A stretch of 64,000 bases of DNA, from positions 1,952,001 through 2,016,000 of the forward strand of contig CP084166.1 of assembly GCA_021513695.1 (NCBI GenBank), written 5' to 3'. Below the pieces are notes generated by a model. The model saw nothing but the letters and a program-made list of their open reading frames with translations, had not been told where the DNA came from and did not search any database. Each line of letters begins with the position of its first letter. Positions within the stretch are counted from its first letter, which is position 1. The position numbers and the translations under genes were made by a program. The stretch is from Candidatus Heimdallarchaeum aukensis (GTDB taxonomy: Archaea > Asgardarchaeota > Heimdallarchaeia > Heimdallarchaeales > Heimdallarchaeaceae). This document shows, piece by piece, positions 1 to 64,000 of this stretch.

Positions 1-203
1 TTGATTATATGCTAGCTTTGTTTCTATTTTAGCTAAATTAGCGTATCTCTTTTCATCTAATATCTTGTAAAATTTTTCAATGAAATCTTTCTCTTTACTT
101 ACAAACAGTGAACGTAAGAAACCAATTAATTTCATTTATACAAACCTTCCTTTTCATCTCAAAGATTTTTTTGGCCTTTATATAATTTTCATATGTATAG
201 TAA

Positions 204-1136
204 TTGATAATAATGGAAAACATAGATAGAATCTCTTCAGGAATTAATGGAATAGATAAATTGCTCTATGGAGGATTTATAAAAAACTCGATCAATTCTA
301 TTGTTGGGAGTAGTGGAACTGGAAAAACAACTTTTGCATTAGCATACCTACAACAAGGAATAATGGCAGGAGACGATGTTTTATATTTGTCATTTGAAGA
401 AGAACCGAAGAAGTTAATATCAGAAGGAAAATCTCTCGGTATTAATCTTGAAGAAAAGCACGAAAACATAAGTGAAGTCATTCATTTAGTAGAAAGTGAG
501 AAAATAGTAGAGTTTATGACAGAGATATTACCTGCACTTGCAAAAAAACTTAAAACTCAACAAGTTAAGCACACAAGAATTGTATTAGATCCTTTAACCC
601 CAATTCTTTGGGAATTCACATCAGAAAGAGAGCAAAGAAGAGTTTTGACAAAAGTCTATAATTACTTAAGCTCTTTAGGAACAGTATTACAAACAGTAGA
701 AGAACCGAATGCATTTGGGCAAACAGATATTGGTGCAAGTGAGACAAGAGTGCCAATTTACTTATCAGATACTGTTATCCACATCCAAAACTTAGGTTTA
801 GGTGGAAAGTACAACCGAACTTGTAAAGTAATAAAATCACGGAAGACTGCACATTTAGAAGGAATTTACCCATTAAGATTTAACTATGGAACAGGAATTG
901 AAATTGAAACAGGGGTTGAACATGAAACATCTTTTAACGCATACTTAGTGGAAAGAAAAAAAGAAATTTTAGAAAAATTGAAACTATGGTCTAAATCTAA
1001 TGATAAAAAACAGCGTGCAATAGCTGAAATTGGGATTGATCTAATAAAAAAACCAAATAGGAAAAATCAAGAGACAACTTACGAGATAATAAAATTACTT
1101 GCAGATAGTGGTATAGTTCAAGAGGTAAAAAGATGA
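204..1136 (+). CDS. KaiC-like RecA-superfamily ATPase
   Basis: Walker A GSSGTGKTT follows the N-terminal 'GIDKLLYGG' motif typical of KaiC/RadA-like archaeal ATPases. The stop overlaps the next gene's start (ATGA). Confidence 0.6.
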   Translation: MIIMENIDRISSGINGIDKLLYGGFIKNSINSIVGSSGTGKTTFALAYLQQGIMAGDDVLYLSFEEEPKKLISEGKSLGINLEEKHENISEVIHLVESEKIVEFMTEILPALAKKLKTQQVKHTRIVLDPLTPILWEFTSEREQRRVLTKVYNYLSSLGTVLQTVEEPNAFGQTDIGASETRVPIYLSDTVIHIQNLGLGGKYNRTCKVIKSRKTAHLEGIYPLRFNYGTGIEIETGVEHETSFNAYLVERKKEILEKLKLWSKSNDKKQRAIAEIGIDLIKKPNRKNQETTYEIIKLLADSGIVQEVKR

Positions 1137-1492
1137 GTTCTATTAATAGAATAAAATCTGAATTAGAAGATTTACTTGAATTAGAAGATGTAGAAGCAGT
1201 GGTATTGTTTAGAATCGACGGAAGTGTAATTGAATCATCATTTGACAATAATTACACAAGCAGAAAAATAAGAGTGTTACAATGGTGTAAAGATAATATC
1301 CCAAGAGTTTCACAAGAAATGAGAGGGAATAACCTTCAAAAAGTCACTTATGAGCTTTCTGACACATGTATTCTATTTTTTGCTATAGGAAAAATTGGAA
1401 TATTGACAACGTTAGCGAACAATACTGCAAATTTGAGTCTATTAGCTGTAGAAACAAAAAGAAAAGCTAGTATAATTGAGAACTATATGTGA
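1133..1492 (+). CDS. Roadblock/LC7 (MglB-like) domain protein
   Basis: About 119 aa. The pattern 'VEAVVLFRIDGSVIESS' resembles the Roadblock/LC7 fold. It is translationally coupled to the upstream ATPase and sits in an operon with a Ras-like GTPase. Confidence 0.5.
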   Translation: MSSINRIKSELEDLLELEDVEAVVLFRIDGSVIESSFDNNYTSRKIRVLQWCKDNIPRVSQEMRGNNLQKVTYELSDTCILFFAIGKIGILTTLANNTANLSLLAVETKRKASIIENYM

Positions 1493-1501
1493 GGGGTTTT
1501 T

Positions 1502-2809
1502 TTGCAAGTAAATTCAGGAATAGTGAGTAATCGCTCTCTCAAAAAAGTAGTAAAAGGGTTAATTAATGATGTAATTTTTGAAATTAAAGGCATACCTGAT
1601 TTCTTACTAATAGCTTTTACATCAAAATATAAGCGATCAGACTATAAAAAAGCACTAGAATTAATAACACAAGAAACAGGAATAAAAAATTTAATTGGAG
1701 GGACATTTCCAACCATAGGAGTCCAAAATGAAATTCCAACAACTCAAGGAGGGGCAGCGTTTACTTTCAAGGGAAACGAAATAAAAGTTCAAAGACCAGT
1801 CATCTACAAAAATATTAGAACAAAGAAAAAGAAGTTTATCAGTGAGTTTCCAAGAATCTACAATTCTATAAAAGCAAAATCAAAAATATCTTTTGTCCTT
1901 TCTACGGGACCAAAACTTCAACCAAATGCGATGGAACAGCTAAAATTACTTGATAGTTATCCTGCAATAAAATATCAAAACATGTTCAATGTACTTGGTT
2001 CAGGGTTGGAATGGTTCTTAGGAAAACAAGGTCTAGGAACTGGAAGTTATATAGATGAATTATTAAATTATTTAGCAATAAATAATGTTTCAGACTTAAT
2101 TGGTGGTGCAACTTTTGATATTGATCTACAAGACAACTATCAGTTTGTAAATAATTTCATTCATAGCAATTCTTTAGTAGGCACCAGTTTCTCATCCGAT
2201 ACGATTAAATTCGGACATAGTTGGGCCTTTGATAAATCAGAAAAGACTAGAGAATACTCTATCACTCATAAATTGAAGAGTGGATATATCCAGAAAATAA
2301 ACGGAGAAAGAGCAAATAACCAGCTTCTACAAATAATGGATCTCCCGAGTAACATATACAATGAATTTTTTGAGAGATTTTCTTACGCAAACGCACTTTA
2401 TCTTTCAGGAATTAAAGAAGAAGATGGCGACTATCATCCATTTATGACAGCAAATCATCCAAAGCTGAAAGGAGTTGTTTCTACCCTACCTCCGAGTAAA
2501 ATAACTAAAAAACCTATAAAAGCAGAGCTGTTCACACAGTCAGGATTGGGAATACAAAGATCAGCTTATGAGTGTGCAAATAAAGCAGTAAAAGAAATTA
2601 TTAATCCAAAATTCGGAATTTTCATCAATTGTGCAAATAGGTTATTGATTGCAGGAGACAAGATTGCTGAAGAAAATAAGAAACTTGCAGAAAGGTTAGG
2701 AGAAGATGTGCCATTCATCACTTTATATTCTGGTTGTGAATTCTCAATTTTCAATAAAAAACCAATGTATACAACTGTTTCTATCCATGGACTCGTAGCT
2801 GGAGAATAA
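1502..2809 (+). CDS. hypothetical protein (435 aa) between the Roadblock and GTPase genes; function unknown, weak FIST-like impression only
   Basis: Long intact ORF on the same strand with a 9-nt gap from the Roadblock gene. I recognise no diagnostic motif. Confidence 0.5.
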   Translation: MQVNSGIVSNRSLKKVVKGLINDVIFEIKGIPDFLLIAFTSKYKRSDYKKALELITQETGIKNLIGGTFPTIGVQNEIPTTQGGAAFTFKGNEIKVQRPVIYKNIRTKKKKFISEFPRIYNSIKAKSKISFVLSTGPKLQPNAMEQLKLLDSYPAIKYQNMFNVLGSGLEWFLGKQGLGTGSYIDELLNYLAINNVSDLIGGATFDIDLQDNYQFVNNFIHSNSLVGTSFSSDTIKFGHSWAFDKSEKTREYSITHKLKSGYIQKINGERANNQLLQIMDLPSNIYNEFFERFSYANALYLSGIKEEDGDYHPFMTANHPKLKGVVSTLPPSKITKKPIKAELFTQSGLGIQRSAYECANKAVKEIINPKFGIFINCANRLLIAGDKIAEENKKLAERLGEDVPFITLYSGCEFSIFNKKPMYTTVSIHGLVAGE

Positions 2810-2851
2810 AAAATTGTGGTGTTTTAAATAGTTAAAGTAGTTGACTTAACA

Positions 2852-3439
2852 ATGATCTCGGAAAATTGGAAAACAAAAAAAACTCTGAAAATTGCAATAT
2901 TGGGTGAAGGTTCTGTAGGAAAGACAACAATATCAAAAAAATATTCTGAAGACTTATCTGAAACAGAAAAAATTACAATGACAAAAGGAGTCGACATTGC
3001 GGTAAAGAATCTTATTCATAAATCTACGCCCATTGCTTTACAAATTTGGGATTTTGCGGGTCAAAAGCAGTTTCGATTTATGATTGATATTTTCCTAAGA
3101 GGAGTAAAAGGAATCGTATATGTCTATGACGTAAACGATATAGAAACATTATACCTGCTTTATGAATTTGTAGAAATTGTGCGAAATTATTTTAAAGAAA
3201 ATAATATCTCCCAGGTCCCAGAAGTACTTGTAGGAAACAAAATTGATATTGGTGATGCAGAAGTTTCAATTGAAGATATATACAGCTTTATGAATACTCA
3301 CAACATTGAAAAGCATTTTCTCGTTAGCGGAATGTATGGAGATAATGTTTATCCATTATTTGATTATTTAATAGAAAAAATAGTCTTTGATGAGTCTAAG
3401 GAGCATATCTCTACAATAAATCAATATTCACTTAAATAA
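2852..3439 (+). CDS. Ras-superfamily small GTPase
   Basis: G1 GEGSVGKTT, G3 WDFAGQ and G4 VGNKID are all present. Confidence 0.75.
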   Translation: MISENWKTKKTLKIAILGEGSVGKTTISKKYSEDLSETEKITMTKGVDIAVKNLIHKSTPIALQIWDFAGQKQFRFMIDIFLRGVKGIVYVYDVNDIETLYLLYEFVEIVRNYFKENNISQVPEVLVGNKIDIGDAEVSIEDIYSFMNTHNIEKHFLVSGMYGDNVYPLFDYLIEKIVFDESKEHISTINQYSLK

Positions 3440-3494
3440 TGACTATAACTCTTTCAATTTCATATGTTTTACAAACTGATAAAGGGAGAAAAAA

Positions 3495-3815
3495 ATGGAA
3501 AAATTTCAACAATTCATTAATAAAACTCTTGTCTGTTCTAAATGTAATAGAAAATTAGACTTCAAAATCGATAGGAAACAACTTGAAGAATTAAGGAATA
3601 GCCAATTATTCAACTTTGTTATAATGCATGCCAACGATCATACTTTAGTAATTTCGGTTGATGGAAGGGGGGAAATTAGAAGATCAAGAATTGCAACCTT
3701 GAATGCTATTGAAGAAGAGAAAAAAAGTAATAATGCTTTTCAAGATATCCAAATTATTGAAGAAAGTAATAACTTACGAGAAGCTTTTGTAAACTGGTTT
3801 GAAAAAAAGAAGTAA
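3495..3815 (+). CDS. small hypothetical protein with N-terminal CxxC
   Basis: 106-aa ORF downstream of the GTPase with a purine-rich stretch (aaagggagaaaaaa) before the ATG. No family recognised. Confidence 0.35.
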   Translation: MEKFQQFINKTLVCSKCNRKLDFKIDRKQLEELRNSQLFNFVIMHANDHTLVISVDGRGEIRRSRIATLNAIEEEKKSNNAFQDIQIIEESNNLREAFVNWFEKKK

Positions 3816-3826
3816 AAAGAGAGAAA

Positions 3827-5119
3827 TTATTTAGGAACTACGTCCTTAACTATTCCTACAGCAACAGTTTGACCCATATCTCTAACTGCAAAACGGCCAA
3901 GTTCTGGGAATTCACTGTATTTTTCAATAACCATGTCTCTTGTGGGGATCATTTTAACTATTGCTCCATCCCCATTCTTCAAGAAGGCTGGCTTATCTTC
4001 GGTTTGGCCTTTACTCATCTTTTTAACAAGTTCAGCAAATCTTACAGCAACTTGGGCAGTTCCTGCATGAATTACTGGAGTGTAACCTGCAGCTATAGCT
4101 GATGGATGTCTAATAACTTGTACTTGAGCTGTGAACTCTGCTGCGATGGTTGGTGGGTTTGAAACATGTCCTACAACGTCTCCTCTACGAACATCTTTCT
4201 TTGATAACCCTTTGCAACTAAATCCGATGTTGTCACCAGGTTCAGCTTTAGGAATTTGCTCATGATGCATTTCAATAGACATGACTTTTGCTTTTTTACC
4301 AGTTGGTTGGAAGATAACTTCATCATTTGGTTTAAGAACACCAGTCTCCACTCTTCCTACTGGAACAGTTCCTATACCAGTAATTGTGTAGACATCTTGA
4401 ACGGGTAATCTAAGAGGTTTGTCTATTGGTTTCTTTGGTACTTCAAATTTATCTAAGGCTTCTAGAATTGTTGGTCCTTTATACCATGGCATTTTGGTGG
4501 ATTTATCTTTTAAGTTATCTCCATCCATACCACTGCAAGGAACAAATTCGACCTTATCTAAATTAAAACCAAAACGTTTTAATTCACGACCCATTTCGTT
4601 TTTAATTTCTTCGTATCGTTCTTGTTTATAATCTGCAAGATCCATTTTATTAACTGCAACAAGGAACTGATCGACACCCAATGTTTTTGCAAGAAGAGCA
4701 TGCTCTCTTGTTTGACCAGTTGCGCTAATTCCTGCCTCAAACTCTCCAGTTCCAGCGCTGACTACTAAGATAGCGGCATCTGCTTGTGAAGTTCCTGTGA
4801 TCATGTTTTTAACAAAGTCTCTATGGCCTGGAGCATCAATGATTGTGAAATAATATTTGTTGGTTTCGAATTTGTAGAAAGCAAGATCGATGGTTACTCC
4901 TCTTTCTCTCTCTTCCTTGAGCTTATCTAAGACCCAAGCAAATTTGAAACTTCCACGGCCGATAGATTCTGCTTCTTTTTCATATTTTGCCATTTCTCTT
5001 TCGCTTATGCCTCCGCATAAATAAAGTAAATGGCCAGTCATTGTTGATTTTCCATGATCAACATGACCAATGATTACTAAATTTAAGTGTGGTTTTTCCT
5101 TTGAACTCATATTTAACAC
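3827..5119 (-). CDS. tuf: translation elongation factor 1-alpha (aEF-1A)
   Basis: GHVDHGKST and DAPGHRDF are present, with EF-Tu/EF-1A conservation along the full length. Confidence 0.95.
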
Positions 5120-5626
5120 CTTTAAGTTTCTAGATGTACTTACTATTATTCAAGTTGTACTTGAATAACACCCAAAGGTTCATTTTTAAAAGCATTTTGG
5201 TTTTGATGTTTTTTGCTAGAGGTTAGCTAACATCAGATTTCTTTGAGTTCTTGTGGTTTTGGGGTGAATAGTGACTGTAATGCTTCTCGAAATATCTCTT
5301 TGAAAGGGCTAAAGGAACTTTGTTTGTCCTTCACTAATTTCTGGTCTTCTTCTCTTCATTTCTCACGTGAGAAGAAAAAACCTTTTTTCTGGTTTTAGTG
5401 CTCGAGAAGTGCTCAATCTTCTCTTCTGGTACAATAAGTGGTTAGTTTTTCTCTCTTAACTTTCCTTTGAGTAAAATTACGTCGAACAATTTGTACAAAA
5501 ATTAAGTTTATGAAAATTTATTGTAAAAAAACTTTTTAAAAAATCGACCCTCACCAAATAAGCAATAATGAATATAGAAATATAAAAAATGACAAGATTT
5601 AACAAATGTTAAAAACTGTTAAGTAT

Positions 5627-6433
5627 ATGAGCTTTGACAAAACAATTTTATTAACCAATGATGATGGAATTGCTTCATTAGGTCTACAAAGTTTAAGGAG
5701 AGAATTAGCAGAATTAGGGAATGTTATCTGTATTGCCCCAAGGTCCCCAAGTTCTGCAATATCAAAAGCTCTTACTTTCCATAAACCAATAAGGTACAGA
5801 TCAGTAAAATTTGAAGGAGGACAAAAAGGTTATAGTACTTCAGGTTCTCCTGCTGATAATGTACTAGTTGGCTTTCATTTACTAAATAGAAAACCAGATA
5901 TTGTAGTTTCAGGTATAAATTATGGAGATAATAGTTCAATTCACTCCGTTTTAACATCTGGTACCTGTGCTGCTGCATTTGAAGCAGCCTTAAATGGTGT
6001 TCCCGCAATTGCTTTTTCATCAGATGTTGCAGATGATGCACAATTAATAGAACAAGATGGAGTAAACTTTGAACCAATGGCAAAGATTGCAAAAAATATA
6101 ACAAAAGTAGTATTAGAAACAGAGTGGCCAAAAAATTTAGCTTTTTTGAATGTTAATTTTCCTGTAGAAATTACAGACGAAACAGAGATGTTTATAACTT
6201 TTCCAAATTTATACAAATATGATAACTACATGATCGCAAAAAAAGATCCGAGAGGACTACCTTATCTTTGGCTGTGGGGAGAAAGAAAAAAATCCTTTCC
6301 AGAAGGTTCAGACACATGGGCAGTTATTGAAAAAAAGGCCATCAGTATTACTCCTATCGGATTTAATCTTCATGCAAAAACAGAAGAAACATCAAAATTT
6401 TTAGAATATATTCAAAACAAAGTTAAGGGTTAA
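5627..6433 (+). CDS. surE: 5'/3'-nucleotidase SurE
   Basis: N-terminal ILLTNDDGI, plus SGINYGDN and SGTCAAAFEAALNGVPAIAFS. The ORF track starts at 5606; the second Met at 5627 fits SurE N-termini better. Confidence 0.8.
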   Translation: MSFDKTILLTNDDGIASLGLQSLRRELAELGNVICIAPRSPSSAISKALTFHKPIRYRSVKFEGGQKGYSTSGSPADNVLVGFHLLNRKPDIVVSGINYGDNSSIHSVLTSGTCAAAFEAALNGVPAIAFSSDVADDAQLIEQDGVNFEPMAKIAKNITKVVLETEWPKNLAFLNVNFPVEITDETEMFITFPNLYKYDNYMIAKKDPRGLPYLWLWGERKKSFPEGSDTWAVIEKKAISITPIGFNLHAKTEETSKFLEYIQNKVKG

Positions 6434-6452
6434 GACTACAATTAATAAAAAA

Positions 6453-7859
6453 TTAACTATTAACATTTTTTTCTCCATAGTAAATAATAGACCACGGATA
6501 TTTAACTACGATTTCACTAATTACTCTACGGACTTTATTCTGTTCTGAGGTGTTATTATAAAATAAAATAAACACCTTTCCTCCTCGACTACGTTTCATC
6601 TTCTGATATACAGTTTTTGGACTATTAACTAAATCATAAACAATTAATACATCTGTTTGTGGAATATCAAGGTCACGTTCTCCAACAGAAGAAATTAATA
6701 ATACAGATTTTTCTTTCGCATTTTTAAAATTTATAAGAGGTTCCGCTTTTATAGTTGTTTTTCCTTCTAATACATAAACATTATAGCCAATAGATAAAAA
6801 TTGTTTTTTTAATGAGTAAATAGATGATAAATATGAACATAAAATAACAACTTTTTTGAATCTTTGCGCGACTTTTATTGTATAATTTTCTTTTCCTGTT
6901 TTCTGAGGATAGGGGGGCAATTGTTCAGGAGAAAATCCAAATCTAAGTAGATGTTTCCAAAAAGAGGAAACAGGCATAGAATAAACGTATTTCCTTAAAA
7001 TTAAAAGGTGATTTAACTTTTTTATTATTTCAGGTTCAATATCGAGAAATTGAAGATCATTTAAGAACATCTCATCGTTCTGAAGCTCACTAGAATGATC
7101 TTTCTTTATATTATCCTCTATTTTTTTAATTTCAAGTGATAGGAAATCTATAACTTCTTTTATTGAATCATCGTTTACTGGGTGAAGATAAATTTCTGTA
7201 TGGGTAATATAATTATTAATATCTGTTTTATTAAGATCTTCAAGATAAATGATATCAGTATTTGGAAAAAAGTCTAATAACGTAGACAATTCTTTTCTTT
7301 TGAAAACTTTCTTATCACTAGAGATTGTATGATAATCTCTTAAAGTCCCACTCATTCCTATAAATCTACAATGACTAAATCTAGATATTATGTGATTCCA
7401 TGGATTTCGCAATACTGTGTTATAACTAATTCTTCGAATTATAGTATCGATTTCATTTATAATTATTATATTAAAGGAAGATGCAATATTAGGGTACTTT
7501 TTGATTGTATTCATAAAAGATAAAGGTAGTGTAAGTATTATCCTGCTATTTTCTAAGATATATTTTCTTTGGATTGAACTGTGTTTTGAATGAACAACCC
7601 CTAAATCTTCAATGCCTCCATATCTATTGTTTAAGTAATCTTCTGTTTCTTGTAAACTTGATTGATTTTGAAGAAAAATCAAGATTTTCTCTTTTAAAAA
7701 AGCTTCTACTATTAAACGATAAATAATTACTCTTTTTCCCATCCCACAATCAAGTTCTAAAATAACATTCCGATTGTTATTAACAGAAGTCAAAATACGA
7801 TCAATTATATAGTTTTGATACTCACGATTCTCAATTCGATTTGATTCCAAAATCCTCAA
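6453..7859 (-). CDS. superfamily-2 helicase
   Basis: Q-motif-like EYQ, P-loop LDCGMGKR, a DExx-like box IINEID, and C-terminal motifs V/VI (SSVGERDLD, QKMKRSRG). Confidence 0.55.
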   Translation of the reverse strand: MRILESNRIENREYQNYIIDRILTSVNNNRNVILELDCGMGKRVIIYRLIVEAFLKEKILIFLQNQSSLQETEDYLNNRYGGIEDLGVVHSKHSSIQRKYILENSRIILTLPLSFMNTIKKYPNIASSFNIIIINEIDTIIRRISYNTVLRNPWNHIISRFSHCRFIGMSGTLRDYHTISSDKKVFKRKELSTLLDFFPNTDIIYLEDLNKTDINNYITHTEIYLHPVNDDSIKEVIDFLSLEIKKIEDNIKKDHSSELQNDEMFLNDLQFLDIEPEIIKKLNHLLILRKYVYSMPVSSFWKHLLRFGFSPEQLPPYPQKTGKENYTIKVAQRFKKVVILCSYLSSIYSLKKQFLSIGYNVYVLEGKTTIKAEPLINFKNAKEKSVLLISSVGERDLDIPQTDVLIVYDLVNSPKTVYQKMKRSRGGKVFILFYNNTSEQNKVRRVISEIVVKYPWSIIYYGEKNVNS

Positions 7860-7953
7860 AATAATAAACGAGATTTCTCTATATAAAGTTAAAGAATTAT
7901 AACATAGCTGGTATTTTTGGAGTTTAAATATTTTCGTAGTATATCTCTAATGA

Positions 7954-8988
7954 ATGTCAATTGAAATATCTAATTTAACAAAAATTTACAAAGTAAAAGG
8001 AAGAGATATTATAGCACTAAATAACATTACCTTGTCCATTAAAGAAGGGGAGTTTGTTGGACTTCTAGGACCAAATGGGGCTGGAAAAACAACATTAACA
8101 AAAATATTAGCAACATTGGTATCACCAGATCATGGAACAGCTTTTATTGATAATATAAATATTAAAAATTCTAAAAAAATAAGGCAACTTATTGGGCCTC
8201 TTTTCGGAGAAAATGGAGGTCGGAGCTTGTATTATAGGCTGTCAATATATGACAATTTAATTTTTTATTCAAGTTTAGCCGGTGTTCCAAAAAAAATTGC
8301 AAAAAAAAGGATTAATGCTCTTTTAGATTATTTTGATCTAGATAAATATAGAGACGTATTAGTAATGAAATTGAGCACAGGAATGAAAACAAAAGTATTA
8401 TTTATTAGAACTCTCATACCCAATCCAAAGATATTACTGTTAGATGAACCAACACTTGGTTTTGATGCAAATACTTCAGATAAAGCTAGAAAAATTTTAG
8501 AATATTTCAATAAAAAATTCAAGACAACTATTATTCTTACAAGCCATAATTTTTTAGAAGTAGACAGCTTAACAAAACGCATTGTTCTAATTGATAAAGG
8601 AAAAATAATAAAAGATTGTGCTCCTGAATCTTTTAAACAACTAGCATCTAAAAATTTCATTGACATTCATTTTTCTATGCAAAAATTCAATAAGGAAATC
8701 TTTTCAGCATTAGTTTCACAAGTTGTTGGGGGACAACTAGTCAAAATAAAAAAAAGTGAAATAAAGAAAAATGTCCATATTTTTAATGCACGAATTTTGG
8801 CTAAGAAATTCCCAATCAATGAAACAATTGCACTATTAAATAGGATGATTGTAGAAAGGAGAGGAAAAGTGTTTCAACTACAACCATACCAACCATCATT
8901 GAAAGAGGCATTTTTAGCTTATCTAAATTCTAGTGAAAAAAAGTATGAGGAAAACATGGAACAAAAAATAAAGATTACTAATTGGTGA
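7954..8988 (+). CDS. ABC transporter ATP-binding protein
   Basis: Walker A GPNGAGKTT, signature LSTGMKTK, Walker B LLLDEPT. Confidence 0.85.
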   Translation: MSIEISNLTKIYKVKGRDIIALNNITLSIKEGEFVGLLGPNGAGKTTLTKILATLVSPDHGTAFIDNINIKNSKKIRQLIGPLFGENGGRSLYYRLSIYDNLIFYSSLAGVPKKIAKKRINALLDYFDLDKYRDVLVMKLSTGMKTKVLFIRTLIPNPKILLLDEPTLGFDANTSDKARKILEYFNKKFKTTIILTSHNFLEVDSLTKRIVLIDKGKIIKDCAPESFKQLASKNFIDIHFSMQKFNKEIFSALVSQVVGGQLVKIKKSEIKKNVHIFNARILAKKFPINETIALLNRMIVERRGKVFQLQPYQPSLKEAFLAYLNSSEKKYEENMEQKIKITNW

Positions 8989-8992
8989 GAAA

Positions 8993-9856
8993 ATGGTTAA
9001 TGTAGAGGAAATTCTACCCTTTTTCGTTGATAAGTCAAAAAAATATAACTTTTTTCAAAAAATTAAAGCCATAATTGGAGCTAAAATAAAAACAGCTTTA
9101 AACTATAAAAGTGCATTTTTCATGACTTTGTTTTTAAATATAATATATATCTTCATGTTTTATTTTTTTGGAGAAAACAATATTTCTATTGAAATTCATG
9201 GAGTGTCAATTACATACTTTCAATATGCCTTTGTTGGTCTATCTCTCCAGATGGTAGTAGGAACGGCTTTAGCTTCTACAGAGCAAAATATTCTGCAAGA
9301 AATTATTACTGGAACCTGGTCATCTACTTTTTTCTACTTTAATATTGTAGAATACGCATTAGGAACATCAATAGCAGGAATATTTTTGTCTTCATTTTCT
9401 ATATTGATATCATATGTTATAGCAACAGTTTTTCTAAAGATACCATTTTGGTTTTCCATTAATTTTACTATTTATTTAATTATCCTTTTCTTTTTAATAA
9501 TGCTGTCTTATATATCAATTAGCATATTTTTCAGTTCTTTTTCTATTTGGTACAAAAAGAATATTGGAATAACAAAAATGTTCTATGAATTAACAAAAGC
9601 TTTTACAGGAATCACTTTTCCAATAATTTTGCTGAAAGGATATCCTGTTGCGTGGTTCTTTTCTAGAATAATGCCTTTGACATATGGTCTAAAAGGGATA
9701 TATGCAGTTTTATTTCTAGATAATTTTGATAAGTCAGTCTTAGTAAACGCATCCATTTTGGGAGGATTTACTTTTATTATCGGAGTAATTGGAGTGGTCA
9801 TGGTAAACTTAAGTTTAAGAAAAATAAGAAAGGAAGGAAGTGTATCAATTTATTAG
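8993..9856 (+). CDS. ABC-2 type transporter permease
   Basis: Multi-pass hydrophobic protein immediately after the ABC ATPase. Confidence 0.6.
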   Translation: MVNVEEILPFFVDKSKKYNFFQKIKAIIGAKIKTALNYKSAFFMTLFLNIIYIFMFYFFGENNISIEIHGVSITYFQYAFVGLSLQMVVGTALASTEQNILQEIITGTWSSTFFYFNIVEYALGTSIAGIFLSSFSILISYVIATVFLKIPFWFSINFTIYLIILFFLIMLSYISISIFFSSFSIWYKKNIGITKMFYELTKAFTGITFPIILLKGYPVAWFFSRIMPLTYGLKGIYAVLFLDNFDKSVLVNASILGGFTFIIGVIGVVMVNLSLRKIRKEGSVSIY

Positions 9857-9868
9857 GAGATAAACACT

Positions 9869-10756
9869 ATGTATGAAAGTTTGGAAGAGATAGGAAAAGT
9901 TTTTTCTACAAAACAGATAAAGATCCAATCAATAATCTCTGGATTCAGTGCAATCTTTAAAAGAAATATTTCAATAATAGCAAAATACAAACTAAAAATT
10001 TTCAACTCGTTTTTGAATAGTTTTATTGCATATTCAATGTATTTTTTTGTTTCTTTATTATTACCAAAGAAAGTAATAGCTACAGAAAGCTATACTGTTT
10101 CTGGTGTTTCTTATATTTTTTCTGGATTATTAATTGCATCATACGGTACTACAATCTTAGGAGCAGGATTAGGATCTTTAACTAATGAAATGAGACAAGG
10201 TACTTTTGAATCAATAGTTTTAACACCATATGGCCTTAAAAAATATATTATTATAGAAATAATTTCAGAGGTAATATATTATTCATTTCAGAATATCATC
10301 TTTCTTTTTCCAATTTTGTTAATTTACCCTTTTACAAGCAGTTTAACAAGTTTTACACTAAAAACGATTATGACACTAATAATTTTATTGCTTGCTTACA
10401 TACTATTCATGTCAATTCTTACATTAACATCATCTTTAATAGTTGTAGTATTAAAAAGAGGAAGAGAAATTGCTTTGGCAATTTCAGGCCTACTACACTT
10501 TTTGGGAGGAATTTTGTATCCAATATCAGTTTTCCCAAAATTTCTTCAAGCCATAGCTTTAGCTTCACCGTTAACACAGGCCATATCAGCTTTCAGAGAG
10601 ATATTATTTACTGGTGCAGTGCTAACAAACACAACAGTTTGGAGTGCAATTATTATATTACTGGTTTACGCTTGTGTATTAGTATGTTCATTCAATTGGT
10701 TATACAAAAAAGTCTACTTAATAGTGCAGAAAAAAGGCTCAATATCTCATTATTAG
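9869..10756 (+). CDS. ABC-2 type transporter permease (second subunit)
   Basis: Multi-pass hydrophobic protein in the same operon. Confidence 0.6.
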   Translation: MYESLEEIGKVFSTKQIKIQSIISGFSAIFKRNISIIAKYKLKIFNSFLNSFIAYSMYFFVSLLLPKKVIATESYTVSGVSYIFSGLLIASYGTTILGAGLGSLTNEMRQGTFESIVLTPYGLKKYIIIEIISEVIYYSFQNIIFLFPILLIYPFTSSLTSFTLKTIMTLIILLLAYILFMSILTLTSSLIVVVLKRGREIALAISGLLHFLGGILYPISVFPKFLQAIALASPLTQAISAFREILFTGAVLTNTTVWSAIIILLVYACVLVCSFNWLYKKVYLIVQKKGSISHY

Positions 10757-10831
10757 CTTTTTAAAGTTCTTTATACGCTTTAGATAATTATTAACATTAA
10801 ACCACAATCTAGAAAAAATAAATCAGTACAT

Positions 10832-11140
10832 TCATTGTACTGCATTCAATATGTCACTATCTCCTGTTTCATAAATAGTTAAAGCAGAAACAAAATGTGG
10901 TCTTCCACAAGTAGCACCAAGATCTAATGTTGAACTAGGAAATGTTAAAACGGGTGTATTTGACATTTTTGCGTAATATTCAATATCAGATTTTACATTT
11001 TTTGGTGTATTTTCTGCAATAATAACTAATTTAGCTTTATTGTTTAATAGTGCATTAATAGCTGATTTTGCACCAAAATCAACTTTACCCGTATCTACGG
11101 CGATTCTAATACTCCGGTTTAAATCCATCTCATTATTCAC
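10832..11140 (-). CDS. rpl30e: ribosomal protein L30e
   Basis: 102 aa. KLVIIAEN...IEYYAKMSNTPV...GATCGRP matches the L30e/L7Ae fold family. Confidence 0.75.
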   Translation of the reverse strand: MNNEMDLNRSIRIAVDTGKVDFGAKSAINALLNNKAKLVIIAENTPKNVKSDIEYYAKMSNTPVLTFPSSTLDLGATCGRPHFVSALTIYETGDSDILNAVQ

Positions 11141-11381
11141 CTTGATTGGACTGTTAGATTTTTAGTTATAAAGATTATTAATAATGACAAAATTTTGGCA
11201 ATAATTATTATTCTAAATCCGAGTCTTCTTTTATTTCTTTCAATATCTAGAAAATAATGTTCTAATAAAGCTAGTTACAATCTTAACAATAAGAAATTCA
11301 AACAAAAAATTAACAAAAAACGTTTATCTCGTAGTGCGAAATGTTTAAAAGAACCAATGTTTTTCAAAAAATGAGAATATT

Positions 11382-11816
11382 ATGACGAAAAGATTACCGT
11401 GGATACTTCCGGGCATAAGAAGACCTAAATTTAATCTTCATCAAGTAACATTTCGAATACCCACTGAAATTCCACAAAGTGTTTGGTATTTTATAGTATA
11501 TGGAATAATATTTTACATTTTCAGTGGTGGAGCTTATGATATCGTCAATAAAGATTATATTGCTCCATTGGGAAGTGGATCGCAAGGACAACCTCTTTTT
11601 GTTTATCCTGCCACACAAGCACAATTTCTTATTGAAGGAATAGTAGCTGGTTTTATCATTGCCTTTGCAGCTTTAAGTTTATACTTATTTGATTATGCAA
11701 CAAGATTTACCTTTGATGTGAACACGGCACAAAAAATTGAAGTAATAGCTTCAATATTTGTTTTAATCTGGTATGTTGTTATAGTGCTTTTATACAAGAA
11801 AAAAACAGGAGGATAA
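11382..11816 (+). CDS. hypothetical membrane protein (about 3 TM)
   Basis: Three hydrophobic helices. No family recognised. Confidence 0.45.
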   Translation: MTKRLPWILPGIRRPKFNLHQVTFRIPTEIPQSVWYFIVYGIIFYIFSGGAYDIVNKDYIAPLGSGSQGQPLFVYPATQAQFLIEGIVAGFIIAFAALSLYLFDYATRFTFDVNTAQKIEVIASIFVLIWYVVIVLLYKKKTGG

Positions 11817-11931
11817 TTTTTTTTCATATTTTTTTCTCGTTTAATTTTTTCATTAATCAAAATGTTCAAAAGACTGCACTCGAGAGTGCAATTAGCCTTA
11901 TGAAAACTACATTTACAAAGGTGCTTAATGA

Positions 11932-14643
11932 ATGAGTGAGAAATACGTCTATAGATTTTTTTCAAAAGAAAAATGTGAAGGTTCTGCAGAAATGAAAAGC
12001 TTATTGGGAGGCAAAGGAGCAAATCTTGCCCAGATGACTAGTTTAGGTCTACCTGTACCTCCAGGCTTTGTGATTTCTACAAAAGCTTGTTTACATTTTC
12101 TAGCTAATAACAATGAGTATCCCGAAGGGTTAAGCGAACAAATAGAAGAAGCATTGACTGAATTAGAACAAGTCAATGGTAAAAAATTAGGAGATAATGA
12201 AGATCCACTCCTAGTTTCTGTAAGAAGTGGTGCTGCAATATCAATGCCTGGAATGATGGATACTGTACTTAATCTAGGACTAAATGATGTATCAGTCGAA
12301 GGATTAGCAAAGAAGACTAATAACCCACGTTTTGCTTACGACGCATATAGACGTTTTATTTATATGTTCGCAGATGTTGTAATGGGTCTCTCTAAAGATT
12401 ATTTTGAAAAAGAATTAGAAAAGATGAAAGAAAAACAAGGAGTGAAATTCGATTCAGAACTTAGTGCAGAATCACTAAAGGAACTGGTTGAGATAAATAA
12501 AAAAGTATATGAGGAGCATCTAGGAGAGCCATTTCCACAAGATCCAAAAGAACAATTAGATAAAGCAATAAGAGCAGTATTTAATAGCTGGAACAATAAA
12601 AGAGCTATTGATTACCGCAATTATCATGGAATTAGCCATGATCTAGGAACAGCAGTAAATGTCCAAACTATGGTTTTTGGAAATATGGGGGATGACTCTG
12701 CAACAGGTGTTGCATTTACAAGAAATCCTTCTACTGGAGAAAAACAAGTTTATGGTGAATATTTAGTAAATGCTCAAGGTGAAGATGTAGTTGCAGGAAT
12801 TCGAACTCCTGAACCAATAAGCCACTTAAAAGATCATATGCCAGAAGTTTACAATCAATTAATAGAACTAGCTCAATTGTTAGAAAATAGATATAGAGAT
12901 ATGCAAGACATGGAGTTTACTATTCAACAAGGAAAACTATATCTTCTACAAACAAGAAATGGAAAAAGAACAGGTATAGCCGCAGGAAAAATTGCTTATG
13001 ATCTAGTACAAGAAGGATTAATAACTAAAGAAGAAGCAATATTGAGAATTAGTGCAAGTGACGTAGACAATTGTCTGTTTCCTAGCATTAATTGGGCTCA
13101 AATAAATCCAAATGCTCCAATAAAAAGCATAAAAGCAGAATTAAAGAAGAGGCAACTTGGAAAAGGATTACCTGCCGGAGCTGCAGCTGCTTGTGGAATT
13201 GCATATTTTACAGCTGATGGAGCAAAAGAAGCTGCAGACAGAGGAGAAGATACAATACTAATTAGAGTAGAAACAACTCCAGAAGATTTTCATGGTATGG
13301 CTGCATCAAAAGGAATTCTAACAATGAAAGGGGGATTAACTTCACACGCAGCAATAGTAGCTAGACAAATAGGAAAAGCATGTATTGTTGGTAGTGAAAG
13401 AGGAGGAATAACTATTGATCTTGAAGCTAAAGAAGTTCGTGGAAATGGACTAGTAGTCAAAGAAGGAGAATGGATAACAATTGATGGAACAGATGGAGCA
13501 ATCTACCAAGGAAAACTACCAACTACTCCAGCAGAATTACCAGAAGGAATGCAAAAAATACTTGAATGGGCAGATGAATACGCAAAATTAAAAGTAAGAG
13601 CAAACGCAGATAAGCCAGACCAATTCAGAAAAGCAATAGAATTTGGAGCAACGGGAATAGGATTATGCAGAACAGAGCATATGTTCTTTGACCACTTAGA
13701 CATAGTAAGAGAAATGATATTAGCACGTTCTGAAGAGGAAAGAAAAATAGCAGTAGATAAACTAGAACCATTCCAAGAAAAAGATTTCGAAGGATTATTC
13801 GAAGCAGCAGAAGGAAGACCAGTAATAATCAGATTAATTGATCCACCATTGCATGAGTTTCTACCAAGTGAAGAAGAATTACTAATAGAGATTTATGAAG
13901 CAAGATTAGCAGGAAAAACAGAAGAAGATCTTAAAGAACAATACAACATGCTAGAACACGTACGTCTAATGAAAGAACAAAACCCAATGCTTGGACTAAG
14001 AGGATGCAGACTAGGAATAACTATGCCTATAGTAACAGAAATGCAAAGTAGAGCAATATTCAGAGCAGCTGCAAAAGTTAAGAAAAAAGGAATAGAAGTG
14101 ATGCCAGAAGTAATGGTACCCTTAGTAGGATTTGAAACAGAGTTTAAACATCAAAGAAAAATAATCGATAGAATAGCTAAAGAAATAATGGAAAAAGAAG
14201 GAGTAGAATTCAAATATCTAGTAGGAACAATGATAGAAGTACCAAGAGCAGCAATAACAGCAGCAGATATAGCAAAAGGAGAAAAAGGAGCAGAATTCTT
14301 CAGCTTCGGAACAAATGATCTACATCAAATGACACTAGGATTTAGCAGAGATGATGCAGGGCCATTTATTAACAAGTACCTAAGTTTAGACATAATGCCA
14401 GCAGACCCATTCGTAACAATAGACCAGGTGGGCGTAGGAAGACTAATGCAACTATGTGTAAGTGAAGGAAGGTTAACAAAACCAGATCTGGAAATAGGCA
14501 TATGCGGGGAACAAGGTGGTGAACCAAAATCAATTGAATTCTGCCACAAAATAGGATTAAATTATGTTTCTTGCAGTCCTTTCCGTGTCCCAATAGCCAG
14601 ACTTGCTGCTGCTCATTCCGCATTAAAAGATACAAAGAAATAA
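11932..14643 (+). CDS. ppdK: pyruvate, phosphate dikinase
   Basis: N-terminal LLGGKGANLAQM...GLPVPPGF, the catalytic His loop GGLTSHAAIVAR, and a C-terminal PEP-utilising TIM-barrel domain. 903 aa. Confidence 0.9.
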   Translation: MSEKYVYRFFSKEKCEGSAEMKSLLGGKGANLAQMTSLGLPVPPGFVISTKACLHFLANNNEYPEGLSEQIEEALTELEQVNGKKLGDNEDPLLVSVRSGAAISMPGMMDTVLNLGLNDVSVEGLAKKTNNPRFAYDAYRRFIYMFADVVMGLSKDYFEKELEKMKEKQGVKFDSELSAESLKELVEINKKVYEEHLGEPFPQDPKEQLDKAIRAVFNSWNNKRAIDYRNYHGISHDLGTAVNVQTMVFGNMGDDSATGVAFTRNPSTGEKQVYGEYLVNAQGEDVVAGIRTPEPISHLKDHMPEVYNQLIELAQLLENRYRDMQDMEFTIQQGKLYLLQTRNGKRTGIAAGKIAYDLVQEGLITKEEAILRISASDVDNCLFPSINWAQINPNAPIKSIKAELKKRQLGKGLPAGAAAACGIAYFTADGAKEAADRGEDTILIRVETTPEDFHGMAASKGILTMKGGLTSHAAIVARQIGKACIVGSERGGITIDLEAKEVRGNGLVVKEGEWITIDGTDGAIYQGKLPTTPAELPEGMQKILEWADEYAKLKVRANADKPDQFRKAIEFGATGIGLCRTEHMFFDHLDIVREMILARSEEERKIAVDKLEPFQEKDFEGLFEAAEGRPVIIRLIDPPLHEFLPSEEELLIEIYEARLAGKTEEDLKEQYNMLEHVRLMKEQNPMLGLRGCRLGITMPIVTEMQSRAIFRAAAKVKKKGIEVMPEVMVPLVGFETEFKHQRKIIDRIAKEIMEKEGVEFKYLVGTMIEVPRAAITAADIAKGEKGAEFFSFGTNDLHQMTLGFSRDDAGPFINKYLSLDIMPADPFVTIDQVGVGRLMQLCVSEGRLTKPDLEIGICGEQGGEPKSIEFCHKIGLNYVSCSPFRVPIARLAAAHSALKDTKK

Positions 14644-14678
14644 TCACTTTTTTCTTCTTTTTTATTAGATTAAATTTT

Positions 14679-15737
14679 TTATTTTAAGAGTTTTAAAAGG
14701 ATTTTTTTTCTATTTTCAGTTTCTTCAGAAAAATATTCTGGAAATTTTTCTTTTATTTCGTTTTTCCATTCTTTTTTAGAGATAGAATTAGAAAATTTGA
14801 ATGGAAACAACTCATTAGCTATTTTAAACAGGCGTGCTTGCTCAATATAGCTAAAGAAATCTTTTTTGTTTGTTTTTGTCAAAGAAATGCCTATCTGGTG
14901 GTGGTTACCTTTTTTTCTTATTTTTGCTTTAATCCCAACTTCTGATAAGAGTTTTATCAGATACTTTTGTTCTTCAAACGTAAAGTTATTTGTACATAAG
15001 GATAAATCAGTACCTGAAAAATAACCGTCGTCAATATACCAAAATAATAAAACAGTTGGTGTTAGAGTAAGATCTTTTTTCAAAACCTTTTTTGTTTTAC
15101 CTAATTTATTTGAATACCAATTTTCCCAATAACTAAAAAATTCTACAGAGGAAGAAGTATCAAAGCCACAAGACCATTTTATTGATTCTGTATTACTCGG
15201 TTTAACAAATACCTTTAGTTTCGTAAAACTGCTAAATAGAGGAATAAGAGTTTTAATCCACTGAAACTCTAATATAGATTTATGGATTCTTAATGCAGCA
15301 GTATTTACTTTTGAGATTTTAGATACACATTTATTCCAATTAGAGATATCTGTGTTAGTTATAGCTTTTCCTTCATTTACTTTCTTTCTTAATTTTTCGG
15401 CTCTATCCAATAAACGGAGATATTCTGACAAAAGAGGTTGCTTCTTACTCGCTTGCAATTTTGTTTGCAATCGTAAATTTGCGTCTCCCAACATCATTCC
15501 TTCAATGATTTCTTGTATCTCTAAAGGGATAGGATGTGTAAATTCCTTGTTAATATGGTTTCTAGTTTTCGTCCAAAGTGAACCAGGAAAAGGTATTTTC
15601 AAACCCATTGAAGTTAAAAGAGGTTTTATAGTTCTTGGATCTTTATTCAATTCTTTTCCAATTACCTTTATTCCCTTTAATTCACCAACATACATTTTTA
15701 ACAGTTTTTTTTGTATTTCTGTTATTTCTAATGTCAT
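14679..15737 (-). CDS. free-standing LAGLIDADG-family homing-endonuclease-like protein
   Basis: Two LAGLIDADG-like motifs: GMMLGDANL at about aa 70 and LLFWYIDDGYFS at about aa 225. Not embedded in an intron or intein. Confidence 0.45.
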   Translation of the reverse strand: MTLEITEIQKKLLKMYVGELKGIKVIGKELNKDPRTIKPLLTSMGLKIPFPGSLWTKTRNHINKEFTHPIPLEIQEIIEGMMLGDANLRLQTKLQASKKQPLLSEYLRLLDRAEKLRKKVNEGKAITNTDISNWNKCVSKISKVNTAALRIHKSILEFQWIKTLIPLFSSFTKLKVFVKPSNTESIKWSCGFDTSSSVEFFSYWENWYSNKLGKTKKVLKKDLTLTPTVLLFWYIDDGYFSGTDLSLCTNNFTFEEQKYLIKLLSEVGIKAKIRKKGNHHQIGISLTKTNKKDFFSYIEQARLFKIANELFPFKFSNSISKKEWKNEIKEKFPEYFSEETENRKKILLKLLK

Positions 15738-15891
15738 AGTAATTTCTTTCCTGTTGAAAACTGCAGATTTAACTACTTAATGCCCGGGTATTTATTTTCA
15801 ATAAGCTATTTATTATTAACTTAATTTATTCTAACTGTTCAAAAAAAGATTATACCAAATGACTTTATAATACAATTATTAATTTTTATCT

Positions 15892-17577
15892 ATGAAAGTG
15901 GCTATTGCACAAATCAACCCCACAGTTGGAGATTTAGAAAGGAATTACAAAAAAATTGTCAATTATACTAAAGAAGCTTATGAAAATGGTGCAAACATAG
16001 TTATTTTTCCAGAAGGATCTATACCTGGTTATCCAGCCAATGATTTAATGTTAGAAAAATCATTCATTAGGGAAAACAAGAATTATCTGATGAAAGCTGT
16101 AAACGAAAGTCCAGATATTGTTACCATTGTAGGGTTTATTGATTATAACCAAGAATACAAGCTCTATAATTGTGCAGCGATATATAAGTCTGGAAAAATA
16201 ATAGGAACCATAAAAAAGACTTTACTTCCAACATATGATGTTTTTGATGAGTTAAGATATTTTATTCCAGCAAAAAGAGAAGAGATAAAACCTGTAAAAG
16301 TTGAAATTGGAGGGAAAACGATTAATCTGGGGGTTGAAATTTGTGAAGATCTATGGGATCATGATTATGAAACCAAAGTAACAGAATTACTTGTTGAAAG
16401 AGGAGCTGAACTTATAATAAATATCTCTGCTTCACCATATTTTGTAGGAAAAGGAATTGAAAGAGAAGAATTAATCAAAGAAAAAGTTAGAAAAACGAAC
16501 ACACCCTTTGTTTATTGTAACTTAGTGGGAGGACAAGATGAGCTAGTATTCGATGGGCAAAGTTTGATAGTAAATAAAAATGCTCAAACAATCTATTATG
16601 GAAAAAAGTTTGAGGAAGAGTTATCCATAATAGAATTAGATTTAGAAAGAGGTAATGAAAAACCTGAAGAAAGACCTCTATACAATAGAGAGGAAGAGTT
16701 TTACAATGCTATAGTCTTAGGAATAAGAGATTATTTTAGGAAAACAGGCTTTAAGAAAGCAATTTTAGGATTAAGTGGAGGGATTGATTCATCTTTAGTA
16801 GCTTGTTTAGCATGTGACGCATTAGGAAAGAACAATGTAATAGGAGTATCCATGCCTTCAAAATACTCTAGTGACCATAGTAAAAGTGACGCAGAGCAAC
16901 TAGCAAATAATTTAGGAATAGTATATCTTAAATTTTCAATCCAAGACATTGTTGACATGTATTCAAGAGTTCTAGAAGAGCCATTAAAAAAAGTAAGAGA
17001 ATATTATAAAGTGTCAGAAGAAGAGGATAACAGTGTAGCAGATGAAAATATACAGCCAAGAGTAAGAGCGAACTGTTTAATGGATTTTTCAAATAGATTA
17101 TCAAAATTAGGTATTCTCGTTTTAAACACAGGAAATAAAACAGAATTAGCATTAGGATATTGCACAATATATGGAGATATGACAGGGGGACTAAGTGTAA
17201 TAGGAGATGTAAATAAATTAGATGTATATAAACTTGCAAAATATGTTAATATAAGAGAGAAAAAAGAGATCATACCAGAAAATGTATTCAGAAAAAAACC
17301 TTCTGCAGAACTAAAAGAAAATCAATATGACCCATTCAATTTTGATATAGTAAGTCCATTAGTAGATGAAATAATTGAAAACAGGAGAACAAAAAAAGAA
17401 TTAGAAGAAATGGGTTATCCTAGGGAAGAAATAGATAACGTGTATGAAAGAATAAGAAAAGCAGAATATAAGAGATGGCAAGCTCCGCCAACAATAAAAG
17501 TAACAAAAAGAGCTTTTGGAATAGGTTGGAAAATGCCAATAGTAAACAAATATACTGACAAATACGAAGAAGTGTAA
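15892..17577 (+). CDS. nadE: glutamine-dependent NAD+ synthetase (nitrilase + NadE domains)
   Basis: N-terminal CN-hydrolase domain (VAIAQINPTVGD...FPEG) and C-terminal PP-loop LGLSGGIDSS. Confidence 0.9.
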   Translation: MKVAIAQINPTVGDLERNYKKIVNYTKEAYENGANIVIFPEGSIPGYPANDLMLEKSFIRENKNYLMKAVNESPDIVTIVGFIDYNQEYKLYNCAAIYKSGKIIGTIKKTLLPTYDVFDELRYFIPAKREEIKPVKVEIGGKTINLGVEICEDLWDHDYETKVTELLVERGAELIINISASPYFVGKGIEREELIKEKVRKTNTPFVYCNLVGGQDELVFDGQSLIVNKNAQTIYYGKKFEEELSIIELDLERGNEKPEERPLYNREEEFYNAIVLGIRDYFRKTGFKKAILGLSGGIDSSLVACLACDALGKNNVIGVSMPSKYSSDHSKSDAEQLANNLGIVYLKFSIQDIVDMYSRVLEEPLKKVREYYKVSEEEDNSVADENIQPRVRANCLMDFSNRLSKLGILVLNTGNKTELALGYCTIYGDMTGGLSVIGDVNKLDVYKLAKYVNIREKKEIIPENVFRKKPSAELKENQYDPFNFDIVSPLVDEIIENRRTKKELEEMGYPREEIDNVYERIRKAEYKRWQAPPTIKVTKRAFGIGWKMPIVNKYTDKYEEV

Positions 17578-17607
17578 TAGAGTAGAAAAAGAAAAGAAGG
17601 AAAAAAG

Positions 17608-18240
17608 ATGTTGGAAGAAATAGTTAAACAATGTCTGAAAAGAGGAAATTTAACACATATTGTAGGGCCACCAAAATCAGGAAAAAATACACTGTTATAT
17701 CATTTGGTATCAAAAGTGCGTAAAGGAGAGAAGGCAATAATTATTGATGCAGAAATAAGCGTGAGTGTTCAAAGACTTATAGAAATAACAAAATTCAAAG
17801 AAATCGAACTAGAAAGAATAATAATAATACAAACAAAAAATAGTTATGAGCAACACAAAACAGTGTTAAACCTGCATAATTTGATAGGTAGTAGAAAAAT
17901 AAAATTCATAGCAATAAATGGAATAACAAACCATTTCAGAAATAACGGAATAAAAATAGGAAAAGCAAATAAATACAATATTTTAGCCCTTCAAGTAGCA
18001 TATCTGAAAGAATTCGCAAAAAAAATGAAAATAGCAGTAATTGTAACAAATCAAATGAAAGGAGAAAGGGATAAATTCAGAGCTAGTATGGGGATAGTGG
18101 GTAAAAAAATCTTTGAAAAATATGTTGACACAACATTCGAAATTAATCAAGTAAATGAAAAATTATGGTCAATAAATAGCGATAAGAATTTTAGAAGTTT
18201 ATATTTAATCACAGAAGAAGGAATAAAGGTTTTAGATTAA
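17608..18240 (+). CDS. RadB/KaiC-like RecA-superfamily ATPase
   Basis: Walker A GPPKSGKNTL and a hhhhTNQ motif. About 210 aa, typical of RadB. Confidence 0.55.
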   Translation: MLEEIVKQCLKRGNLTHIVGPPKSGKNTLLYHLVSKVRKGEKAIIIDAEISVSVQRLIEITKFKEIELERIIIIQTKNSYEQHKTVLNLHNLIGSRKIKFIAINGITNHFRNNGIKIGKANKYNILALQVAYLKEFAKKMKIAVIVTNQMKGERDKFRASMGIVGKKIFEKYVDTTFEINQVNEKLWSINSDKNFRSLYLITEEGIKVLD

Positions 18241-18260
18241 AATAAGCAATTAAGAAAATC

Positions 18261-18367
18261 TGGAGCCCCGAGGGGGGATTTCAAGCTTTTGCTCACAACA
18301 AAGAGCTATTTGAACCCCCGACCTTTACCTTACCAAGGTAACGCTCTACCAGCTGAGCTATCGAGGC
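18261..18367 (-). tRNA. tRNA-Thr (anticodon GGU) with a ~30-nt insertion in the T-arm (putative non-canonical intron)
   Basis: Cloverleaf folded by hand: acceptor GCCTCGA/TCGGGGC, D-arm GCTC-AGCTGGTA-GAGC, anticodon arm TTACC-TTGGTAA-GGTAA, T-stem GGGGG/CCCCC, encoded CCA. An AGCTC...TTGAAAT block with an internal hairpin sits inside the T-loop. One extra C leaves the exact exon/intron junction ambiguous. Confidence 0.6.
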
Positions 18368-18525
18368 TCGTAGTTGTTTCCTTAAGATAATTTATCCTTA
18401 ACGGATTTTCATCTCGAATATTTTTTAAACCTTATGATTGAGAATATTCCAATTTCCTCAAAGGGCGAAAACTCTAAATATAGTTCTTTTTATTTGCACT
18501 CAAAACAAGTATAAAGGAGATTCTA

Positions 18526-19578
18526 ATGAAATTTAAGACTCTTGCTTTCTTAATTCTTATAATGTCACCTTTTATTATGACAACAAAAGGACAATTTATT
18601 TTAGCTGCACCTAACACAGAAAAAGAATATGTGATCTTATTTGATGAATCACATGGCCAATATTTTAACCGTACTTTGATGAAAAGTGCTTTAAGTGCCA
18701 TAAATGATAGTTTAAATGTAAGATTTATCTTTTTCAATGAGTCGAAATTTAATTCTACTAATCTTCAGGGTGTTGATTTAGTTATTATTGGAAATCCTGG
18801 AATATACAAGAATTACAATTTGTCTTCGGAAGAGGTTGAGGTTATTCAAGATTATGTTGAAGCAGGAGGTTCATTATTTCTACTTGCTAATCCACTTTCT
18901 TCTGATACAAATATTACAGGACATGTTTCTTCCTTCAACGACATACTTAGTGCAAGATTATCAAAACTATCCTCAGCCAGATTCAGAACAGGATTAGATA
19001 AAAGTTCAACAGTTATAATGGATGATTATCATAATAAATATAATAATGAATCTTTTCTTTCAATAGTCAATTACAATACCTCTGATAATGAGTTTCTTGA
19101 AAAAAATAAGATTTTTGAGCAAACAAGTAAAGTTGAGAATTTAACAGTTTATTCTACTGCAATATCTTTTGACAGACCAGAAAAAGAAAACGCTATAGGT
19201 CGAACAGAAATAACTAGTTACGCATTAGAGAAAGATGGTTCAATCGTTCAAGATATGATAAATGGTTTTCTTGTTTGGTTATTTGCTAAAGAAATAGGAA
19301 ATGCACGAATAGTTCTTTCTGGTTCAACTATTATGTTCAGTGACTTGATAATTTATGAAGATCAGAAGTTTATTGATGAAGAACAAAACAAAGAACTATG
19401 GTTAAACTTAATCAACTGGTTACTACATATAACTCCTTATGAAGAAAGAAATCCTATAGCCATGCCTTTCTACGCTTTAGTTTTGTTAGCTTTAGGTTTT
19501 GCCGCAGTGGTTTTCGTTATCGCTTTATTGTTGTATAGTTACAAAAAACAAAAGAAAATAAATATAAAAATTAAGTAG
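18526..19578 (+). CDS. secreted / surface-anchored protein with many N-glycosylation sequons
   Basis: N-terminal signal peptide, nine or more N-x-S/T sequons, and a C-terminal TM helix followed by a KKQKK tail. Confidence 0.5.
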   Translation: MKFKTLAFLILIMSPFIMTTKGQFILAAPNTEKEYVILFDESHGQYFNRTLMKSALSAINDSLNVRFIFFNESKFNSTNLQGVDLVIIGNPGIYKNYNLSSEEVEVIQDYVEAGGSLFLLANPLSSDTNITGHVSSFNDILSARLSKLSSARFRTGLDKSSTVIMDDYHNKYNNESFLSIVNYNTSDNEFLEKNKIFEQTSKVENLTVYSTAISFDRPEKENAIGRTEITSYALEKDGSIVQDMINGFLVWLFAKEIGNARIVLSGSTIMFSDLIIYEDQKFIDEEQNKELWLNLINWLLHITPYEERNPIAMPFYALVLLALGFAAVVFVIALLLYSYKKQKKINIKIK

Positions 19579-19604
19579 AAGATATTTCATTTTTTATTTT
19601 TTTA

Positions 19605-22600
19605 CTATTGTTCAAGAAGAAAATCTGATAAATTAACAGATTTCTTTTTCTCTGTTTTTCTAATTTTACGCTTTGATTTTTTATCAGCTGATCCATCATC
19701 AGGTAGGAACATTGTTAAAATGTTTTGTTTTAGTACGTCTATCCTAGATCGCAAATATTCTGAAACTGAATATTTCGAAACTAAATAATTGATAATATTA
19801 AGATATTTGGTTACTGATTTTTCAAAAACAGTAAGATTTAGCTTATTTGCACCACATTTTGTACAATATCCGCCCAAAGGAATACGACGATAGGTAGTAT
19901 TACAATTTGTGCAACGTATTTTTTGGCTACCAAATCTACGCATATTACCTATAAGATCTGGCAGAAATTGTTTGAAAATTACTCTTGTTGCTACATCGTC
20001 AACATCAACTGCTCTAATCTTACTAGCTAGTTCTAATTGTGCATCCACTTTTTCTTTCATTGTAGCTAAACGAGTATAAAGAGAAGATTTTTCGCCTACG
20101 AAAATTGAGGAAGTCTCATGACTATAGGAAAAACCTTCATAGGCAGCTTTTGTGTTTAACCTATGACTTACAATGTCAATTAAAGGGAGAACCTTCTTTG
20201 CGGGTAATGATTTCAGTGTAGATTCATAAAAAGACAAAGGATAAGAGTTACCTGTATCAACGTTATGAGACTCATCATCAACCTCAAAGGGATCTATTGT
20301 AGAAACCAAAATTAGCGGGGCATCCATTTGACCGCCTCTAACTTCTGGTAAAAAGAATTTTGAAAAATTAAGAAAAGCATCAAGAGCTAGAAGAATACTA
20401 TCCTCATCTCCATCGCAGTTCATCGTAATGCAACTAGTTGTCTGGAAATTATGTAACATTGTGTCATTTCTTATTGTTTCAACTTCCAAACAATATGAAG
20501 CCTCTTCTTTTGCAATATTATTTATTTCAGCTATTTGGTCACATATAGTATTATGTGCTTCTTTAAGTTCATAATAGTGATTGTTGTATTTTATCCGTCT
20601 ATTTTCAGGAAAACCTTTTTTAATAAATTGTTTCAGTTTTTCTTTTTTATTTTGATTAATTAGATCTAGATGTTGCATTATCCAAAGGTCTGCTCCTCTA
20701 ATAGATATTTTGTGAACAACTGTCTTTTTAGGCTCTTTTCCCAATTCTTTATATTTTTCCAATATTTTTTTGCCAAAATGTCCTTCTGGAGAAGATACTC
20801 TAGATCTTACGAATACACCAATGGTTGAAAAGAGATAAGTTATATCCTTTAATAATTCATTTGAAACAGAATAGAATGATATTTCCCCTACATCTTTTGA
20901 GAGCGTTCCATCTCCATCTAGATAGGCGGAAATAAAAGCTAATTTATATTTAGTTGGTACTGTATAGAGAAAGTTTGGCAAACGTTTTCTATAAGCTCCT
21001 TTCCCCATATTCCATGCATATGCGAAAAGATAGGCTAATATTCTTCCAGAACAAATAACGTTTCTTTCTTCGCTGATATAAGGAGTAAGACCTAGAGTTC
21101 GTTTTATTATTTCCACCAAATATTTTCTCATTTTTTCGTCTGGGATAGAAAAATTAATCTGATAACAGTTCTTATTATCCCGAATATGTCCTTCAGAAAT
21201 GTAATAACCTAGAATTCTCATTAACTCATCATTAAAAGGAAAATAGGGAGAAATAGTAAAATCATCTCTAGCCATCCCCAATCTTGCATCTGAAGGGATC
21301 TCATTCCAGTCAAAAATTCCTTCTTTTTGCAAAAGTTCTAAGTGGGATAAGGGGATAGAATCAAACCAGTGATTAGAAAAGAAGTATGTAGAATGAGGTA
21401 TATCGATTCCTTTTGAAAGAATATAATTTAGAAGTATCTTAGTACATGAAGAAGAGTTAATATTGCTGCTTTTTTCTTGAGAAAGTTTATTGCAGAAATC
21501 GTTTAACTTACTTTTTATCCAATTTCGGGCTTTTCTAAGTCTTACTGTGTGTTTAAATTCAGTAAACTTCTTGCTGTCAGGTAAGTTTTTTGCCAATTCC
21601 TCTAAAACATTTACTACTTTGTTATGTTGAAACCCTAACTCTGGAATCTTTGTTTTAATTGCAATATATTCGCCTATTTGTAAATTTCTTGCTTTCACAT
21701 TTTCGAAATCATTTGTCAGTTCATTCAACACGAGCATATTGTGGTCAGGTGTTACTGTTATTTCATTTCCACTTTTGGTTTTTATTTGCAACCATCTTTC
21801 ACTTTTTCCCTTAATCCAATGCTTGATGGGTTGTAAAATAGAAGAAGAGTTTTTTTGATCTAGACTAATGACCTTCCATTCTTTATGAAGATTCTCAATT
21901 GCAAATGTCCCAAAATCATCTACCAGCTTACTCTTAGCTCCTGATTTTATCTCTTCTTCTACTAGTTCTCCAATACTTTTTACAATGACCTGTTTCTTAT
22001 TTTCGTCCCAAATAAGTAGTTGTTCAGTTGGAAATAAACAATTTCTTCTTTTTGCTGCATGCCAATAAGGATGAGCTAATATTACTTTAGCATCAGTAAA
22101 TCCTATTAACCTTCCAGCAATACCTGCTGAAGTATGAGGAGCTAAACCTATAATTAAATGACCAACTAGGTCATTAATTGTTTTTGCTTTGTAAAAGGGA
22201 GGAAGTCCATACAATCTTTCTAACAACTCATCGATAAAATGAGAGACTTTTAGGAGATATTTACCTCCTTCCTCATTAACAATCACATCTTGAATTTTTA
22301 ATTCTAGTAGCTGATCTTCATTTTCTAGTAAATTCCCATGAATATCGTGTGTATAACCTATAGAATGGAGTTTTGAAATTGAAACACCAATTTCTTTTGG
22401 CTTAAAATGCGTAATTACAGCATCAGTAGCATCAAAACGTATTGTTCCATCACGGTATACAAATACATCGTTTAAAGAACGTAATATCCCTTTTACTATA
22501 AATTCTGGTATACGATGTTTATTCATCAGTTTTTTAACAGCTTTTACATTTTTAGGTAAATCAGAGTTAAATTCTCTTGCAATTTTTCTAAATTCTTCGT

Positions 22601-24776
22601 TAATAGGAAAGGGTTTAGTTTTGTAACTAATTAGAGGTATCCCACACCTTTTACATTTATCGTCATTAGATTCTAACCCACATCTTGGACAAAATTTAAT
22701 GATTTCTGTTACTACATTACAACGTGAACATATGGATAAATGCGTAGTAGAACCACATACATGACATTTTCTTTGTACTAATTCGATCTCTATAACTTTT
22801 TTTTCACTCGCGGAAACAATATTTCTTTGATTACCTCCTGCTTCACCAATTGGAAAAAGTAGATGCACTGGAGGTTTCATCTTTCTACTTTTAGCTTTTT
22901 CTGGACGCCCCATTCTTGCACCAGTATAACAAGGACACTTATCTCTCACTTTAATATATTTGTAGGAGTTAATTATTTCTAAAACAGTTTTTGCTTTATT
23001 TTCCACCGGAAGTAAACTTCCATTTTTAAAACCTAAAGATATTAGTAGAGTTTGCGAATGTTCCCCAAATAAAATTTTTCCATCCCTTATAGAGTGAGGA
23101 ATGCATATTTCTTCCAAAATTGTTTTTATCTCTTTATCATAAGGTAACTCTAAATTTTCATCTTTATTATAGTATGATGATATATATTCACGTAACCGAA
23201 TATATGCAGAAATTGAAATATCATTCCAATGATATGTATATTCAGGATGAAGTGGAATATCAAGTAAAAGCGATAGTCCTATAGCTTCTTCAGCGGTTGG
23301 GATAATGTTCAAGGGGTCTTTTATGAACTTATCAAACTTTTGTTTTTTATTTTTAAAAAACTGATTTATCTCTACTTCAGAAAAATTCATTAACTGCTTC
23401 TCAAGTTCTTTTGCCCACCATTCTTCACAATATCCAGAAGGTACAAGATCATGGTTAAACTGGTTAAATTCACCTACACCATAAAGCATATCTCCAAGAA
23501 AAAGAATCTTTTCTATTTGATCTTTTAATTGAATACCTTCTTCATAGGAATTAACTTTACAAACATTACCGTTTTTTAGAAGCACAATAGGTGGATGTAT
23601 AGAATCCACAGGCATGACAATGGCTCCTTTTCCGGGTCTTTCTGTTCGCAAATGTGTTCCACAAACCAAAAAATCATTTGTGATTGCAAAAAGTGCTGGA
23701 TGTACACCCATTGCAGCTAATCCAGTAATTCTAGAACGCCCATATCTAATCCTAAAACCACCTTTCGCGGATGGATGACTAAAAACTGGCCTTCCACCAA
23801 TTACGTCTTGAATATAACCTGTATCAGGCTTAATAAACAAATTATCTTGCTCAATTTCATGTTTACTTGTACCTTTTTCTTCATCAGTTTCTCCAGAATT
23901 CTCAATATTCTGGCTTGAGTGTATTTGTATTAAATCGGAAAACCAGTCCCAACCCTTTAATTTATGTTTTGATACTCTTTTTTCAAGTTTTTTTACTCTA
24001 CCCACAATACCGTCATTAAAAACTAAACAAGCACCTCCTCTAAGTCTATTAGTTTCAATACGTTTCAAATCTCTATTTCCAGAAACTTCAACTTTCTCAG
24101 TAGGTTCTCCTGTGATTTCAATGGGAAGATTTCTTGCCGCAAATCGCTGCTCCTCTTTAGTTGTGGGAAGTTGTAAATGCATTACTTTGTTGTAAAGATC
24201 TATTTCCTCTACCGTTCGCTCTATTTCTCTCTCTGTAGGTTTATACCTATCAAGTTTTAATGTTCGTCGTATGTGATCAGCCAACAAAACACTCATACCC
24301 GCTGCCGTACCACCAGCAGAGCGTATAGGTCCAGCATAGTAAACAGCTAAGTAGTCGGATCCGTCATCATTTTGCTTAATTTTTACTTTCGCTATACCTT
24401 CAAGAGGAGCTGCAGTGATGCTTTCAGTTATTATTGCCAATGATGTACGGAGTGCTTGCTCGGCGAGCTCAATTTTTTCAGAAGAAAAAAATTTACCTTC
24501 AGCTATTTCTTCTGCAATTTTAAATGCCACGCTTTCGCGAGAGAGACCTTGTCTTTCAAGTTCTCTAATTCTCTTCCCAACCCCTTTAGGTCCAATTAAT
24601 CCTTCAACTCGATCAGCAATATCTTTAGCGATAGGTATTTCAACTTCAGAAGAAGGATCATAACCTTTTTTTCTCGCCTGTTTAGCAATCCTATAAGTTT
24701 GTTCTATCAATGAATTAATTTCCTCAAAATATCCCCTAACATTTACTGAAATTAACTCGTCATCTGATATTTCCAT
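19605..24776 (-). CDS. DNA polymerase II (PolD) large subunit DP2, intein-containing
   Basis: DP2 N-terminus, Zn-ribbon clusters, and the RRN/CDGDED catalytic motif split by a 541-aa insertion. Confidence 0.95.
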   Translation of the reverse strand: MEISDDELISVNVRGYFEEINSLIEQTYRIAKQARKKGYDPSSEVEIPIAKDIADRVEGLIGPKGVGKRIRELERQGLSRESVAFKIAEEIAEGKFFSSEKIELAEQALRTSLAIITESITAAPLEGIAKVKIKQNDDGSDYLAVYYAGPIRSAGGTAAGMSVLLADHIRRTLKLDRYKPTEREIERTVEEIDLYNKVMHLQLPTTKEEQRFAARNLPIEITGEPTEKVEVSGNRDLKRIETNRLRGGACLVFNDGIVGRVKKLEKRVSKHKLKGWDWFSDLIQIHSSQNIENSGETDEEKGTSKHEIEQDNLFIKPDTGYIQDVIGGRPVFSHPSAKGGFRIRYGRSRITGLAAMGVHPALFAITNDFLVCGTHLRTERPGKGAIVMPVDSIHPPIVLLKNGNVCKVNSYEEGIQLKDQIEKILFLGDMLYGVGEFNQFNHDLVPSGYCEEWWAKELEKQLMNFSEVEINQFFKNKKQKFDKFIKDPLNIIPTAEEAIGLSLLLDIPLHPEYTYHWNDISISAYIRLREYISSYYNKDENLELPYDKEIKTILEEICIPHSIRDGKILFGEHSQTLLISLGFKNGSLLPVENKAKTVLEIINSYKYIKVRDKCPCYTGARMGRPEKAKSRKMKPPVHLLFPIGEAGGNQRNIVSASEKKVIEIELVQRKCHVCGSTTHLSICSRCNVVTEIIKFCPRCGLESNDDKCKRCGIPLISYKTKPFPINEEFRKIAREFNSDLPKNVKAVKKLMNKHRIPEFIVKGILRSLNDVFVYRDGTIRFDATDAVITHFKPKEIGVSISKLHSIGYTHDIHGNLLENEDQLLELKIQDVIVNEEGGKYLLKVSHFIDELLERLYGLPPFYKAKTINDLVGHLIIGLAPHTSAGIAGRLIGFTDAKVILAHPYWHAAKRRNCLFPTEQLLIWDENKKQVIVKSIGELVEEEIKSGAKSKLVDDFGTFAIENLHKEWKVISLDQKNSSSILQPIKHWIKGKSERWLQIKTKSGNEITVTPDHNMLVLNELTNDFENVKARNLQIGEYIAIKTKIPELGFQHNKVVNVLEELAKNLPDSKKFTEFKHTVRLRKARNWIKSKLNDFCNKLSQEKSSNINSSSCTKILLNYILSKGIDIPHSTYFFSNHWFDSIPLSHLELLQKEGIFDWNEIPSDARLGMARDDFTISPYFPFNDELMRILGYYISEGHIRDNKNCYQINFSIPDEKMRKYLVEIIKRTLGLTPYISEERNVICSGRILAYLFAYAWNMGKGAYRKRLPNFLYTVPTKYKLAFISAYLDGDGTLSKDVGEISFYSVSNELLKDITYLFSTIGVFVRSRVSSPEGHFGKKILEKYKELGKEPKKTVVHKISIRGADLWIMQHLDLINQNKKEKLKQFIKKGFPENRRIKYNNHYYELKEAHNTICDQIAEINNIAKEEASYCLEVETIRNDTMLHNFQTTSCITMNCDGDEDSILLALDAFLNFSKFFLPEVRGGQMDAPLILVSTIDPFEVDDESHNVDTGNSYPLSFYESTLKSLPAKKVLPLIDIVSHRLNTKAAYEGFSYSHETSSIFVGEKSSLYTRLATMKEKVDAQLELASKIRAVDVDDVATRVIFKQFLPDLIGNMRRFGSQKIRCTNCNTTYRRIPLGGYCTKCGANKLNLTVFEKSVTKYLNIINYLVSKYSVSEYLRSRIDVLKQNILTMFLPDDGSADKKSKRKIRKTEKKKSVNLSDFLLEQ
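20418..22040 (-). mobile_element. intein with LAGLIDADG homing-endonuclease domain, inserted in DP2 between RRN and CDGDED
   Basis: The insertion starts with Cys (CLFPTE...) and ends ...SCITMN before extein +1 Cys. The internal LAGLIDADG motifs are ILGYYISEGH and FISAYLDGDG. I checked the codons at both junctions against the DNA. Confidence 0.8.
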
Positions 24777-24882
24777 TACAAATAATTAATTGGTAAATGG
24801 CTTTTAGTTTTTTTCATATTCGTGAGTTAAAATATTTTACTAAATAGACGAACTATTTTTTAATATTATAAATAAACAGGTA

Positions 24883-24902
24883 TTTCCCCTTTCACTGGAA
24901 AT
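24883..24902 (-). promoter_or_regulatory. origin recognition box (ORB)-like element, inverted copy
   Basis: The reverse complement is ATTTCCAGTGAAAGGGGAAA, a CCAGTGAAA core followed by a G4 run. Confidence 0.55.
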
Positions 24903-24977
24903 TTTATTGTTATATTCTAATTCAACTTTTGTTGTGAATGGTTGTGAACATGTGAATAAAGAATCAGACTAATTCAT

Positions 24978-24998
24978 CTTCCAGTGGAAATAAAGGGG
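24978..24998 (+). promoter_or_regulatory. origin recognition box (ORB) element
   Basis: CTTCCAGTGGAAATAAAGGGG has the canonical archaeal ORB dyad core TCCAGTGGAAA followed by a G-string. Confidence 0.6.
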
Positions 24999-25291
24999 TT
25001 AGTTAAGAATATATTTAATTATTTAATAAAATGAAGTAGTAAAATAAATCACATGTACATGCCATCTAGCAAGTAATTAAAGATTTTTTTTGTTGTGAAC
25101 AGCGGTGAATGTTTTAAACTCAAGAGTTGTGAAACAAAATAAAGACATTCTAAAGTATTCTGTCGGTTATATCTGTTCACTTATCTTCAAATCATTGTGA
25201 ATTTTGAAAACAACGTATCTGCTAGGTATTACGTTTGCAGTTCTCATAAAAAACCAATAAAGAATCAACAAAAAATCAAAAAAAAAGAAAA

Positions 25292-25726
25292 TCATGCATT
25301 AATTTTCTCAGCTTTATATTTTTCTAATATCTTGGCTATTCTTTCTGCAATTGGCCCTGTACCTTTTACTCCTTCCTCTGAAACTGTGAATCTATCTAAC
25401 ACTTGTATGATTCCTGCTTCTTCTATAATTTTCACATTTTGTGGTTGAAACATAGCTGATAATTCCTTTGCAAGACCAGTAAGATCAAAGGGTTCTTCTG
25501 CCAAAGTTATTTCGGAAATACTCTTCCCTGCAATAAAAACTCTAAATATTTTCACATTATCACTTTCAGCATCACCCAACACAAGATTCAAGGATTGATC
25601 TTGGATTCCACGTAATATTCCAGTATAGACTCTACCTGATTCTAAAATAATTTTTACACGTTTGTTCAAAAGTGCACTCAATTCTAACAGAAATTCTCGA
25701 TTTGGATTACTTGGCATATCTATCAA
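25292..25726 (-). CDS. Sm-like archaeal protein with C-terminal extension
   Basis: Sm1-like segment RVKIILESGRVYTGILRGIQDQSLNLVLGDAES. The 144-aa length suggests an SmAP3-like two-domain protein. Confidence 0.6.
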   Translation of the reverse strand: MIDMPSNPNREFLLELSALLNKRVKIILESGRVYTGILRGIQDQSLNLVLGDAESDNVKIFRVFIAGKSISEITLAEEPFDLTGLAKELSAMFQPQNVKIIEEAGIIQVLDRFTVSEEGVKGTGPIAERIAKILEKYKAEKINA

Positions 25727-25780
25727 GGTTCAATTTTTCTATTATTAAAAAAATGTTGTTATTTTTGAGCATTTAGTAAT

Positions 25781-27784
25781 TTAGAAATTAATCTCAGACA
25801 CGGTATTTTTTATTTTTTCCTTTGTATTTCGATGTGTTATTGTGTAAATAGGACACACATCAAAACATTTCTCACATTGGACGCAAGTACTAGGGTCAAC
25901 AATCAAACCTTTGTTATTAAAAGATAATGAATAGGTTTTACATTCATCAAAGCACAGTTTACACTCTAAACATTCTTCAGTTCGTAACACAGAAAAAACA
26001 AATTTTTCAACAAAATTTTTCAATTTCTTTTCATTATTTTTTCCCAATCTCAATTTAAAAGTCCCATCAGGATAGAGAAATGCTGTAAAATCATTTTTCT
26101 TTACCTGTATGAAATCTAAACTATTATTATTAACAACTTTTCCTACCATTGAAAGTGTTTTTTGTAGATTTTCAAATTTAGTAATCCTCGAAAAAGAACC
26201 AATTATAGTAGTTTGTTGTACTCTACATTCTGATTCTTCTACATCAATATCATCCAAATCAATAGCCATTTTTCTTTTTTCAATTATAAAGAGATCTTTT
26301 TTATCAAGTGTCAAAATATTTCTAATTTTTTGAGGGATGTGCTTAAAACGCCATAAGCCTTTAGTAATATACTCTTTCGGTAATTTCTTTTTATTTCTCC
26401 ATTTTTCTAATTCTCGTGATAATTTCTTATACAATCGCCTATTATTGTTTTTCAATAAATCAAATTGAGCAAGATTTGATGAAGGACAAACCCAACAGCC
26501 TATGCGTTCATATTGTTTATCATATAAAGGATTGTAAGGTAAGTTATTTAAGAAAATATATAACCAAACAACTAAAGCAGTCCAATTTTGAATAGGAGAG
26601 ACATTTATTTGATTAGGAATATAATGATTTTGCCAGATATCGGCAGTAGCTCGAGCATAAGATTCATAACGTCGTTGACCAACTAAACTTATACATTTTC
26701 CTTCAGGGTAATTCTGGAGTATTAACTCTCTAATAGGAGCTAGCTTCGCAAATTTACAACAATATCTATAATCCCTTCCAGGAGGACCAAATTTCTGAAA
26801 AGCATTCCAAAATGTTTTAGTTTTAACTTTTTTTACTTTTAAATTGTCTTTAAAATTCATTTTTTTACTTAACCTTTTTACATAAGAAACTGTTTGAGGA
26901 AATTCTATTCCAGTATCTACAAAAAAGATTTTCAAGTCTTCCTCTGGTAAAGCTTTTTGAGCTAAGTCTAAAGTAACCAAACTATCCTTTCCGCCACTAA
27001 AACTTACAGCCACAGGTAGCTTTAACTCCTCCTTTATTCTTCTGATAAATTGAACAGCTTCTTTAGTAATATCATTAATTATACTTGAATTTGCTTCAAT
27101 TACTTCATCCCATGTCGTTTTCTTTATTTTTCTTAGAGTTCTATTTTTTATGGTGACATAATTTTTTGCATAAGTCCCTCTTGCTTGTTTTTTTCTTTCT
27201 ACTTCATTAATTTTGGCTATGCCCCCAGCAATTACGTTTTTATTCTTATCCAAAATTGCAATGTAATTATCTTTTCTTATTCGACGATCTGCGTCGATAA
27301 TTCCAGGAATAAGCGCATTTGAGCCATTTAAAATGTTATTAATTGCACCATCATCAACAATTACCCAATTTTTTCTAATCTCTTTTTCTATCAATAAAAG
27401 TCCATAAGCATTTAATTTAATGGTCCAATGCCTATAAACTAGATCATATCGCCTTATTCCAATGATATTACCATAATAAACTATTTCATCCATCTGATCC
27501 TCTGAACCCACATGGTTGAGCAGTAATACGTCATCTAAAGAAAATATCTTTTTTCTTACTCCAAAATTCCGTTTTATTAGCTTTAATATTTCCTTTATAT
27601 CCTGTTTTGTAGCTGGGCGAACATCATAGGGAGGAGTTATTGGGATTTTATTTAATTTCTTCCCGCATTTAGGACAAATATCAGACTTAACAATTGGTAG
27701 AGAACAATCACTACAAAAATAGAGAATATTTTTTCCTAAATAGGGAATATTCTTCTTTTTCTTTCGTTTTTTCTTTTCTTGCAT
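25781..27784 (-). CDS. PUA-domain PP-loop ATP pyrophosphatase (PAPS-reductase-like) with C-terminal 2x[4Fe-4S] ferredoxin domain
   Basis: N-terminal Zn ribbon CSDCS...CPKCG, a PP-loop VAVSFSGGKDS, conserved Cys pairs (CCKF, CWVCP), and C-terminal CLECKLCFDEC...CVQCEKCFDVCP. Confidence 0.6.
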   Translation of the reverse strand: MQEKKKRKKKKNIPYLGKNILYFCSDCSLPIVKSDICPKCGKKLNKIPITPPYDVRPATKQDIKEILKLIKRNFGVRKKIFSLDDVLLLNHVGSEDQMDEIVYYGNIIGIRRYDLVYRHWTIKLNAYGLLLIEKEIRKNWVIVDDGAINNILNGSNALIPGIIDADRRIRKDNYIAILDKNKNVIAGGIAKINEVERKKQARGTYAKNYVTIKNRTLRKIKKTTWDEVIEANSSIINDITKEAVQFIRRIKEELKLPVAVSFSGGKDSLVTLDLAQKALPEEDLKIFFVDTGIEFPQTVSYVKRLSKKMNFKDNLKVKKVKTKTFWNAFQKFGPPGRDYRYCCKFAKLAPIRELILQNYPEGKCISLVGQRRYESYARATADIWQNHYIPNQINVSPIQNWTALVVWLYIFLNNLPYNPLYDKQYERIGCWVCPSSNLAQFDLLKNNNRRLYKKLSRELEKWRNKKKLPKEYITKGLWRFKHIPQKIRNILTLDKKDLFIIEKRKMAIDLDDIDVEESECRVQQTTIIGSFSRITKFENLQKTLSMVGKVVNNNSLDFIQVKKNDFTAFLYPDGTFKLRLGKNNEKKLKNFVEKFVFSVLRTEECLECKLCFDECKTYSLSFNNKGLIVDPSTCVQCEKCFDVCPIYTITHRNTKEKIKNTVSEINF

Positions 27785-27788
27785 TGCA

Positions 27789-28808
27789 TTATACCTGTTT
27801 TAGTAATCTCATCAACACCCTAGGTAAGGAATTATAACTTTTTATTTCGGCAAATTTTCCTCGTCCTAATCTTGCAAGATCTTTGCATAACCTAGTTCCC
27901 CAATCATGTTTTGATGGAAGTGCAATAACATGTAATTTAGGATAATACATTAAGTATTTTCGGGGGTCTCCTCCTCTGTTGAATGCACCATCTGTTATTA
28001 AAATACCAAATTTATTCTTTCTTTTTATTTTCTCTAATTCAAGACCACCATATTTCAATCCTTCAGCAATATTTGTATAACCAGCACTCTCACTTTCTAA
28101 TATTCTATTTACTAATTCATCGGTTCTTACTCTTTCTTTCATTCTTTTAATCACAGTTGCTTTTGTATTGAACAATACTACACTGAAATTATCGCGTGCT
28201 AGGTTGTAGGCCATAACTGCAACAGCAAGAGCAGCAGTTGTAAATTTTTCACCATATAAAGAACCTGAAGTATCAAAAATCAATACGGCTGTTTTTAACC
28301 TCTCTTTTCTTTCTAAAGCTACAATATCTTCCCTATGCAATATTCTACTTCGATTTTGTAAGAATCGTTCTAGGGTTTCATCAATATCAAATTCATCTAA
28401 ACCAGGTTCAAACTCTGTTTGTTCAAAAACCTCTCCACGAATACCTTGACCAGTTATACCGTAAGCTGTTTTCAAGATTACTTGCCTAGCCAATCTCCTG
28501 AAAATAGGCCTCATTTTATCATCTATTGCTGTTCTTAGCATGAAAAACAATTCTGGAGCACTACTATCTCCTTTTGCAGCTCTTCGAGCTAGAAGGGTGT
28601 AGCCTTTTTTTGAGTTCAAAGCTTCTGCTACAGCAAATTTATTTGATATAGCTAATCCTTGAATAGCAGGCATATTGTTTACATCAATAGCTAATTCGGT
28701 CTGTTTTTTTATCTCATAGAAACTCATTCCATCTGAAAGACTAGAATATACAGATGGATTCCTTTTACCAGAGACTATTTCTGCTTCAAGTAGTTTGTTT
28801 TTATCCAT
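27789..28808 (-). CDS. von Willebrand factor A (vWA) domain protein
   Basis: MIDAS-like DTSGS (VLIFDTSGSL), a downstream ITDG, and a gene order typical of MoxR partners. Confidence 0.65.
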   Translation of the reverse strand: MDKNKLLEAEIVSGKRNPSVYSSLSDGMSFYEIKKQTELAIDVNNMPAIQGLAISNKFAVAEALNSKKGYTLLARRAAKGDSSAPELFFMLRTAIDDKMRPIFRRLARQVILKTAYGITGQGIRGEVFEQTEFEPGLDEFDIDETLERFLQNRSRILHREDIVALERKERLKTAVLIFDTSGSLYGEKFTTAALAVAVMAYNLARDNFSVVLFNTKATVIKRMKERVRTDELVNRILESESAGYTNIAEGLKYGGLELEKIKRKNKFGILITDGAFNRGGDPRKYLMYYPKLHVIALPSKHDWGTRLCKDLARLGRGKFAEIKSYNSLPRVLMRLLKQV

Positions 28809-28864
28809 TCGACCTCTGTAAACGTATGGCTTTTGAAGATCAAAGCTTATGTCCCCCCCCTCTG

Positions 28865-29761
28865 TTAGAAAAAATCCTCTTCTTCAAACACCTTGTTTAC
28901 AATTTCTTTTATTACATCTTCTACTTGGCTTTCTACTCCATCCTCTAATTCTATCTTTGTAGCTAAAGCCATAATGCTGCTATCAATCCAAGAATCAATG
29001 TCATTAGGATCTAAAAATCGGATTATAGAAGCTAAATCTATTGCTCCACGGATTGAGGAACCTCTCCTTAGATCAGGCCAATCCCTTGTTTTTCTAACAA
29101 TTCTTACAGCAATTTTTACAATTTTATCGTCTTTTATTCCTGTTTTTACACGAACAATATTTTCTTCTTCTTCTTCAGATTGATAATTTAAACGAACCCA
29201 AACAAATCTATCTCTTAAAGCCTCACTTAATGGTGTTGTGGCTACAAGTTCTGCTGGATTCATAGCACTTATTATAAAGAAACCATCTTTAGCTTTCACT
29301 TCTCCTAATTTAGGCAAAATGATTGTACCCTCATCCATTGCAGCTAATAAAACATTTTGAGTACCTTCAGGCATACGGTTAAGTTCATTAAGAAAAAGTA
29401 TAGCTCCATCTTGCATAGCTTTTGTTAATGCTCCTGTGACAAAAGATTCCCAGCTATATCCTTTTTCTATTACCATAGGGGGATCAAAGTGCCCCACTAA
29501 TTTTGAACTACTATAACGCTCATCTCCGTCCACTCTTTCAATATTTTGTGAGAAGTAGGAAGCAATAGCATGAGCTAATGTAGTTTTTCCTACACCTACA
29601 TCTCCTTCTAATAAAATATGTCTTTCAGCTAGTTTGGCAGCTAAGCATTTTCTGAGTTCTCTTTCACGACCCACAATATTATATTTATCTTGTATCTCGC
29701 TAATCATCTCATCAATAGTCTTCTCTTGTTTCGCAACGCTTTTTGCAGTCATTTTAACCAC
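28865..29761 (-). CDS. MoxR-like AAA+ ATPase
   Basis: Walker A LLEGDVGVGKTTLA, Walker B ILFLNELNR, and a MoxR-family length of about 300 aa. Confidence 0.8.
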   Translation of the reverse strand: MVKMTAKSVAKQEKTIDEMISEIQDKYNIVGRERELRKCLAAKLAERHILLEGDVGVGKTTLAHAIASYFSQNIERVDGDERYSSSKLVGHFDPPMVIEKGYSWESFVTGALTKAMQDGAILFLNELNRMPEGTQNVLLAAMDEGTIILPKLGEVKAKDGFFIISAMNPAELVATTPLSEALRDRFVWVRLNYQSEEEEENIVRVKTGIKDDKIVKIAVRIVRKTRDWPDLRRGSSIRGAIDLASIIRFLDPNDIDSWIDSSIMALATKIELEDGVESQVEDVIKEIVNKVFEEEDFF

Positions 29762-30055
29762 TTATATTTGTAAACAACTATAATTTTAGTATACTCCACT
29801 TTGTGTTTTATATAGTTTTAGATTCAGCTTATTTCTTACACATATTTTTGCAGAGTATAATTGTTACTGCTGTTTGATATGTGTTTTATATAGTTTTAGA
29901 TAATGTTCAAGTTAAAAGTAATAAAAGGCTAAATACCCAAAGTGATATACAAAAAAGATTGCTACCTGATTAAAAATAGATAATAGTTGTTACTGCCATC
30001 AGAATTGATTAAAAAAAAATTAAAGATCAAGGCTTCTTAACGGAAATAATTTTTT

Positions 30056-30079
30056 GATAGTGATAGTGATAGTGATAGG
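30056..30079. repeat. hexanucleotide microsatellite (GATAGT)x4, followed by an (AAT)3 run
   Basis: Direct tandem repeat visible in the sequence. It underlies a spurious low-complexity ORF (YHYHYH). Confidence 0.7.
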
Positions 30080-30281
30080 AATAATAATAACGATAGCAAT
30101 TGCATAATAATATCGAAACAGAAAATGTTAAAACGTAAGTGGAGAGCCAAAGCGGAAAAATGAGAAATCTTACCACACCACATAATATTATGTGGTAAGA
30201 TATTTCAATCAAGCAAAGTGGGTTTCCAGCCGAATAACAACAAAAATCAACTAAAAATGAGCTGAAAGACAAAATAAAACT

Positions 30282-30728
30282 TTATTTAGAAATTAGATCA
30301 GGAATTGAATGAATGTCTAGTTCACCATAAGCATTCAACAGCTTTTTAGTTACAGAATAATAACGTTGTGAAACATTTCCACGTCTTGTCAATAAACCTT
30401 CATCAGCCATTCTTGATAAGGTTGTACTTACAGTACTTAATCGTATGCCTTCATTAAAGATCTTTGAGTATAGTATTTCTATGTCATTAGATGTAAACCA
30501 ATCATTTTCAGGATAATGATTTCTCACAATAGAAGCTATTCTTTCCTTTTTTGAAGCACTTAGAAGCTCATTCTGGGTATTTATTTTGGTTACTTCCTCT
30601 TCGTCCTCGGTTATTTCACCTTTTCCTGTAACTAAAGAAATAATAGTTCTAATGGTCTCGGTGCTAGATCCCTCTGGTACGCTAATAATAGTACCATCAG
30701 GAAGTTTAATTGTAATCTCTTTACCCAT
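30282..30728 (-). CDS. putative transcription regulator: N-terminal beta-grasp/TGS-like domain plus C-terminal winged helix
   Basis: ITIKLPDGTIISVPEG at the N-terminus and LSTVSTTLSRMADEGLLTRRG (wHTH-like) at the C-terminus. Confidence 0.45.
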   Translation of the reverse strand: MGKEITIKLPDGTIISVPEGSSTETIRTIISLVTGKGEITEDEEEVTKINTQNELLSASKKERIASIVRNHYPENDWFTSNDIEILYSKIFNEGIRLSTVSTTLSRMADEGLLTRRGNVSQRYYSVTKKLLNAYGELDIHSIPDLISK

Positions 30729-31242
30729 TAGAACTCACTTAGTAATTCTATTATTATATATCGCATATTCATTTATAAAACTACATATTACCAATAGTAC
30801 TTTGGTGAGGTATTACAATAAAAGGTATTCTTTTTTTCTAGCCAGTAATATCACACTTAGAAAGGGTATAATCACTTTTTTTAAAAAAAAGTCAGTAATT
30901 TATAAACGATTTTAAAAGATGTAAAGATACCCGTTTATTTCTATTCGAGAATATATAATTTATTTAAGAGTGAAAAATATGATTTTCAAAAAGTTTATAT
31001 ATATAGAAGTTTGCAAAACTATGGGAGGGTATGTACTTTTAGTATATTAACTAATAGAGAAATTAGGTATGCAGTAAGTAAAGTTCCAGTTGACGTGTAC
31101 GGGAGTCTGTGCTTCTTTAAAAGACATTTTTATAGATTTGTACACATTTGCTTTAAAACCATATTTCATCATAGTTTTTTTTCGATAAGCAACTTCTTTG
31201 CTCTTCCAATAAGTTTAATAAAAAAAATCAACATTTTCGCTT

Positions 31243-31521
31243 ATGGTTACAAGAGTTCATTTTTGTCAGAAATGTGGACGCCCTATTAAAAGATCTGGAT
31301 ATTGTGAAGATTGTGCCTCTGAATTAAACGTAGGAATAAAAAATCGTTGTTCATTTTGTGGAAAAAGTAATTTAATGTCTCCTTTAGCTTATAACTTAAA
31401 AACTAAACATGTTTATTGTAAGACTTGTTTAGATCTTTTTGTAAAAGGACTTCGTTCTAATCATTTTACAGAACATGAAATTAAGAAAATAATTGATAAA
31501 GATTTTATCCCTGTTAGGTAG
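31243..31521 (+). CDS. zinc-ribbon protein (4x CxxC)
   Basis: CQKC, CEDC, CSFC and CKTC pairs. 92 aa. Confidence 0.45.
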   Translation: MVTRVHFCQKCGRPIKRSGYCEDCASELNVGIKNRCSFCGKSNLMSPLAYNLKTKHVYCKTCLDLFVKGLRSNHFTEHEIKKIIDKDFIPVR

Positions 31522-33312
31522 TTATTGTTTTTTTATTATTTCATTTACACCAATTATTATTCCTAAATATGTTATTAGATAATTCAAAAAGCACAATAAT
31601 GAAATTTTCATACCTAACAATTTAGTAATAGTAATTTCTACAATGAAGTATTTGATAATAACTAAACCAAGTAAAAAGCTTAATACAAGTCCTGGAATAG
31701 TATTTAAACTCATATCATTTAACATACAATTCCGAAGTACTCTTTTTTTAGTTCCTATCTTATACATTAGTTTTATGTCGTCAGAATTTTCACTTACCAA
31801 TAGGATTCCAAAAGCTAGAAATCTTGTTAAAGTTATTATAAAAAGAATACCATAAATTGAGTTTACTAAATTAATTACATTCCACAGTCCTTTTATCTTT
31901 TTTTCAACGATTTCTGTGATATTGGATACTCGGTAATTACTTTCCTCAGCACTAGTATATATTTTACTAATTATATCACTTTTCACAGATTTAATAAGAA
32001 TACAATTTCCATTGCTTGTTAACAAATTTTCTCTTAACTTTCTCATAGGAATATATATTGTATACCCATTAGCAAAATTTTCATTAACAATTCCTGTTAC
32101 TCTATATTTCTCTTTTAGTCCTCCTATTCGTAAAAATTCTAAAGTATAATCATCTAACAACATTTTGTTTACTGATTGACTTATTACTATCTCATTTTTC
32201 TCCTTATTTGGCTTTACACCTTCAATTAATCGATCCAAGAATATTGTTTCGTTTATATATCCAATAATAGTAATATTTAGACTTCTTTCTTTACCTACAG
32301 TTTTATATTGTTCTAAATTTACTGTATCTGGTATCGTGACATTAATTTCACTAACTTTTCTTTTATTCAGAAATATTATGTCATAAACAACATTATTTTC
32401 TTTAAGGTTATTTATAAAATCAGAGTTTAAACTGCTTTTCTCTGTGAAAAAATCATTATAATTATGTTCACTATATCCTATATTATTTTCAAAGAAATTC
32501 GCTACATTTTCTTTACTAATTAGATATTTATATTTCCCAAATTGCTCTGTGTAACTGTACACAAATGTATTTCCAATATTTATTGTAGAAAAAAGAAAAA
32601 TTACTGATGCTGTTGAAATTAGAAAAATGAAAAAGAAAGTTGATCTTATCTCTCCTGAACGAAGAAATGCTTTTAATCCAAACTTTCTAGCAGGCTTTAT
32701 CTTTTTGAATAATTCGTCAAATTCAAAAATGCTTTTATAATTTCTTAATCCTTTTGAAGAAATTTCTAAATTATTTTCATTTAATATTCTAAGTATCTCA
32801 TTATGTGTTACTAAATAATGTAATAAAACTATGCTACCACAAATTAAGAATGCAGGTAAAAATTTTATCTGATTTCCATATGAACCCATTTTAAAAATGT
32901 ATAATATGATTAGAAGAATTATCGCACTTAAAAATAGTCCTATTACAAAAGAAATTACTCCAACAAGTATATGGTAAAACAGTATATAACTATAGATCCA
33001 TTTAGTTTTTGATCCTACATTTTTCATTAATGCAATATCTTTTATTTGGTGGTTGAATATCTGTCTAACTGTTTTCCTTGTTACTATAATCGCTAAAAAT
33101 AATGACAAAATTGTAGATACAATGCTAAAAATCAGGTAGCTTTGTTGTATTCTGTACGAAACATTTCCTTCGAAAATTGCTTTGGTTATTGAAATAGAAT
33201 TGATACTTATTCCAACTAAAATGTAGGATAAAATTAAATTTGCATATTGGGTTAATGAAGTTGTAAAAGATCTTCTAAAATTAATCCAAGAGTATTTTAC
33301 CTGACCTATCAT
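31522..33312 (-). CDS. ABC transporter permease, FtsX/MacB-like
   Basis: N-terminal TM helix, a large extracytoplasmic domain and C-terminal TM bundle. It overlaps the ATPase gene by 4 nt. Confidence 0.65.
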   Translation of the reverse strand: MIGQVKYSWINFRRSFTTSLTQYANLILSYILVGISINSISITKAIFEGNVSYRIQQSYLIFSIVSTILSLFLAIIVTRKTVRQIFNHQIKDIALMKNVGSKTKWIYSYILFYHILVGVISFVIGLFLSAIILLIILYIFKMGSYGNQIKFLPAFLICGSIVLLHYLVTHNEILRILNENNLEISSKGLRNYKSIFEFDELFKKIKPARKFGLKAFLRSGEIRSTFFFIFLISTASVIFLFSTINIGNTFVYSYTEQFGKYKYLISKENVANFFENNIGYSEHNYNDFFTEKSSLNSDFINNLKENNVVYDIIFLNKRKVSEINVTIPDTVNLEQYKTVGKERSLNITIIGYINETIFLDRLIEGVKPNKEKNEIVISQSVNKMLLDDYTLEFLRIGGLKEKYRVTGIVNENFANGYTIYIPMRKLRENLLTSNGNCILIKSVKSDIISKIYTSAEESNYRVSNITEIVEKKIKGLWNVINLVNSIYGILFIITLTRFLAFGILLVSENSDDIKLMYKIGTKKRVLRNCMLNDMSLNTIPGLVLSFLLGLVIIKYFIVEITITKLLGMKISLLCFLNYLITYLGIIIGVNEIIKKQ

Positions 33313-34172
33313 TTTGTTTTTTCATTCCTTTTTTCATAATTTTCTTTATCCTCATAAATAGCCTGCTCAAAAAACTCTTCAAAAATATCATATCTTTCCA
33401 ATTCTTCTTCTATTTCTATTTTTTCCCATTTTTCTATGCTCTTAATTGGTCTATAAATTATTTTATCTTCTTTTTTCCTTTCAGGAAACTCAATTTCTAA
33501 AGAAACTTTCTTTTTCTCAATTTTATATATCTTTGATGCAATATTTCTAAGTTTAGGATCATGCGATGAAATTACAATTGTAATATCTGTTTTTTGGAAA
33601 ATATCTTTAATAATTTCACAAATTTGATCTCTTGTCTCATCATCTAAGTTACCAGTAGGTTCGTCCAACACTAAAATATGTGGGTTGTTAATTAGAGCTC
33701 TAATTATTCCTAATCTCTTTTTTTCTCCACCACTTAGTTGTTCAGGAAAACTTTTTCTCCTGTTTTCTAAACCAAATTTTTTTAACCAATTTTCAATTCT
33801 TTTTTCATCTGAATTTTCTATTCCTCCCAACATTTCTTGAAAAAATAATAAATTTTCTTCGGCTGTTAATGTTGAAATGAGATTATTATCTTGAAAAACA
33901 ATACCAAAGTTTTCTGCACGAAAATCATTTTTCTCTTGTTTATTCATTTGATCATAATATAATCCACAAATTTCAACATCTCCTTCAGTTGGTTCAATTA
34001 ATCCTGTTATTATGTTTAATAATGTTGTTTTTCCGCTTCCACTAGGTCCGTAGAATAGAACGATTTCATCTCTTTTGATTTCTAAATTTACATTTTCAAA
34101 AACAACTAGATCTTCCCAAAATAATTGGAATATTTTTTTAACGTCAGTTAATTTGATAATTACATCGCTCAT
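33309..34172 (-). CDS. ABC transporter ATP-binding protein (MacB/LolD-like)
   Basis: Walker A GPSGSGKTT, signature LSGGEKKR, Walker B LVLDEPT. Confidence 0.85.
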   Translation of the reverse strand: MSDVIIKLTDVKKIFQLFWEDLVVFENVNLEIKRDEIVLFYGPSGSGKTTLLNIITGLIEPTEGDVEICGLYYDQMNKQEKNDFRAENFGIVFQDNNLISTLTAEENLLFFQEMLGGIENSDEKRIENWLKKFGLENRRKSFPEQLSGGEKKRLGIIRALINNPHILVLDEPTGNLDDETRDQICEIIKDIFQKTDITIVISSHDPKLRNIASKIYKIEKKKVSLEIEFPERKKEDKIIYRPIKSIEKWEKIEIEEELERYDIFEEFFEQAIYEDKENYEKRNEKTK

Positions 34173-34240
34173 TTATAACACATTTACAGCTAATAATAGC
34201 AGATTATAAATAGTTATAAACAAAGTAGTTAAAAAACTAT

Positions 34241-34594
34241 TTATTTCTTAACAAGGAGGTTAGATATTTTTTTTATTGTTTGGTCTATCTTTCTTTTTCT
34301 TTCCATTGCTTCCTTAAGTAATATACCTGTTTTTATTTCTTCTTCGATGTTTTCTGGAATTGTTTTTCCTAAATAAGTTCTATACTTGTAATCTGGTTCT
34401 TTACGTAAATAATAATATGGCCCGTGGTAGTAATTTTTGTTTGTTTGGCATTTGCAATTTTTTTTTCCACATTTTATATACTTCTTAGATATAAAACCTA
34501 TAATATATGGTTTTCTTGATAGTGTAGCAATTTTTTTCTCTAACTCTCTACTTTCCTCAATTAACTGCTCTAAAATATTATCAATCGGTGACAT
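34241..34594 (-). CDS. hypothetical Zn-binding protein
   Basis: CGKKNCKC...HGPYYY motif. No family recognised. Confidence 0.4.
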   Translation of the reverse strand: MSPIDNILEQLIEESRELEKKIATLSRKPYIIGFISKKYIKCGKKNCKCQTNKNYYHGPYYYLRKEPDYKYRTYLGKTIPENIEEEIKTGILLKEAMERKRKIDQTIKKISNLLVKK

Positions 34595-34710
34595 AATTTA
34601 GCTTTAAATATCAAATTCTTTAAAATCTCTTAATAATATTAACATACTTTCTGGATATTATCGATATATAAATATTCATTGAAAATATAATATATCAAAG
34701 TAGTGATGCT

Positions 34711-35025
34711 ATGAATGAAGAAAAAGGATTGCTAAAAAGAGAAATAAAAGAAAAAACTAGTTTTGATGGTATTGTAGTAGGAAGAAGAAGACTATATGTT
34801 TACTCAGAAAATTATAGAAAAAAAATAAGCATAGATGATCTAATACTCAATATATTATCTGAAAAAGGTCCTTTAACACGAGACGAATTGGTAGAACTAA
34901 CACATATTCCCAGGACAACACTTTATGATAATCTAGCTCGCTTAATAGATGAAGGTTATGTCAAAAAAGAATCAGTTCCAAGAAAAACTAGAGGAAGACC
35001 TAAAATTCTATTCAAACTTGCATAA
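34711..35025 (+). CDS. small winged-helix DNA-binding protein
   Basis: LTRDELVELTHIPRTTLYDNLARLIDEGYV followed by RKTRGRPK. It lies directly upstream of orc1/cdc6. Confidence 0.5.
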   Translation: MNEEKGLLKREIKEKTSFDGIVVGRRRLYVYSENYRKKISIDDLILNILSEKGPLTRDELVELTHIPRTTLYDNLARLIDEGYVKKESVPRKTRGRPKILFKLA

Positions 35026-35191
35026 AATCTTGATATTATTGATTAATATAATATATTCACAATAGTATTCACTATTTACTAATTTGTTCGATTCGTTAAT
35101 TATCGACAAAGTTAAAGTTGTAATGTTGTAACAAACTAAGAAGTTCATAAAAGTGTATAAACTTTAGTTATTAATTTAAGGAGAAAAAAGA

Positions 35192-36409
35192 ATGGATGAG
35201 CATTCCAATATAGACAGTATATTTGACAAATATTTAGATGAAGATAATCCAATATTTATAAATCGTGAGATACTTAGTCCTAATTATGTTCCTGAATATC
35301 TTCCGCATAGAGAAGATAAATTTGAAGAGATGGCAAAAATATTGGGACCTGCTTTGAGAGGAGGTTCACCCTCTAATATTTTTATTTATGGTACAACTGG
35401 AACAGGAAAAACAGCTGTTACGAAATATGTTTTAAAAAAGTTGAAAAAAAAGGCTGATGAACGAGAAATAGAGTTTAGTTTTTCGTTTTTTAATTGCCAA
35501 CATATTGACACAAAGTATCGCGTATTTGCTCAGTTGTGTGATGATATAGCAGTTGATGTTCCATTTACAGGTCTTCATTTTGATATTGTTTATCAAAAAT
35601 TTAAAGAGGGGCTAGATGAATTAAAAACTCTTCATATTATTGTATTAGATGAAGTTGATTCCTTGTATAGAAAGAGTACTGAATCATTATACATCCTTAC
35701 TAGATTAAATAGTGAATTGGTTCAATCAAAAATTGGGATAATAGGTATCACGAACGATGTGAATTTCAAAGAAACTTTGGATCCTAGGATACGTAGTAGT
35801 TTAAGTGAAGAAGAAATCGTTTTTTCACCATATACTGCTGAACAATTAAAAGATATTTTGAATCAACGAGTAGAAAAAGCGTTAAACAAAGACGCTTTAG
35901 AATTTGGTGTTTTGAACTTATGTGCTGCAATTGGAGCTCAACAGCATGGAGATGCTAGACGGTCAATAGATCTTCTACGTGTTGCTGCAGAATTAGCTGA
36001 ACGAGAAGGAGCTGAAAAGGTAACAGAGTTACATGTAAGAAAAGCTCAACAAGTTATAGAAAGAAATACAGTTGTTGAAGTATTGAGTTCATTACCCATT
36101 CAAACAAAAGCTGTCTTACAAGCTATATTTATTGGTGAAAGTAAAAGTGAGGAACTAAATACAGGCGATGTTTATGATATTTATTCTTCAATTTGTAAAC
36201 TAATACGTTTAGATCGTTTAACTCCTAGAAGAGTTAGTGATTTAATCAATGAATTGGATATGCTAGGTCTTGTGACAGCTAGAGTAATAAGTAAAGGTCG
36301 ATATGGGCGTTCAAAAAGAATTAATCTTACTATTCCCAAGGCACAAGTTAAAGAGATTTTAGAAAAAGATTTTAGACTTTCAAAAGTTTTTGAGGAGAAT
36401 TCAGTTTGA
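35192..36409 (+). CDS. cdc6: Orc1/Cdc6 replication initiator
   Basis: PEYLPHREDKFEEM, Walker A GTTGTGKT, Walker B VLDEVD, and a C-terminal winged helix. Confidence 0.9.
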   Translation: MDEHSNIDSIFDKYLDEDNPIFINREILSPNYVPEYLPHREDKFEEMAKILGPALRGGSPSNIFIYGTTGTGKTAVTKYVLKKLKKKADEREIEFSFSFFNCQHIDTKYRVFAQLCDDIAVDVPFTGLHFDIVYQKFKEGLDELKTLHIIVLDEVDSLYRKSTESLYILTRLNSELVQSKIGIIGITNDVNFKETLDPRIRSSLSEEEIVFSPYTAEQLKDILNQRVEKALNKDALEFGVLNLCAAIGAQQHGDARRSIDLLRVAAELAEREGAEKVTELHVRKAQQVIERNTVVEVLSSLPIQTKAVLQAIFIGESKSEELNTGDVYDIYSSICKLIRLDRLTPRRVSDLINELDMLGLVTARVISKGRYGRSKRINLTIPKAQVKEILEKDFRLSKVFEENSV

Positions 36410-36541
36410 TTTTTTTATTATTTATCATCCTTTTTTCCTCTTCTCTTCCAATTAACTAACACTAATAGACTGTTCGACCTTTATTTTTCTCTCTTTTTAT
36501 CCTCTTTTATTAAACTTTAAAAAGATTGTATAAAACAATAA

Positions 36542-38536
36542 TTGATGAGTGATTACGCAGCTACTATAGTTAACCACATGAAAAATAAAGAATTAATACG
36601 AAACATATGTATCGTAAGTCATGTAGATCATGGTAAAACTACTCTTTCTGATTATCTTCTTCAAGCTGGAGGATTAATATCCCAATCTCTCGCTGGTTCT
36701 GCACGCGTTTTAGACTATCTTGAAGAAGAACAACAACGTGGGATTACTATAAAAACAGCTAATATTTCTTTCATTTATAAGCACAAAGAAACAGATTATT
36801 TAATCAATCTTGTTGATACACCTGGTCATGTCGATTTTTCAGGATTAGTTGCTCAAGCAATAAGACTAGTTGATGGAGTAATTATTGTTGTTGATGCTGT
36901 AGAAGGGGTAATGGCACAAACACATTCCGTAATTAAACAATCAATAGAAGAGGGATTGAAGCCAATTCTCTTTATAAATAAAGTTGATAGATTGATAAAT
37001 GAACTTAAGCTTGACGAAAAAACTATTGAAAGTAAATTAAATACGATCATACAGTTTGTTAATGAATTGATTTTACAATATTCTTACAACAATAATATTC
37101 AAAGAAAAGTTAGTTTTTCTGATGGGACTGTTATAATAGGTTCTGCACTATATGGTTGGGCTCTGTCAAAGTACTCTGAACAAATACCAAAGTTTTCTAC
37201 AATCATTAGTTTGCATAAAGAAAATAATGTGAAAAAATTAAAAAAAGAAAATTCACTAATTAGTGCTTTAATGCCTGCAATAGTAAATTCTATTCCTTCT
37301 CCCCTTATTGCGCAAAAAGCTCGAATTACGAACATTATTGAATCTATATCAAATCAAGATAGGACCTCAATTGAAAAGTGTGACAATAATGGAAATACAA
37401 TCATTTGTATAGGTAAATTACTCTATGATAAAAATAGAGGAATAATAGCAATTGGAAGATTATTTTCTGGCGTTTTGAGAAAAGGTTCGATTCTAATAAA
37501 TACTAGAAACAAGAAAGAAGTTCGAATACACCAAGTTTGTTTGTATAAAGGTCCTTCACTTATTACTGTGAAGGAAGTTGAAGCAGGAAATATAGCTACA
37601 CTTATCGGAATGAAAGAAATACAAGTTGGCGATGTGTTGGTTGAAGATTTAAATATCGAGCAAATGATTGAGTTTAAACAAATATCTTATTTACAAGAAC
37701 CAGTAATTACAATACGAATTGAACCAAAGAATATTAGTGATATTCCGAAATTGCAAGAAGAGCTTGAAATTCTTTCTTTAATCAAGCCCAACTTTTCATA
37801 TATTATAGACGAAAATACAGGAGAAATTAAAGTTTATGGGATTGGTGAACTACAATTAGAAATAATTCTTAAAGATATTATGAAGACAGGTTTGCAAATA
37901 GAACTTTCAAATCCAGAAGTAGCATTAGTAGAACAAATAGATAAGGAAATTGAACATAAGTCAATTGATTCGTTAGGTAAAGTAGAATTAAGTATAAAGT
38001 GTTCTCCTACAACTAAAGCAAAAATATCTGGCGATACTGTTGTATTTAAAGACAAAAAAAATAATTTTTTGGTTGTTGAAGATACATCAATAAAAAACGA
38101 ACATATTGATCTATTAATTATTGGTTTTAAAAATGCTATAAAATTAGGGGTTAAATCTTCTAATCCTATTAGAAATTTGACTGTTATAATCAAAAAAATA
38201 GATATGCTTGAACAAGATGCTTTTCGATATGAAATTATTGTTCCTGCAGTTAAGAAAATAATCCATGAGGCCATATCCAATTCTATTTTTATTTATGAAC
38301 CAATTTACACAATCACTATAACGACTCCACTTGACTATCTTGGTGCTGTGCTCTCTGTTTTTCAGAAATATGGTGGAGAAGTGGAGAAAACAGAGCAAAT
38401 CTCTTCGAAAATGATTATTTATGGGGTTATAACTGTGCGATCCTCTCTTTCATTGGCAAATGAATTAAGGAAAGCTTCTGAAGGCTTTGCATTTTGGCAA
38501 CTTGATGTGTCTGGTTATAGAAAAATAAAAGAATAG
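36542..38536 (+). CDS. EF-2/EF-G family GTPase (short, divergent aEF-2 or EF-2 paralog)
   Basis: N-terminal IRNICIVSHVDHGKTTLSD...RGITI...DTPGHVDF and NKVDR. At 664 aa it is shorter than canonical aEF-2. Confidence 0.8.
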   Translation: MMSDYAATIVNHMKNKELIRNICIVSHVDHGKTTLSDYLLQAGGLISQSLAGSARVLDYLEEEQQRGITIKTANISFIYKHKETDYLINLVDTPGHVDFSGLVAQAIRLVDGVIIVVDAVEGVMAQTHSVIKQSIEEGLKPILFINKVDRLINELKLDEKTIESKLNTIIQFVNELILQYSYNNNIQRKVSFSDGTVIIGSALYGWALSKYSEQIPKFSTIISLHKENNVKKLKKENSLISALMPAIVNSIPSPLIAQKARITNIIESISNQDRTSIEKCDNNGNTIICIGKLLYDKNRGIIAIGRLFSGVLRKGSILINTRNKKEVRIHQVCLYKGPSLITVKEVEAGNIATLIGMKEIQVGDVLVEDLNIEQMIEFKQISYLQEPVITIRIEPKNISDIPKLQEELEILSLIKPNFSYIIDENTGEIKVYGIGELQLEIILKDIMKTGLQIELSNPEVALVEQIDKEIEHKSIDSLGKVELSIKCSPTTKAKISGDTVVFKDKKNNFLVVEDTSIKNEHIDLLIIGFKNAIKLGVKSSNPIRNLTVIIKKIDMLEQDAFRYEIIVPAVKKIIHEAISNSIFIYEPIYTITITTPLDYLGAVLSVFQKYGGEVEKTEQISSKMIIYGVITVRSSLSLANELRKASEGFAFWQLDVSGYRKIKE

Positions 38537-38622
38537 TGGCTCAGCACTCAAGATCCTCATCACTAATCAGTCAAGGGCTAGACACATCATAGCCACATTA
38601 AATAGTTTATGAGAGTATTTTT

Positions 38623-39945
38623 TTATTTTCTTATTTCACATAGAATTCTTTCTGCTATTTTTGTACTTTTTTCAATAATTCTTTCTTTGTTTAATGTTTG
38701 GTGTTCACGATTTAAATAAAGAAAATTACCATTTACAATAAGGTCATTAACATCTCCACTAGAGGCAGAGTAAAGAACGTTTGAAATTATGTCATTTTGA
38801 GGCCAAGAATGAGCACCGCTAAGTGAAAATAAAGTGATATCAGCGATTGCATTTTCGATTATACCTGCTTTCTCTAATCCAAAAATTTTTGATCCAGCTG
38901 TTGTTCCTATTTTAAGAGCTGTATAATTCTGAAGAACTGTTGGATCTTTAGCTAAGAATTTTTGTAATAAAGCTGCAGTTCTTACCTCCTCTAAAACATC
39001 CAAATTGTTATTTGATGCATTTCCATCAGTACCTACCACAACATCAATATTTTTTTCTATGTATTTAAAAACTGGAGCGATACCACTAGATAACTTCAGG
39101 TTTGATTGTGGATTATGGAGAACTGTAACCTTATATTTCTTCATAATTTCATAATCTCTTCCTGATGGATATACACAATGAGCAGCTAGTATTTTATTTT
39201 TTAGTAAACTCAGATTTTCTAAATATTCAAGTGGTGTTAATTGATGCTGTTTTCTGAAATCAGAAACTTCTTTTTCAGTTTCACTTATGTGTATGTGAAT
39301 TGGAATGTTATATTTTTCTGCAATTTCGGACACTTTTAGTAAATACTCTTTGGGGACAGTATATGGTGCATGAGGACCAATACCATATTTTAACAACGAA
39401 TCTTTTTCTTTTATGATATTATTTCTTGAATGCAAGAATTTTTTGATATGATTCCATGTGTCTTCGATGCTTCCTGTTTCTGGAGTTCCATCAAAGAGAG
39501 ATGGACATAATAAAGCCCGAAGTTTAGATTCTTTTACAACTTTTTCAATGCTTTCAACAAAAAAATACTGATCAATAAATCCTGCAACACCTGATTCAAT
39601 TAATTCTAAAGCTCCTAGGCTGGCTCCGTAATATGCATCTTCTGCAGTCATATGAGATTCAAAAGGCCACACATAATCATATAACCACTCTATTAGTTTA
39701 CTGCTATCACAAATTCCACGAAGAAGAGTTTCAGGTAAGTGAGTATGTGCATTGATAAAAGCAGGAATTGCAACATGATTCATTCTATCAATTTTGTCAT
39801 GCCCCGTAACATATTTCTTCATTTCATCAATTTTTCCTACATGAATAATTTTGTTGTCCTCAATTATAATAGATCCGTTTTTTATTATTTTATTGCATTC
39901 TTCTCCAGAAATTATGTATTTACATTGAATAACTACTTCACTCAT
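38623..39945 (-). CDS. amidohydrolase (MTA/SAH deaminase / chlorohydrolase family)
   Basis: Metal-binding AFINAHTHLPETLLRG and a downstream HxH/D pattern. 440 aa. Confidence 0.75.
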   Translation of the reverse strand: MSEVVIQCKYIISGEECNKIIKNGSIIIEDNKIIHVGKIDEMKKYVTGHDKIDRMNHVAIPAFINAHTHLPETLLRGICDSSKLIEWLYDYVWPFESHMTAEDAYYGASLGALELIESGVAGFIDQYFFVESIEKVVKESKLRALLCPSLFDGTPETGSIEDTWNHIKKFLHSRNNIIKEKDSLLKYGIGPHAPYTVPKEYLLKVSEIAEKYNIPIHIHISETEKEVSDFRKQHQLTPLEYLENLSLLKNKILAAHCVYPSGRDYEIMKKYKVTVLHNPQSNLKLSSGIAPVFKYIEKNIDVVVGTDGNASNNNLDVLEEVRTAALLQKFLAKDPTVLQNYTALKIGTTAGSKIFGLEKAGIIENAIADITLFSLSGAHSWPQNDIISNVLYSASSGDVNDLIVNGNFLYLNREHQTLNKERIIEKSTKIAERILCEIRK

Positions 39946-40164
39946 TGTTAGTAATTTATAATGTATGAATATAATTTTTGTTTACATTTGTTAGCTTGAA
40001 TGTTTTCATACATTTTTTAAAAAAATGTTGAAATTTAACGTTTAACACGTCTTTACACGGTAACACTATTGTAATTGTGTTGACTTTAAGCAAACATTAA
40101 TAATTAACAACTAGGTAACAATTAATAATTAGTAAGGTCTATTATAATTTAGAGTATTTATGGG

Positions 40165-40563
40165 TTGAGTATAATGGCTTATGAAACAAAAATTCCAACT
40201 ACTAGATATGTTTGTGCATTAGCAAACGTCCAAGGGCAATGGATGGTACAATTGAGATTGGGTGATACTGTCGAAGCCCAGACAGTTGTTAAAGATTTAA
40301 GTGAAAGAGGAATTCGCGATAATATTCGAACGGTTATGTCTGAAGTTGACTTGTATCTTGGTGACTTTCTTGTTGATCAAATAGTAAAGGACATAGTTCA
40401 TCAAGCGCGAATTCTTATACAAGAAACCTCATCAACTTCCTCTCCTGTGCAAGATAGTGGGCTTTCCGAAGTTGAACAAGTTCTAGAACAGATCAAAAAT
40501 AAATTGTCTACCCTAGAAGAGCGAATAAAAAGACTTGAATCAGTAATCGAACACCGTACATAA
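40165..40563 (+). CDS. hypothetical protein with C-terminal coiled coil
   Basis: ORF only. Confidence 0.4.
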   Translation: MSIMAYETKIPTTRYVCALANVQGQWMVQLRLGDTVEAQTVVKDLSERGIRDNIRTVMSEVDLYLGDFLVDQIVKDIVHQARILIQETSSTSSPVQDSGLSEVEQVLEQIKNKLSTLEERIKRLESVIEHRT

Positions 40564-40640
40564 TCCGCTTAATGCAATAAAACAAATAACGATAATTATT
40601 TAAAACCTCCTTTTTTCTTTCCTATGGATAAGGTGTAGCA

Positions 40641-40955
40641 ATGACACAAAGAGCAAGAATTCGCTTAATAGGGAATAATCCACAAAGTCTTCAAAGAATA
40701 TGTAATCAGATTCAAAAAATTGCTGAAAGAACAGGTGTAAGAATCAGAGGACCAATTCCTTTACCTTCAAAAAGAATTGTTTTACCAGTGAGAAAAAGTC
40801 CTTGTGGAAATGGAACTAGTACATATGACCATTTTGAATTGAAATTACACAAAAGAATAATTGATATGGATGCTGAAGAAAAAAGTATGCGATTATTAAT
40901 GCGTATTCATGTTCCTGAAGATGTTCATATCGAAATTGCACTTGAGCGCAGTTAG
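40641..40955 (+). CDS. rps10: ribosomal protein uS10
   Basis: RIRLIGNNPQSL...GPIPLPSKR...SPCGNGTSTYDHFELKLHKRIIDM matches the S10 pattern. Confidence 0.8.
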   Translation: MTQRARIRLIGNNPQSLQRICNQIQKIAERTGVRIRGPIPLPSKRIVLPVRKSPCGNGTSTYDHFELKLHKRIIDMDAEEKSMRLLMRIHVPEDVHIEIALERS

Positions 40956-41073
40956 ATTTAATGCGCTTTTTATTATCTTATTTTGTTTTTGTGTTGTTAG
41001 TCAAGCTAGTAGCATTTGAATTATGTGTTTCAATACTCTTAGTCATATAATTAAACTAATAGATTCTAAATTA

Positions 41074-42006
41074 TTAGATATTTGTCTCAAGAGGTGGATA
41101 ATAATATTTTATCAAATTTAATATGTCTTCAATGGAATCAAAAAAAGAATGATTTTCTCGTAACTTGCGAATAAAGTTAACCATTTTTTCGAAATATTTG
41201 ACAAAAAAATACTCAGGAAGAAGCATCACACAAAGGGGTTTTAATTTACCATTGTTGATTTTATCATAAATTATATCTTCAAATATTTGTCTGTTAATTC
41301 TGGACAATGTTCCTTTTAGTAACACCAATTCTCCAATAAGTTCTCCTATAATATCTTTCATTAATTCTTGTTGCCTTGATATAAACGGAATTAAAAATAA
41401 GAGATCACTTGGATTTTTGTCTGCATTTATTATTTTGTAAAAGATATCATCATTTTGGAGAATTTCAAGTTTTGTGCAAAATTTTCTTGATCTTTCCCGA
41501 ATAAATTGAATTTTAACTGTTTTTCCTAGATAATATTTTTTTTCTAAAGATAATTTGATTTGATTATTGATCTCAATTATGTCATTTTTTTCTCTAAAAA
41601 GACCATGTTCAATAGTTATTGTCTTATTTTTGTTATTATATTCTATATTTCTAATTATTCCTGTAACAGTTTCTGTTTTTCTTTCATTTAAGTCTCTAAA
41701 AAAATAATTTTCTAAATCAAACAGAAGAATCACTTCACCAAATTTTCCATCTGTAATTATTAGTTCTCCCTTTTTATTTTTAATACAAAAACCGTTAATG
41801 ATTTTGATTGTCAGACCAGAGCAAATAAAGTCCTTAACGTTTACATTTCTTTTTATTCTAAACTTGTAATATTTGTTATCTCTTACTGCTTTTCCTTCAA
41901 TTCCCCATTCTTGAATTGTAAATGATCTTATCACCCCAACAAATTCCTTTACTGTTTTTCCTGGTTCAAAAAAGGTTCCTTTAGGAACGTAGATGCTATT
42001 ATTCAT
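41074..42006 (-). CDS. hypothetical protein
   Basis: ORF only. Confidence 0.4.
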   Translation of the reverse strand: MNNSIYVPKGTFFEPGKTVKEFVGVIRSFTIQEWGIEGKAVRDNKYYKFRIKRNVNVKDFICSGLTIKIINGFCIKNKKGELIITDGKFGEVILLFDLENYFFRDLNERKTETVTGIIRNIEYNNKNKTITIEHGLFREKNDIIEINNQIKLSLEKKYYLGKTVKIQFIRERSRKFCTKLEILQNDDIFYKIINADKNPSDLLFLIPFISRQQELMKDIIGELIGELVLLKGTLSRINRQIFEDIIYDKINNGKLKPLCVMLLPEYFFVKYFEKMVNFIRKLRENHSFFDSIEDILNLIKYYYPPLETNI

Positions 42007-42157
42007 TATATTTGTTAACGTTATTATATTATTTAAAATCCAGAATTTTCTGTGTTCTTACAGATTTAAATCTTACCAACTAAAATGAATATAATAAAAA
42101 CTATAAACACCAAAAATTAAAATATTATAAAAAAAGAAATGAATTAGGTGAATCTTT

Positions 42158-42970
42158 TTGAGATTAAAAACAAAAAAACGTGGTGCTAGTAATATTATTG
42201 CAACACTTGTAATCTTCGTAGTCATGCTTTCTGCAATAACTTTGGCATTTTCGCAAGTACTCCCATCTGTTGAAAAATTTCAAGCAAGTTCAGATTTTGT
42301 AGCTGCTGAAAACACATTCATGAATATTGATAGTTCAATTAAAAAATTAATTAATTCTCCTGAAAATGCTTCAGAAATTATCCGTTATGAAATAAATAAA
42401 GGAATTTTAGATATGTCTTTTGATCGTTCAATTAATCTCGCTATAGAATCAGAAAAAGTTGTGATATTTAACTATTCAACCTTACTTGGACAGTTAACTT
42501 ATCAGCTAGATGGTCACTACAAAGGATATGGTGGCTCAATTTATAGTGTAGGTTCACCTGATTTACTAGTTTATTCACCAAACAGAACTACTGATGTAAC
42601 TAATATCGTATATCAGACTTTTGATGGCTATAAACTCCTTAAATTATACTATGATATATTCGTTTCAATTGAAAATGTAAAGTCAGACGAAGTTGAAGTT
42701 AACTTTATACTCATAAATTTGAACACTACCCACGTAAATAATAATCAAAAAGAGTATTTTCCATTAATCAATAGTGAAGCAAAACTCGAGTTGTCTAAAA
42801 GAGCGCAAATCCTAAAGTCATATTCTTTAGGAACATTCAGTACTGATTTAACAATTAATGCTGAAACTTCGAATTATCTACAGAAGTTAGATTATGATTA
42901 TGCTCCATCAACATCTTTTTCGTTAGTTGTTAACATTATTACAGTTGACATCAACTTTAGCATAGTTTAA
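42158..42970 (+). CDS. archaeal type IV pilin-like protein (class III signal peptide)
   Basis: Basic N-terminus KKRGAS followed by a hydrophobic helix NIIATLVIFVVMLSAITLAF, as in prepilin-peptidase substrates. Confidence 0.5.
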   Translation: MRLKTKKRGASNIIATLVIFVVMLSAITLAFSQVLPSVEKFQASSDFVAAENTFMNIDSSIKKLINSPENASEIIRYEINKGILDMSFDRSINLAIESEKVVIFNYSTLLGQLTYQLDGHYKGYGGSIYSVGSPDLLVYSPNRTTDVTNIVYQTFDGYKLLKLYYDIFVSIENVKSDEVEVNFILINLNTTHVNNNQKEYFPLINSEAKLELSKRAQILKSYSLGTFSTDLTINAETSNYLQKLDYDYAPSTSFSLVVNIITVDINFSIV

Positions 42971-43246
42971 TCCATTTTTTTATGTTTTTGTGATATTTAA
43001 GATAAAAAAAATATACAATGGCACCATTTTAATAGTTGCATTTTCATAATTTTATTGGCGAAGTTTTCCTCCGTGAATCTAGACTTATGGTATATATTAC
43101 CTCGGATGAAAGATTCTTCTCGAAACTTCGCCATTTATTTCATAGTAAAGAAGATTAGCGAGCAGATATTTATATCTCTAAAATCATTCTAATAGTAGAT
43201 TTTTATAACACTAGTTAAGAAAAAACACTTTTTTTCAAAATAAGAG

Positions 43247-43393
43247 TTATTCAATAATTTCATAGTACATACAAGATGGGCAAATCCAATATTTTTTTGG
43301 TTCTTTAAGTTCCATATCGTCAGGTAGATAATCATATTTTTTTATCATTTTTCCATTGCATTTTGGACAATCTTTTATTTCTTCATCAGGCAC
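43247..43393 (-). CDS. possible small zinc-ribbon protein (48 aa) with GTG start
   Basis: CPKC...CPSC, with AGGAAGG 8 nt upstream of the GTG. Below the ORF-track threshold. Confidence 0.25.
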   Translation of the reverse strand: MPDEEIKDCPKCNGKMIKKYDYLPDDMELKEPKKYWICPSCMYYEIIE

Positions 43394-43524
43394 TTCTTTT
43401 CCTTCCTTAGAACTCTAAAATAGTATTAATTCAATCTAATAAAAATTTTCAGTATACATCTTTTAGTGATAATCAATTTTTTTATATATATAGCAATAAA
43501 TATAATAATTAGAGAGATTTCAAG

Positions 43525-45426
43525 ATGCTTATGGCACTAGAAAAATGGCTCAGTAAGAAAGATATTAAAAAACTTGAAGCTTTGAACAACCCGAAGGTTA
43601 TACAAGTGGTTGAAGAATTTTTCTCATTGTGTAAACCTGAAAAGGGAGTAGTTATTGACGATTCTGATGAAGATATTAATTATGTAAGAAAACTAGCATT
43701 AGAGCTTGGTGAAGAAAAACCTTTGGATTTAGATGGACATACAATTCATTTTGATTCTTATTATGATCAAGCTAGAGATAAAGCCAATACTCGTTTACTT
43801 GTTCCTGCTGAGAAAAAGGATGAATATGGAAAGCACATTAATACTATAGATCGAAATGAAGGGTTAAAAGAGATACTGTCTATAATGGATGGATGTATGA
43901 AAGGGAAACTTGCTATTATTCGCTTTTTCTGTCTTGGACCAACAAATTCTGATTTTTCAATTTCAGCTTTACAAATTACTGATTCAGCTTATGTAGCTCA
44001 TTCCGAGGATATTCTTTATAGAAAGGGATATGAACAATTTAAAAGATTAAAAGACCCTAATGATTTCTTCTATTTTATTCATTCAGCTGGACCTTTAACA
44101 GACAAGAACGTCACCAAAAATATTGATAAAAGACGTATTTACATTGATCTAGAAGAAAATAGAGTTTTATCAGTAAACAATCAATATGCAGGTAATAGTT
44201 TGGGACTCAAAAAACTCGCGCTTCGTTTAGCAATAAATAAAGCTATCAATGAGGGTTGGTTAACCGAACACATGTTTATTTCTGCAGTAATACCACCAAA
44301 AAAGAATAGAAAAACCTACTTCTTAGGTGCATTTCCAAGTGCTTGTGGGAAAACAAGCACTGCTATGATTCCTGGTAATTCTATAGTTGGCGATGATATC
44401 GCCTACTTAAGGATTAACAAAGAGGGAGAAGTAAGAGCTGTTAATATTGAGAGCGGAATTTTCGGAATTATTCGAGATGTAAATCCTAAGGATGATCCAG
44501 AAATATATAAAGCTTTGACCACTCCAGGAGAAACAATTTTCTCTAATGTGCTAGTAAAAGATGGAAAACCCTATTGGCTAGGAATGGGAGATGATATTGA
44601 AATTCCAAAAACTGGGACAAATTGGACTACTTCTCTTCTTGGGGACTGGGAAGAAGGAAAGAAAGATGAAGAAGGAAATGAATTGAAATTCTCTCACCCT
44701 AATGCTCGGTATACAATTAGAATTGAAGATCTAGAAAATTGTGATGAAGCTTTAAATGACCCTGAAGGAGTGAAAGTCTCTGCTATTATTTATGGTGGAA
44801 GAGATAGCGATACTTCGGTTCCTGTATACGAATCTTTTGATTGGAATCATGGGGTTTTCGTAGGTGCTTCTGTAGAATCAGAGACTACTGCTGCAACACT
44901 TGGAAAAGCAGGAGTAAGAAAGCATCAACCGATGGCTAACCTAGATTTTATAGTGGTACCATTAGGTAAATACCTTAAAGCCCATTATGAGTTTGGTAAA
45001 AAGGTCAAAGAAGATAAACGCCCAAAAATCTTTTCAACCAATTACTTCCTAAAAGATGAAAATAACAAATATTATGATGAAATCCTAGATAAAAAGATAT
45101 GGTTGCTTTGGGCTGAAAGTAGAGTACATAACGAATGTGAAGCTATTGAAACACCAATAGGTTATATTCCAAAATATGAGGATCTTGCAAAATTATTCAA
45201 AGATGTATTCAATATTGATTACTCAAAAGAAAGGTACGAAGCAGAGTTTTCAATCAGAGTTGATAAATTCTTGGAGAAACTTGATAGAATAGAAGCAATA
45301 TTTAAAGAAGAGAAAATGATGCCTGAGGAGTTCTTTATTGAACTTAATAATCAACGAAAACGACTTTTAGAAGCAAAAGAAAAATACAAAACTGGTATCA
45401 TATCTCCTTTTTCTTTTCTTAACTAA
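43525..45426 (+). CDS. pckG: phosphoenolpyruvate carboxykinase (GTP)
   Basis: Kinase-1a motif FPSACGKTS(T)AM with GTP-PEPCK conservation along the length. 633 aa. Confidence 0.9.
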   Translation: MLMALEKWLSKKDIKKLEALNNPKVIQVVEEFFSLCKPEKGVVIDDSDEDINYVRKLALELGEEKPLDLDGHTIHFDSYYDQARDKANTRLLVPAEKKDEYGKHINTIDRNEGLKEILSIMDGCMKGKLAIIRFFCLGPTNSDFSISALQITDSAYVAHSEDILYRKGYEQFKRLKDPNDFFYFIHSAGPLTDKNVTKNIDKRRIYIDLEENRVLSVNNQYAGNSLGLKKLALRLAINKAINEGWLTEHMFISAVIPPKKNRKTYFLGAFPSACGKTSTAMIPGNSIVGDDIAYLRINKEGEVRAVNIESGIFGIIRDVNPKDDPEIYKALTTPGETIFSNVLVKDGKPYWLGMGDDIEIPKTGTNWTTSLLGDWEEGKKDEEGNELKFSHPNARYTIRIEDLENCDEALNDPEGVKVSAIIYGGRDSDTSVPVYESFDWNHGVFVGASVESETTAATLGKAGVRKHQPMANLDFIVVPLGKYLKAHYEFGKKVKEDKRPKIFSTNYFLKDENNKYYDEILDKKIWLLWAESRVHNECEAIETPIGYIPKYEDLAKLFKDVFNIDYSKERYEAEFSIRVDKFLEKLDRIEAIFKEEKMMPEEFFIELNNQRKRLLEAKEKYKTGIISPFSFLN

Positions 45427-45555
45427 TTTTTTCTTTCTTTTCGTGTTTTATCATTTTAATTATAGCCGTTAAGCAGGCCTTTTTTCGTATTTTAAGAATC
45501 AGTAAAAATTGGGTAAATCAAAGATTTTTTATTGTAAATTAATTCTTATTGATTA

Positions 45556-46098
45556 ATGAAAACTTTATGGGAAAAAATAGAAACTGGACCTAATCCTCCA
45601 GAAGAGGTATTTGTCATTATAGAAAATCCAAAAAATAATAAAAATAAATACGAATTTAGAAAAGAAGGTTACCTAGTGCTTGATCGTGTTCTTCATTCAT
45701 CTGTACATTTTCCAGGAGACTATGGATTAATTCCTAGAACATATTATGAAGATGGAGATGCTTTGGATATTTTAGTTTTGATTACAGAACCTACTTTCCC
45801 AGGGTGTGTTCTTCCAGCTAGACCTATAGGTGTTCTGAAGATGCGTGATGAAAAAGGGAGAGATGATAAAATACTAGCAGTAGCAAGTGGAGACCCGTTA
45901 TATCATGATGTTTACACACTAAAAGATATCTATCCTCATACCTTAGCTGAAATTGCAGAATTTTTTAGGACCTACAAAGGTCTAGAATATGGAAAAAATA
46001 CAGAAGTTATAGGCTGGGGTTCAAAAGAAGAAGCTTTTGAAACTATAACTAATTCTATGAGACTTTATAATAAATTATTTGCTAATCAAGATCAATAG
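45556..46098 (+). CDS. ppa: inorganic pyrophosphatase (family I)
   Basis: HFPGDYGLIP and DGDALDILV motifs. 180 aa. Confidence 0.9.
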   Translation: MKTLWEKIETGPNPPEEVFVIIENPKNNKNKYEFRKEGYLVLDRVLHSSVHFPGDYGLIPRTYYEDGDALDILVLITEPTFPGCVLPARPIGVLKMRDEKGRDDKILAVASGDPLYHDVYTLKDIYPHTLAEIAEFFRTYKGLEYGKNTEVIGWGSKEEAFETITNSMRLYNKLFANQDQ

Positions 46099-46154
46099 AT
46101 TAATAGAAATAAGTCAGAATAAATATTGTAGTTCAGCTATAGAGGAAAATATCC

Positions 46155-46568
46155 TTATTTTTCTACAGGGATATTTCCTGAAGGTAGTAATTCGCTTAAA
46201 AGATATTTACTCTTTTCTCCTTTATCATTTACAACAATTATTTTAATATCCTTTTTATTGAGTTGAGAAAATTCGAAAAGCTTTTGCCTACATGAGCCAC
46301 AAGGAAGGACAGGAGGAGAACAATAAGAATAAATTAAAATTGAATCAAAATTTTTTTCTCCATTTTTTACAGCAGCTCCAATCGCATTTAACTCTGCATG
46401 TAAAGCAATATAGTCAGAAAATTCAACATTACAACCAGTATATATTTTTCCTGAAGCTGTAAGTAAAGCTGCTCCAACACGAAAATTACTATAAGGAGCA
46501 TATGCCTGCAATGAAACTTCTTTTGCCTTAATAACTAGTTTTTGGATATTTTTTTCTGTATCGTGCAT
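46155..46568 (-). CDS. cdd: cytidine deaminase
   Basis: Zn ligands HAELNA and PCGSCRQ. Confidence 0.75.
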   Translation of the reverse strand: MHDTEKNIQKLVIKAKEVSLQAYAPYSNFRVGAALLTASGKIYTGCNVEFSDYIALHAELNAIGAAVKNGEKNFDSILIYSYCSPPVLPCGSCRQKLFEFSQLNKKDIKIIVVNDKGEKSKYLLSELLPSGNIPVEK

Positions 46569-46631
46569 AAGGATATTTATAAAAGAGAATTAATAAATTT
46601 TCTACTGTATTATTGCAAATTTTAATGCTAA

Positions 46632-47183
46632 CTAAAAAATCTCTTCTGTATCGTCATCTAATGCATCTAAATTTAAAGTAATAACGTTTTGAGTTTCAAT
46701 TACAAGATTTTTTTCTTTTAAAAGAGGAACAACGCGATTTTTCAAAGTGACAACAGGTATTTTAGTTTTCTTACTGAGTTTATCATAATTGGAAGAATAA
46801 TTATCTAATGAAGCTAAAGCAAGAAGAACAGAAATATTCTCTTTTTGACTTGGAATCCAAGTAGTAATGACTTTTAGAGTGAATTTCAAACCAGACAGAA
46901 GCATAGTCTTTTTCTTAAATTCTTCTTCTAATTTTTCATATTTGTTTTTGAAATATTCTAATTGTTGAACTTCATTAATCAATTTTTTATTATCGTTTTT
47001 TAGCTCTTTATTCTCATCAGCTATTTTCTTTGCTTCTTTTTTTAAGTTGTCATATTCAAGGTCAAGCTCGTTTATTTCACTTAGTTGTTTTTTTAATGAA
47101 TCAATCTCATCTTCCAGTCGACTATGTTCATAGGTGACTAAATTATCAATTTGCTTTAATAGTTCTCTAACTTTGTCTATCAT
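46632..47183 (-). CDS. coiled-coil protein, possibly with a C-terminal wHTH
   Basis: Heptad-rich central region. Its start directly abuts the stop of the TGT gene. Confidence 0.4.
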   Translation of the reverse strand: MIDKVRELLKQIDNLVTYEHSRLEDEIDSLKKQLSEINELDLEYDNLKKEAKKIADENKELKNDNKKLINEVQQLEYFKNKYEKLEEEFKKKTMLLSGLKFTLKVITTWIPSQKENISVLLALASLDNYSSNYDKLSKKTKIPVVTLKNRVVPLLKEKNLVIETQNVITLNLDALDDDTEEIF

Positions 47184-48776
47184 TTAATCTTCCTCACTTT
47201 TTTCTTTAGAAGTATAGACGTTTAGTTCAACTTTATCTAACATTTGTAATTTATCTTGAAGCTTATCCCTAATTGAATTGAGTTTTTCTTTTCTTTCTGC
47301 AGGAAGAATGATGATCTCACTATATCCTTTTTTCATTATATAATTAATCGTAACCTCTATGGCTTTTTCTAGGATGATAGAGTCAATGACATTAGAAAAA
47401 ACAAATTGCGAGAAGGGGTAAGTTTCATGAAGTTCAAAAGGAAAGACACCGAAAAAGGGTAAAAAGAGAGATACATCGGCAGAAGATAAATGGTTAATTA
47501 GTTTATCTTTTAGCTCTGGATTAAGATTAAAAAGTTCAATAGGTGTTTTTTCTCCTGAAAGTAAGTAAATGTAAAGGCTTTCACTATTTTTCTGATAGTT
47601 TTTTAGAATACGTTCTCTGATAATTTTGAATTCAGGTCGATCAAAAGAAAGATGATTATAGATTTTTAAGCCTCCACTTTTTGTGATAGGGGTTCCGATA
47701 TCAAAAAAACCTTTTTTACTAAGATCTGTCAAAACATGAAAAGCTTGGTAAAGATTGGGATGGCTGAGAGCTCGTTGTTCAAGTAATTCCCATAAATTAC
47801 CATTACGAATTGCTTCACGAATTAACTTGATTTCGGTAGATGAAATATGTAAATTGTGAGCTGCAAGAGCACGAATACGTTCATTATGTGGGCTCTCTCT
47901 TAATTCTTGAGGAGTATATTTTGAACAAACCTCGCAATCACAAGGAAACTCTTGGATGTTATCAAGAATAAGTGTACCTGTAGAAGTCATGTAACGGTTG
48001 TCTTTAGCAAAGAGGATATAGGCTGCACTATCAAAAGTATCACCTCCCAAAGCAACAATAAAAGGAAAAATCATAGGATGACCAGCACCGAAAATGTGCA
48101 ATGGAATGTGATAAGGAAGGTTACTTCGTGCATGATGAATCATAGAGAAAAGAGTAGTGTAATCATATGAAGCCATAATAGGAACAACACTACCTAGGGC
48201 ATAAAAACTGAAATAATCGAGATAATTCTTTTCCTTAACTTTTTGAATATAATTATCAATAAGAGAGACATTCTTTCCTCCTTGGATTGGGAGTGTCCAT
48301 AAAGTTTTGTCATGCGTTTTTACATGATCTAAAGACAATTCTATACGTTCAATTGTTTGTTCCATTTTGTTTTTGGCTTCATCAAAACTATCAGAAGGGG
48401 GAGTGGGAACGTCAAGTATAACACCAATATCAGTTTGAACTAATGATTGAAGTTCTAAAGATTGAAGAGGGGAAATAGAGACGTCTCCATAAGCAAGAAT
48501 TTGATATGCTCCACTATCCATCATAACAATGCCATCGAAGTCCAAAGTCTGATGAATCGGAGGGGAATGAACGTTGGGCATACCGTATCGTTTCAAATAC
48601 AAATAAGAGCTAGTAATAAGAAAATTAAAGCCAAATGTGTGTTTCATTTCATGAGGTGTGATGATATTATCCCTGGGATCAACGACAGGAACAAGTGTAG
48701 GAGTTAAAATTTTCTTATTGTTAACTTCAAAAAAAGTTATTCTGGAGTGAAGATCAGAGGAAAGAATCTCAAGCAT
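47184..48776 (-). CDS. tgtA: archaeosine tRNA-guanine transglycosylase (ArcTGT)
   Basis: TGT catalytic core and the Zn site CDCEVC...H. The ORF track extends the N-terminus to 48914 with an implausible hydrophobic leader. The internal Met (MLEILSSDLHSRITFFEV...) fits TGT N-termini better. Confidence 0.8.
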   Translation of the reverse strand: MLEILSSDLHSRITFFEVNNKKILTPTLVPVVDPRDNIITPHEMKHTFGFNFLITSSYLYLKRYGMPNVHSPPIHQTLDFDGIVMMDSGAYQILAYGDVSISPLQSLELQSLVQTDIGVILDVPTPPSDSFDEAKNKMEQTIERIELSLDHVKTHDKTLWTLPIQGGKNVSLIDNYIQKVKEKNYLDYFSFYALGSVVPIMASYDYTTLFSMIHHARSNLPYHIPLHIFGAGHPMIFPFIVALGGDTFDSAAYILFAKDNRYMTSTGTLILDNIQEFPCDCEVCSKYTPQELRESPHNERIRALAAHNLHISSTEIKLIREAIRNGNLWELLEQRALSHPNLYQAFHVLTDLSKKGFFDIGTPITKSGGLKIYNHLSFDRPEFKIIRERILKNYQKNSESLYIYLLSGEKTPIELFNLNPELKDKLINHLSSADVSLFLPFFGVFPFELHETYPFSQFVFSNVIDSIILEKAIEVTINYIMKKGYSEIIILPAERKEKLNSIRDKLQDKLQMLDKVELNVYTSKEKSEED

Positions 48777-49387
48777 AAAGAAAAGAACGAATAATTGTAT
48801 AAAAGAATAACCATAAGCAACAGAGAAGCAAAATCGCGACCAAAAATGTATAAGTAAGTTGATTTGTGAAGGTACAAAATTGATCATTTTTGTGGTTTCG
48901 AGTGGGTCAAGCACAATTGAGAAGTTTCTGAAGGAAAAACAAGAGCATATTTTCTATTGTTAATGGTTACATTAATTATCTTGATTAGTTTAGTTTTTCT
49001 AGTAATGTAAGGTGAAGGTCTAACGTTGCTCTATTCATTTAAAACGCTCTAACATCTCTGATTTAATAAAGAATCTTTGATTCTTGATAAATTCAAAGAT
49101 TTCGAGCAGTTTTCACTTGACAAAGCTTAACTAGGTCAGAACGAAATTCGTAATGGATGTTTAACATCTAAAATCATCCAACTTGAAATGTATTCGATTG
49201 ACCTTAAATGCCATAAAATAGTAATATTAGAACATTTTAGTATAAAAAAAGCATCACAAAACCCGCTCCAAGAGTACATATTCGCATTAAATAAAAGAAA
49301 CAGGGCATACGTTTAAATTTTTGCTGAAAAATCGAAGATTCAATTTTATCAAGCGAAAAATAGAGTGGTTAGAAAAAAGTAGAAAAA

Positions 49388-49864
49388 TCATTTTTTGTTT
49401 CTTCTCCCAAAAAATTGAATTACAAAAGTAGTTAGGAAAGCAAGAATAACTGAACACAAATCAATAACTATAAGTATGATAGTCTCTATTTGAGCATTCG
49501 TGCGCAACAAATTACCTTCAAATATAAGGAAAATTATTAAACCTAAAAGAAGATAACATAGACCAACACTGACAAATATCAAGGTGTGTTTCATGTTCAG
49601 ATATCCTTTCCACAATAGCAGAATAACTATCGTTGCAGTCAAAAGCGAAAATGCAATTAAAGATGGCCAAAAGATCCAAGAATTATATTTGAAGAAATCT
49701 TCAACGGAATCATATGCTTCTTCAAGGCTAGCAAATAGAATAAATAAGAGTAATAATGAGCAAAAACTTGTGGCAAAAAATATAACAAACCATCTAAAAT
49801 GTTGAATGATAGTGTGTTGTTTGCTGAAGTTCTGTTTTGCTTTATTAAAGTATTTCGTATCCAT
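49388..49864 (-). CDS. hypothetical membrane protein (4 TM)
   Basis: Hydrophobic ORF. Confidence 0.4.
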   Translation of the reverse strand: MDTKYFNKAKQNFSKQHTIIQHFRWFVIFFATSFCSLLLLFILFASLEEAYDSVEDFFKYNSWIFWPSLIAFSLLTATIVILLLWKGYLNMKHTLIFVSVGLCYLLLGLIIFLIFEGNLLRTNAQIETIILIVIDLCSVILAFLTTFVIQFFGRRNKK

Positions 49865-50767
49865 TTTTTACCTCCAGAAATCCTAAATACACTATAGTAT
49901 ATGGTCGGTAGCCATGGATTATCAACTATTTCTCTACATAAATGGATGCACAATTAAATGTATTATGTTTTACTTTTTTCATTAAAAGAGAGTAGGACTA
50001 TTTATTAAAATTTTGTCTATTCTGCATATCTAGGAACTTAAATTTGTTAATTATTTTGAATTGAGTAGAAGAAACCTGCTTTATGGTTAATCTGTCATTA
50101 AATCTAAGTAGCTCTATTGTTGACAATTTGACGAACTGTGGAAGGAGAGAGGCACATTTAGAGAACGTATTAAAAGCGTCCCGTTTCCTCCACTTCCTCC
50201 AGATGAACCTTGAGTCATTGTAAAGGTAAACGTTTGGCGTAAAAGATGGTCGTAATCCAAAAAACTGCCAGTAAGTTCATCAACTTCTGAAGTAAACCAA
50301 TGTGAATTTGAATAAGTTCGCACGCTCAATGCAGTTAATCCATCCCAATATGAAGTAACATAGTGTTCCTGCTCAAAGTTTATGTTATCATCTAGATGAT
50401 TAACATGAAGTTCCCATTCAGGGTCATCCCCATTATCTGGACAGTCATTGGTACTGTATTCATAATCCACAAAAGTATCAAGTATATCCGTTATATAGGT
50501 GCCAGCATATGTGAAATAATGGAGCTCTGAATCAGAAAGTATTCGTTTTTCTATTTCATGAAAATATGAACTCTCTTTCTATCGGAAATAAAACTGAATC
50601 AATAATCAATAAGTTTTTATTAACGACAAAAAAAGTAGTTATTGTGGAAAAAATCCACAGAAAACTGTTGTGAAATGCCTTAACCGGCAAGAAAAGCAAG
50701 AACTGCTTTATTATTGAAAAAACATTCTCTTAACAACTCACAAAAATAGAAAATGTGAGTGAACGAT

Positions 50768-50780
50768 AATTATATAAAGG
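50768..50780 (+). promoter_or_regulatory. candidate TATA box of the 23S rRNA promoter
   Basis: TTATATAAAGG lies about 90 nt upstream of the rRNA processing stem. Confidence 0.3.
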
Positions 50781-50866
50781 GAAGAAAGTCAAGAAAAAAC
50801 ACTAAAAAATCATGAAAAACATGATGATTATCAACTCCAAGAACTGGTAAGTTAAGTAAAAAACCA

Positions 50867-50889
50867 GTCAGCTGACAAGAACTCTCCAA
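50867..50889 (+). other. 5' half of the 23S rRNA processing stem
   Basis: GTCAGCTGACAAGAACTCTCCAA is perfectly complementary to 54366..54388. Confidence 0.7.
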
Positions 50890-50917
50890 ATAGGCGAAAA
50901 CTGATATCTAAAGTAAT

Positions 50918-53900
50918 CGAACTATGCCTACGCCATGCTGTGGATGACTTGGCTGGGGAACCGATGAAGGTCGTGGTAAGCCGCGAAAGGCCTCGGGGAG
51001 ACGCAAACAGTCTACGATCCGAGGGTCACCGAATGGGGATCCCGACACAGCCTAATAAGTTGTGTCAACCAGTAATGGTGGGGAACGTGGGGAACCGAAA
51101 CATCCAAGTACCCACAGGAAAAGAAAACAATTGTGATTCCGTGAGTAACGGCGAGTGAAAGCGGAACAGGTCAAACCGAATTCCCTTTTCGAAAGATTAG
51201 GGTAGATGTGGTGTTTGTGACTGCAATATGGACCGTCAGCGTGAAGTCGAAGACAATGTGGAACATTGCGCCATAGAGGGTAAAAGCCCCGTAGACGTAA
51301 GCGCTCGGCCTAGCAGGATCAAGACTAGCGTGGCTTGGATTTGTCGCGCAAATATGGGAAAACTATGTCCCAAACCTAAATATTCCCCCAGACCGATAGC
51401 GCACTAGTAGCGTGAGCAAAAGTTGAAAAGTATCCAAAATATGGGAGTGAAAAGACCCTGAAACAGCATGGTAACAGACGTGGATGGCTCGAAAGCGTAG
51501 ATTCTCAGCGAAGGAACTCACCGTGAGGTGTTAGTACGAGCTGAGAGGAGCGGGGTCATCCGTTCCGTCTAGAAACACGGGCCGAGGAGTTCAGATTCGT
51601 GGCGAGCCTAAACGTATGTGGTGGCGTAGCGAAAGCGACCTGCACGCAGCACTTATGTGCCAGGTGCGACGTACGATAAGTGCGTGAAGTCACGGGTCTG
51701 AGACACGAAAGGAGTCGATCTACCCCTGGTTAAGGTGAAGCGCTTCGAAAGGAGCGTGGAGGCCTGAAGGGTTTCTAATATGCAATTTGTTCCTCTGAAC
51801 TGGGGGTAGTGGCAAAAGACCAATCTAGACTCCTGATAGCTTGTTCCCGCCGAAGTATAACCACAGTATAGCGTCACCGGAGGTTGCATGTGAGGTAGAG
51901 CTACGGACGGGTTGTCCCGGGGAGTGAAATCCTCGCCAATCCTTCCAACTCCGAACTTGCATGCGCCGTAGATGGTGGCAGACGGGCGTGTATCCGCAAG
52001 GGATATGGCCGCGAGGGGTTCAACCCAGAGGTTGGTTAAGGGCCCTAAATCCTGGTTAAATGTTAAACTGAATGACGTCCAACGGCTTAGACAATGAGGC
52101 GGTAAGCTTAGAAGCAGCTATCCGTTAAAAAAAGCGTAACAGCTTACTCATCGAGCTGTTGGGCTCAGAAAATGGACGGGGCTAAACCAGGTCCCGATAC
52201 CAATCCGAACTTCAAAAGAGTTTTGGGTAGGCGGGCGATCAGGTTGGGCTGAAGCTGGGGGGTGACTCCCAGTGGACCGGCTTGATTTGCAGATCTCGGC
52301 GGTAGTAGGAGCATAGTGAGGTGAGAATCCTCATCGCCGAAAGCCCAAGGGTTCCTTGGCACTGTTCGTCAGCCAAGGGTTAGTCGGTCCTAAGGGTGAT
52401 CTTAACACGAATCACTCGAAAGGGAAACAGGTTCATATTCCTGTACCGCGCATATAGGTGTGGTGACACAAGCTTTGAGCAGACACTGGTGGGTAGGTGG
52501 CCTAGGAGCGTATCCTAGTTAAATCCCGAATTCTGGGGAGAACCGTTATGGTGAGAACCAGAAGAATGGATGAATAGGCTGGCCATCGGTTGCTGGCTGC
52601 CATCAATCCCAACAGTCCATGAAAATGCGAGAAGAACGATTATGCGCGACCGTACCCAGAACCGTGACAGGTGTGGCTAGCTGAGAAGGCTAAGGCGTGT
52701 TAGGAGAAATCAGGTGAAGGAAATCGGCAAATTAGCCCCGTATCTTGGGTATAAGGGGTGCCTGGAAAGGTGTATGCCTTCCCAGGTCGCAGTGACAAGG
52801 GGCACCCGACTGTTTAATAAAAACATAGCAAACTGCAAGGGTGAAAACCTGTGTACAGTTTGTGAATCCTGGCCGGTGCTGGTGATTGAAACCTGGGTAC
52901 AACCAGGCTAAGACCCAGTAAACGCCGGAGCTAACTATGAGCTTCTTAAGGTAGGCAAATGCCTTGTCTGCTAATTACAGACGTCCATGAAGGGACCAAC
53001 GAGGTGCCCACTGTCTCCACCTGAATCCTACTGAACCCACAGTCCAGCGAACAGTCTGGAATGCACCATCGGGAAGAGAAGACCCTGTAGAGCTTTACTG
53101 CTGTCAGAGGCTGTTGTACTGGTGCTCATACATAGAATAGTCAGGAGGCGTCGATCCTACATTCTCCGGGATGTAGGGGAGCCGACAGTGAAATACTGAC
53201 TTTGAGCATTGGTACGACTCACCTCTTGCGAGGGGGACACCCTCTGCCTGGCAGTTTCACTGGGGCGGTAGCCTCTTGAAAAGATATCAAGAGGGCCCAA
53301 AGCCAAGCTCAACCGGGACAGAAATCCGGTGTAGAGTGCAAGGGCAAAAGCTTGGTTGACTGTGAACTGATAGAGAAGGTTCGCAGATGTTAACGCAGGG
53401 CCTAGCGATCCTTCGCATTGCCCATAGTAGGCGGCGGAGGTGGCGGAAAAGTTACCTCAGGGGTAACTACACTTTGATGTTACACTATCAAAGTGGCTAG
53501 ACAAAAAGGAACTTTTCCTGCATTGCACTTTATCTTTTCAAGGGCACGAAAAAATGAAACAAAAAAATAAAGCTAAGGTGGGTCAAATTTTACCCGAATG
53601 AATAATATACCGCAAAAAAAAGTTATCGAGTGAGGATTACTTACAAGTTTTCGCCTAATGGTCAAAAGGAAAACTTGAGCGGATTAGAACGGATCCAACA
53701 TCTGCCTTAACCATCAAGAAAAAAGACCCTTGGAAAAGATGAAGAGCCATTTTGAAAGTGTGAGGTCAAGAGGTTATTAGATCGGTAACTTGCCTTAAGC
53801 CGAGGCTGACAACTAATCTAATAACCGAAGTCGAAAAGACTGGTGTAGCCCTGAACAGAGTTGTCGTGGGTAAGAGTTCACATCGACCTCACGGCTTGCT

Positions 53901-54340
53901 ACCTCGATGTCGGCTCTTCCTAGCTTGGAGGTGATTCAGCTTCCAAGAGTGGGGTTGTTCGCCCATTAAAAGGGAACGTGAGCTGGGTTTAGACCGTTGT
54001 GAGACAGGTTGGATTCTATCTGATGGTGCTGGCGGGAGATTGAGAGTAAAACCTCCACAGTACGAGAGGAACAGGCGGTTGGGGCCTCTGGTGTATCGGT
54101 TGTCCTCCCGGGCATTGCCGAGTAGCTAAGCCCTTGAAGATAAGAGCGGAAAGCATCTATGCTCGAAGCTTCTCTCGAAACGAGTCTCCCATTCTGTACC
54201 TTTTGGGGGCTGGTGACAGCAACCTTTGGTATAGACGAGAGCACGGAAAGAAGATCCGGTTGATAGAGCAGGGGTGTGCGCGTCGAGCTTCGGCGAGATG
54301 TTTAGCCCACTGCTACTAATCGCTCAAGCGTAGTTCGACC
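50918..54340 (+). rRNA. 23S (large-subunit) rRNA, interrupted by a ~389-nt insertion
   Basis: Conserved 23S blocks recognised by eye: 5' GGATGACTTGGCTGGGGAACCGATGAAGG, GACTGTTTAATAAAAACATAGC, GGGGTAAC...AGAGTTCACATCGAC...CTCGATGTCGGCTCTTCC. The 5' and 3' ends pair (GAACTATGC / GCGTAGTTC). GC is about 50%, against about 30% for the genome. Confidence 0.9.
53468..53856 (+). other. putative 23S rRNA intron (non-coding, AT-rich)
   Basis: The conserved domain V sequence GGGGTAAC|AGAGTTGTCGTGGGTAAGAGTTCACATCGAC is split by about 389 nt of AT-rich sequence. The boundaries are ambiguous by 2-3 nt. Confidence 0.6.
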
Positions 54341-54365
54341 AAATAGGTATCAGTTCGTCAGATAC

Positions 54366-54388
54366 TTGGAGAGTTCTTGTCAGCTGAC
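54366..54388 (+). other. 3' half of the 23S rRNA processing stem
   Basis: TTGGAGAGTTCTTGTCAGCTGAC is the reverse complement of 50867..50889. Confidence 0.7.
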
Positions 54389-54591
54389 TTTTTTTTTGTC
54401 TTTTTTTCTTATTTTCCTTTTTCCTTGAACTTTTACTTCATTTGTATCTTTTTTTTGAAAATTTTCTTCTTTCTGTGCGAGATTTCTTTATTCTTTTTTC
54501 CTTTCTCTTCTCTTTTTTTGTAATACCTTGATATTTTGACAATGATATTTGTATTTCTATGTTATTTTTTATTAATACTCCTTGAGCAACT

Positions 54592-55773
54592 ATGAGTGAT
54601 AATAGTAATCTTAATCCTATTCACCTTAACAATGATGTTTCTCAGGGCGATTCTTCTTCTCTTAGTTGTCCTGTAAGTCCTGATGTCGGTACTTCTGATG
54701 AAGAATTATTGTCTCTTCTTCAGACTAGTTCTTCTCGTACTTCTAAATATGATACTAATAACGCTAATGCTGAGATTATTGAATATGTTCGAGATGATCG
54801 TATTTTAGCTATTGGTGTTGGTGGAGCTGGTAGTAACGCCATTAATAATATCATTGAGCGTGGTGGTATTGGTGGGGCTACTACAATTGCTATTAATACT
54901 GATGCTCGTCATCTTTTAAATACAAAGGCTGAGAAAAAGCTCCTTATTGGCAAGGAATTAACTCGCGGTACTGGTGCAGGTAATGATCCTAATATTGGTC
55001 ATGCTGCTGCGGTTGAGAACGAGGAAGAGATACGTGAACTTGTTCGTGGAACTGATTTAGTTTTTATTGCTTGTGGACTTGGAAAAGGTACAGGTACTGG
55101 TGCTGCTCCCTATATTGCGAAGATAGCTCAAGAAGAAGGTTGTTTGGTTATTAGTGTTTGTACTCTTCCTTTTGCTTCTGAAGGAGAAAGTAAGATGCGT
55201 ACTGCTTTACGTGGTTTACAAGAGTTGAACCGCCACTCTAATACTATTATTATTGTTCCTAATGAGAAGTTAGTATTGGAAGCTGCTGATTTTTCAGTAT
55301 TAGACGCTTTTGAGATGGCTGATGAAGTTTTGATTAATGCTGTTGTTGGTTTAACCGATGTTATCGTTGAAACTGCTAAGATTAATGTTGATCTTGCTGA
55401 CACTAAGAAAATTTTGCGTAATAGTGGCCCTGCTGTTATTAGTATCGGTAAAGGAAAAGGAGAGAATCGTGCTCTTGACGCAGTTAACGCAGTATTAACC
55501 AATAGTATGTTAGAGGCTGATATTTCTAAGTCTACTGGTGCTCTTGTTAATATAAAAGCTAATAAGAAGATTACCACAATGGAGCTTGAAGCTATTACCA
55601 ATGAAATAACTTCTCGTATCGCCCCTGATGCTTTATTCATTTGGGGTCTGAGTATTGATGATACTATGGCTGATGATGAATTGTTTGTTACTGTTGTCAT
55701 CGCTGAAGTTGATTCTCCTTATCTTGAACTTGATGAAGACGAAACCACTATTGAGGACTTATGGTATAACTAG
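54592..55773 (+). CDS. ftsZ: cell division GTPase FtsZ
   Basis: IGVGGAGSNAIN and GTGTGAAP (the tubulin signature), plus a low-complexity N-terminal extension. Confidence 0.9.
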   Translation: MSDNSNLNPIHLNNDVSQGDSSSLSCPVSPDVGTSDEELLSLLQTSSSRTSKYDTNNANAEIIEYVRDDRILAIGVGGAGSNAINNIIERGGIGGATTIAINTDARHLLNTKAEKKLLIGKELTRGTGAGNDPNIGHAAAVENEEEIRELVRGTDLVFIACGLGKGTGTGAAPYIAKIAQEEGCLVISVCTLPFASEGESKMRTALRGLQELNRHSNTIIIVPNEKLVLEAADFSVLDAFEMADEVLINAVVGLTDVIVETAKINVDLADTKKILRNSGPAVISIGKGKGENRALDAVNAVLTNSMLEADISKSTGALVNIKANKKITTMELEAITNEITSRIAPDALFIWGLSIDDTMADDELFVTVVIAEVDSPYLELDEDETTIEDLWYN

Positions 55774-55953
55774 CTACATCATTTACTTTTTTTGTTTTTT
55801 CAATTTTAGTTAGTTATTTTGTTTACTTGACTTTGTTTGTTTTGAAGGTGGAATATTAAATTTAACTTGTTGTCCAAGAGCACTTTTTTTAAAGTCGATA
55901 ATCTAAGAAATTTGTGGTCTTTTTATCTTTCTAATTATTATATTAATTGAAAA

Positions 55954-56787
55954 ATGAAGAAATTTGACATTGTAGCCACTGATAACTTTATATTACTTCA
56001 ATCAGGAAAAACATTTGTTGGTATTGTTGGTTATGCAATTATCTGTATAGATTGTTCCTTTGAAGAACAAAATAAAGCAGTAAAAGATCTTGTCAAACTT
56101 ATTATTGAGCTAAATCTTTCCTTTACTTTCCATTTTGAAGAAAAAGCAGTAAAGATCTTTTTCTTAATTAGTAGTAGTAAAACGACAGATATCTTAAACT
56201 CTGTTGTTAAATTAGAATCAAGGATAAGTCTTCTGTCAAACACTAGTCAATTATTCCTCTCTCCTCTTAATCATAAGGAATTATCTCATAAGATTTCAAG
56301 GTTCTATTTTCGCTCTGTAAATAAGACCATTTGTGAAAAAACTTTTCACTTAGGCGATTCCTTATTTACTTTTTTCACATTTATTCCCATTTCTAACAAA
56401 AATGAGACGATAACTCCTATCATACAACGTTTAGTTAAACAATATAAGTGTAAAGTTGTTCTCAGTAATAGATTAGAAAAAGTAAAAAATTCAGATTGTA
56501 ACTATCTTCAGGGCATCATTATCTCAAAGGAGTTAGGAAACGAAAAGGAAAAAGATATTTTCTTTAATCAGTTTAATGAACTTCTGGACATTCACGATCC
56601 TGATTGTACTATATTGGTTCGATTTTTTTCAGCAAAAGAAATTGAACAAAATAAAATTTTCTTTGCTTTGGGTTATCCCACAATCGAAAGTCATTTTGAC
56701 AACGATATGCTTTGTAAAATGGTTCAGAACAGTTTATCTAACACTATTAAAAAGAGGGTTGGTTTTTCTACTCTACCAAATAGTTAA
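55954..56787 (+). CDS. hypothetical protein
   Basis: ORF upstream of rpp21 on the same strand. Confidence 0.4.
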   Translation: MKKFDIVATDNFILLQSGKTFVGIVGYAIICIDCSFEEQNKAVKDLVKLIIELNLSFTFHFEEKAVKIFFLISSSKTTDILNSVVKLESRISLLSNTSQLFLSPLNHKELSHKISRFYFRSVNKTICEKTFHLGDSLFTFFTFIPISNKNETITPIIQRLVKQYKCKVVLSNRLEKVKNSDCNYLQGIIISKELGNEKEKDIFFNQFNELLDIHDPDCTILVRFFSAKEIEQNKIFFALGYPTIESHFDNDMLCKMVQNSLSNTIKKRVGFSTLPNS

Positions 56788-56812
56788 AAAAATTGTTAAG
56801 ATTTTGTTTTTA

Positions 56813-57184
56813 ATGAGTAACTGGGAAAAAAAGTATCCTTACTTTCGAAAAAGACCTAAACCAAAACAAATGAGAAAAAAAATATTACAAGAGGTTGCTA
56901 TAGAGCAAATTAACAATTTACTCACTAAAGCTGACAATTTGATTAAAACTGATTTTAAGCTCGCACAAAGGTATGTTGAACAAGCTAGAAAGATTCAAAT
57001 GCGAACCCGTGTTAGTCTTCCCAGTTATTGGAAAAAAAGAATTTGCCGCCATTGTAAAATACTCTTAAAACCAGGAGTAAACTGTAAAGTTCGTTTGTCA
57101 ACCACTAATCGAGTTGTATCTATTAAGTGTAATATTTGTGGTCAATACAACAGGTTCCCATATTATAAACACAAAAAAAGGTAA
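56813..57184 (+). CDS. RNase P protein subunit Rpp21/Rpr2
   Basis: LAQRYVEQARKI...CRHCKILLKPGVNCKVRL...CNICG. The ORF-track frame 56576..57184 extends upstream through a hydrophobic stretch I judge non-coding. I chose Met80 of that frame. Confidence 0.65.
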   Translation: MSNWEKKYPYFRKRPKPKQMRKKILQEVAIEQINNLLTKADNLIKTDFKLAQRYVEQARKIQMRTRVSLPSYWKKRICRHCKILLKPGVNCKVRLSTTNRVVSIKCNICGQYNRFPYYKHKKR

Positions 57185-57191
57185 ATGTACA

Positions 57192-57437
57192 ATGAAGGAA
57201 TTACTATCTCGTGTTAAACAAGAACCAGCAAAACTTAGAATAGGAAAAAAAGGTGTTACAGAAGCTATTATTGACGAAGTTGAGAATCTTTTAAAAAGAG
57301 ATTCAGCAGTTAAAATCAAGTGTTTAAAGATTATTCCAAATGAATCTATTGAACCTATTGCAAAAAATATTGCTAAATTAACTCATAGTAAATTGGTCGA
57401 AATTAGAGGGAAAACATTCATTCTCTTGAAAATTTAA
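57192..57437 (+). CDS. YhbY/CRM-domain RNA-binding protein
   Basis: LRIGKKGVTEAIIDEVENLLKRDSAVKIKCL matches the YhbY pattern. The ORF-track start at 57114 is probably too far upstream. Confidence 0.6.
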   Translation: MKELLSRVKQEPAKLRIGKKGVTEAIIDEVENLLKRDSAVKIKCLKIIPNESIEPIAKNIAKLTHSKLVEIRGKTFILLKI

Positions 57438-57447
57438 ACTTATTTTT

Positions 57448-58125
57448 TTAAAGAGAACTTAGAAGCAATTCAAAAATTCTCATGCTTTCAGGACCTGTTG
57501 TATCTTCTCCTACAAAAGCTCCAGTAGAATTTGCTATTATTCCTATTTTTGGATAAGGAACTCCTCTATTTACTGTTGTCAAGTCTACTTTAACTTTCAA
57601 CAGAGAAGCAAGTTCTCTTTTTTCTTCTTCTGTTGTTAGTGGGTGAACTAAACATCCTCTATTTGTTGCTAATCCTGTTGTTCCCACTAAGGGAGAAAAT
57701 ATGATATTACCTACTATAGTTTCAATTCCAAGAGCGTCTTCAATTTGTTTCTGAGCTTTTTTCTCGAATATTTCACTTATTACTGCCCCTTTATCGTTTA
57801 AAAGTATGAGATTTCCTAGAGCGGTATATTTACTTTTGATTTCTACAATCTCAACATCAAGTTCCTCTAGTTGAGAAAAGTTATTGTATTCTGTTTCTGT
57901 CATATTTGGTGGAATTAGAAGCGTTTTCGAGTTACCAGCCAACATTGTTCCAAGTAAAACAGTGTTAGCAACAGAATTTTGAATTATTTTACACTCTAGT
58001 GTTTCTTCAATTAGTTCTTTTGTTGTTTCTTTGATCCCAAAAGGAACTATAGCATACTTATCTGTTGCAAATCCGAATATTCCTATCCCTGAATTGCCTA
58101 AAATAGTTCCTTTTGAAATTTCCAA
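57448..58125 (-). CDS. eif6: translation initiation factor 6 (aIF6)
   Basis: KSKYTALGNLILLNDKGAVIS, ATNRGCLVHP and IANSTGAFVGEDTTGPE are characteristic of e/aIF6. Confidence 0.85.
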   Translation of the reverse strand: MEISKGTILGNSGIGIFGFATDKYAIVPFGIKETTKELIEETLECKIIQNSVANTVLLGTMLAGNSKTLLIPPNMTETEYNNFSQLEELDVEIVEIKSKYTALGNLILLNDKGAVISEIFEKKAQKQIEDALGIETIVGNIIFSPLVGTTGLATNRGCLVHPLTTEEEKRELASLLKVKVDLTTVNRGVPYPKIGIIANSTGAFVGEDTTGPESMRIFELLLSSL

Positions 58126-58162
58126 TTTAATCCCCTTGTTTTTTAAAAAAAAGATAAAAGTT

Positions 58163-58573
58163 TTAGGAAGAGGGTTCTTCTTCTGAAGTTTCTTCTTCTG
58201 GATTATCTTCTTCCTCTTCTTCTTCCTCCTCTTCCTCTAATTCTGTTGGGACTGTAATTCCTTCTAATTCTGGGCGAGCTTCAACTTCTACTTTTTCTGT
58301 TACTAGTTTTACTGTTGCAACTTTAAGTTCTTCTTCTATTTCAACTAAAGTGCGAACTTTAACTCTTCTAGGTGGTTTTTCGATTCCTCTTTCCCAGATA
58401 TATTCATTTAATTTATTATCAATCACAACAATATCTGCTTTTGTATGTTTAAGTATATACTCTTTTAACAATCTTATAGCTCTTGGAGCTCTTTTATATC
58501 TTGGAGTTTTATTTAATTTTGGGAAGAAAGGAACAGTATAAATTATTTCAAGAGGTTCTTGTGACATTTTCAT
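58163..58573 (-). CDS. rpl31e: ribosomal protein L31e
   Basis: The L31e core with an acidic C-terminal tail. Confidence 0.8.
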   Translation of the reverse strand: MKMSQEPLEIIYTVPFFPKLNKTPRYKRAPRAIRLLKEYILKHTKADIVVIDNKLNEYIWERGIEKPPRRVKVRTLVEIEEELKVATVKLVTEKVEVEARPELEGITVPTELEEEEEEEEEEDNPEEETSEEEPSS

Positions 58574-58580
58574 TCAACTC

Positions 58581-58736
58581 CTATTTTTTAACCCTTACTT
58601 GTCTCCAGCTTCTTCTTTTTGGGTGAGTTCTTACTCTACGATTAGTTCGTACAACAATCCAGCTCGGAACTGAACTGTTTGTCTTCATACTTTTTGCATA
58701 TCGCAGTTTTCTGGATAATACTTTATTTCTCGCCAT
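58581..58736 (-). CDS. rpl39e: ribosomal protein L39e (51 aa, absent from the ORF track)
   Basis: Hand translation gives MARNKVLSRKLRYAKSMKTNSSVPSWIVVRTNRRVRTHPKRRSWRQVRVKK. The start overlaps the upstream gene's stop (TAATG). Confidence 0.8.
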   Translation of the reverse strand: MARNKVLSRKLRYAKSMKTNSSVPSWIVVRTNRRVRTHPKRRSWRQVRVKK

Positions 58737-59086
58737 TATATTCGCCTTATATCAATTTTTGTTTCTCTTTTTTGTCCTTGTAGTTTTTTTAAGAGCTCTT
58801 TAAGTTGAGCATCATTGATTTCGCTCCTGAGAGCACCTTGTTGGGCAAGTTGAATCAGTTGTAGTTCAACAGATTCAGCTAATTGTGGTCTTACTAATTT
58901 TACATTTGCTAACCTTTGTCTAGCATCTTCAGTGAGAATTTGACGTAGGATAGCTTGTTTTTGAGCTTCAATATTTGCTTCTTGTTCCTTTTGCATCTGT
59001 CGTACTGCTTCATTTTGTTGTAATTGAGCTAGTTTTCGACGTCGAATTTCTTCTAATTCTTCATCATAACCCAACTTTCTCACCAA
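58736..59086 (-). CDS. PDCD5-like dsDNA-binding protein
   Basis: A basic/Gln-rich 116-aa protein with ILRQILTEDARQRLANVKLVRP. It sits at the conserved position between S19e and L39e. Confidence 0.65.
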   Translation of the reverse strand: MVRKLGYDEELEEIRRRKLAQLQQNEAVRQMQKEQEANIEAQKQAILRQILTEDARQRLANVKLVRPQLAESVELQLIQLAQQGALRSEINDAQLKELLKKLQGQKRETKIDIRRI

Positions 59087-59111
59087 CTTACTAGGACAAA
59101 CTTTCTATTGC

Positions 59112-59576
59112 TTAATATCTCTCTAAAGCAGGAATTTCTCGCTTTATTTCAGCCGAAATTCGATCAACAAAGGATTGCCCTTCTGGGCTAATTACTCGTC
59201 CATAGATAGCCTTTCCTTTTTTAAGATGATCAGTTTTCTTTTGAATATAATTTGCTTTTTCTAATTGCTGAATAATCTTTCTGATAATAGAGCCACTTCC
59301 TTTTGCGAAATGTTCTCTTCTTACACCTCTACGATGTTTCCCACCATAAATTACACGGAGTCTTGAAACACCTATTGGTCCTTTTAAGTATATCTTTCTG
59401 AGGATAGAAGCTGCTCTAATGTACCACCAATCTTTTTGAACAGGAATATTTTCTTTATGAACACCTGTCTTAGAATATAGTGCCCATTCTGGTGGTTGAA
59501 TATTGGGGTTATTCTTTAATTCTTCAGCAATTCGTAATATCAATTTATCTGCAGGAACATCATACGCGCTTGGCAT
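59112..59576 (-). CDS. rps19e: ribosomal protein S19e
   Basis: The S19e pattern PEWALYSKTGVHKE...WYIRAASILRKIY...GGKHRRG. Confidence 0.85.
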   Translation of the reverse strand: MPSAYDVPADKLILRIAEELKNNPNIQPPEWALYSKTGVHKENIPVQKDWWYIRAASILRKIYLKGPIGVSRLRVIYGGKHRRGVRREHFAKGSGSIIRKIIQQLEKANYIQKKTDHLKKGKAIYGRVISPEGQSFVDRISAEIKREIPALERY

Positions 59577-59802
59577 TTATTATTTCACTCATTACATTTT
59601 TTTTGCGAGAAAGCTTAACTTTGCTTTTTCCGATTTTTCTGTTTGTAAGTTGTTTTAAAAATATTGCTTTGATAGCTAGAATTATTTCGTTTTTTGGAAA
59701 AAAATTTAGTCTAAATATTAAATTATAGTAGATATTTTATGTTCTTGTTTCTATAATTCTATAAACTAATTCTGTTGTGATTTTTATTTTTATTTCAAAG
59801 GA

Positions 59803-60567
59803 TTATTCGGTTTCAAATTTTTTTACAATATAGTTTCCAATAATCTCAAAAGCTTTATCGATATTTACGCCTGTTTTTGCTGATGTTTGTAGGAAAAAGT
59901 TTTCAACTCCCTTTTCTTTTGTTTTTTTATTCAAATCATCTACAAACTTAGCTATTTCATCTTTTCTAACTTCTTGATTAGGAAGGTCACTCTTATTTCC
60001 TAAAATAATAACTGGTATTACTCCCCTACCATTATTTTGGTAAAGTTCTTCTAACCATGTAGAAAGGTTTGTAAAAGTCTCTCTTCTTGTTAAATCAAAA
60101 ATAGCTAAAGCACCAAAACATCCACGATAAAAACGACTTCTTACTCTTTTAAAGAACTCTTGGCCTGCAATGTCCCAAATTTGAAATTTGATACTATCTC
60201 CATCTATTGTTGTTTCTTTTACAGCAAAATCTGCACCTAGGGTGGCAAGATGTTCTTTTACAAATCCTTCTCCCAGATATTTTCTCCTTATCGAAGTTTT
60301 ACCCACTGCCCCATCGCCAATTAAAACAAGTTTGATCATGAAGGATTTTTTCTCCTTATCTGGCTTTTTTTCCACCATGTTCTTACGTTTATTTACTTCT
60401 TTTGTGGTCTTTGGCATATTCTCTTGAAATAGAGTTATGCCCTTTTTTGTTTCAGATTCCTTTTGTTTTTTTTCCATCTCTGATACAACCTTATTTTTAT
60501 TGAATATAAATATTACCAGTTTTTGCAATTTTTTAGCAAGTGGACAGTTGGAACTAATGTTCTTCAT
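59803..60567 (-). CDS. Rab-like small GTPase with ~75-aa N-terminal extension
   Basis: G1 GDGAVGKTS, G3 WDIAGQE, G4 GNKSD, G5 TSAK. Confidence 0.7.
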   Translation of the reverse strand: MKNISSNCPLAKKLQKLVIFIFNKNKVVSEMEKKQKESETKKGITLFQENMPKTTKEVNKRKNMVEKKPDKEKKSFMIKLVLIGDGAVGKTSIRRKYLGEGFVKEHLATLGADFAVKETTIDGDSIKFQIWDIAGQEFFKRVRSRFYRGCFGALAIFDLTRRETFTNLSTWLEELYQNNGRGVIPVIILGNKSDLPNQEVRKDEIAKFVDDLNKKTKEKGVENFFLQTSAKTGVNIDKAFEIIGNYIVKKFETE

Positions 60568-60617
60568 ATCTTTTGAAAAAAATATGAGAAAGCGAATATT
60601 TATCTTAAACTAGTAAG

Positions 60618-63392
60618 TTAAGTAATATATTGATTCTTTATTTGTAAGATATTTTCAATTTGAAGCATAATACAATACTCTAAACTTTTTGTTAGTTCTA
60701 TTTTCTTTGATTTAGATATTATATGAATTAATTTTTTTAGTTGATTAAGTTTTAATTGTATTATTTTATCTAAAGAAATTTGTGAGAGCAATAACTCGAT
60801 AATCAACTTTGCTGAGTATTCATTGATTTTACAAGCATTATTATCGTTATAATACTCACATTTTACGCAATCAATCAAATTTTCATTTTCAAAAATATCG
60901 TCATTAATTCCAGGTAAATTATTTTCTGATTTTTTGTAATTTATACTGGAAAATAATGAGCTTTTTCTCTCAACTCTCTTTTGTTTTTCGAATTCCATAA
61001 TTTCTGCTGTACCTTGTAAGTTATCACCCTTTCCTATTTCAACTCCTGTGTCATTTTCATTAGTGAAGAATATGCTTTGATTAATGATGTTTCGCATTTC
61101 AATAAAGTTTGTATATAATAGAGGATATCGAATGTTTTTATATCGTTGATTAAGAATAGATCTATATTTTACTTGGGAGACAGGTTTCAGTTCACAATCT
61201 TTTGTTTTTATTTCTCGTGCTTCTATACTATCTTTGCTTAGTATTAAACAATGTCTAGTGGGAAGAGTGTGAATTTTTTTAATAGCTGATTCTGGTAAGT
61301 TTAGTGTTGAAGCAATATATTCTGATTTTTCACTTGTTCTGAAGATTACTTTTGTTGCTGAGTTCCCATGAACAATATTGCTTACACTTTCCCAAAGTTG
61401 AGAAACAGTAATATGTCCTATTCCCAAGTTTCTTCCAAGTAAAAAATTGTTTTCTGCAGTTATTAATGATGCAGAACTGTCTGAGTTATATATTTTAGGA
61501 ATAATATTTACTGCTTCTTCTAAAACAACAACATAGCGTAAAGAATCACTTGTTCCCTTTAAAGAAGCATATTTATAGAACATTTTCAGAATAAGATTTG
61601 TAATTAAAAAAATATCAGAAGGTCTTGCTGCACGTTTTTGAAACTCGCTGAGATCTAGAATTATGCTCTTTCCTCTTTCAAAAATAGAAAAATCTATTGT
61701 CGTAGTATTTACGCCTAAAATCTCAAAATTTGTAGGGTTGAAAATATAATTTAATCTATTTAAAACTGCGTCTAATGTTTGTTGAATGTAAGAAGTGTTT
61801 ATCCTTTCTTTAATCTTTTCTGAAAGTTCAAACAATTTTTCTACAAAAGTACTAAGGTTTGGATTATTCGATTTATGTGTTAAAAAAAGGGTATTTTCAA
61901 ATAAATTTTTCATTGCAGGGCTAAATTCTTGTTTGGCTGACTCCATCATTTCTTCAATTATTAAAATTGTTGATTTCAGATCTTCTTCATCTGTATTCCT
62001 AAATAAATTAATACAGAGAGGATTAGGTTTACCTATTGTATAAATCTCTGCATTCTCATTTGTAACAAATGAAGCAGCATACTCACCTTTAATATCAAAA
62101 ATTAAACAATTAATATTTTCTTTTAACAAATGAGAAATAATATTTTTCACAAAACTTGTTTTTCCCTGTCCAACCATTCCATAGACTTCAATGTTGTACA
62201 ATATGTCTTCAATATTAATCTTACATGCCTCAAAATTGTTATTACCTTCTAAAATTGAACCAACTTCTATTACTTTGTCTGTTTTATCTTTCTTTTTGAA
62301 GTCTAGATTTTTTTCTCTAATCGCTGAAATTGATCCACTTGTAATTCCATCTGGAACATGAAAAAAAGAAATTATGTTGGCGTTATTAATTATTTTTCTA
62401 CTCTTAACTTGTTTTTTTGAAAAAATAACATTCCAAATAGAGGAAGAAAAAACAAGTCTTTTTAATTTAACATGCAAGGAATTTTCGATAATTTTTTTTT
62501 CCAAAGTTGTATCTGTAGAAATATAATAATCAAAAGAATATTTCGTTTTCTTTTTATGTTTAAACATATCAATATATAATGTGGCACTCTTTATTTCTGG
62601 ATTAATAAAAATCTGATAGAATTTATCAATTAAATTTATCTTTTGTTTTTTTAGATTTGTCTTATTTAGCCTATATCTCTTCTTCTGGTGGTTTATAAGA
62701 AAACGAAGATGTTTGATCTGTTTTTTAGATAACACTCTTGTTTCAAGATTGTAATGGAGTAATAATGAGTTTTCAACGTATAGAAGTTTGTTTTTGATAT
62801 TTTTTTCTATTTTCTTTGGATTGAACCCTTTTTCTGCAAATACAAAAGAAAATATTATGTTATTCACTTCTTTTGTCAGCAGTATATTAAACCTGAAATA
62901 GGAGCTAAAAATATCATCTACAAAATCTTGATGATGTTTTTCTCCAAAAAACTTTTTTTGAAGAAATAAAGCTGTATTTTTTTGAACCGTAGCAATAGTC
63001 GATATTCGGTAATAGGGTAGACCGAACTTTTTCTCAATAAAGAATGAGTCATTTTCTATTTCTGAAAAAGGAAGGAATTTTGTTATCATTAAAACTATAC
63101 AGAGCGCTAAAGTGGCATATACAACTCTCCAAAGAATTGTCTTTGTTTTAATGATCAAATTAGAAAAAAAGGCAATAAGATCCAAAAATCTAAAATTAAT
63201 ATCTATATCTAAAAGTGAACTGATACTCAATATTAGTTTGCTATTTACAGGAAGATCATGAAAAATATACAGAAATGAAAAAAAAGATATAACAATAATA
63301 ATAAGATATCGAAGAATTTTACGGAGAAAAAGTTTTTTCTTATGAATAATTCTTTTATTTTGAGGGTAATTAGAATATCGCTTTTTAAACAT
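60618..63392 (-). CDS. membrane-anchored HerA/VirB4-like P-loop ATPase (DUF87/AAA_10-like)
   Basis: N-terminal TM helices, Walker A GMVGQGKTS, FDIKGEY, Walker B VVVLEEA, an FtsK/HerA-like VSQLWE segment, and a C-terminal CxxC...C. Confidence 0.6.
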   Translation of the reverse strand: MFKKRYSNYPQNKRIIHKKKLFLRKILRYLIIIVISFFSFLYIFHDLPVNSKLILSISSLLDIDINFRFLDLIAFFSNLIIKTKTILWRVVYATLALCIVLMITKFLPFSEIENDSFFIEKKFGLPYYRISTIATVQKNTALFLQKKFFGEKHHQDFVDDIFSSYFRFNILLTKEVNNIIFSFVFAEKGFNPKKIEKNIKNKLLYVENSLLLHYNLETRVLSKKQIKHLRFLINHQKKRYRLNKTNLKKQKINLIDKFYQIFINPEIKSATLYIDMFKHKKKTKYSFDYYISTDTTLEKKIIENSLHVKLKRLVFSSSIWNVIFSKKQVKSRKIINNANIISFFHVPDGITSGSISAIREKNLDFKKKDKTDKVIEVGSILEGNNNFEACKINIEDILYNIEVYGMVGQGKTSFVKNIISHLLKENINCLIFDIKGEYAASFVTNENAEIYTIGKPNPLCINLFRNTDEEDLKSTILIIEEMMESAKQEFSPAMKNLFENTLFLTHKSNNPNLSTFVEKLFELSEKIKERINTSYIQQTLDAVLNRLNYIFNPTNFEILGVNTTTIDFSIFERGKSIILDLSEFQKRAARPSDIFLITNLILKMFYKYASLKGTSDSLRYVVVLEEAVNIIPKIYNSDSSASLITAENNFLLGRNLGIGHITVSQLWESVSNIVHGNSATKVIFRTSEKSEYIASTLNLPESAIKKIHTLPTRHCLILSKDSIEAREIKTKDCELKPVSQVKYRSILNQRYKNIRYPLLYTNFIEMRNIINQSIFFTNENDTGVEIGKGDNLQGTAEIMEFEKQKRVERKSSLFSSINYKKSENNLPGINDDIFENENLIDCVKCEYYNDNNACKINEYSAKLIIELLLSQISLDKIIQLKLNQLKKLIHIISKSKKIELTKSLEYCIMLQIENILQIKNQYIT

Positions 63393-63500
63393 TTAACCAC
63401 TTTTAGCGATTTAATTTGTTAACCTAAATAGCCTATAAAAACACAAAGCTTGATTAAAAAAAGAGAAAATAGAGTCTAGATTAACCTAAAAAACTCTAGC

Positions 63501-63704
63501 TCATAACATTTTCAAAATATACATTCCCACTAAAATTATTTCACATAAGAGAAGAAACAGGCTTGCAATTGTAAATCCAAGGATAAATCCAATAACTATA
63601 CTTATCCCATTCATTAAAATTCCAAATAAGATAAAGATGTCATCTATTGTTAATGAAAAGGAAAACTTTTTTCTTGTGATATCACTTTTTTCCAAATAAA
63701 TCAT
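63501..63704 (-). CDS. small two-TM membrane protein
   Basis: 67-aa hydrophobic ORF immediately upstream of the ATPase gene. Confidence 0.35.
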   Translation of the reverse strand: MIYLEKSDITRKKFSFSLTIDDIFILFGILMNGISIVIGFILGFTIASLFLLLCEIILVGMYILKML

Positions 63705-64000
63705 GTCGATTCTTTTTTGTAAAATAATAAGTTTTTTGTTTTAATAACGATTTCTTGTTCTTTTTCTAAAAAAAGAGTTTATAAAAGAAAAAATTTGTTT
63801 AACAACGTCCTATAGCCTGCAGAATACAATTTGCATCTTTTTATTTATATCTTAAAAGATTCGATTGAGCAACTCATTTTCTCGAAGTTAAAAAACTTTA
63901 AAAAGAAAATGGAAGTGGTGATATTAGGTTCTAACCGCGCTTGACCGTTGGTTATATCCCAAACGGAAGCGGTAGAGGTTGATATTATGAATGAACAACA

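Follow-up and report, generated by a model that had tools for sequence, protein, structure and literature searches.

Near the start of the window, the whole 64-kb stretch of the Candidatus Heimdallarchaeum aukensis genome analysed here, lie five genes on the + strand that a sequence-only reading had proposed to form one operon; all five open reading frames are present where that reading had placed them. They encode a single-domain KaiC-like ATPase (213..1136, 307 aa), a Roadblock/LC7-superfamily protein of the AF0774 subfamily (1133..1492, 119 aa), a stand-alone protein with FIST_N and FIST_C domains (1502..2809, 435 aa), a Rab/Ras-like small GTPase (2852..3439, 195 aa) and a small orphan protein with an invariant CxxC…HxxxH residue pattern (3495..3815, 106 aa). 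The most likely start of the KaiC gene is the ATG at 213 and not the TTG at 204, as the resulting length of 307 aa agrees with the orthologues and with the public gene call. The first two genes share a 4-nt ATGA overlap (stop 1136, start 1133), by which the Roadblock protein is translationally coupled to KaiC, and the following spacers measure 9 nt (1492 to 1502), 42 nt (2809 to 2852) and 55 nt (3439 to 3495); only the third spacing differs from the earlier list, which had given 43 nt. On the opposite strand, 1..135 holds the 5' end (first 45 codons) of a UFL1/DDRGK1-like gene of 252 aa, the remainder of which lies upstream of the window. The 77-nt intergenic region between the divergent genes (136..212) presumably serves as a promoter region in both directions.

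The check proposed with that reading, a comparison of the neighbourhood among genomes, bears the operon out. Wherever a locus is long enough, in 27 other species-level genomes (the named ones being Heimdallarchaeota/Heimdallarchaeaceae), all five genes recur in identical order on one strand; the operon was found once in each genome, with protein identities of 43-65%. The KaiC/Roadblock ATGA overlap is kept in 23 of 25 other loci, and the remaining spacers are mostly of 9-12 nt (Roadblock-FIST), 23-24 nt (FIST-GTPase) and 22-24 nt (GTPase-small protein). The block is retained despite rearranged flanks, and its arrangement exceeds chance by far. It is confirmed as a genuine, tightly packed operon, and profile matches agree with the identities first assigned to its products: KaiC-like ATPase, Roadblock/LC7-type protein, Ras-superfamily GTPase and small CxxC protein.

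The KaiC-like protein matches Pfam PF06745 (E 4.3e-34), and its top PDB match is the KaiC CI domain (2e-37). An ATPase core of roughly 235 aa is followed by some 70 aa that form a helical C-terminal tail. The Walker A motif (GSSGTGKT), the catalytic pair in LSFEEEP and the Walker B motif (RIVLDP) are conserved in 26 KaiC sequences, as is a K-x-R (sensor/Arg-finger) position. Judging from KaiC and from archaeal KaiC-like proteins, the enzyme is likely to be oligomeric.

Identification of the 119-aa protein as Roadblock/LC7 holds at the level of the family. The single sequence scores below threshold against PF03259 (16.6 bits, cut-off 23), but it carries a precomputed match to PF27410 (AF0774 subfamily), and the family profile gives full-length matches to solved Roadblock proteins (E 4.8e-5); a broader Roadblock profile reaches 7f8m_A at 2.2e-14 and 9jue_D at 1.2e-12. 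Family profiles also match the dynein light chain roadblock, CvnB5 (3leq_A, 2e-4), MglB (2e-4) and the C-terminal Roadblock domain of Gtr1 (9e-3). A natural fusion to a Ras-like domain occurs in P0136 (146 bits), a close relative of the window protein. This domain is degenerate and has lost its P-loop and G3 motif; the fusion thus shows a physical association of the two folds, not the regulation of an active GTPase.

The 435-aa protein, previously an unknown for which a FIST profile search had been suggested, does match FIST_N (PF08495; E 3.8e-7, 30.6 bits, over the curated cut-off), with FIST_C at 4e-4, and precomputed annotation places both domains in most orthologues. Its AF2 model (pLDDT 91.3, pTM 0.92) has significant PDB fold matches only to the FIST domain of FBXO22 (8ua3_C, E 1.9e-7, prob 1.0), at about 10% sequence identity and a TM-score of 0.46-0.59. 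The orthologue alignment contains 74 invariant columns, including C358, C377, R380, D386, K387 and H429. Its place in the operon had been likened to that of a GEF, effector or sensor. A role as GEF is without support, whereas a sensor has a precedent in NosP, a stand-alone FIST-FIST_C protein that serves the cognate kinase NahK as an auxiliary sensor (PMC8846402); by this analogy the FIST protein is presumed to be a sensor or input subunit. FIST domains can also bind proteins, as in FBXO22, and a ligand sensor is therefore not the sole reading.

The GTPase matches the Pfam families Ras (1.1e-26), Roc (3e-20), Arf (4e-17) and Gtr1_RagA (3.5e-8), and its top PDB matches are Rab18 (3.6e-22), Rab1, Rab3 and Rab35; the Thorarchaeota Rab 7ezb is matched at 1.4e-17. 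The claim of intact G1, G3 and G4 motifs proved correct: G1 (GEGSVGKT) and G3 (WDFAGQ) are fully conserved in 26 sequences and G4 (NKID, an NKxD motif) is conserved as well, so that the set is nearly fully conserved. The G2 threonine (T44) is conserved, the DFAGQ of G3 retains the catalytic Gln, and G5 is an atypical VSG. Neither a C-terminal Roadblock domain nor prenylation cysteines are found in the 195-aa sequence. In the small protein the invariant residues are C14-x2-C17 and H45-x3-H49, a pattern that marks a putative zinc site. The protein has a beta-rich core, joined by a linker of variable sequence to a C-terminal helix that is conserved; its model is of moderate confidence. This zinc-type protein may serve the GTPase as adaptor or effector.

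The divergent intergenic region of the window contains a TATA-like element, TTTATATAA, some 28 nt ahead of the KaiC ATG. Every other lineage has a conserved promoter/operator-like motif, AAATTGTGGAGTTTATTTAG, in the equivalent region, at about 45 nt from the KaiC start. Its 12-mer ATTGTGGWGTTT occurs in 22 other loci, usually once per locus and at this same distance upstream of KaiC; two more exact matches lie elsewhere. In the window, the single match to ATTGTGGWGTTT (up to 1 mismatch) is at 2811..2831 on the + strand, where the copy aaATTGTGGTGTTTTAAATAG begins about 39 nt before the GTPase start; since 1.3 chance matches are expected in 64 kb, this match alone is not significant. Similar copies are found in the FIST-GTPase spacers of L024, L007 and L035, bringing to four the lineages, window included, with the motif before the GTPase gene. 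The 2811..2831 copy may act as a promoter within the operon, serving the GTPase and small-protein genes; in some lineages, the window's included, these two genes may thus be transcribed separately. As the two parts of the operon carry one operon-specific promoter motif, their co-regulation is probable.

The translation of 1..135 (-) corresponds to the N-terminus of the UFL1/DDRGK1-like gene at L001:8245-9003(-). The protein is built of winged-helix repeats and matches Pfam E3_UFM1_ligase (2e-8, 34.7 bits, cut-off 23.2); PF09743 is matched by 12 of 14 orthologues and the DDRGK domain by 9 of 14, and the family profile matches the DDRGK1-UFL1 fusion 8b9x_A at 6.6e-8. The gene directly adjoins the KaiC gene even in lineages with different outer flanks, and in L007 it lies on the operon's own strand. 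Its product is probably an associated component or regulator, and likely a sixth partner or target of the five-protein system. On the downstream side, the convergent genes vary with lineage: aEF1A in some, the ribosomal stalk genes P1-P0-L1 in others.

The wider distribution of the Roadblock protein separates an older from a younger part of the operon. When 1.84 billion representative proteins were searched exhaustively by HMMER, the Roadblock profile matched only 54 clusters. In a small sample of distant AF0774 relatives (9 informative contigs, several of which end inside the cluster), a single-domain KaiC gene (287-302 aa) is adjacent in 8 of 9 contexts, usually immediately upstream of Roadblock and with a start/stop overlap in three. 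These KaiC proteins are 33-56% identical to that of the window and have in common a W...(D/E/N/S)P tail motif. A FIST or FIST-like protein (Pfam AF0772_C, PF27411) adjoins Roadblock in four contexts, and in one the FIST position is occupied by a V4R protein. Outside the Heimdall lineage, the distant Roadblock contexts examined showed no separate GTPase gene; apart from Heimdallarchaeaceae, just one lineage, a close relative, was seen to have the GTPase and the small zinc-type protein. From this adjacency and company we infer that the conserved core is KaiC-Roadblock-FIST, on which the GTPase and zinc-type protein look like a lineage-specific output.

We propose, with about as much belief as doubt, that the products of the five genes form a single cytoplasmic signal-transduction complex in two layers. 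The gene identities, the intact catalytic motifs, the conservation of the operon and the distribution of its modules, as well as the cis motif and the fusion protein, are observations; every physical contact in the complex, its direction of signal flow, its ligand and its output are inferred. In the older archaeal core, made up of the KaiC-type ATPase, the AF0774-type Roadblock and the stand-alone FIST protein, FIST would act as the input, binding a small ligand or cofactor as NosP does for its kinase, and thereby change the KaiC-like enzyme in its ATPase or autophosphorylation state. KaiC-like ATPases have been described to change partner binding with their phosphorylation state and to need a 'second component' (PMC4858521). 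The Roadblock protein may be this component, reading the nucleotide or phospho-state of KaiC in the place that KaiB takes in cyanobacteria. In Heimdallarchaeaceae and the one closely related lineage, the Rab/Ras-like GTPase and the C2H2-type zinc protein would form the output layer. Roadblock would then also offer the GTPase a docking or GAP-type platform, in the manner of MglB, CvnB and Ragulator, so that the state of KaiC could set the GTP/GDP state of the GTPase, with the zinc protein as its adaptor or effector. The conserved operon is a rare case in which an Asgard GTPase can be matched to likely partners.

The same genes could instead be read from the GTPase outwards, with the GTPase at the heart of a switch, Roadblock as an MglB-like GAP, FIST as a GEF or effector and KaiC as an accessory energy or timing input. 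Such a view, close to the initial one in which Roadblock was the GTPase's partner and KaiC an addition, appears unlikely to us, if credible in part. The partnership itself is in line with the matches of the Roadblock family to MglB, CvnB and Gtr1, with the fusion in P0136 and with the intact G motifs and catalytic Gln, and Roadblock-GTPase operons are known from MglAB, the conservon (PMC4316618) and an Asgard LAMTOR1-like/Rab-like/DENN operon. The place given to KaiC fits less well: it is KaiC, with a FIST-like protein, that accompanies this Roadblock subfamily in archaeal contigs showing no separate GTPase gene, and the tightest coupling in the operon is KaiC-Roadblock, not Roadblock-GTPase. 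Moreover, the GTPase lacks the MglA-type G3 motif, and we know of no GEF activity in FIST proteins.

That KaiC-Roadblock-FIST and the GTPase with its zinc protein are two unrelated neighbour modules, functionally uncoupled, is improbable. The promoter-like motif before the GTPase gene in four lineages and the core clusters without GTPase and zinc-protein genes outside the Heimdall lineage would suit it. Against it, adjacency, order and strand are constant through all the flank rearrangements; the FIST-GTPase spacer of 23-24 nt in most lineages is too short to hold a separate promoter; the second promoter-like site, where present, is the same rare motif as in the KaiC promoter region; and P0136 joins both halves. 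We regard as equally improbable a Rag/Ragulator-like system, in which FIST would sense amino acids, Roadblock would be a Ragulator-type scaffold, and a Rag-like GTPase would act on the ribosome via the UFL1/DDRGK1-like protein. Borziak and Zhulin reportedly proposed in 2007 that FIST domains bind amino acids. The Gtr1_RagA match of the GTPase, the reach of the Roadblock profile to Gtr1, the conserved UFL1/DDRGK1-like neighbour and the convergent aEF1A or P1/P0/L1 genes all point the same way. However, Rab and Ras profiles score far above Rag, the GTPase is without the C-terminal Roadblock domain that defines Rag proteins, and the loci examined contain no TOR-like kinase; as for the translation genes, they are convergent, lineage-variable and common, so their link to the operon may be chance.

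A role in the control of motility (by archaellum or type IV pilus) or of cell polarity, like that of ArlH/KaiC-like ATPases and MglA/MglB, is very improbable: archaeal type IV pilus loci often encode KaiC-family ATPases and Roadblock proteins (arCOG02603; PMC4858521), but the similarity of the KaiC-like protein to ArlH is weak (NCBIfam 2e-10, 40.7 bits) and far under the cut-off of 215, and the annotated flanks, with one representative per flank arrangement, contain no pilin, ArlI/J or TadC genes. We consider anti-virus defence or mobile-element cargo barely conceivable, as the PADLOC matches (mad8 at 2.4e-6 in the KaiC P-loop region, PDC-M39B at 1e-3 in the small protein) are weak and cover the proteins partially, the same search gave no match for the Roadblock, FIST, GTPase or UFL1-like proteins, and, despite a transposase adjoining one distant KaiC-Roadblock pair (L031), the operon holds a conserved chromosomal position among housekeeping genes, as one copy in each of the 27 genomes, with a GC of 0.31-0.32 equal to that of its surroundings.

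Joining a KaiC-type ATPase to a GTPase switch had been put forward as an undescribed system, and our literature search likewise found no paper describing a KaiC, GTPase, Roadblock and FIST system, nor, in the searchable literature, any that connects KaiC to FIST or to a Roadblock partner together with a small GTPase. The protein families themselves are already known to curators, as the Pfam entries AF0774 (PF27410) and AF0772_C (PF27411) attest. The conservon of Streptomyces and other actinobacteria (CvnA sensor kinase-like ATPase, CvnB Roadblock, CvnC DUF742, CvnD Ras-like GTPase; PMC4316618) has the same gene order in one operon, from an ATP-using (auto)kinase-type enzyme through Roadblock and a protein of another fold to a Ras-superfamily GTPase, and CvnB5 is within reach of the Heimdall Roadblock profile. 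In contrast, its head is of histidine-kinase type and not a RecA-fold KaiC-type ATPase, and its third gene encodes DUF742 instead of FIST; the Heimdall GTPase has a canonical DxxGQ and, in the Pfam and PDB comparisons, scores highest against Rab/Ras, and the Heimdall operon has an extra C2H2-type small protein and an Asgard archaeon as host. Another Asgard operon combines a LAMTOR1-like Roadblock with a Rab-like GTPase and a DENN-domain protein (Liu et al., bioRxiv 10.1101/2020.10.19.343400). It differs in that profile searches find no DENN domain in the Heimdall operon, whose third protein is FIST; the latter operon also adds a KaiC ATPase and a zinc-type protein, and was seen in Heimdallarchaeaceae and one related lineage only, instead of occurring in most Asgard lineages. 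MglA/MglB of Myxococcus and Thermus likewise pair a Roadblock with a small Ras-like GTPase, but the Heimdall G3 has an Asp (WDFAGQ), and the Heimdall Roadblock gene is split from the GTPase gene by FIST and coupled to KaiC.

For the input side, NosP-NahK offers a stand-alone FIST_N+FIST_C protein of about 400 aa encoded with the ATP-using enzyme it supposedly regulates (PMC8846402), although the Heimdall partner is a KaiC-type ATPase and not a histidine kinase, and the Heimdall protein reaches only 30.6 bits against generic FIST models. FBXO22, the sole solved structure matching the modelled protein, differs in having an F-box and in binding protein substrates via FIST. A parallel to the core is found in the archaeal KaiC-like 'signal transduction hubs' of Makarova, Galperin and Koonin (2017, mBio), which, as far as the papers citing them convey (PMC5847659, PMC4858521), likewise feature a single-domain KaiC-family ATPase with intact motifs, encoded with small partners and sensor domains; the 'second component' that reads the KaiC state (PMC4858521) fits the translationally coupled Roadblock protein.

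The operon comprises five + strand genes encoding, in order, a KaiC-like ATPase (204/213-1136), a Roadblock protein (1133-1492), a FIST protein (1502-2809, 435 aa), a small GTPase (2852-3439, 195 aa) and a small zinc-type protein (3495-3815). This layout had been described by the sequence-only reading at the same positions and is present as stated, apart from two details. The junctions consist of a 4-nt ATGA overlap followed by spacers of 9, 42 and 55 nt, the 42-nt spacer having previously been counted as 43 nt. An ORF does open at 204, as claimed, but translation of KaiC most likely starts at the ATG at 213, since this yields 307 aa, the length given by the public gene call and shared by all orthologues.

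The first gene product is classed as a single-domain KaiC-family ATPase of the RecA superfamily. It matches PF06745 with 118.3 bits (cut-off 26.6; 4.3e-34) over residues 11-235 of the 310-aa ORF, and its closest solved relatives are KaiC CI domains (2e-37). Across 26 sequences, conservation is complete or nearly so in the Walker A motif (GSSGTGKT), the catalytic Glu pair (LSFEEEP) and the Walker B motif (RIVLDP), and at the Lys/Arg-finger position the K-x-R of IKSRKTAH aligns with LKFRGTSH of KaiC; the enzyme is thereby predicted to be, apparently, an active ATPase. We rejected its identification as a bona fide circadian KaiC because it has one domain (307 aa) instead of the duplicated CI+CII (~500 aa), neither a KaiB-like (thioredoxin-fold) gene nor a KaiA partner is found within the cluster, and scores fall far under the NCBIfam cut-offs (circ_KaiC: 70.7 bits, cut-off 546).

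Against the Roadblock family PF03259, the second protein scores 16.6 bits, below the cut-off of 23, and a match at E<0.1 is obtained for only 6 of 22 orthologues; public annotation places the protein in a separate, newer Pfam family, PF27410 (AF0774). Its predicted membership of the Roadblock superfamily, as a divergent branch, was accepted on the grounds that family profiles match solved Roadblock proteins. With a profile of the orthologues (A2), the match to 7f8m_A, a solved Robl_LC7 domain-containing protein, runs from end to end (4.8e-5), and a broader profile (A7) matches 7f8m_A (2.2e-14), 9jue_D (1.2e-12), the dynein light chain roadblock (1e-5), CvnB5 and MglB (2e-4 each), as well as the Roadblock domain of Gtr1. 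An hhalign comparison of the family profile with a single Robl_LC7 protein from another locus (L031) was uninformative. Roadblock proteins act as platforms or GAPs for NTPases, as in MglB, CvnB and Ragulator (PMC4316618).

The third product is assigned as a FIST protein from its domain matches and a structure model. A protein of Ca. Heimdallarchaeum aukensis, an Asgard archaeon, has the identical sequence (100%). FIST_N (PF08495) reaches 30.6 bits (cut-off 23.2; 3.8e-7); FIST_C (PF10442) reaches 20.9 bits in the window protein, against a cut-off of 28.5, and is recorded for most orthologues. The AlphaFold (AF2) model (pLDDT 91.3, pTM 0.92) has only four significant fold matches in the PDB, all of them human FBXO22 FIST-domain chains (1.9e-7 to 3.1e-6). 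Invariant residues of the family include C358, C377, H429 and R380. The family profile matched no PDB sequence, and its hhalign comparison with a single FIST-like protein (L040) was uninformative. FIST domains reportedly bind heme/NO in NosP, and amino acids are said to have been proposed as ligands. NosP, a stand-alone FIST-FIST_C protein, serves its cognate kinase as an auxiliary sensor (PMC8846402).

The fourth product is assigned to the Ras superfamily as a Rab/Ras-like GTPase, its nearest matches being Rab18 (3.6e-22) and a Thorarchaeota Rab (1.4e-17). Its G1, G3 and G4 motifs are intact, as the sequence-only reading had observed: GEGSVGKT (G1), T44 (G2), WDFAGQ (G3, with the catalytic Gln) and NKID (G4) are conserved in 26 GTPase sequences, and G5 is an atypical VSG. 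This protein too is apparently active, to judge from such motifs. Its C-terminus (...STINQYSLK) has no prenylation cysteines of the type found in eukaryotic Rabs. Over the G domain there is also a match to Gtr1_RagA (3.5e-8), less strong than the one to Ras (1e-26); the C-terminal Roadblock domain of Rag/Gtr-type proteins is absent from these 195 aa. Small GTPases and Roadblock or longin proteins number in the dozens in Asgard genomes. The window holds a second Ras-like GTPase (254 aa, with ~78 aa of N-terminal extension; Ras 1.3e-40), whose gene comes immediately after that of a 924-aa HerA/DUF87-type ATPase (59803-63392 for the pair, -) and is followed by genes for S19e, a PDCD5-like protein, L31e and eIF6.

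The small protein is a putative metal-binding protein with a possible C2H2-type zinc site: C14, C17, H45 and H49 are invariant across 28 sequences, with 27 residues between the Cys and His pairs, which is not the spacing of classical fingers. Its homologues form 54 clusters, of which every organism-named one is from Heimdallarchaeota/Heimdallarchaeaceae and none carries a Pfam domain. A structure model of moderate confidence (pLDDT 71) matched no known fold. A mini longin/Roadblock fold, with a b-b-a-b-b-b-a layout, was considered and set aside as unsupported because the protein belongs to no family in Pfam or NCBIfam, its profile finds only marginal matches in the PDB (Cas2, 0.019; EnvZ DHp, 0.1-0.5) and hhalign found no match between it and the Roadblock family.

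When one genome for each GTDB species was scanned with FIST motifs, an approach that detects only FIST proteins keeping two short motifs, 27 loci were returned. The taxa named in their titles are all Heimdallarchaeota/Heimdallarchaeaceae, including AB_125 and Ca. H. endolithica, and a few loci bear no label beyond uncultured or unclassified archaea. The five genes are found in identical order and strand in every sufficiently long locus. Identities to the window proteins are 60-65% for KaiC, 44-60% for Roadblock, 43-52% for FIST, 54-60% for the GTPase and 45-60% for the small protein, values above these ranges being confined to the sister species. The ATGA overlap between KaiC and Roadblock is kept in 23 of 25 loci, and the remaining spacers typically measure 9-12, 24 and 22-24 nt. 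The outer flanks are variable: aEF1A lies downstream in the Heimdallarchaeum lineage and three others, and in main-group loci the ribosomal stalk genes P1-P0-L1 are followed by a HerA-like ATPase gene. The neighbourhood is thus conserved across rearranged loci, contrary to the refuting condition set by the sequence-only reading, and the persistence of an intact block despite these changes is the mark of a cluster under selection.

The genes convergent with the 3' end of the operon encode translation components in all checked lineages, for instance aEF1A in the window (3827-5119, -) and P1-P0-L1 in L012 (L012:10395-12407, -), which may be coincidence. We rejected aEF1A as a member of the system, as it is convergent and replaced by ribosomal stalk genes in most lineages. 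The window itself has ~30% G+C and contains, besides aEF1A, an archaeal 23S rRNA gene. The 23S rRNA match (50916-54339, +) spans 3424 nt for a model of 2987 positions, the ~440 extra bases being expansion segments or an intron, and no 16S rRNA gene was matched anywhere in the window. Two smaller matches correspond to a tRNA (18300-18361, -; model positions 7-64 only, 35.4 bits) and a C/D-box sRNA (38538-38594, -; 46.7 bits).

The Roadblock profile was run exhaustively with HMMER over 1.84 billion representative proteins and recovered only 54 clusters at E<1e-3, five of them at E<1e-30. Genomic context was looked up for eleven clusters and was informative in nine, several contigs ending inside the cluster. 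Eight of these nine have an adjacent KaiC gene and four an adjacent FIST or FIST-like one; outside the Heimdall-type operon, none of the nine shows a separate GTPase gene. The order KaiC–AF0774–AF0772 (FIST or FIST-like, ~440-455 aa), exact in the window, recurs in three further cases. A more divergent lineage (L034/L035) has KaiC–Roadblock–FIST–GTPase. In L040/L041 (L040:4863-7613), KaiC overlaps Roadblock and is followed by a 455-aa protein matching FIST_N (4.4e-5, above cut-off) and Pfam AF0772_C (PF27411); in L043/L044 (L043:7141-9795), from an NCBI archaeal assembly, the same overlap precedes a 453-aa FIST (weak)/AF0772_C protein. The examined stretches of L040 and L043, archaeal contigs that are not Heimdall-type, contain no separate GTPase gene. 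A UbiA prenyltransferase gene adjoins both triads.

The other contexts are more diverse. L038 (1-2864) reads FIST (cut)–KaiC–Roadblock–V4R (PF02830, 1e-10)–membrane protein; the V4R/TRAPPC3-type domain there occupies the position of the FIST gene in the Heimdall operon. Roadblock is preceded by a cut KaiC and followed by a second Robl_LC7 protein in L031, overlaps a cut KaiC in L037, follows KaiC at the contig end in L042, and in L039 has a convergent KaiC two genes off, beside methanol-methyltransferase genes; in L032/L033 it is fused to a Ras-like domain, with no KaiC. The KaiC proteins of these clusters are 287-308 aa long, 33-56% identical to that of the window, and end in a similar C-terminal tail. 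Adjacency of KaiC in eight of nine contexts, together with a GTPase gene seen only in the Heimdall-type operon, suggests that the core is older than the GTPase. We concluded, from a small sample of contexts, that KaiC–Roadblock(AF0774)–FIST would be an archaeal module, extended in the Heimdallarchaeaceae by the GTPase and the small protein.

The Roadblock–Ras fusion protein, P0136 (L032:6411-7424 and L033:1198-2211, +), was the fourth-best match of the exhaustive search (146 bits), with Roadblock at 3-120 and a Ras-family domain at 173-332. Neither the P-loop nor the G3 motif survives in the latter (IVGNSNLLG; QIWLVSSNEKF), which aligns at 32% identity with the window GTPase around switch II. 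The L032/L033 neighbourhood differs from that of the operon and has neither a KaiC nor a FIST gene. The fusion argues for direct contact between the Roadblock and Ras folds, not for regulation of an active enzyme.

The operon also has a recurrent cis motif. A 20-mer, AAATTGTGGAGTTTATTTAG, precedes the KaiC start by ~45 nt in most lineages, Heimdallarchaeum excepted (for instance at L012:6662-6681, with equivalent sites in other loci). At this distance from KaiC, the exact 12-mer ATTGTGGWGTTT is found in 22 loci, usually once per ~17-kb locus; variants occur in L004, L005 and L007, and two further exact matches lie elsewhere, in L005 and at a second site in L029. In the window, the region upstream of KaiC lacks the motif, and a copy at 2811-2831 (+) starts ~39 nt before the GTPase start. 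The FIST–GTPase spacer holds a similar copy in L024, L007 and L035, L007 having both sites. The window copy is the sole match in 64 kb, a count that is not significant since 1.3 matches are expected by chance; what matters instead is its position. The motif is probably an operon-specific promoter/operator, in which a TATA-like TTTATTTA or TTTTAAAT comes after a specific TTGTGGWG. Its occurrence ahead of the GTPase gene suggests that the GTPase and small-protein genes can, in some lineages, form a second transcription unit under common control. A scan for bacterial sigma-70 promoters and intrinsic terminators showed no enrichment, its models being bacterial and not applicable to archaea.

On the other side of KaiC lies a gene for a 252-aa UFL1/DDRGK1-like winged-helix repeat protein, complete in the extended locus L001 (L001:8245-9003, -) and represented in the window by its first 45 residues (135-1, -). 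The protein matches PF09743 (E3_UFM1_ligase, 2e-8); within its family this domain is found in 12 of 14 members and DDRGK in 9 of 14, and the family profile matches the solved DDRGK1-UFL1 fusion 8b9x_A (6.6e-8). The gene adjoins KaiC where outer flanks differ, usually in divergent orientation (co-oriented in L007), and its product might be a winged-helix regulator of the operon. Asgard homologues of UFL1 and DDRGK1 are known, and this linkage would provide a first genomic lead to their pre-UFM1 function (PMC10183829). Two other genes are paired near the operon in most loci, with varying orientation and distance: in L001 they encode a 433-aa protein with weak winged-helix matches (4284-5585, +) and a 704-aa RPA-like OB-fold protein (5716-7830, +).

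The five genes are co-inherited, tightly packed and have a cis motif in common. We propose that the FIST protein would sense a ligand or partner and that this input would modulate the ATPase or autokinase state of KaiC. The translationally coupled Roadblock protein would read that state, and would also dock the Rab-like GTPase and set its GTP/GDP state; the GTPase would then signal via the small zinc-type protein and possibly via the UFL1/DDRGK1-like protein. In KaiC-family proteins, partner binding shifts with nucleotide or phosphorylation state, and a 'second component' is needed (PMC4858521). We give the overall FIST–KaiC–Roadblock–GTPase picture an even chance of being right, and any single arrow much less.

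A GTPase-centred switch, with KaiC simply at the operon head, was the model of the sequence-only reading. Its framing is weakened both by the KaiC–Roadblock–FIST clusters that have no GTPase gene and by the position of translational coupling, which sits elsewhere, between KaiC and Roadblock, and we regard this model as unlikely. A low probability is also attached to an Asgard-specific hybrid machine, in which a FIST-gated KaiC ATPase/phospho-switch drives the Rab-like GTPase via a Roadblock platform, with output through the UFL1/DDRGK1-like protein on the ribosome or translation. If true, the eukaryotic 'sensor – Roadblock scaffold – GTPase' logic seen in Ragulator-Rag would have a prokaryotic forerunner in this machine, which would also supply a UFM1-independent function for the Asgard UFL1/DDRGK1 homologues. 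A nutrient sensor of Rag/Ragulator type tied to translation is possible, if improbable: the Gtr1_RagA match, weaker than the Ras match, is a weak hint in this direction, as are the convergent translation genes and the UFL1-like neighbour. That two unrelated modules are merely neighbours is quite doubtful, given an invariant adjacency with spacers of 24 nt, a rare motif common to both halves and the fusion protein. Regulation of motility is very unlikely, no pilus or archaellum genes being found in the annotated flanks. Antiviral defence is scarcely credible and was rejected on PADLOC matches that are only weak and partial, one of them over the P-loop region of KaiC; single-copy conservation in the core genome also speaks against it.

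Returning to the proposed FIST–KaiC–Roadblock–GTPase chain, the operon is real, conserved and tractable, and its function is what we infer. The loci found all belong to a single family or to one lineage close to it; the family includes circularised Heimdallarchaeum genomes, and the five proteins, small and apparently soluble, are suited to reconstitution. For one Rab-like GTPase, it defines a set of candidate partners: a Roadblock protein, a sensor, an ATPase and a small zinc-type protein. A possible assembly route is also suggested, in which an older archaeal sensor core (KaiC–Roadblock–FIST) acquired a GTPase output, tying archaeal 'KaiC hub' signalling to a eukaryote-like GTPase style. The operon bears on the wiring and the origin of Asgard GTPase signalling.

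KaiC hubs are reportedly a concept of Makarova et al. 2017, and this concept covers the head of the operon. Outside that work, the searchable literature contained nothing on FIST in Asgard archaea, on KaiC with FIST, or on KaiC combined with both a Roadblock partner and a GTPase, and nothing relevant was returned for AF0774 or for KaiC with roadblock. The Pfam entries AF0774 and AF0772_C are consecutive, which suggests that curators were already aware of the core triad. Among known systems, MglAB has in common with the operon only the pairing of Roadblock and GTPase; assignment as an MglA/MglB module was rejected, as the GTPase has a canonical WDFAGQ, unlike the MglA G3 that lacks Asp, and the FIST gene separates Roadblock from GTPase. 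The Asgard LAMTOR1-like/Rab-like/DENN operon embodies the same Roadblock-plus-Rab idea and differs in its other parts, no DENN domain being matched in any of the five operon proteins. Nearest in logic and gene order is the actinobacterial conservon, which combines an ATP-using kinase-type protein, a Roadblock protein, a third protein and a Ras-like GTPase: CvnA (histidine-kinase-like), CvnB (Roadblock), CvnC (DUF742) and CvnD (GTPase). Neither HATPase nor DUF742 is matched in the operon proteins, and we rejected identity with a conservon, since the folds agree in just two of its slots, Roadblock and GTPase. Two of the four defining components are replaced in the operon, with KaiC at the head and FIST in third place.

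Follow-up and report, generated by a model that had tools for sequence, protein, structure and literature searches.

A free-standing I-SceI-like endonuclease gene beside ppdK in Candidatus Heimdallarchaeum aukensis, probably spreading with a replacement ppdK gene end

We analyzed a 64,000-nucleotide stretch of the Candidatus Heimdallarchaeum aukensis chromosome (the window, by which we mean this whole stretch) and focused on a minus-strand open reading frame of 352 codons that runs from ATG to stop between ppdK and nadE (Table 1). The ORF is separate from both neighbors, convergent with ppdK and divergent from nadE, and both of those genes are uninterrupted. An earlier note on this DNA had placed a free-standing gene, outside any intron or intein, at this position; its coordinates are exact, and the strand is minus. 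The ppdK product matches, at 100% identity, the Ca. Heimdallarchaeum aukensis protein that NCBI names pyruvate, phosphate dikinase, and its counterpart in the related locus L001 contains Pfam PPDK_N, PEP-utilizers, and PEP-utilizers_C domains. The ORF product is entered at NCBI as UJG39944.1, ‘hypothetical protein K9W45_08810’, and in UniRef as ‘Homing endonuclease LAGLIDADG domain-containing protein’. The paper that presents the circularized H. aukensis genome as one of the Asgard archaea (Wu et al, 2022; PMC8813620) makes no mention of the gene in its passages on homing endonucleases, introns, inteins, and 23S rRNA.

Table 1 Features of the ppdK-nadE locus and of the 23S rRNA gene, in window coordinates.
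Feature	Coordinates	Strand	Basis
ppdK, host gene, 3' end abutted by the endonuclease gene	11932..14643	+	100% identity to H. aukensis PPDK
Putative target and crossover region, codons ...LEIGI-CGEQGG...	14476..14525	+	Position transferred from breakpoints in relatives
ppdK tail, catalytic-Cys codon (TGC at 14503) to stop	14503..14643	+	Segment travels with the endonuclease gene in relatives
35-bp A/T-rich spacer between the convergent stops of ppdK and the endonuclease gene	14644..14678	.	Sequence
Free-standing LAGLIDADG_2 (I-SceI-like) homing endonuclease gene, activity predicted	14679..15737	-	ORF, PF03161, AF2, Foldseek, dN/dS
LAGLIDADG motif 2, LLFWYIDDGYFS, residues 230-241, presumed catalytic D237	15015..15050	-	Conservation, I-SceI alignment
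Predicted helical hairpin insertion, residues ~103-141	15315..15431	-	Helices 103-121 and 128-141, pLDDT >90
LAGLIDADG motif 1, GMMLGDANL, residues 80-88, presumed catalytic D85	15474..15500	-	Conservation, I-SceI alignment
Predicted N-terminal three-helix HTH-like module, residues ~7-43	15609..15719	-	AF2 helices 7-18, 23-29, 34-43
154-bp intergenic region 5' of the endonuclease gene, common with divergent nadE	15738..15891	.	Sequence
NAD synthase gene nadE	15892-17577	+	Pfam CN_hydrolase and NAD_synthase in the 96%-identical locus L001
23S rRNA gene	50916-54339
389-nt AT-richer, ORF-less insert in the 23S rRNA gene	53465-53853

Residues 139-288 of the protein match the Pfam family LAGLIDADG_2 (PF03161; 77.4 bits against a cut-off of 25, E=1.6e-21), which all close homologues also carry, while an NCBIfam profile search of the 352-residue protein gave no match. 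The sole meaningful match in a sequence search of the PDB was a weak one to I-SceI over motif 2; antibody light chains also appeared among the matches and were set aside as spurious. In the I-SceI sequence alignment, GMMLGDANLR pairs with GLILGDAYIR and FWYIDDG pairs with YWFMDDGG. We built an AF2 model on 29 family members collected by scanning all 1.8 billion representatives with an HMM, and obtained a pLDDT of 94.2 and a pTM of 0.89 (with 5 sequences, the pLDDT was 52). A Foldseek search of the PDB with this model ranked I-SceI and I-WcaI first (probability 1.00, target-normalized TM 0.70-0.73, sequence identity 15-17%), followed by I-DmoI, with I-SceI 5a0m_B as the best match (E 5.4e-8, probability 1.00, target-normalized TM 0.73). 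The model and the search support a pseudo-dimeric fold with two alpha-beta-beta-alpha-beta-beta-alpha units, in which one chain supplies two LAGLIDADG helices, each with a conserved acidic residue at its end.

Across the 29 family members, G84 of motif 1 and D237 of motif 2 are invariant, together with three other columns, and G80, L83, D85, and G238 are each at least 90% conserved. The earlier note had read two LAGLIDADG-like motifs from the sequence and had named profile searches and orthologues as the way to tell a true LAGLIDADG fold from chance resemblance. The profile match and the structural search put the motifs far outside chance resemblance and, with the model, bear out a double-motif, monomeric endonuclease; orthologues have kept both motifs. 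We therefore assign the ORF, from profile and model, to the monomeric two-motif LAGLIDADG endonucleases of the I-SceI type, with cleavage as a predicted activity. Enzymes of this I-SceI-like LAGLIDADG_2 group make site-specific double-strand cuts in long (~18-22 bp) targets.

The spacing between the motifs, given earlier as ~155 residues and as a reason for caution, is indeed long: D85 and D237 lie 152 residues apart, against ~100 for the corresponding I-SceI residues in the sequence alignment. The AF2 model accounts for the spacing by a helical hairpin of ~40 residues inserted in the first half-domain. The model also contains a C-terminal helical extension and the N-terminal HTH-like module. 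Within the subfamily, residues G22, K24, I26, G27, and D33-P34-R35-T36 of this module are invariant, and longer relatives carry arrays of Pfam HTH_23, HTH_28, and Sigma70_r4 modules at the same position, ahead of the same core. The module is thus probably an accessory DNA-binding module. We asked whether several distant relatives (P0008, P0010, P0036, and others) might be fused in frame to host genes and rejected this idea, as Pfam finds only extra HTH modules in them.

Close homologues of the endonuclease are few. A search of 5.8 billion proteins gave four clusters, a metagenome scan added a few more, one Heimdallarchaeota MAG supplied another, and a homology search with the 29-sequence profile yielded at least two new proteins among its best 8000 candidates. 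All relatives compared here come from metagenome contigs or MAGs, and one of them, L004, is a short contig. Wherever the flank is present, the endonuclease gene lies tail-to-tail with ppdK (the window, L001, L002/L122, L004, L005/L125, L085, and L086), and in L003 the contig breaks off inside the final 13 codons of ppdK. The ppdK-linked endonucleases are 43-70% identical to one another. On the far side, the neighbor varies among nadE, a conserved gene for a 316-residue protein (ORF316), a CHAT-like gene, and a gene for a 246-residue protein (ORF246).

Several of the more distant relatives (22-38% identical) lie among phage-type genes, including those for a head maturation protease, a Thg1-like enzyme, a DNA primase, and an HNH endonuclease, and in these phage-type contexts there is no ppdK nearby. 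A tblastn search of 50,697 phage genomes found no match. The wider family looks like one of free-standing viral endonucleases, and the ppdK-linked subfamily like a chromosomal offshoot of it.

In the Heimdallarchaeaceae, ppdK is represented by about 65 protein clusters, and at six inspected loci (L120, L121, L123, L124, L126, and L127) the site beside it is empty. Outside its species group, the genomes closest to H. aukensis are those of L120 and L121 (ppdK 90% and 88% identical, respectively); in the other four, ORF316 directly follows ppdK. No remnant of the endonuclease gene was detected by tblastn in L120, L121, or L123. The region downstream of ppdK is rearranged in empty genomes as well. 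We predicted beforehand, from the ppdK protein tail alone, whether a site would be filled or empty, and then looked it up: a 901-residue product ending ...GLNYVSCSPY..HTTLRNK was taken to mark a filled site, and a 900-residue product ending ...GLDYVSCSPF..RTTLKN an empty one, with P0193 also empty. The prediction was correct in all four look-ups. Comparison of ppdK-nadE synteny among relatives, which the earlier note had proposed, shows the insert to be present in some and absent in others, and presence and absence are found even among close relatives at one locus, which is filled in L125 and empty in L124 and L126.

This last, near-isogenic set of loci allowed us to place the edges of the insert. 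Upstream, L125, L124, and L126 have the genes rpoB-helicase-surE-ppdK in common, with 94-100% identity across 6.5 kb, and L124 and L126 are identical to each other across the boundary stretch of ppdK. Up to position 6555, L125 ppdK differs from the empty alleles at 20 of 1055 nt (~98% identity); from 6556 to the stop codon, it differs at 35 of 148 nt (76% identity; Fisher p=2e-20). The codon for the catalytic cysteine (GICGEQGG) is at 6572, so that the boundary falls 16-27 nt upstream of it; at 6556-6577 (-16 to +5 from the Cys codon), L125 and the empty alleles disagree in 11 of 22 nt. In L125, 131 native nt have given way to a foreign block of 2276 nt, made up of a new ppdK tail, the endonuclease gene, and ORF246 (a second ORF in the L125/L005 insert). 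On the far side of this block, L125 still has the final 17 nt of its native ppdK (CTACACTGAAGAACTAA, matching the empty-type end ...TTLKN and the stop) together with the native spacer, and downstream of them ORF316 is again 95-99% identical to the empty alleles.

A second boundary emerges from L004 and L005. The ppdK bodies of these two loci differ at 4 of 194 nt (~2%) and their tails at 25 of 178 nt (p=1e-5), with the switch located within ~43 nt upstream of the Cys codon. Their endonuclease genes have diverged to a dS of ~1.0 (70% amino-acid identity), and their far flanks are unrelated. Chimeric assembly is an unlikely source of this mosaic, because mismatches occur every ~10 nt at the switch and the independent long contigs L125, L124, and L126 share the boundary.

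In L086, a displaced ppdK gene end is still intact. Between ORF316 and the endonuclease gene lies a 44-codon ppdK tail, complete with its stop, that begins exactly at the Cys codon; once 1298 bp are removed (the smallest insert we found, which consists of a ppdK tail and the endonuclease gene and nothing else), L086 lines up without gaps with the empty allele L123. The displaced and resident tails are 72% identical and differ by 22 synonymous and 4 non-synonymous codons. Since these differences are mostly synonymous, the two copies evolved apart as functional gene ends before they were joined. Identities to empty alleles do not tell which of the two tails is the native one: 80.3% (displaced) and 78.8% (resident) to L127 is not a significant difference, and 79% and 75% to L123 is within noise.

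The three boundaries, in L125, L004/L005, and L086, all lie within ~45 nt of the ppdK Cys codon. A second copy of the ppdK 3' end beyond the endonuclease gene is found in L086 (44 codons) and L125 (17 nt), and a relaxed tblastn search with the ppdK C-terminus detected no tail remnant upstream of the endonuclease gene in the window, L001, L002, L004, L005, or L085. Because the search of the window returned the resident tail only, the H. aukensis copy carries no scar. What it offers is an intact gene, a conserved position, and empty sites in the nearest relatives (ppdK 88-90% identical), without a near-isogenic empty partner.

The earlier note had left the choice between a domesticated and a mobile endonuclease. 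Patchy distribution, sharp boundaries, and displaced tails favor the mobile one and speak against the domesticated one. We consider it probable that this free-standing gene is a mobile homing endonuclease gene (HEG) that targets the Cys-loop region of ppdK and carries a replacement ppdK tail along as it spreads; cleavage and the role of the enzyme as the break-maker are predicted, and the recognition sequence and the basis of immunity are putative. The candidate target region is placed by the recombination boundaries, which mark crossovers and not necessarily the cut. In the proposed cycle, the enzyme would cut ppdK alleles that lack the HEG, within or beside the codons of the catalytic-Cys loop (..LE.GI-CGEQGG..), and an HEG-bearing allele would serve as the template for repair of the break. 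One crossover would lie within ppdK, a short way upstream of the cut, and the other in downstream homology or, where gene order differs, at an illegitimate junction. The last ~44 ppdK codons would be co-converted with the HEG, so that ppdK stays intact, and the native tail would be either overwritten or pushed beyond the HEG, there to decay. Co-conversion of flanking ppdK, with a boundary near the putative target, is seen in L125/L124 and in L004/L005.

The DNA of the catalytic loop is nearly identical over 17 nt in filled and empty alleles (GAACAGGGCGGGGATCC), so immunity of the filled alleles would have to rest on a few flanking differences. One lead is the codon after the Cys codon, which is GGG in five of six filled lineages and in none of six empty or displaced copies (p=0.005, a value that counts near-duplicates and ignores phylogeny); this codon may be a determinant of immunity.

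A different history for the same gene would be domestication, in which a LAGLIDADG protein has long resided beside ppdK by vertical descent, serves a host role such as HTH-based regulation, and has been lost repeatedly. The endonuclease gene is under purifying selection: dN/dS is 0.11-0.33 in all measurable pairs (0.33 between the window and L001), and the gene is intact and constrained in every lineage seen. It has stayed next to ppdK even where the encoded proteins share as little as 43-50% identity, the protein has the extra HTH-like module, and the HEG tree and the tree of the ppdK body are broadly congruent. This congruence suggests that a large part of the history may be vertical descent accompanied by loss, and that transfers are probably among close relatives. 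However, purifying selection is also expected of an HEG that keeps homing, and genomes with ~98% identical flanks differ in whether they have the gene. Divergence between the L004 and L005 HEGs (dS ~1) far exceeds the ~2% seen in the ppdK body next to them, the displaced ppdK tails are traces of insertion and not of deletion, and the nearest relatives of H. aukensis have neither the gene nor a remnant of it. Both catalytic Asp residues are also retained (D85 in at least 90% of sequences, D237 in all). We regard domestication as unlikely on this evidence.

Somewhat less likely still, in our judgment, is that the endonuclease gene is a passenger, possibly inactive, in a recombination hot spot where the 3' end of ppdK or the adjoining spacer is shaped by some other process, such as general homologous recombination or a different element. 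The high variability of the far flank, the presence of ORF246 in the L125/L005 insert, and the rearrangement downstream of ppdK in empty genomes would all fit such a hot spot. Yet the LAGLIDADG gene is the only gene common to all inserts, and in L086 the insert holds it and the ppdK tail alone. Three independent boundaries fall near a single codon, the inserts showed neither an integrase nor a transposase, and the catalytic residues and the reading frame have been conserved under selection.

The earlier note had also suggested that the protein might be the endonuclease missing from an ORF-less 23S intron or a tRNA intron elsewhere in the window, a suggestion that its linkage to ppdK does not favor. 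The 23S insert (junctions ...GGGGU/AACUACAC...CCCUG/AACAGAG...) follows what we take to be U2449 in E. coli numbering, the position homologous to the I-SceI site, a striking coincidence in view of the structural match; the Rfam group I intron models gave no match to it at E<=1. The endonuclease gene (14.7-15.7 kb) is not linked to the insert (53.47-53.85 kb) and lies ~38 kb away. That the enzyme acts in trans for this insert, by cutting intron-less rDNA (CCTCAGGGGTAACAGAGTTGTCG) as T4 MobE does for the defunct I-TevIII intron, is very improbable: this idea draws on the insert's position and lack of an ORF, on I-SceI and I-WcaI as the closest solved structures, and on the phage precedent itself (PMC2790892), but every relative whose flank is known has the gene linked to ppdK, the ppdK tail is the DNA that co-varies with the gene, an unlinked HEG gains nothing by mobilizing an intron, and both the distance and the Rfam result count against it. 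We give equally little credence to a double duty, in which active homing into ppdK across Heimdallarchaeaceae populations would be combined with trans mobilization of the 23S insert by cutting intron-less rDNA; if true, it would be a cellular counterpart, in the archaeal lineage closest to eukaryotes, of trans homing by phage T4 MobE/I-TevIII.

If our preferred reading of homing into ppdK is right, this locus provides a natural example, at the sequence level, of free-standing LAGLIDADG homing in a cellular archaeal chromosome, with filled and empty alleles, boundaries, and scars. A selfish endonuclease could then invade the part of a central metabolic gene that encodes the active site, with neither intron nor intein, by bringing a replacement gene end. 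To our knowledge, this replacement strategy has previously been described mainly in fungal mitochondria. The principle itself is not new, and we see the ppdK-linked HEG as a clear but not unprecedented selfish element. The loci also document recent gene flow, mediated by homologous recombination, among populations of the Heimdallarchaeaceae, the Asgard family closest to eukaryotes. Diverged from one another (43-70% identity) and each paired with a candidate target of ~20-40 bp, several of the enzymes are potential new meganuclease scaffolds.

Among characterized enzymes, the H. aukensis protein is most like I-SceI and I-WcaI, which are its best structural matches and with which it shares the PF03161 family and a single chain with two LAGLIDADG helices. 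[quoted passage not shown] The H. aukensis protein is also longer (352 residues versus 235), with the HTH-like module, the ~40-residue hairpin, and the C-terminal extension as additional parts, and its putative target is a protein-coding gene, unlike the rDNA target of I-SceI.

In gene arrangement, the closest parallels are other free-standing HEGs. Those of phages carry out intronless homing (PMC2790892, PMC2330249). Like the T4 Seg and Mob genes, the ppdK-linked gene stands alone beside a conserved gene, and would share with them the cutting of HEG-less alleles and the co-conversion of flanking markers. The T4 enzymes, however, are of the GIY-YIG or HNH type and act during co-infection, while the ppdK-linked enzyme is of the LAGLIDADG type and resides in a cellular Asgard chromosome. 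Within archaea, free-standing pfam03161 endonuclease genes lie in glycosylation islands of Haloferax, where gene conversion of neighboring DNA was suggested (passages of PMC5867893). Those genes too are chromosomal, free-standing LAGLIDADG_2 genes; the same passages give no target, breakpoints, or comparison of filled and empty sites, whereas the ppdK system has a defined host gene as well as defined boundaries and scars. In fungal mitochondria, partial C-terminal duplications of cob and atp6 flank LAGLIDADG and GIY-YIG ORFs (PMC6279837). There, the HEG is flanked on one side by an intact host gene and on the other by an extra or displaced copy of the 3' end of that gene, as is the case in L086 and, vestigially, in L125. 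The fungal cases belong to an organelle; the ppdK system belongs to an archaeal chromosome, where the displaced copy is gone in the window and near-isogenic empty alleles set the boundaries.

Across Heimdallarchaeaceae, the usual downstream neighbour of ppdK is a conserved 316-aa ORF (ORF316), which is 53-84% identical across lineages, has no Pfam domain and, at the empty locus L121, lies between ppdK and nadE. In the window, ORF316 is not at its usual place after ppdK, and the free-standing LAGLIDADG_2 endonuclease gene directly adjoins the nadE upstream region. Directly upstream of ppdK, we found a gene of the OST3/OST6 family, a eukaryote-signature protein characteristic of Asgard archaea. 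In the L005/L125 lineage, the endonuclease gene is accompanied inside the 2.3-kb insert by a 246-aa ORF (ORF246) with no Pfam family on record, its L005 and L125 copies being 100% identical; the other filled loci do not carry this ORF.

Coordinates of features in the window and in related loci
Feature	Location	Strand	Basis or score
ORF246	L125 8062-8802 = L005 6246-6983	+ (L125)	
ORF316	L086 327-1277; L123 7729-8679; L124 6735-7685; L121 9392-10339		
OST3/OST6-family protein gene	window 11382-11816	+	Pfam on L001 orthologue
tRNA-Thr(GGT)	window 18294-18367	-	ARAGORN
DNA polymerase II large subunit (DP2) gene with intein	window 19605-24776	-	Pfam on near-identical L001 gene
C/D-box sRNA (RF00095)	window 38538-38594	-	46.7 bits
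ORF-less insert, 389 nt	window 53465-53853, inside 23S rRNA 50916-54339	+ (23S rRNA)	
Distant relatives with HTH-repeat arrays	L091 5500-6903; L092 5524-6783; proteins P0036, P0038		

In the distant relatives L091, L092, P0036 and P0038, the LAGLIDADG_2 core follows a tandem array of four to five ~45-residue HTH repeats (..KEWLY.EY...GKS..QIA.ELG....T...W..KFGI), and phage head-maturation protease genes adjoin these relatives. This architecture may deserve a separate description.

The DP2 intein, which contains a LAGLIDADG_3 endonuclease domain (Pfam, read from the near-identical L001 gene), is a second LAGLIDADG element of the window, unrelated to the free-standing gene. The earlier note had suggested that the free-standing gene may supply the endonuclease for an ORF-less 23S intron or a tRNA intron in the window. 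Neither ARAGORN nor a second RNA search tool found an intron-containing tRNA there, and the sole tRNA that ARAGORN detected in the 64 kb is tRNA-Thr(GGT). The 46.7-bit C/D-box sRNA match barely exceeds the RF00095 threshold of 45 bits.

The 23S rRNA gene contains an ORF-less insert, with a GC content of 0.34-0.39 versus ~0.5 for the exons. It begins AACTACAC after exon sequence CAGGGGT and ends GTGTAGCCCTG before AACAGAG; a U precedes the 5' junction and the 3' end is G. No Rfam group I intron model matched the insert at E<=1. Close to its opposite ends lie CTACAC and GTGTAG, which are able to pair, and we take its position to be after U2449 (E. coli numbering), the I-SceI-homologous site.

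Follow-up and report, generated by a model that had tools for sequence, protein, structure and literature searches.

The stretch of DNA analyzed here, hereafter the window, comprises 64,000 nt of the Candidatus Heimdallarchaeum aukensis genome, with a G+C content of approximately 30%; Rfam models identify an archaeal large subunit (LSU) rRNA and a C/D-box sRNA within it. The locus under study is a 107-nt pre-tRNA-Thr(GGU) gene on the minus strand at 18261..18367, the coordinates at which an earlier note on this DNA had correctly placed it and for which we add the strand. It is surrounded by ordinary housekeeping genes, namely pyruvate phosphate dikinase, NAD synthase, an OST48-like membrane protein, and the large subunit of DNA polymerase D. 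A RecA/Rad51-family protein (17608..18240), 100% identical to K9W45_08820 of H. aukensis, terminates 21 nt away from the tRNA gene; a synteny search from this protein brought up that H. aukensis cluster alone and yielded no comparators. Across the 64 kb, a single tRNA gene is detectable, even at E <= 1.

Several genes of the window are of separate interest. The DNA polymerase D large subunit (DP2; 19605-24776, minus strand, 1723 aa) carries a LAGLIDADG homing-endonuclease intein at approximately residues 933-1437, and a free-standing LAGLIDADG_2 endonuclease ORF (14679-15737, minus strand, 352 aa, E = 1.6e-21) sits between the pyruvate phosphate dikinase and NAD synthase genes, outside any intron or intein. 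Co-option of a homing-endonuclease homolog by a mobile element has been described in the genus Heimdallarchaeum (Wu et al. 2022, PMC8813620). Three plus-strand genes, at 2852-3439, 11382-11816, and 18526-19578, encode eukaryote-like proteins of the signature set typical of Asgard genomes: a small GTPase of the Ras/Arf family, a protein resembling OST3/OST6, and, adjoining the tRNA gene, a membrane protein that matches OST48_N and IFT52-GIFT weakly. Finally, the C/D-box sRNA (38538-38594, minus strand; Rfam snoPyro_CD, 46.7 bits, barely over the gathering score) lies immediately downstream of an elongation factor 2-like gene (36545-38536).

The pre-tRNA gene extends from G1 of the acceptor stem at 18367 to the final A of an encoded CCA at 18261. 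Its 5' exon (18309..18367, tRNA positions 1-59; assigned from sequence, ARAGORN, and fold) opens with the acceptor strand GCCTCGA (18367..18361) and continues through the D arm, the anticodon arm with anticodon GGT (18332..18334; ARAGORN and sequence), a 5-nt variable region AGGTC (sequence, ARAGORN, and Rfam), the 5' strand of the T stem (GGGGG, 18319..18315), and the first part of the T-loop (TTCAAA, 18314..18309). A tRNA with the GGU anticodon is needed for the threonine codons ACC and ACU. Up to the T-loop, the gene is a normal tRNA-Thr(GGU); the 3' strands, discriminator, and CCA are then displaced by 31 extra nt. The 17-nt 3' exon (18261..18277; assigned from sequence and ARAGORN on the spliced product) starts with C60 and includes the 3' strands of the T stem (CCCCC, 18276..18272) and acceptor stem (TCGGGGC, 18271..18265), discriminator U73 (18264), and CCA (18263..18261). 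Read along the minus strand, the 5' half is GCCTCGA TA GCTC AGCTGGTA GAGC G TTACC TTGGTAA GGTAA AGGTC GGGGG TTCAAA, and the remainder is the intron TAGCTCTTTGTTGTGAGCAAAAGCTTGAAAT followed by C CCCCC TCGGGGC T CCA.

Candidate transcription signals flank the gene on the same strand. A probable archaeal TATA box, ATAAATTA, was read from the sequence at 18388..18395, which is 21-28 nt upstream of tRNA position 1, a distance that fits archaeal promoters; the same site in Candidatus H. endolithica is ATAATTTA. Directly past the CCA, a T-rich trailer TTTTCTT (18252..18258) is a probable archaeal transcription stop.

Standard tRNA finders recover this gene only in part. With default settings, ARAGORN reports an intron-less tRNA-Thr(GGU) of 74 nt (18367..18294) in which the acceptor is mispaired and the T stem weakly joins GGGGG to CTCTT. 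Its intron options (-i and -i0,60) return the same faulty 74-nt call on the 107-mer because the anticodon loop is the sole place that they search. The Rfam tRNA model matches 18361..18300 (model positions 7-64, 35.4 bits) and misses the 3' acceptor strand. Deletion of 18308..18278 in silico yields a 76-mer that ARAGORN folds as a flawless Thr(GGU) cloverleaf, with seven of seven acceptor pairs (one of them G-U), a 4-bp D stem, a 5-bp anticodon stem, a variable region of 5 nt, a T stem of five G-C pairs out of five, the T-loop TTCAAAC, discriminator U, and CCA. No covariance-model fold of the full 107 nt as an intron-less tRNA with a long variable arm was obtained, and a tRNA is indeed called by both ARAGORN and Rfam, if partially; these were the two outcomes that the earlier note had named as counting against its reading. 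Rfam searches for a second tRNA, a hidden second half, or a C/D-box or other family in the intron found none (E <= 10 at the locus, E <= 1 in the window).

The unspliced RNA also folds as expected of a precursor. Its unconstrained minimum free energy (MFE) structure contains the acceptor, D, anticodon, and T stems together with a UUCA/UGAA helix, an AAU bulge, and an intron hairpin. Fold z-scores are -2.2 for the 107-nt RNA and -3.0 for the T-arm region.

[quoted passage not shown] The 5' strand of a BHB runs from the outer helix through a 4-nt helix strand and a 3-nt bulge into the inner helix; the 3' strand runs from the inner helix through a 4-nt helix strand and a 3-nt bulge into the outer helix; and cleavage follows the second nucleotide of both bulges. 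The 3-4-3 arrangement defines the strict form of the motif (PMC3239211). At this locus (all features on the minus strand), the outer helix h is the T stem itself, a 5-bp G-C helix of GGGGG (18319-18315) and CCCCC (18276-18272). The central helix pairs TTCA, T-loop positions 54-57 (18311..18314; complementarity and MFE fold), with TGAA in the 3' part of the intron (18280..18283; MFE fold). On opposite strands of this UUCA/UGAA 4-bp helix lie bulge A (AAU, 18308..18310; three unpaired nucleotides in the MFE fold) and bulge B (AUC, 18277..18279; canonical register). The inner helix h' joins AGCT (18304..18307) to AGCT (18284..18287) and, past a bulged C, TTTG (18302..18299) to CAAA (18291..18288) in the MFE fold, so that both flanking helices have the two or more base pairs of the strict hBHBh' geometry.

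Cutting past the second bulge nucleotide places the predicted 5' splice site between 18309 and 18308 (AA and T of bulge A) and the predicted 3' splice site between 18278 and 18277 (AT and C of bulge B). In silico, the resulting T-loop is U54 U55 C56 A57 A58 A59 C60. By the strict 3-4-3 motif of the modeled fold, then, the intron is the 31 nt at 18278..18308, between tRNA positions 59 and 60; there are bulges at both of its ends and its removal restores the cloverleaf. The earlier note had recognized a tRNA-Thr(GGU) with a BHB intron at a non-canonical T-arm position, and this stands, with the spliced cloverleaf perfect and the motif strict. Its placement of approximately 30 nt in the T-loop was right as to location and wrong as to size: the 30-nt segment AGCTC...GAAAT leaves a surplus C, and the intron is 31 nt and shifted. 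That surplus C, on account of which the note had left the junctions open, is C18277, which becomes T-loop position 60 and is thereby absorbed. A supposed flanking duplication, TTCAAAT/TTGAAAT, likewise resolves into parts of the motif: TTCA and TGAA are reverse complements that form the central helix, and AAT and AT(C) are the bulges.

A run of six C residues allows two registers for the 3' bulge. The MFE register (-39.3 kcal/mol) pairs the first five C and leaves a 2-nt bulge and one unpaired C at the stem junction. The canonical register, stable at -35.0 kcal/mol, pairs the last five C, has a 3-nt bulge, and stacks the T stem on the acceptor. In these models, energy alone does not settle which register would be adopted in solution.

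Other classes of insert were considered and rejected. A relaxed BHB (HBh', hBH, or BHL) was ruled out by the presence of both bulges and both flanking helices in 3-4-3 form, and a class II tRNA with a long variable arm by the 5-nt variable region AGGUC and the position of the extra 31 nt inside the T-loop. Likewise, a group I or group II self-splicing intron is ruled out by the length of only 31 nt and by Rfam, which gives the tRNA alone (E <= 10, 18150..18480). The intron is also too short for a C/D-box guide RNA and has neither C nor D box. Within the window, no other copy of the intron was found with up to three mismatches allowed, and there is therefore no sign of local intron transposition.

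Conservation was assessed in the sister species and in metagenomes. A tight pattern for a tRNA with an insert at the 59/60 site had a single match in the genome collection, Ca. H. endolithica PR6 (L001), whose locus is 95.1% identical to the window across 8 kb. Across the 543 nt at 17900..18442, the two species differ by 12 substitutions; the 107-nt pre-tRNA has none of these, and six fall within the 95 nt of intergenic DNA that directly flank it. H. endolithica and metagenome contig L032 both carry the intron unchanged. Intron identity between two Heimdallarchaeum species is on its own weak evidence, with approximately two substitutions expected in 31 nt. Because H. endolithica is too close for covariation, metagenomes were scanned with a looser pattern (Thr-GGU anticodon loop, GGGTTCRAA, a gap of 15-45, and YGAANNNCCC).

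The metagenome scan returned 59 loci, 34 of which regain a T stem of five pairs out of five when the 59/60 insert is removed. The inserts of these classified matches range from 21 to 48 nt. Approximately 25 of the 59 were ordinary tRNA-Thr genes of bacteria or archaea, intron-less and matched downstream by chance; these were discarded, and L040 was removed from the 34 as a false match. Merging genes with no difference across the 36 compared columns left 17 distinct BHB regions; besides this gene, 16 distinct genes for tRNA-Thr(GGU), from other archaea of Asgard-like and Bathyarchaeia-like type, have an intron at the identical site. Judging by neighboring proteins, example contigs derive from Asgard archaea (L014) and from Bathyarchaeia-like soil archaea (L013).

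The scan pattern prescribed the central helix and a portion of the T stem and left the inner helix unconstrained. The inner helix nevertheless covaries strongly: in its first four base pairs, 91.2% of cells are paired, compared with 46.8% in column shuffles, none of which attained the observed value in 500 trials, and 29-46% when the register was slid. Two-sided changes occur in all four pairs, with AGCU/AGCU, GCC/GGC, GCGAGU/ACUCGC, and UAUC/GAUA among the variants. Position 60 is C or U in 17 of 17 genes under the canonical cut; the alternative cut gives mostly purines.

Many of these homologs are interrupted twice, with a second intron located in either the D arm or the anticodon stem. The second introns are approximately 17-30 nt long and are seen, for example, in L014 (~5880-6030, plus strand), L057 (~5950-6110, minus strand), and the soil contigs L002, L007, and L013. 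In the soil Bathyarchaeia-like group, the second intron is found in the D arm after GCTCAGCCTGGTAGA; in L057, it seems to lie in the anticodon stem, at approximately 28/29.

Taken on its sequence, the gene has every hallmark of a strict BHB intron, and we hold with high confidence that the region is the precursor of H. aukensis tRNA-Thr(GGU) with one 31-nt intron of archaeal type in the T-loop at 59/60. Three other explanations nevertheless deserve consideration. The simplest takes the ARAGORN call at face value: the gene would be an intron-less 74-nt tRNA (18367..18294) whose apparent downstream 3' half is coincidental. That ARAGORN reports this structure, and that 18361..18300 scores above the gathering threshold of the Rfam tRNA model, speaks for it. 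Its acceptor, however, contains mismatches and G-U pairs, its T stem (GGGGG/CTCTT) barely pairs, and a free fold of the 74 nt gives no cloverleaf, whereas a perfect T-stem strand, acceptor strand, discriminator, and CCA lie 31 nt downstream, right past the BHB motif. A chance origin of the split architecture is not plausible because the 3' half, with its 12 stem pairs, sits exactly 31 nt downstream and because unrelated metagenome contigs of other archaea show the same architecture, with covariation. We regard this explanation as extremely improbable.

Alternatively, the 31 nt could be an insertion that stays in, such as a mobile-element scar or the remnant of an integrase att site, in a decaying or disrupted pseudogene. 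Heimdallarchaeum genomes do harbor many elements that integrate into tRNA genes (PMC8813620). Unlike a random scar, though, the insert and T-loop form a textbook 3-4-3 BHB, and no att-like duplication of the tRNA 3' half was found; the only direct repeat in 18150..18480 is a weak one of 14 nt at 79%. The insert has no coding capacity. Also at odds with decay are the intact stems of both exons, the plausible TATA box and encoded CCA, the requirement in textbook decoding for a GGU tRNA to read ACC and ACU, and the absence of substitutions between the two species in 107 nt against six in the 95 nt of flanking intergenic DNA. A pseudogene is in our estimate highly unlikely, if slightly less so than the other two explanations. 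The last of these is that the mature RNA keeps the 31 nt in an enlarged T-arm, making it an unusual tRNA or a tRNA-like RNA with another role. Nothing specific favors this. It would lock U54 U55 C56 in the UUCA/UGAA helix, and such sequestration would preclude the D-loop/T-loop interaction that a functional tRNA has. Moreover, the motif is the exact substrate of the archaeal splicing endonuclease, and the introns of homologs vary freely in length (21-48 nt) and sequence with the BHB geometry kept. We accord retention next to no probability.

Returning to the spliced-precursor reading, we infer the course of the reaction and its enzymes as follows. In the transcript, the T stem would act as the outer helix, UUCA would pair with the UGAA that lies toward the intron's 3' end, and the intron hairpin would supply the inner helix. 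The archaeal splicing endonuclease EndA would cut between 18309 and 18308 and between 18278 and 18277, and an RtcB-type ligase would join the exons. The predicted product is a 76-nt tRNA with T-loop UUCAAAC and the junction ...UUCAAA/CCCCCC..., that is, GGGGGUUCAAA joined to CCCCCCUCGGGGCU; the intron would be released, probably as a small circle. A Pfam scan found no EndA or RtcB domains among 40 ORFs of the window, so the enzymes would be encoded elsewhere in the genome, and by analogy with other Asgard genomes in the literature H. aukensis presumably has both. Endonucleases of the alpha4 and alpha2 types need the strict 3-4-3 motif, and the (alpha-beta)2 type accepts relaxed motifs too (Fujishima 2011, PMC3239211). 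Asgard archaea are reported to combine non-canonical introns with a broad-specificity (alpha-beta)2 EndA that has an L1 loop (Kaneta 2018, PMC5829648). The earlier suggestion that this intron needs an endonuclease of relaxed specificity nonetheless falls away, as a strict hBHBh' motif makes no such demand by its structure.

The recurrence of the intron at one site of one isoacceptor invites an evolutionary reading. The 59/60 intron of tRNA-Thr(GGU) could be a single ancient element, vertically inherited since before the split of Asgard from TACK (Bathyarchaeia) and maybe retained against tRNA-targeting mobile elements; interruption of the T-arm may destroy the attachment sites of such elements or their integrases. 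Alternatively, the site could be a hot spot for recurrent, recent insertion. We consider the single ancient origin a rather doubtful proposition.

A second interrupted RNA gene occurs in the same window, and we find it more intriguing than the tRNA intron. The LSU rRNA gene (50916-54339, plus strand) carries an AT-rich insert of approximately 389 nt at 53465-53853 (plus strand), in the peptidyl-transferase core. In segment-wise cmscan searches, 50916-53200 maps 1:1 onto model positions 1-2281, and the 1139 nt of 53201-54339 map onto only 706 model positions. The insert breaks the universally conserved peptidyl-transferase loop string GGGAUAACAG, i.e., CAGGG(A/G)UAACAG, with junctions that read ...CCTCAGGGGT and AAC at the 5' end and CCCTG and AACAGAGTTG at the 3' end. 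It lies near E. coli 23S position 2449, a classic rRNA intron site. No ORF of at least 90 aa is present in the insert, nor any Rfam match, group I and II introns included (E <= 10). The insert ends pair in the MFE fold, and by eye the junctions resemble a relaxed BHB (CTACAC/GTGTAG, AGGG/CCCT, bulges of 4 and 3-5 nt). An expansion segment is excluded because a working ribosome could not tolerate one there, and, read from the sequence, the insert is probably an archaeal-type rRNA intron.

Subtraction of the insert leaves a surplus of approximately 44 nt in the 3' quarter of the 23S gene (53201-54339, plus strand). They possibly represent the enlarged ES39 of Heimdallarchaeota, a feature described previously (Penev et al. 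2020, PMC7594248). No 5S or SSU rRNA was found near the LSU gene in the window, and FtsZ follows at 54592-55773. A 5S rRNA reportedly could not be predicted in Heimdallarchaeum genomes either (Wu et al. 2022, PMC8813620).

The main value of the tRNA result is for annotation. ARAGORN ends the gene 33 nt short at a false 3' end and hides the intron, and Rfam sees positions 7-64 only; existing Heimdallarchaeum annotations may therefore contain a wrong tRNA-Thr(GGU) or none. Pipelines built on either tool will annotate this tRNA incorrectly. Beyond this, the gene adds one well-resolved strict 59/60 BHB intron in an Asgard lineage, and several further uncultured archaeal lineages have an intron at this site of this isoacceptor. 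This offers a modest contribution to the question of old versus repeatedly gained introns and leaves knowledge of the mechanism unchanged. We found no published description of this gene or of Heimdallarchaeum tRNA introns.

Compared with the canonical archaeal intron at 37/38, the intron described here shares the BHB recognition element, the cleavage rule, and the presumed ligation chemistry and differs in lying in the T-loop instead of the anticodon loop. The T-loop site causes standard tRNA finders (ARAGORN, the Rfam model) to shorten or misfold the gene. The eukaryotic enzyme, which measures distance from the mature domain, is not expected to handle a 59/60 site.

Among Asgard archaea, Atabeyarchaeia and Freyarchaeia are reported to have introns, often non-canonical, in 92-95% of tRNA genes (Valentin-Alvarado et al. 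2024, PMC11291895). Our gene resembles the Asgard tRNA introns in its superphylum and in having an intron outside 37/38 that is predicted from a BHB motif (PMC5829648 Fig. 7, PMC11291895). Those papers, however, give genome-wide counts for other Asgard genomes, and genes of Atabeyarchaeia and Freyarchaeia often have several introns, in contrast to the single one here.

Finally, the closest counterparts are the known archaeal introns at 59/60, a position included among the non-canonical sites listed for Thermoproteales, Crenarchaeota, and Nanoarchaeota (Yoshihisa 2014, PMC4090602). In ARMAN-2, a 59/60 intron was shown biochemically for pre-tRNA-Cys, and pre-tRNA-Pro(GGG) has a strict motif at the same site (PMC3239211). 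The H. aukensis intron is like these in its T-loop site, its 3-4-3 BHB with the T stem as the outer helix, its short length, its lack of an ORF, and the presumed cleavage by EndA followed by RtcB ligation. It differs in its Asgard host, Heimdallarchaeum, and in its tRNA, Thr(GGU); its motif is also strict, whereas many 59/60 introns of Crenarchaeota and ARMAN are relaxed. Overall, both the 59/60 position and non-canonical introns in Asgard archaea are already published, and the intron of H. aukensis tRNA-Thr(GGU) is of an ordinary, well-known type.

Follow-up and report, generated by a model that had tools for sequence, protein, structure and literature searches.

The window, by which we mean the whole stretch of 64 kb of DNA that was analysed, has a GC content of about 30%. 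According to the ORF map, an intergenic gap of 515 bp (24777-25291) lies between the start of the gene for the PolD large subunit DP2 and the stop codon of an LSm gene, and we consider this gap a candidate oriC. The LSm gene to the right encodes 144 aa on the minus strand, so that its stop codon faces the gap (ORF map and Pfam). Further to the right, a DUF6788 gene and a small winged-helix (wHTH) gene precede the gene for the initiator Orc1/Cdc6. The coordinates of all features are collected in Table 1.

The N-terminus of DP2 is 91% identical between the window and Candidatus Heimdallarchaeum endolithica PR6, and both are collinear over 22 kb at 88-92% nucleotide identity. Thus, the window comes from a sister species of PR6 within the Asgard genus Heimdallarchaeum. 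The gap itself is collinear with PR6, where the counterpart of the origin recognition box (ORB) is found at about 2,161,518-2,161,537 of CP084167.1. Since the baseline identity is 88-92%, a comparison of the window with PR6 alone is weak.

Table 1. Features of the candidate origin and of the neighbouring genes; positions are counted from the first nucleotide of the window.
Feature	Position	Strand	Remarks
PolD large subunit DP2, with intein	19605-24776	-	1723 aa; Pfam; transcribed away from the element
Whole element	24777-25291		also contains the DP2 promoter (left) and LSm terminator T-runs (right)
Stretch of 78 bp missing from PR6	24818-24895		pairwise alignment; includes the CCCC run 24886-24889
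Mini-ORB dyad TTTCACTGGAAAT	24890-24902		differs from the 12-bp dyad at two positions; 89 bp left of the ORB
Three TTGTGAAY-type boxes TTGTGAAT, TTGTGAAC, ATGTGAAT	24932-24957	+	offsets to the ORB -46, -36, -28
Full ORB TTCCAGTGGAAA-TAAA-GGGG-TT	24979-25000	+	dyad 24979-24990, G-string 24995-24998; points to the orc1 side
Candidate unwinding element	25003-25090		AT-rich, poorly conserved; on the G-string side; core 25008-25047 with 92.5% AT
Right-hand box array	25093-25202	+	cores kept in PR6 while flanks vary
Right-array box TTGTGAAC	25093-25100
Right-array box GGTGAAT	25104-25110
Right-array box TTGTGAAA	25127-25134
Right-array box TGTTCAC	25174-25180		minus-strand box
Right-array box TTGTGAAT	25195-25202
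Conserved edge motif GGTATTAC	25225-25232	+	GTATTAC aligns in the window, PR6, L094, L146, L147 and L148
DUF6788 gene	34241-34594	-	Pfam; divergent from wHTH-orc1
Small winged-helix (wHTH) gene	34711-35025	+	104 aa; Pfam; precedes orc1
Orc1/Cdc6 initiator, Orc1-1 class	35192-36409	+	Pfam Cdc6_C, Cdc6_lid, AAA; 10.2 kb from the ORB

The DP2 intein (about 20465-21980) carries a LAGLIDADG homing endonuclease, with matches to Intein_splicing, LAGLIDADG_3 and Hint. A free-standing LAGLIDADG_2 ORF is located at 14679-15737.

The gap contains one perfect ORB on the plus strand, CTTCCAGTGGAAATAAAGGGG at 24978-24998, which occurs only once in the window. The exact 11-mer TCCAGTGGAAA has likewise a single occurrence in 64 kb, and the rarity check that had been proposed for the motif CCAGTGGAAA-N0-5-GGGG gave one match in the 64-kb window compared to none in 100 shuffles. 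An ORB is recognised as a TTCC...GGAA dyad followed by a G-string, which is the structure of TTCCAGTGGAAATAAAGGGG at 24979-24998. Furthermore, TTCCAGTGGAAAT and AGGGGT are invariant in all seven aligned elements (13 and 6 invariant ORB positions). The preliminary description of this locus, whose quoted sequences were all found at the positions given there, had named this copy a canonical ORB; as it is correctly placed, perfect, unique in the window and invariant among relatives, we keep this designation.

The exact 20-mer TTCCAGTGGAAATAAAGGGG is present in at least 120 metagenome contigs. Among the matches listed, an orc1/cdc6 homologue is present on 43 of the stretches fetched, about a dozen of which code for DP2 as well. 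The distance between the ORB and the orc1 start has a median of 334 bp in these listed matches and is at most 500 bp in 35 of the 43. In the same set, orc1 is transcribed away from the ORB in all 43 cases, and the G-string points toward orc1 in 32, as it does in the window. The Pyrococcus ORB, to which Cdc6 binds both in vitro and in vivo, has the same dyad (PMC1904270). Since the 20-mer is found next to orc1 across archaea and shares its dyad with the Cdc6-bound Pyrococcus ORB, we conclude from these sequence comparisons that the ORB of the window is a genuine pan-archaeal initiator site and not a look-alike. Characterised archaeal origins usually carry two or more full ORBs; the single full ORB in the window element counts against a reading as oriC.

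The ORB had first been described as one half of an inverted pair. The second site, whose reverse complement (24883-24902) is ATTTCCAGTGAAAGGGGAAA, has two mismatches to the 12-bp dyad. When up to two mismatches are allowed, the dyad has 11 matches on both strands of the window, and four of these 11 are accounted for by the ORB and the second site, which are both palindromic. The second dyad aligns with TTYC-N4-GAAA in PR6, L094, L146, L147 and L148 (for instance TTCCAATGGAAA in L146), so a conserved second dyad is indeed present. A second full ORB is not: no G-run was found beside the mini-ORB in the aligned relatives, and in PR6, where 78 bp are missing, the CCCC run is gone and TTTCATTGGAAAT remains. 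The second copy thus looked like a full inverted ORB because of a CCCC run (24886-24889) that lies within the stretch absent from PR6. In summary, the element combines a single full ORB with a conserved mini-ORB dyad at a distance of 89 bp, and the AT-rich stretch is not located between them. The alignments show that what is conserved is apparently the single ORB and not an inverted pair.

The 75-bp spacer between both sites (24903-24977) had been proposed as an AT-rich unwinding element. Its AT content of 74.7% is that of average intergenic DNA (pooled mean 73.8%), and the spacer belongs to the more stable DNA of the element, so that we do not retain this assignment. Stability peaks just left of the ORB, and the spacer holds three conserved boxes. 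Based on computed nearest-neighbour stability, the least stable 40-mer is 25008-25047, immediately past the G-string. Its position relative to the ORB is similar in other genomes (+29 in the window, +39 in PR6, +45 in both L094 and L148). The region 25003-25090 also has the lowest identity between the window and PR6 within the element; such low conservation combined with a high AT content fits a constraint on composition rather than on sequence. We thus place the candidate unwinding element at 25008-25047, on the other side of the ORB from the spacer.

The boxes in the spacer belong to a larger set. At least five copies of TTGTGAA had been reported at 24930-25200, and this was borne out: five of the 23 copies in the window are located within 24932-25201, all on the plus strand. 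The hexamer TGTGAA occurs six times in 300 bp compared to a background of 0.77 per kb, and the next-best cluster in the window has three, so that the density is well beyond chance. The three left boxes are identical in PR6, and the box GTTGTGAAC aligns at about -33 in L094, L146, L147 and L148. On the right side, boxes of the relatives are found at +105, +125 and +149. Across 47 sites, the consensus is T-TGTGAA-Y, without TTCC. Both ORBs and mini-ORBs are defined by perfectly conserved 'TTCC' and 'GAA' core motifs (PMC1904270). Since the TTCC...GAA core is absent from the TTGTGAAY boxes, which are a conserved motif in themselves, we regard them as a separate motif and not as degenerate half-ORBs or mini-ORBs, as had been suggested. 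Some boxes change their orientation between genera while the position is kept; for instance, TGTTCACA of the relatives corresponds to TGTGAACA of the window. A near-palindromic protein site can readily undergo such flips, whereas they are incompatible with an RNA gene.

Boxes of this kind also accompany ORBs elsewhere. At least two TGTGAA within 300 bp on either side of the ORB were found in 18 of the 120 ORB contigs listed, compared to about four that are expected from a simple equal-base estimate. In the literature that we searched, we found no description of TGTGAA boxes in archaeal origins. It is conceivable, albeit doubtful, that the TTGTGAAY boxes are a second class of origin element that is bound by a factor other than the ORB-bound initiator. 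A candidate for this factor is the 104-aa winged-helix protein encoded beside orc1 in Heimdallarchaeaceae, which has a weak PDB match (2d1h_A, E = 2e-4). We detected no homologue of this protein in the thaumarchaeal-type loci described below; nor did we find any similarity to the small ORF upstream of the thaumarchaeal orc1, which is itself a sub-threshold winged-helix match. A more widely conserved box factor thus fits at least as well. If the boxes are indeed a second class, origins of this type would have boxes at fixed distances around a single ORB. Since similar boxes bracket an identical ORB in Thaumarchaeota, this two-motif grammar of origins would then be ancient and common to Asgard and TACK archaea.

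To compare the element across Heimdallarchaeaceae, we used a search for Orc1 orthologues, which yielded many Heimdallarchaeaceae proteins with 72-90% identity, and took the DNA around several of them. The comparison set comprises L094, L146, L147, L148 and L149 (Orc1 72-78% identical), of which L094 entered via the scan for the 20-mer. Each of these five loci contains one perfect ORB (consensus TTCCAGTGGAAATRRAGGGGTY) in a gap of 600-830 bp, 1.1-3.5 kb upstream of orc1. The gap of the window is orthologous to these orc1-proximal gaps. L094, L146, L147 and L148 have a common gene order (M42 peptidase, a gap of 600-660 bp, DUF6788, winged-helix gene, orc1); L149 has a gap of 827 bp, with LSm and TGT located between it and DUF6788. 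The element thus adjoins the DUF6788-wHTH-orc1 cluster directly in four of the five relatives, with the DUF6788 and wHTH genes between orc1 and the element. In all five, the G-string faces orc1 and the ORB has 6-9 TGTGAA hexamers around it, compared to 1-3 in the next-best 400 bp of these loci. The offsets of the hexamers (ORB start = 0) are near-identical in L094, L146, L147 and L148, at -122, -110, -42, -33, +33, +105 and +149, and the -110 box is followed by a mini-ORB-like dyad.

In the multiple alignment, the identity of the elements across genera is only 43-60%, which is close to that of unrelated AT-rich DNA. Despite this low identity, several blocks align with the window and PR6, namely the ORB, the TTYC-N4-GAAA dyad, GTTGTGAAC before the ORB, CAGTGAAC/CGGTGAAT near +125 and GTATTAC near +250. 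From the alignment of these blocks, we therefore conclude that the window element is the orthologue of the orc1-adjacent element, with an architecture that is independent of the flanking genes. The flanking genes vary by genus (M42 peptidase, ABC transporter or DP2; DUF6788 or LSm), and thus the conservation is not explained by the promoter of any single gene. Two further loci were included. Of the contigs fetched via Orc1, L143 encodes the most similar Orc1 (90%), and here the dyad is kept and the G-string is degraded (TTCCAGTGGAAATTAAGGTA). For L145, the element falls outside the fetched stretch. The wHTH gene and orc1 are adjacent in every Heimdallarchaeaceae locus fetched (window, L094, L143 and L145-L149). 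They are joined by a divergent DUF6788 gene in all loci but L145, whose corresponding 103-aa gene has no Pfam match.

In the window and in PR6, about 9.3 kb of genes (25292-34172) separate the element from DUF6788-wHTH-orc1. These are, in order, LSm, a PAPS-reductase/PUA protein, VWA, a MoxR-type ATPase, a 148-aa protein and an ABC transporter. The ORB is 10.2 kb away from orc1 in both genomes, in agreement with the distance of about 10 kb reported before. In L143, whose DNA is about 70% identical, the block from LSm to VWA is inverted compared to the window, and the element follows the 3' end of LSm. A contig from YT1_002 (L147 and L008) contains the element, orc1 and DP2 together, with DP2 about 15 kb from the ORB. 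The adjacency of DP2 and the element was found in the window and PR6 only; in the other Heimdall genomes, no ORB was found upstream of DP2, where there is a short gap and a different neighbour gene. Judging from these gene orders, the neighbourhood is a rearrangement hot spot and the DP2 adjacency is genus-specific. Since the orthologous element of L094 and L146-L149 is found at a distance of 1.1-3.5 kb from the start of orc1, the ORB-less orc1 is, on the same grounds, a secondary state. Adjacency to orc1/cdc6 is typical of archaeal ORB-type origins and not obligatory. The preliminary description had emphasized the link to DP2 and the 'unusual' orc1 without an ORB; adjacency and distance are both real, and they appear as by-products of a genus-specific rearrangement rather than as design. 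Beside the element of L143, we noticed a 34-aa ORF (4446-4550; region 3534-5028) that by eye may be a remnant of the M42 peptidase.

A linkage of origins and PolD genes is known from Thermococcales, where the ORB-type origin is linked to PolD genes and a Cdc6-bound ORB cluster is located inside dp1 (PMC1904270). The ORB-PolD linkage is also present in thaumarchaeal-type loci found with the 20-mer. As a separate observation, ORB-like sites with G-strings, for instance TTCCACAGGAAATAAAGGGG, are located about 2.7-3 kb upstream of DP2 in L012, L015, L016 and L020, which are MAGs of Undinarchaeota, Woesearchaeota and Methanosarcinales; this suggests that oriC-PolD linkage is widespread.

The best PDB matches of the Orc1 protein are Cdc6-1 of S. 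solfataricus (2qby_A, 1.6e-109) and ORC1 of A. pernix (2v1u_A, 4.7e-102), the two proteins for which there are crystal structures with origin DNA (an oriC2 mini-ORB site for the former, an ORB for the latter). The segments RRVSD(L/I)INELD and GRYG are conserved in the Orc1 alignment and, by position, seem to correspond to recognition helix and wing. The product of 35192-36409 is thus the presumed ORB binder and belongs to the ORB-binding Orc1-1/ORC1 class. Sulfolobus Orc1-1, when bound to ATP, attaches to origin elements as a monomer and recruits MCM (PMC12993045). We found no ORB in the orc1 promoter. Instead, CGACAAAGTTAAA is located at 35104-35116, about 80 bp upstream of the orc1 ATG, and is kept in all relatives (CGACAAAGTTAWA); it is probably the BRE/TATA promoter of orc1. 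A pair of GTGAA at 35056 and 35068 upstream of orc1 was considered as a sign of regulation by the box factor and was rejected, as the pair is not conserved and the relatives share CGACAAAGTTAAA instead. The elements of L094 and L146-L148 contain, at about +85, a reverse-complement-like version of it, TTTTTGTCGT, which is absent from the window.

With the same ORB and TGTGAA-box element beside the orc1 cluster in four of five relatives and two genes away from it in the fifth, the proposal of a candidate oriC that is built on a canonical ORB is strongly supported. The gap element is very probably an Orc1-binding origin element, and we consider it likely, with somewhat less confidence, that the 515-bp gap is an active chromosomal replication origin of Heimdallarchaeum, or one of its origins. 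From the features described above, we infer Orc1 binding, a melting site, MCM loading, a function of the boxes and firing in vivo, in a mechanism that follows the Sulfolobus Orc1-1 model (PMC12993045). The Orc1-1-type initiator encoded at 35192-36409 would bind the single full ORB (24979-24998), with its winged helix contacting the TTCCAGTGGAAA dyad and its AAA+ domain contacting the G-string. It might also bind the mini-ORB dyad 89 bp to the left, more weakly or cooperatively. The 92%-AT stretch at 25008-25047 past the G-string would then melt, and MCM would be loaded there. The TTGTGAAY boxes, about eight on both sides of the ORB, may be sites for a further factor or extra contacts of the initiator that organise the complex. 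As to its history, the ancestral element would have been located beside DUF6788-wHTH-orc1, and rearrangements in Heimdallarchaeum would have inserted about 9.3 kb and brought DP2 alongside.

We found no signal of a skew switch at 25 kb based on GC3 and AT3 skew of 51 genes in 64 kb, a test of low power, and the weak skew signals elsewhere in the window do not survive multiple testing. The raw cumulative skew in the window tracks the gene strand.

Instead of an active origin, the element could be a relic or dormant one, that is, an orthologue of the ancestral orc1-adjacent origin that still binds Orc1 but, since its separation from orc1, has stopped firing or is not the principal origin, with replication starting elsewhere or by recombination. 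The distance of 10.2 kb between the ORB and orc1, the decayed G-string in L143, the presence of one full ORB only and the lack of a skew signal in the low-power test of the 64-kb window are all compatible with this. In addition, some archaea replicate independently of origins (PMC12993045; PMC5663688), and ORB-type origins are dispensable or unused in some archaea (PMC5663688; PMC12993045). A decaying element would, however, be expected to lose its blocks, whereas the window element retains all blocks of the relatives with the ancestral arrangement, and its ORB, boxes and AT-rich block are intact, with few or no differences from PR6. We therefore regard a relic as rather unlikely. It is less probable still that the gap is an Orc1-dependent transcriptional control region, in which the ORB and boxes regulate their neighbours (here DP2) and do not mark a start of replication. 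The mini-ORB falls within the promoter region of DP2, about 110-125 bp before its start codon, and Orc1 paralogues are described as transcription regulators in Sulfolobales (PMC9738581; PMC12490963). Yet the architecture is kept beside entirely different genes in other genera, where DP2 has another upstream neighbour and no ORB, and the orc1 promoter has its own conserved motif, again without an ORB. As the form of the element is kept beside different genes and orc1 has its own motif, a regulatory region of DP2 or orc1 is a poor explanation.

The gap could also harbour the gene of a non-coding RNA or a different cis-element, such as a centromere-like segregation array, with no more than an ORB-like word in it; of all the readings considered, we find this one the most improbable. 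Its appeal lies in the block 25093-25233, which is about 88% identical to PR6, and in the short-box arrays. Such arrays are also typical of partition sites. The search of Rfam 15 gave no match beyond noise even at E<=10 (best 22.7 bits compared to a gathering score of 50, E = 0.99), so that a non-coding RNA was rejected as a candidate. Folding of 25085-25250 as RNA was no better than that of shuffled sequences for either strand (z = +0.20 and -1.26). Furthermore, boxes that flip their orientation between genera at a constant position are not RNA-like, and the ORB is invariant in relatives and unique in the window. Genes for small proteins were rejected as well: the gap contains only ORFs of 21-43 aa and an 83-aa ORF antisense to LSm, and PR6 has indels.

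The active origin that we favour belongs to the known family of ORB-type origins; what is unusual is the layout with a single ORB and the positionally conserved TTGTGAAY boxes. The best-described relative is the oriC of Pyrococcus and other Thermococcales, which has ORB1 and ORB2 together with 13-bp mini-ORBs and adjoins cdc6-dp1-dp2 (PMC1904270). On the other strand, ORB1 of P. furiosus reads TTCCAGTGGAAAT...GGGGGG and thus has the same dyad as the window. Both systems combine full ORBs, mini-ORB dyads and AT-rich DNA with a linkage to PolD genes and a single Orc1/Cdc6. However, the two 34-bp ORBs of Pyrococcus form an inverted repeat and are accompanied by numerous mini-ORBs, with a second cluster located in dp1, whereas the window has one full ORB and one mini-ORB, with orc1 10 kb away. 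The spacer between the dyad and the G-run also differs (4 nt in the window compared to about 8 in Pyrococcus), and TTGTGAAY boxes are not described for Pyrococcus. The oriC1 of Sulfolobus and of Aeropyrum pernix resemble the window in having a dyad with a G-string as ORB, and the initiator of the window is most similar to their Orc1-1/ORC1; these origins have several ORB repeats (PMC1904270), whereas a single full ORB is conserved in the Heimdall family. In Methanothermobacter thermautotrophicus, the origin consists of arrays of 13-bp mini-ORBs with cooperative binding of Cdc6-1, as cited in PMC1904270. Many short repeats around the initiation region are thus common to both; the repeat of the window, TTGTGAAY, however, lacks the TTCC...GAA core.

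A likeness to the window was also found in the Thaumarchaeota-type loci L104, L141 and L082, which have an identical ORB 20-mer with TGTGAA boxes at -26 and +59 and a TGTGAAagTGTGAACATGTGAg cluster that resembles TGTGAAtggtTGTGAACATGTGAAt of the window. The Orc1 of L141 is 90% identical to a Thaumarchaeota protein. These loci differ from the window in their two tandem ORBs and in having orc1 near the ORB (about 0.7 kb in L141). With L089, they form a group of thaumarchaeal-type loci adjacent to orc1, in which the identical 20-mer is often tandem and is bracketed by TGTGAA.

We found no replication origin of any Asgard archaeon in the searchable literature. As far as this literature shows, the element is thus the first concrete candidate for an oriC in an Asgard archaeon. 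Asgard archaea are the archaeal lineage closest to eukaryotes, and the locus bears on how origins went from sequence-defined to loosely defined. The Heimdall initiator of the Orc1-1 class seems still to pair with the pan-archaeal ORB. Furthermore, the locus gives Heimdallarchaeum, a genus with closed genomes that is available in enrichment culture, a concrete origin that can be tested. As a practical marker, it could be used for orienting Heimdall genome assemblies and for coverage-based estimates of growth rates.

Lastly, we note several features outside the gap. Two other long gaps, 30729-31521 (793 bp) and 29762-30281 (520 bp), contain only doubtful ORFs and no ORB; in L143, an ORB-like TTCAAGTGGAAATCATAGGG that is absent from the window is found in the gap matching 30729-31240. 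The LSU rRNA gene (50916-54339) has 3,424 nt compared to a model of 2,987 positions, which points to insertions or expansion segments. There is no SSU rRNA gene within the 64-kb window, and in L145 a 16S gene is located just upstream of the orc1 cluster, so that the rRNA genes appear to be unlinked. In the window, orc1 is followed by an EF-2/EF-G-like paralogue of 664 aa (36542-38536), which is kept near orc1 in all relatives. Directly after this gene, a C/D-box sRNA (snoPyro_CD, 46.7 bits) is located on the minus strand at 38538-38594.
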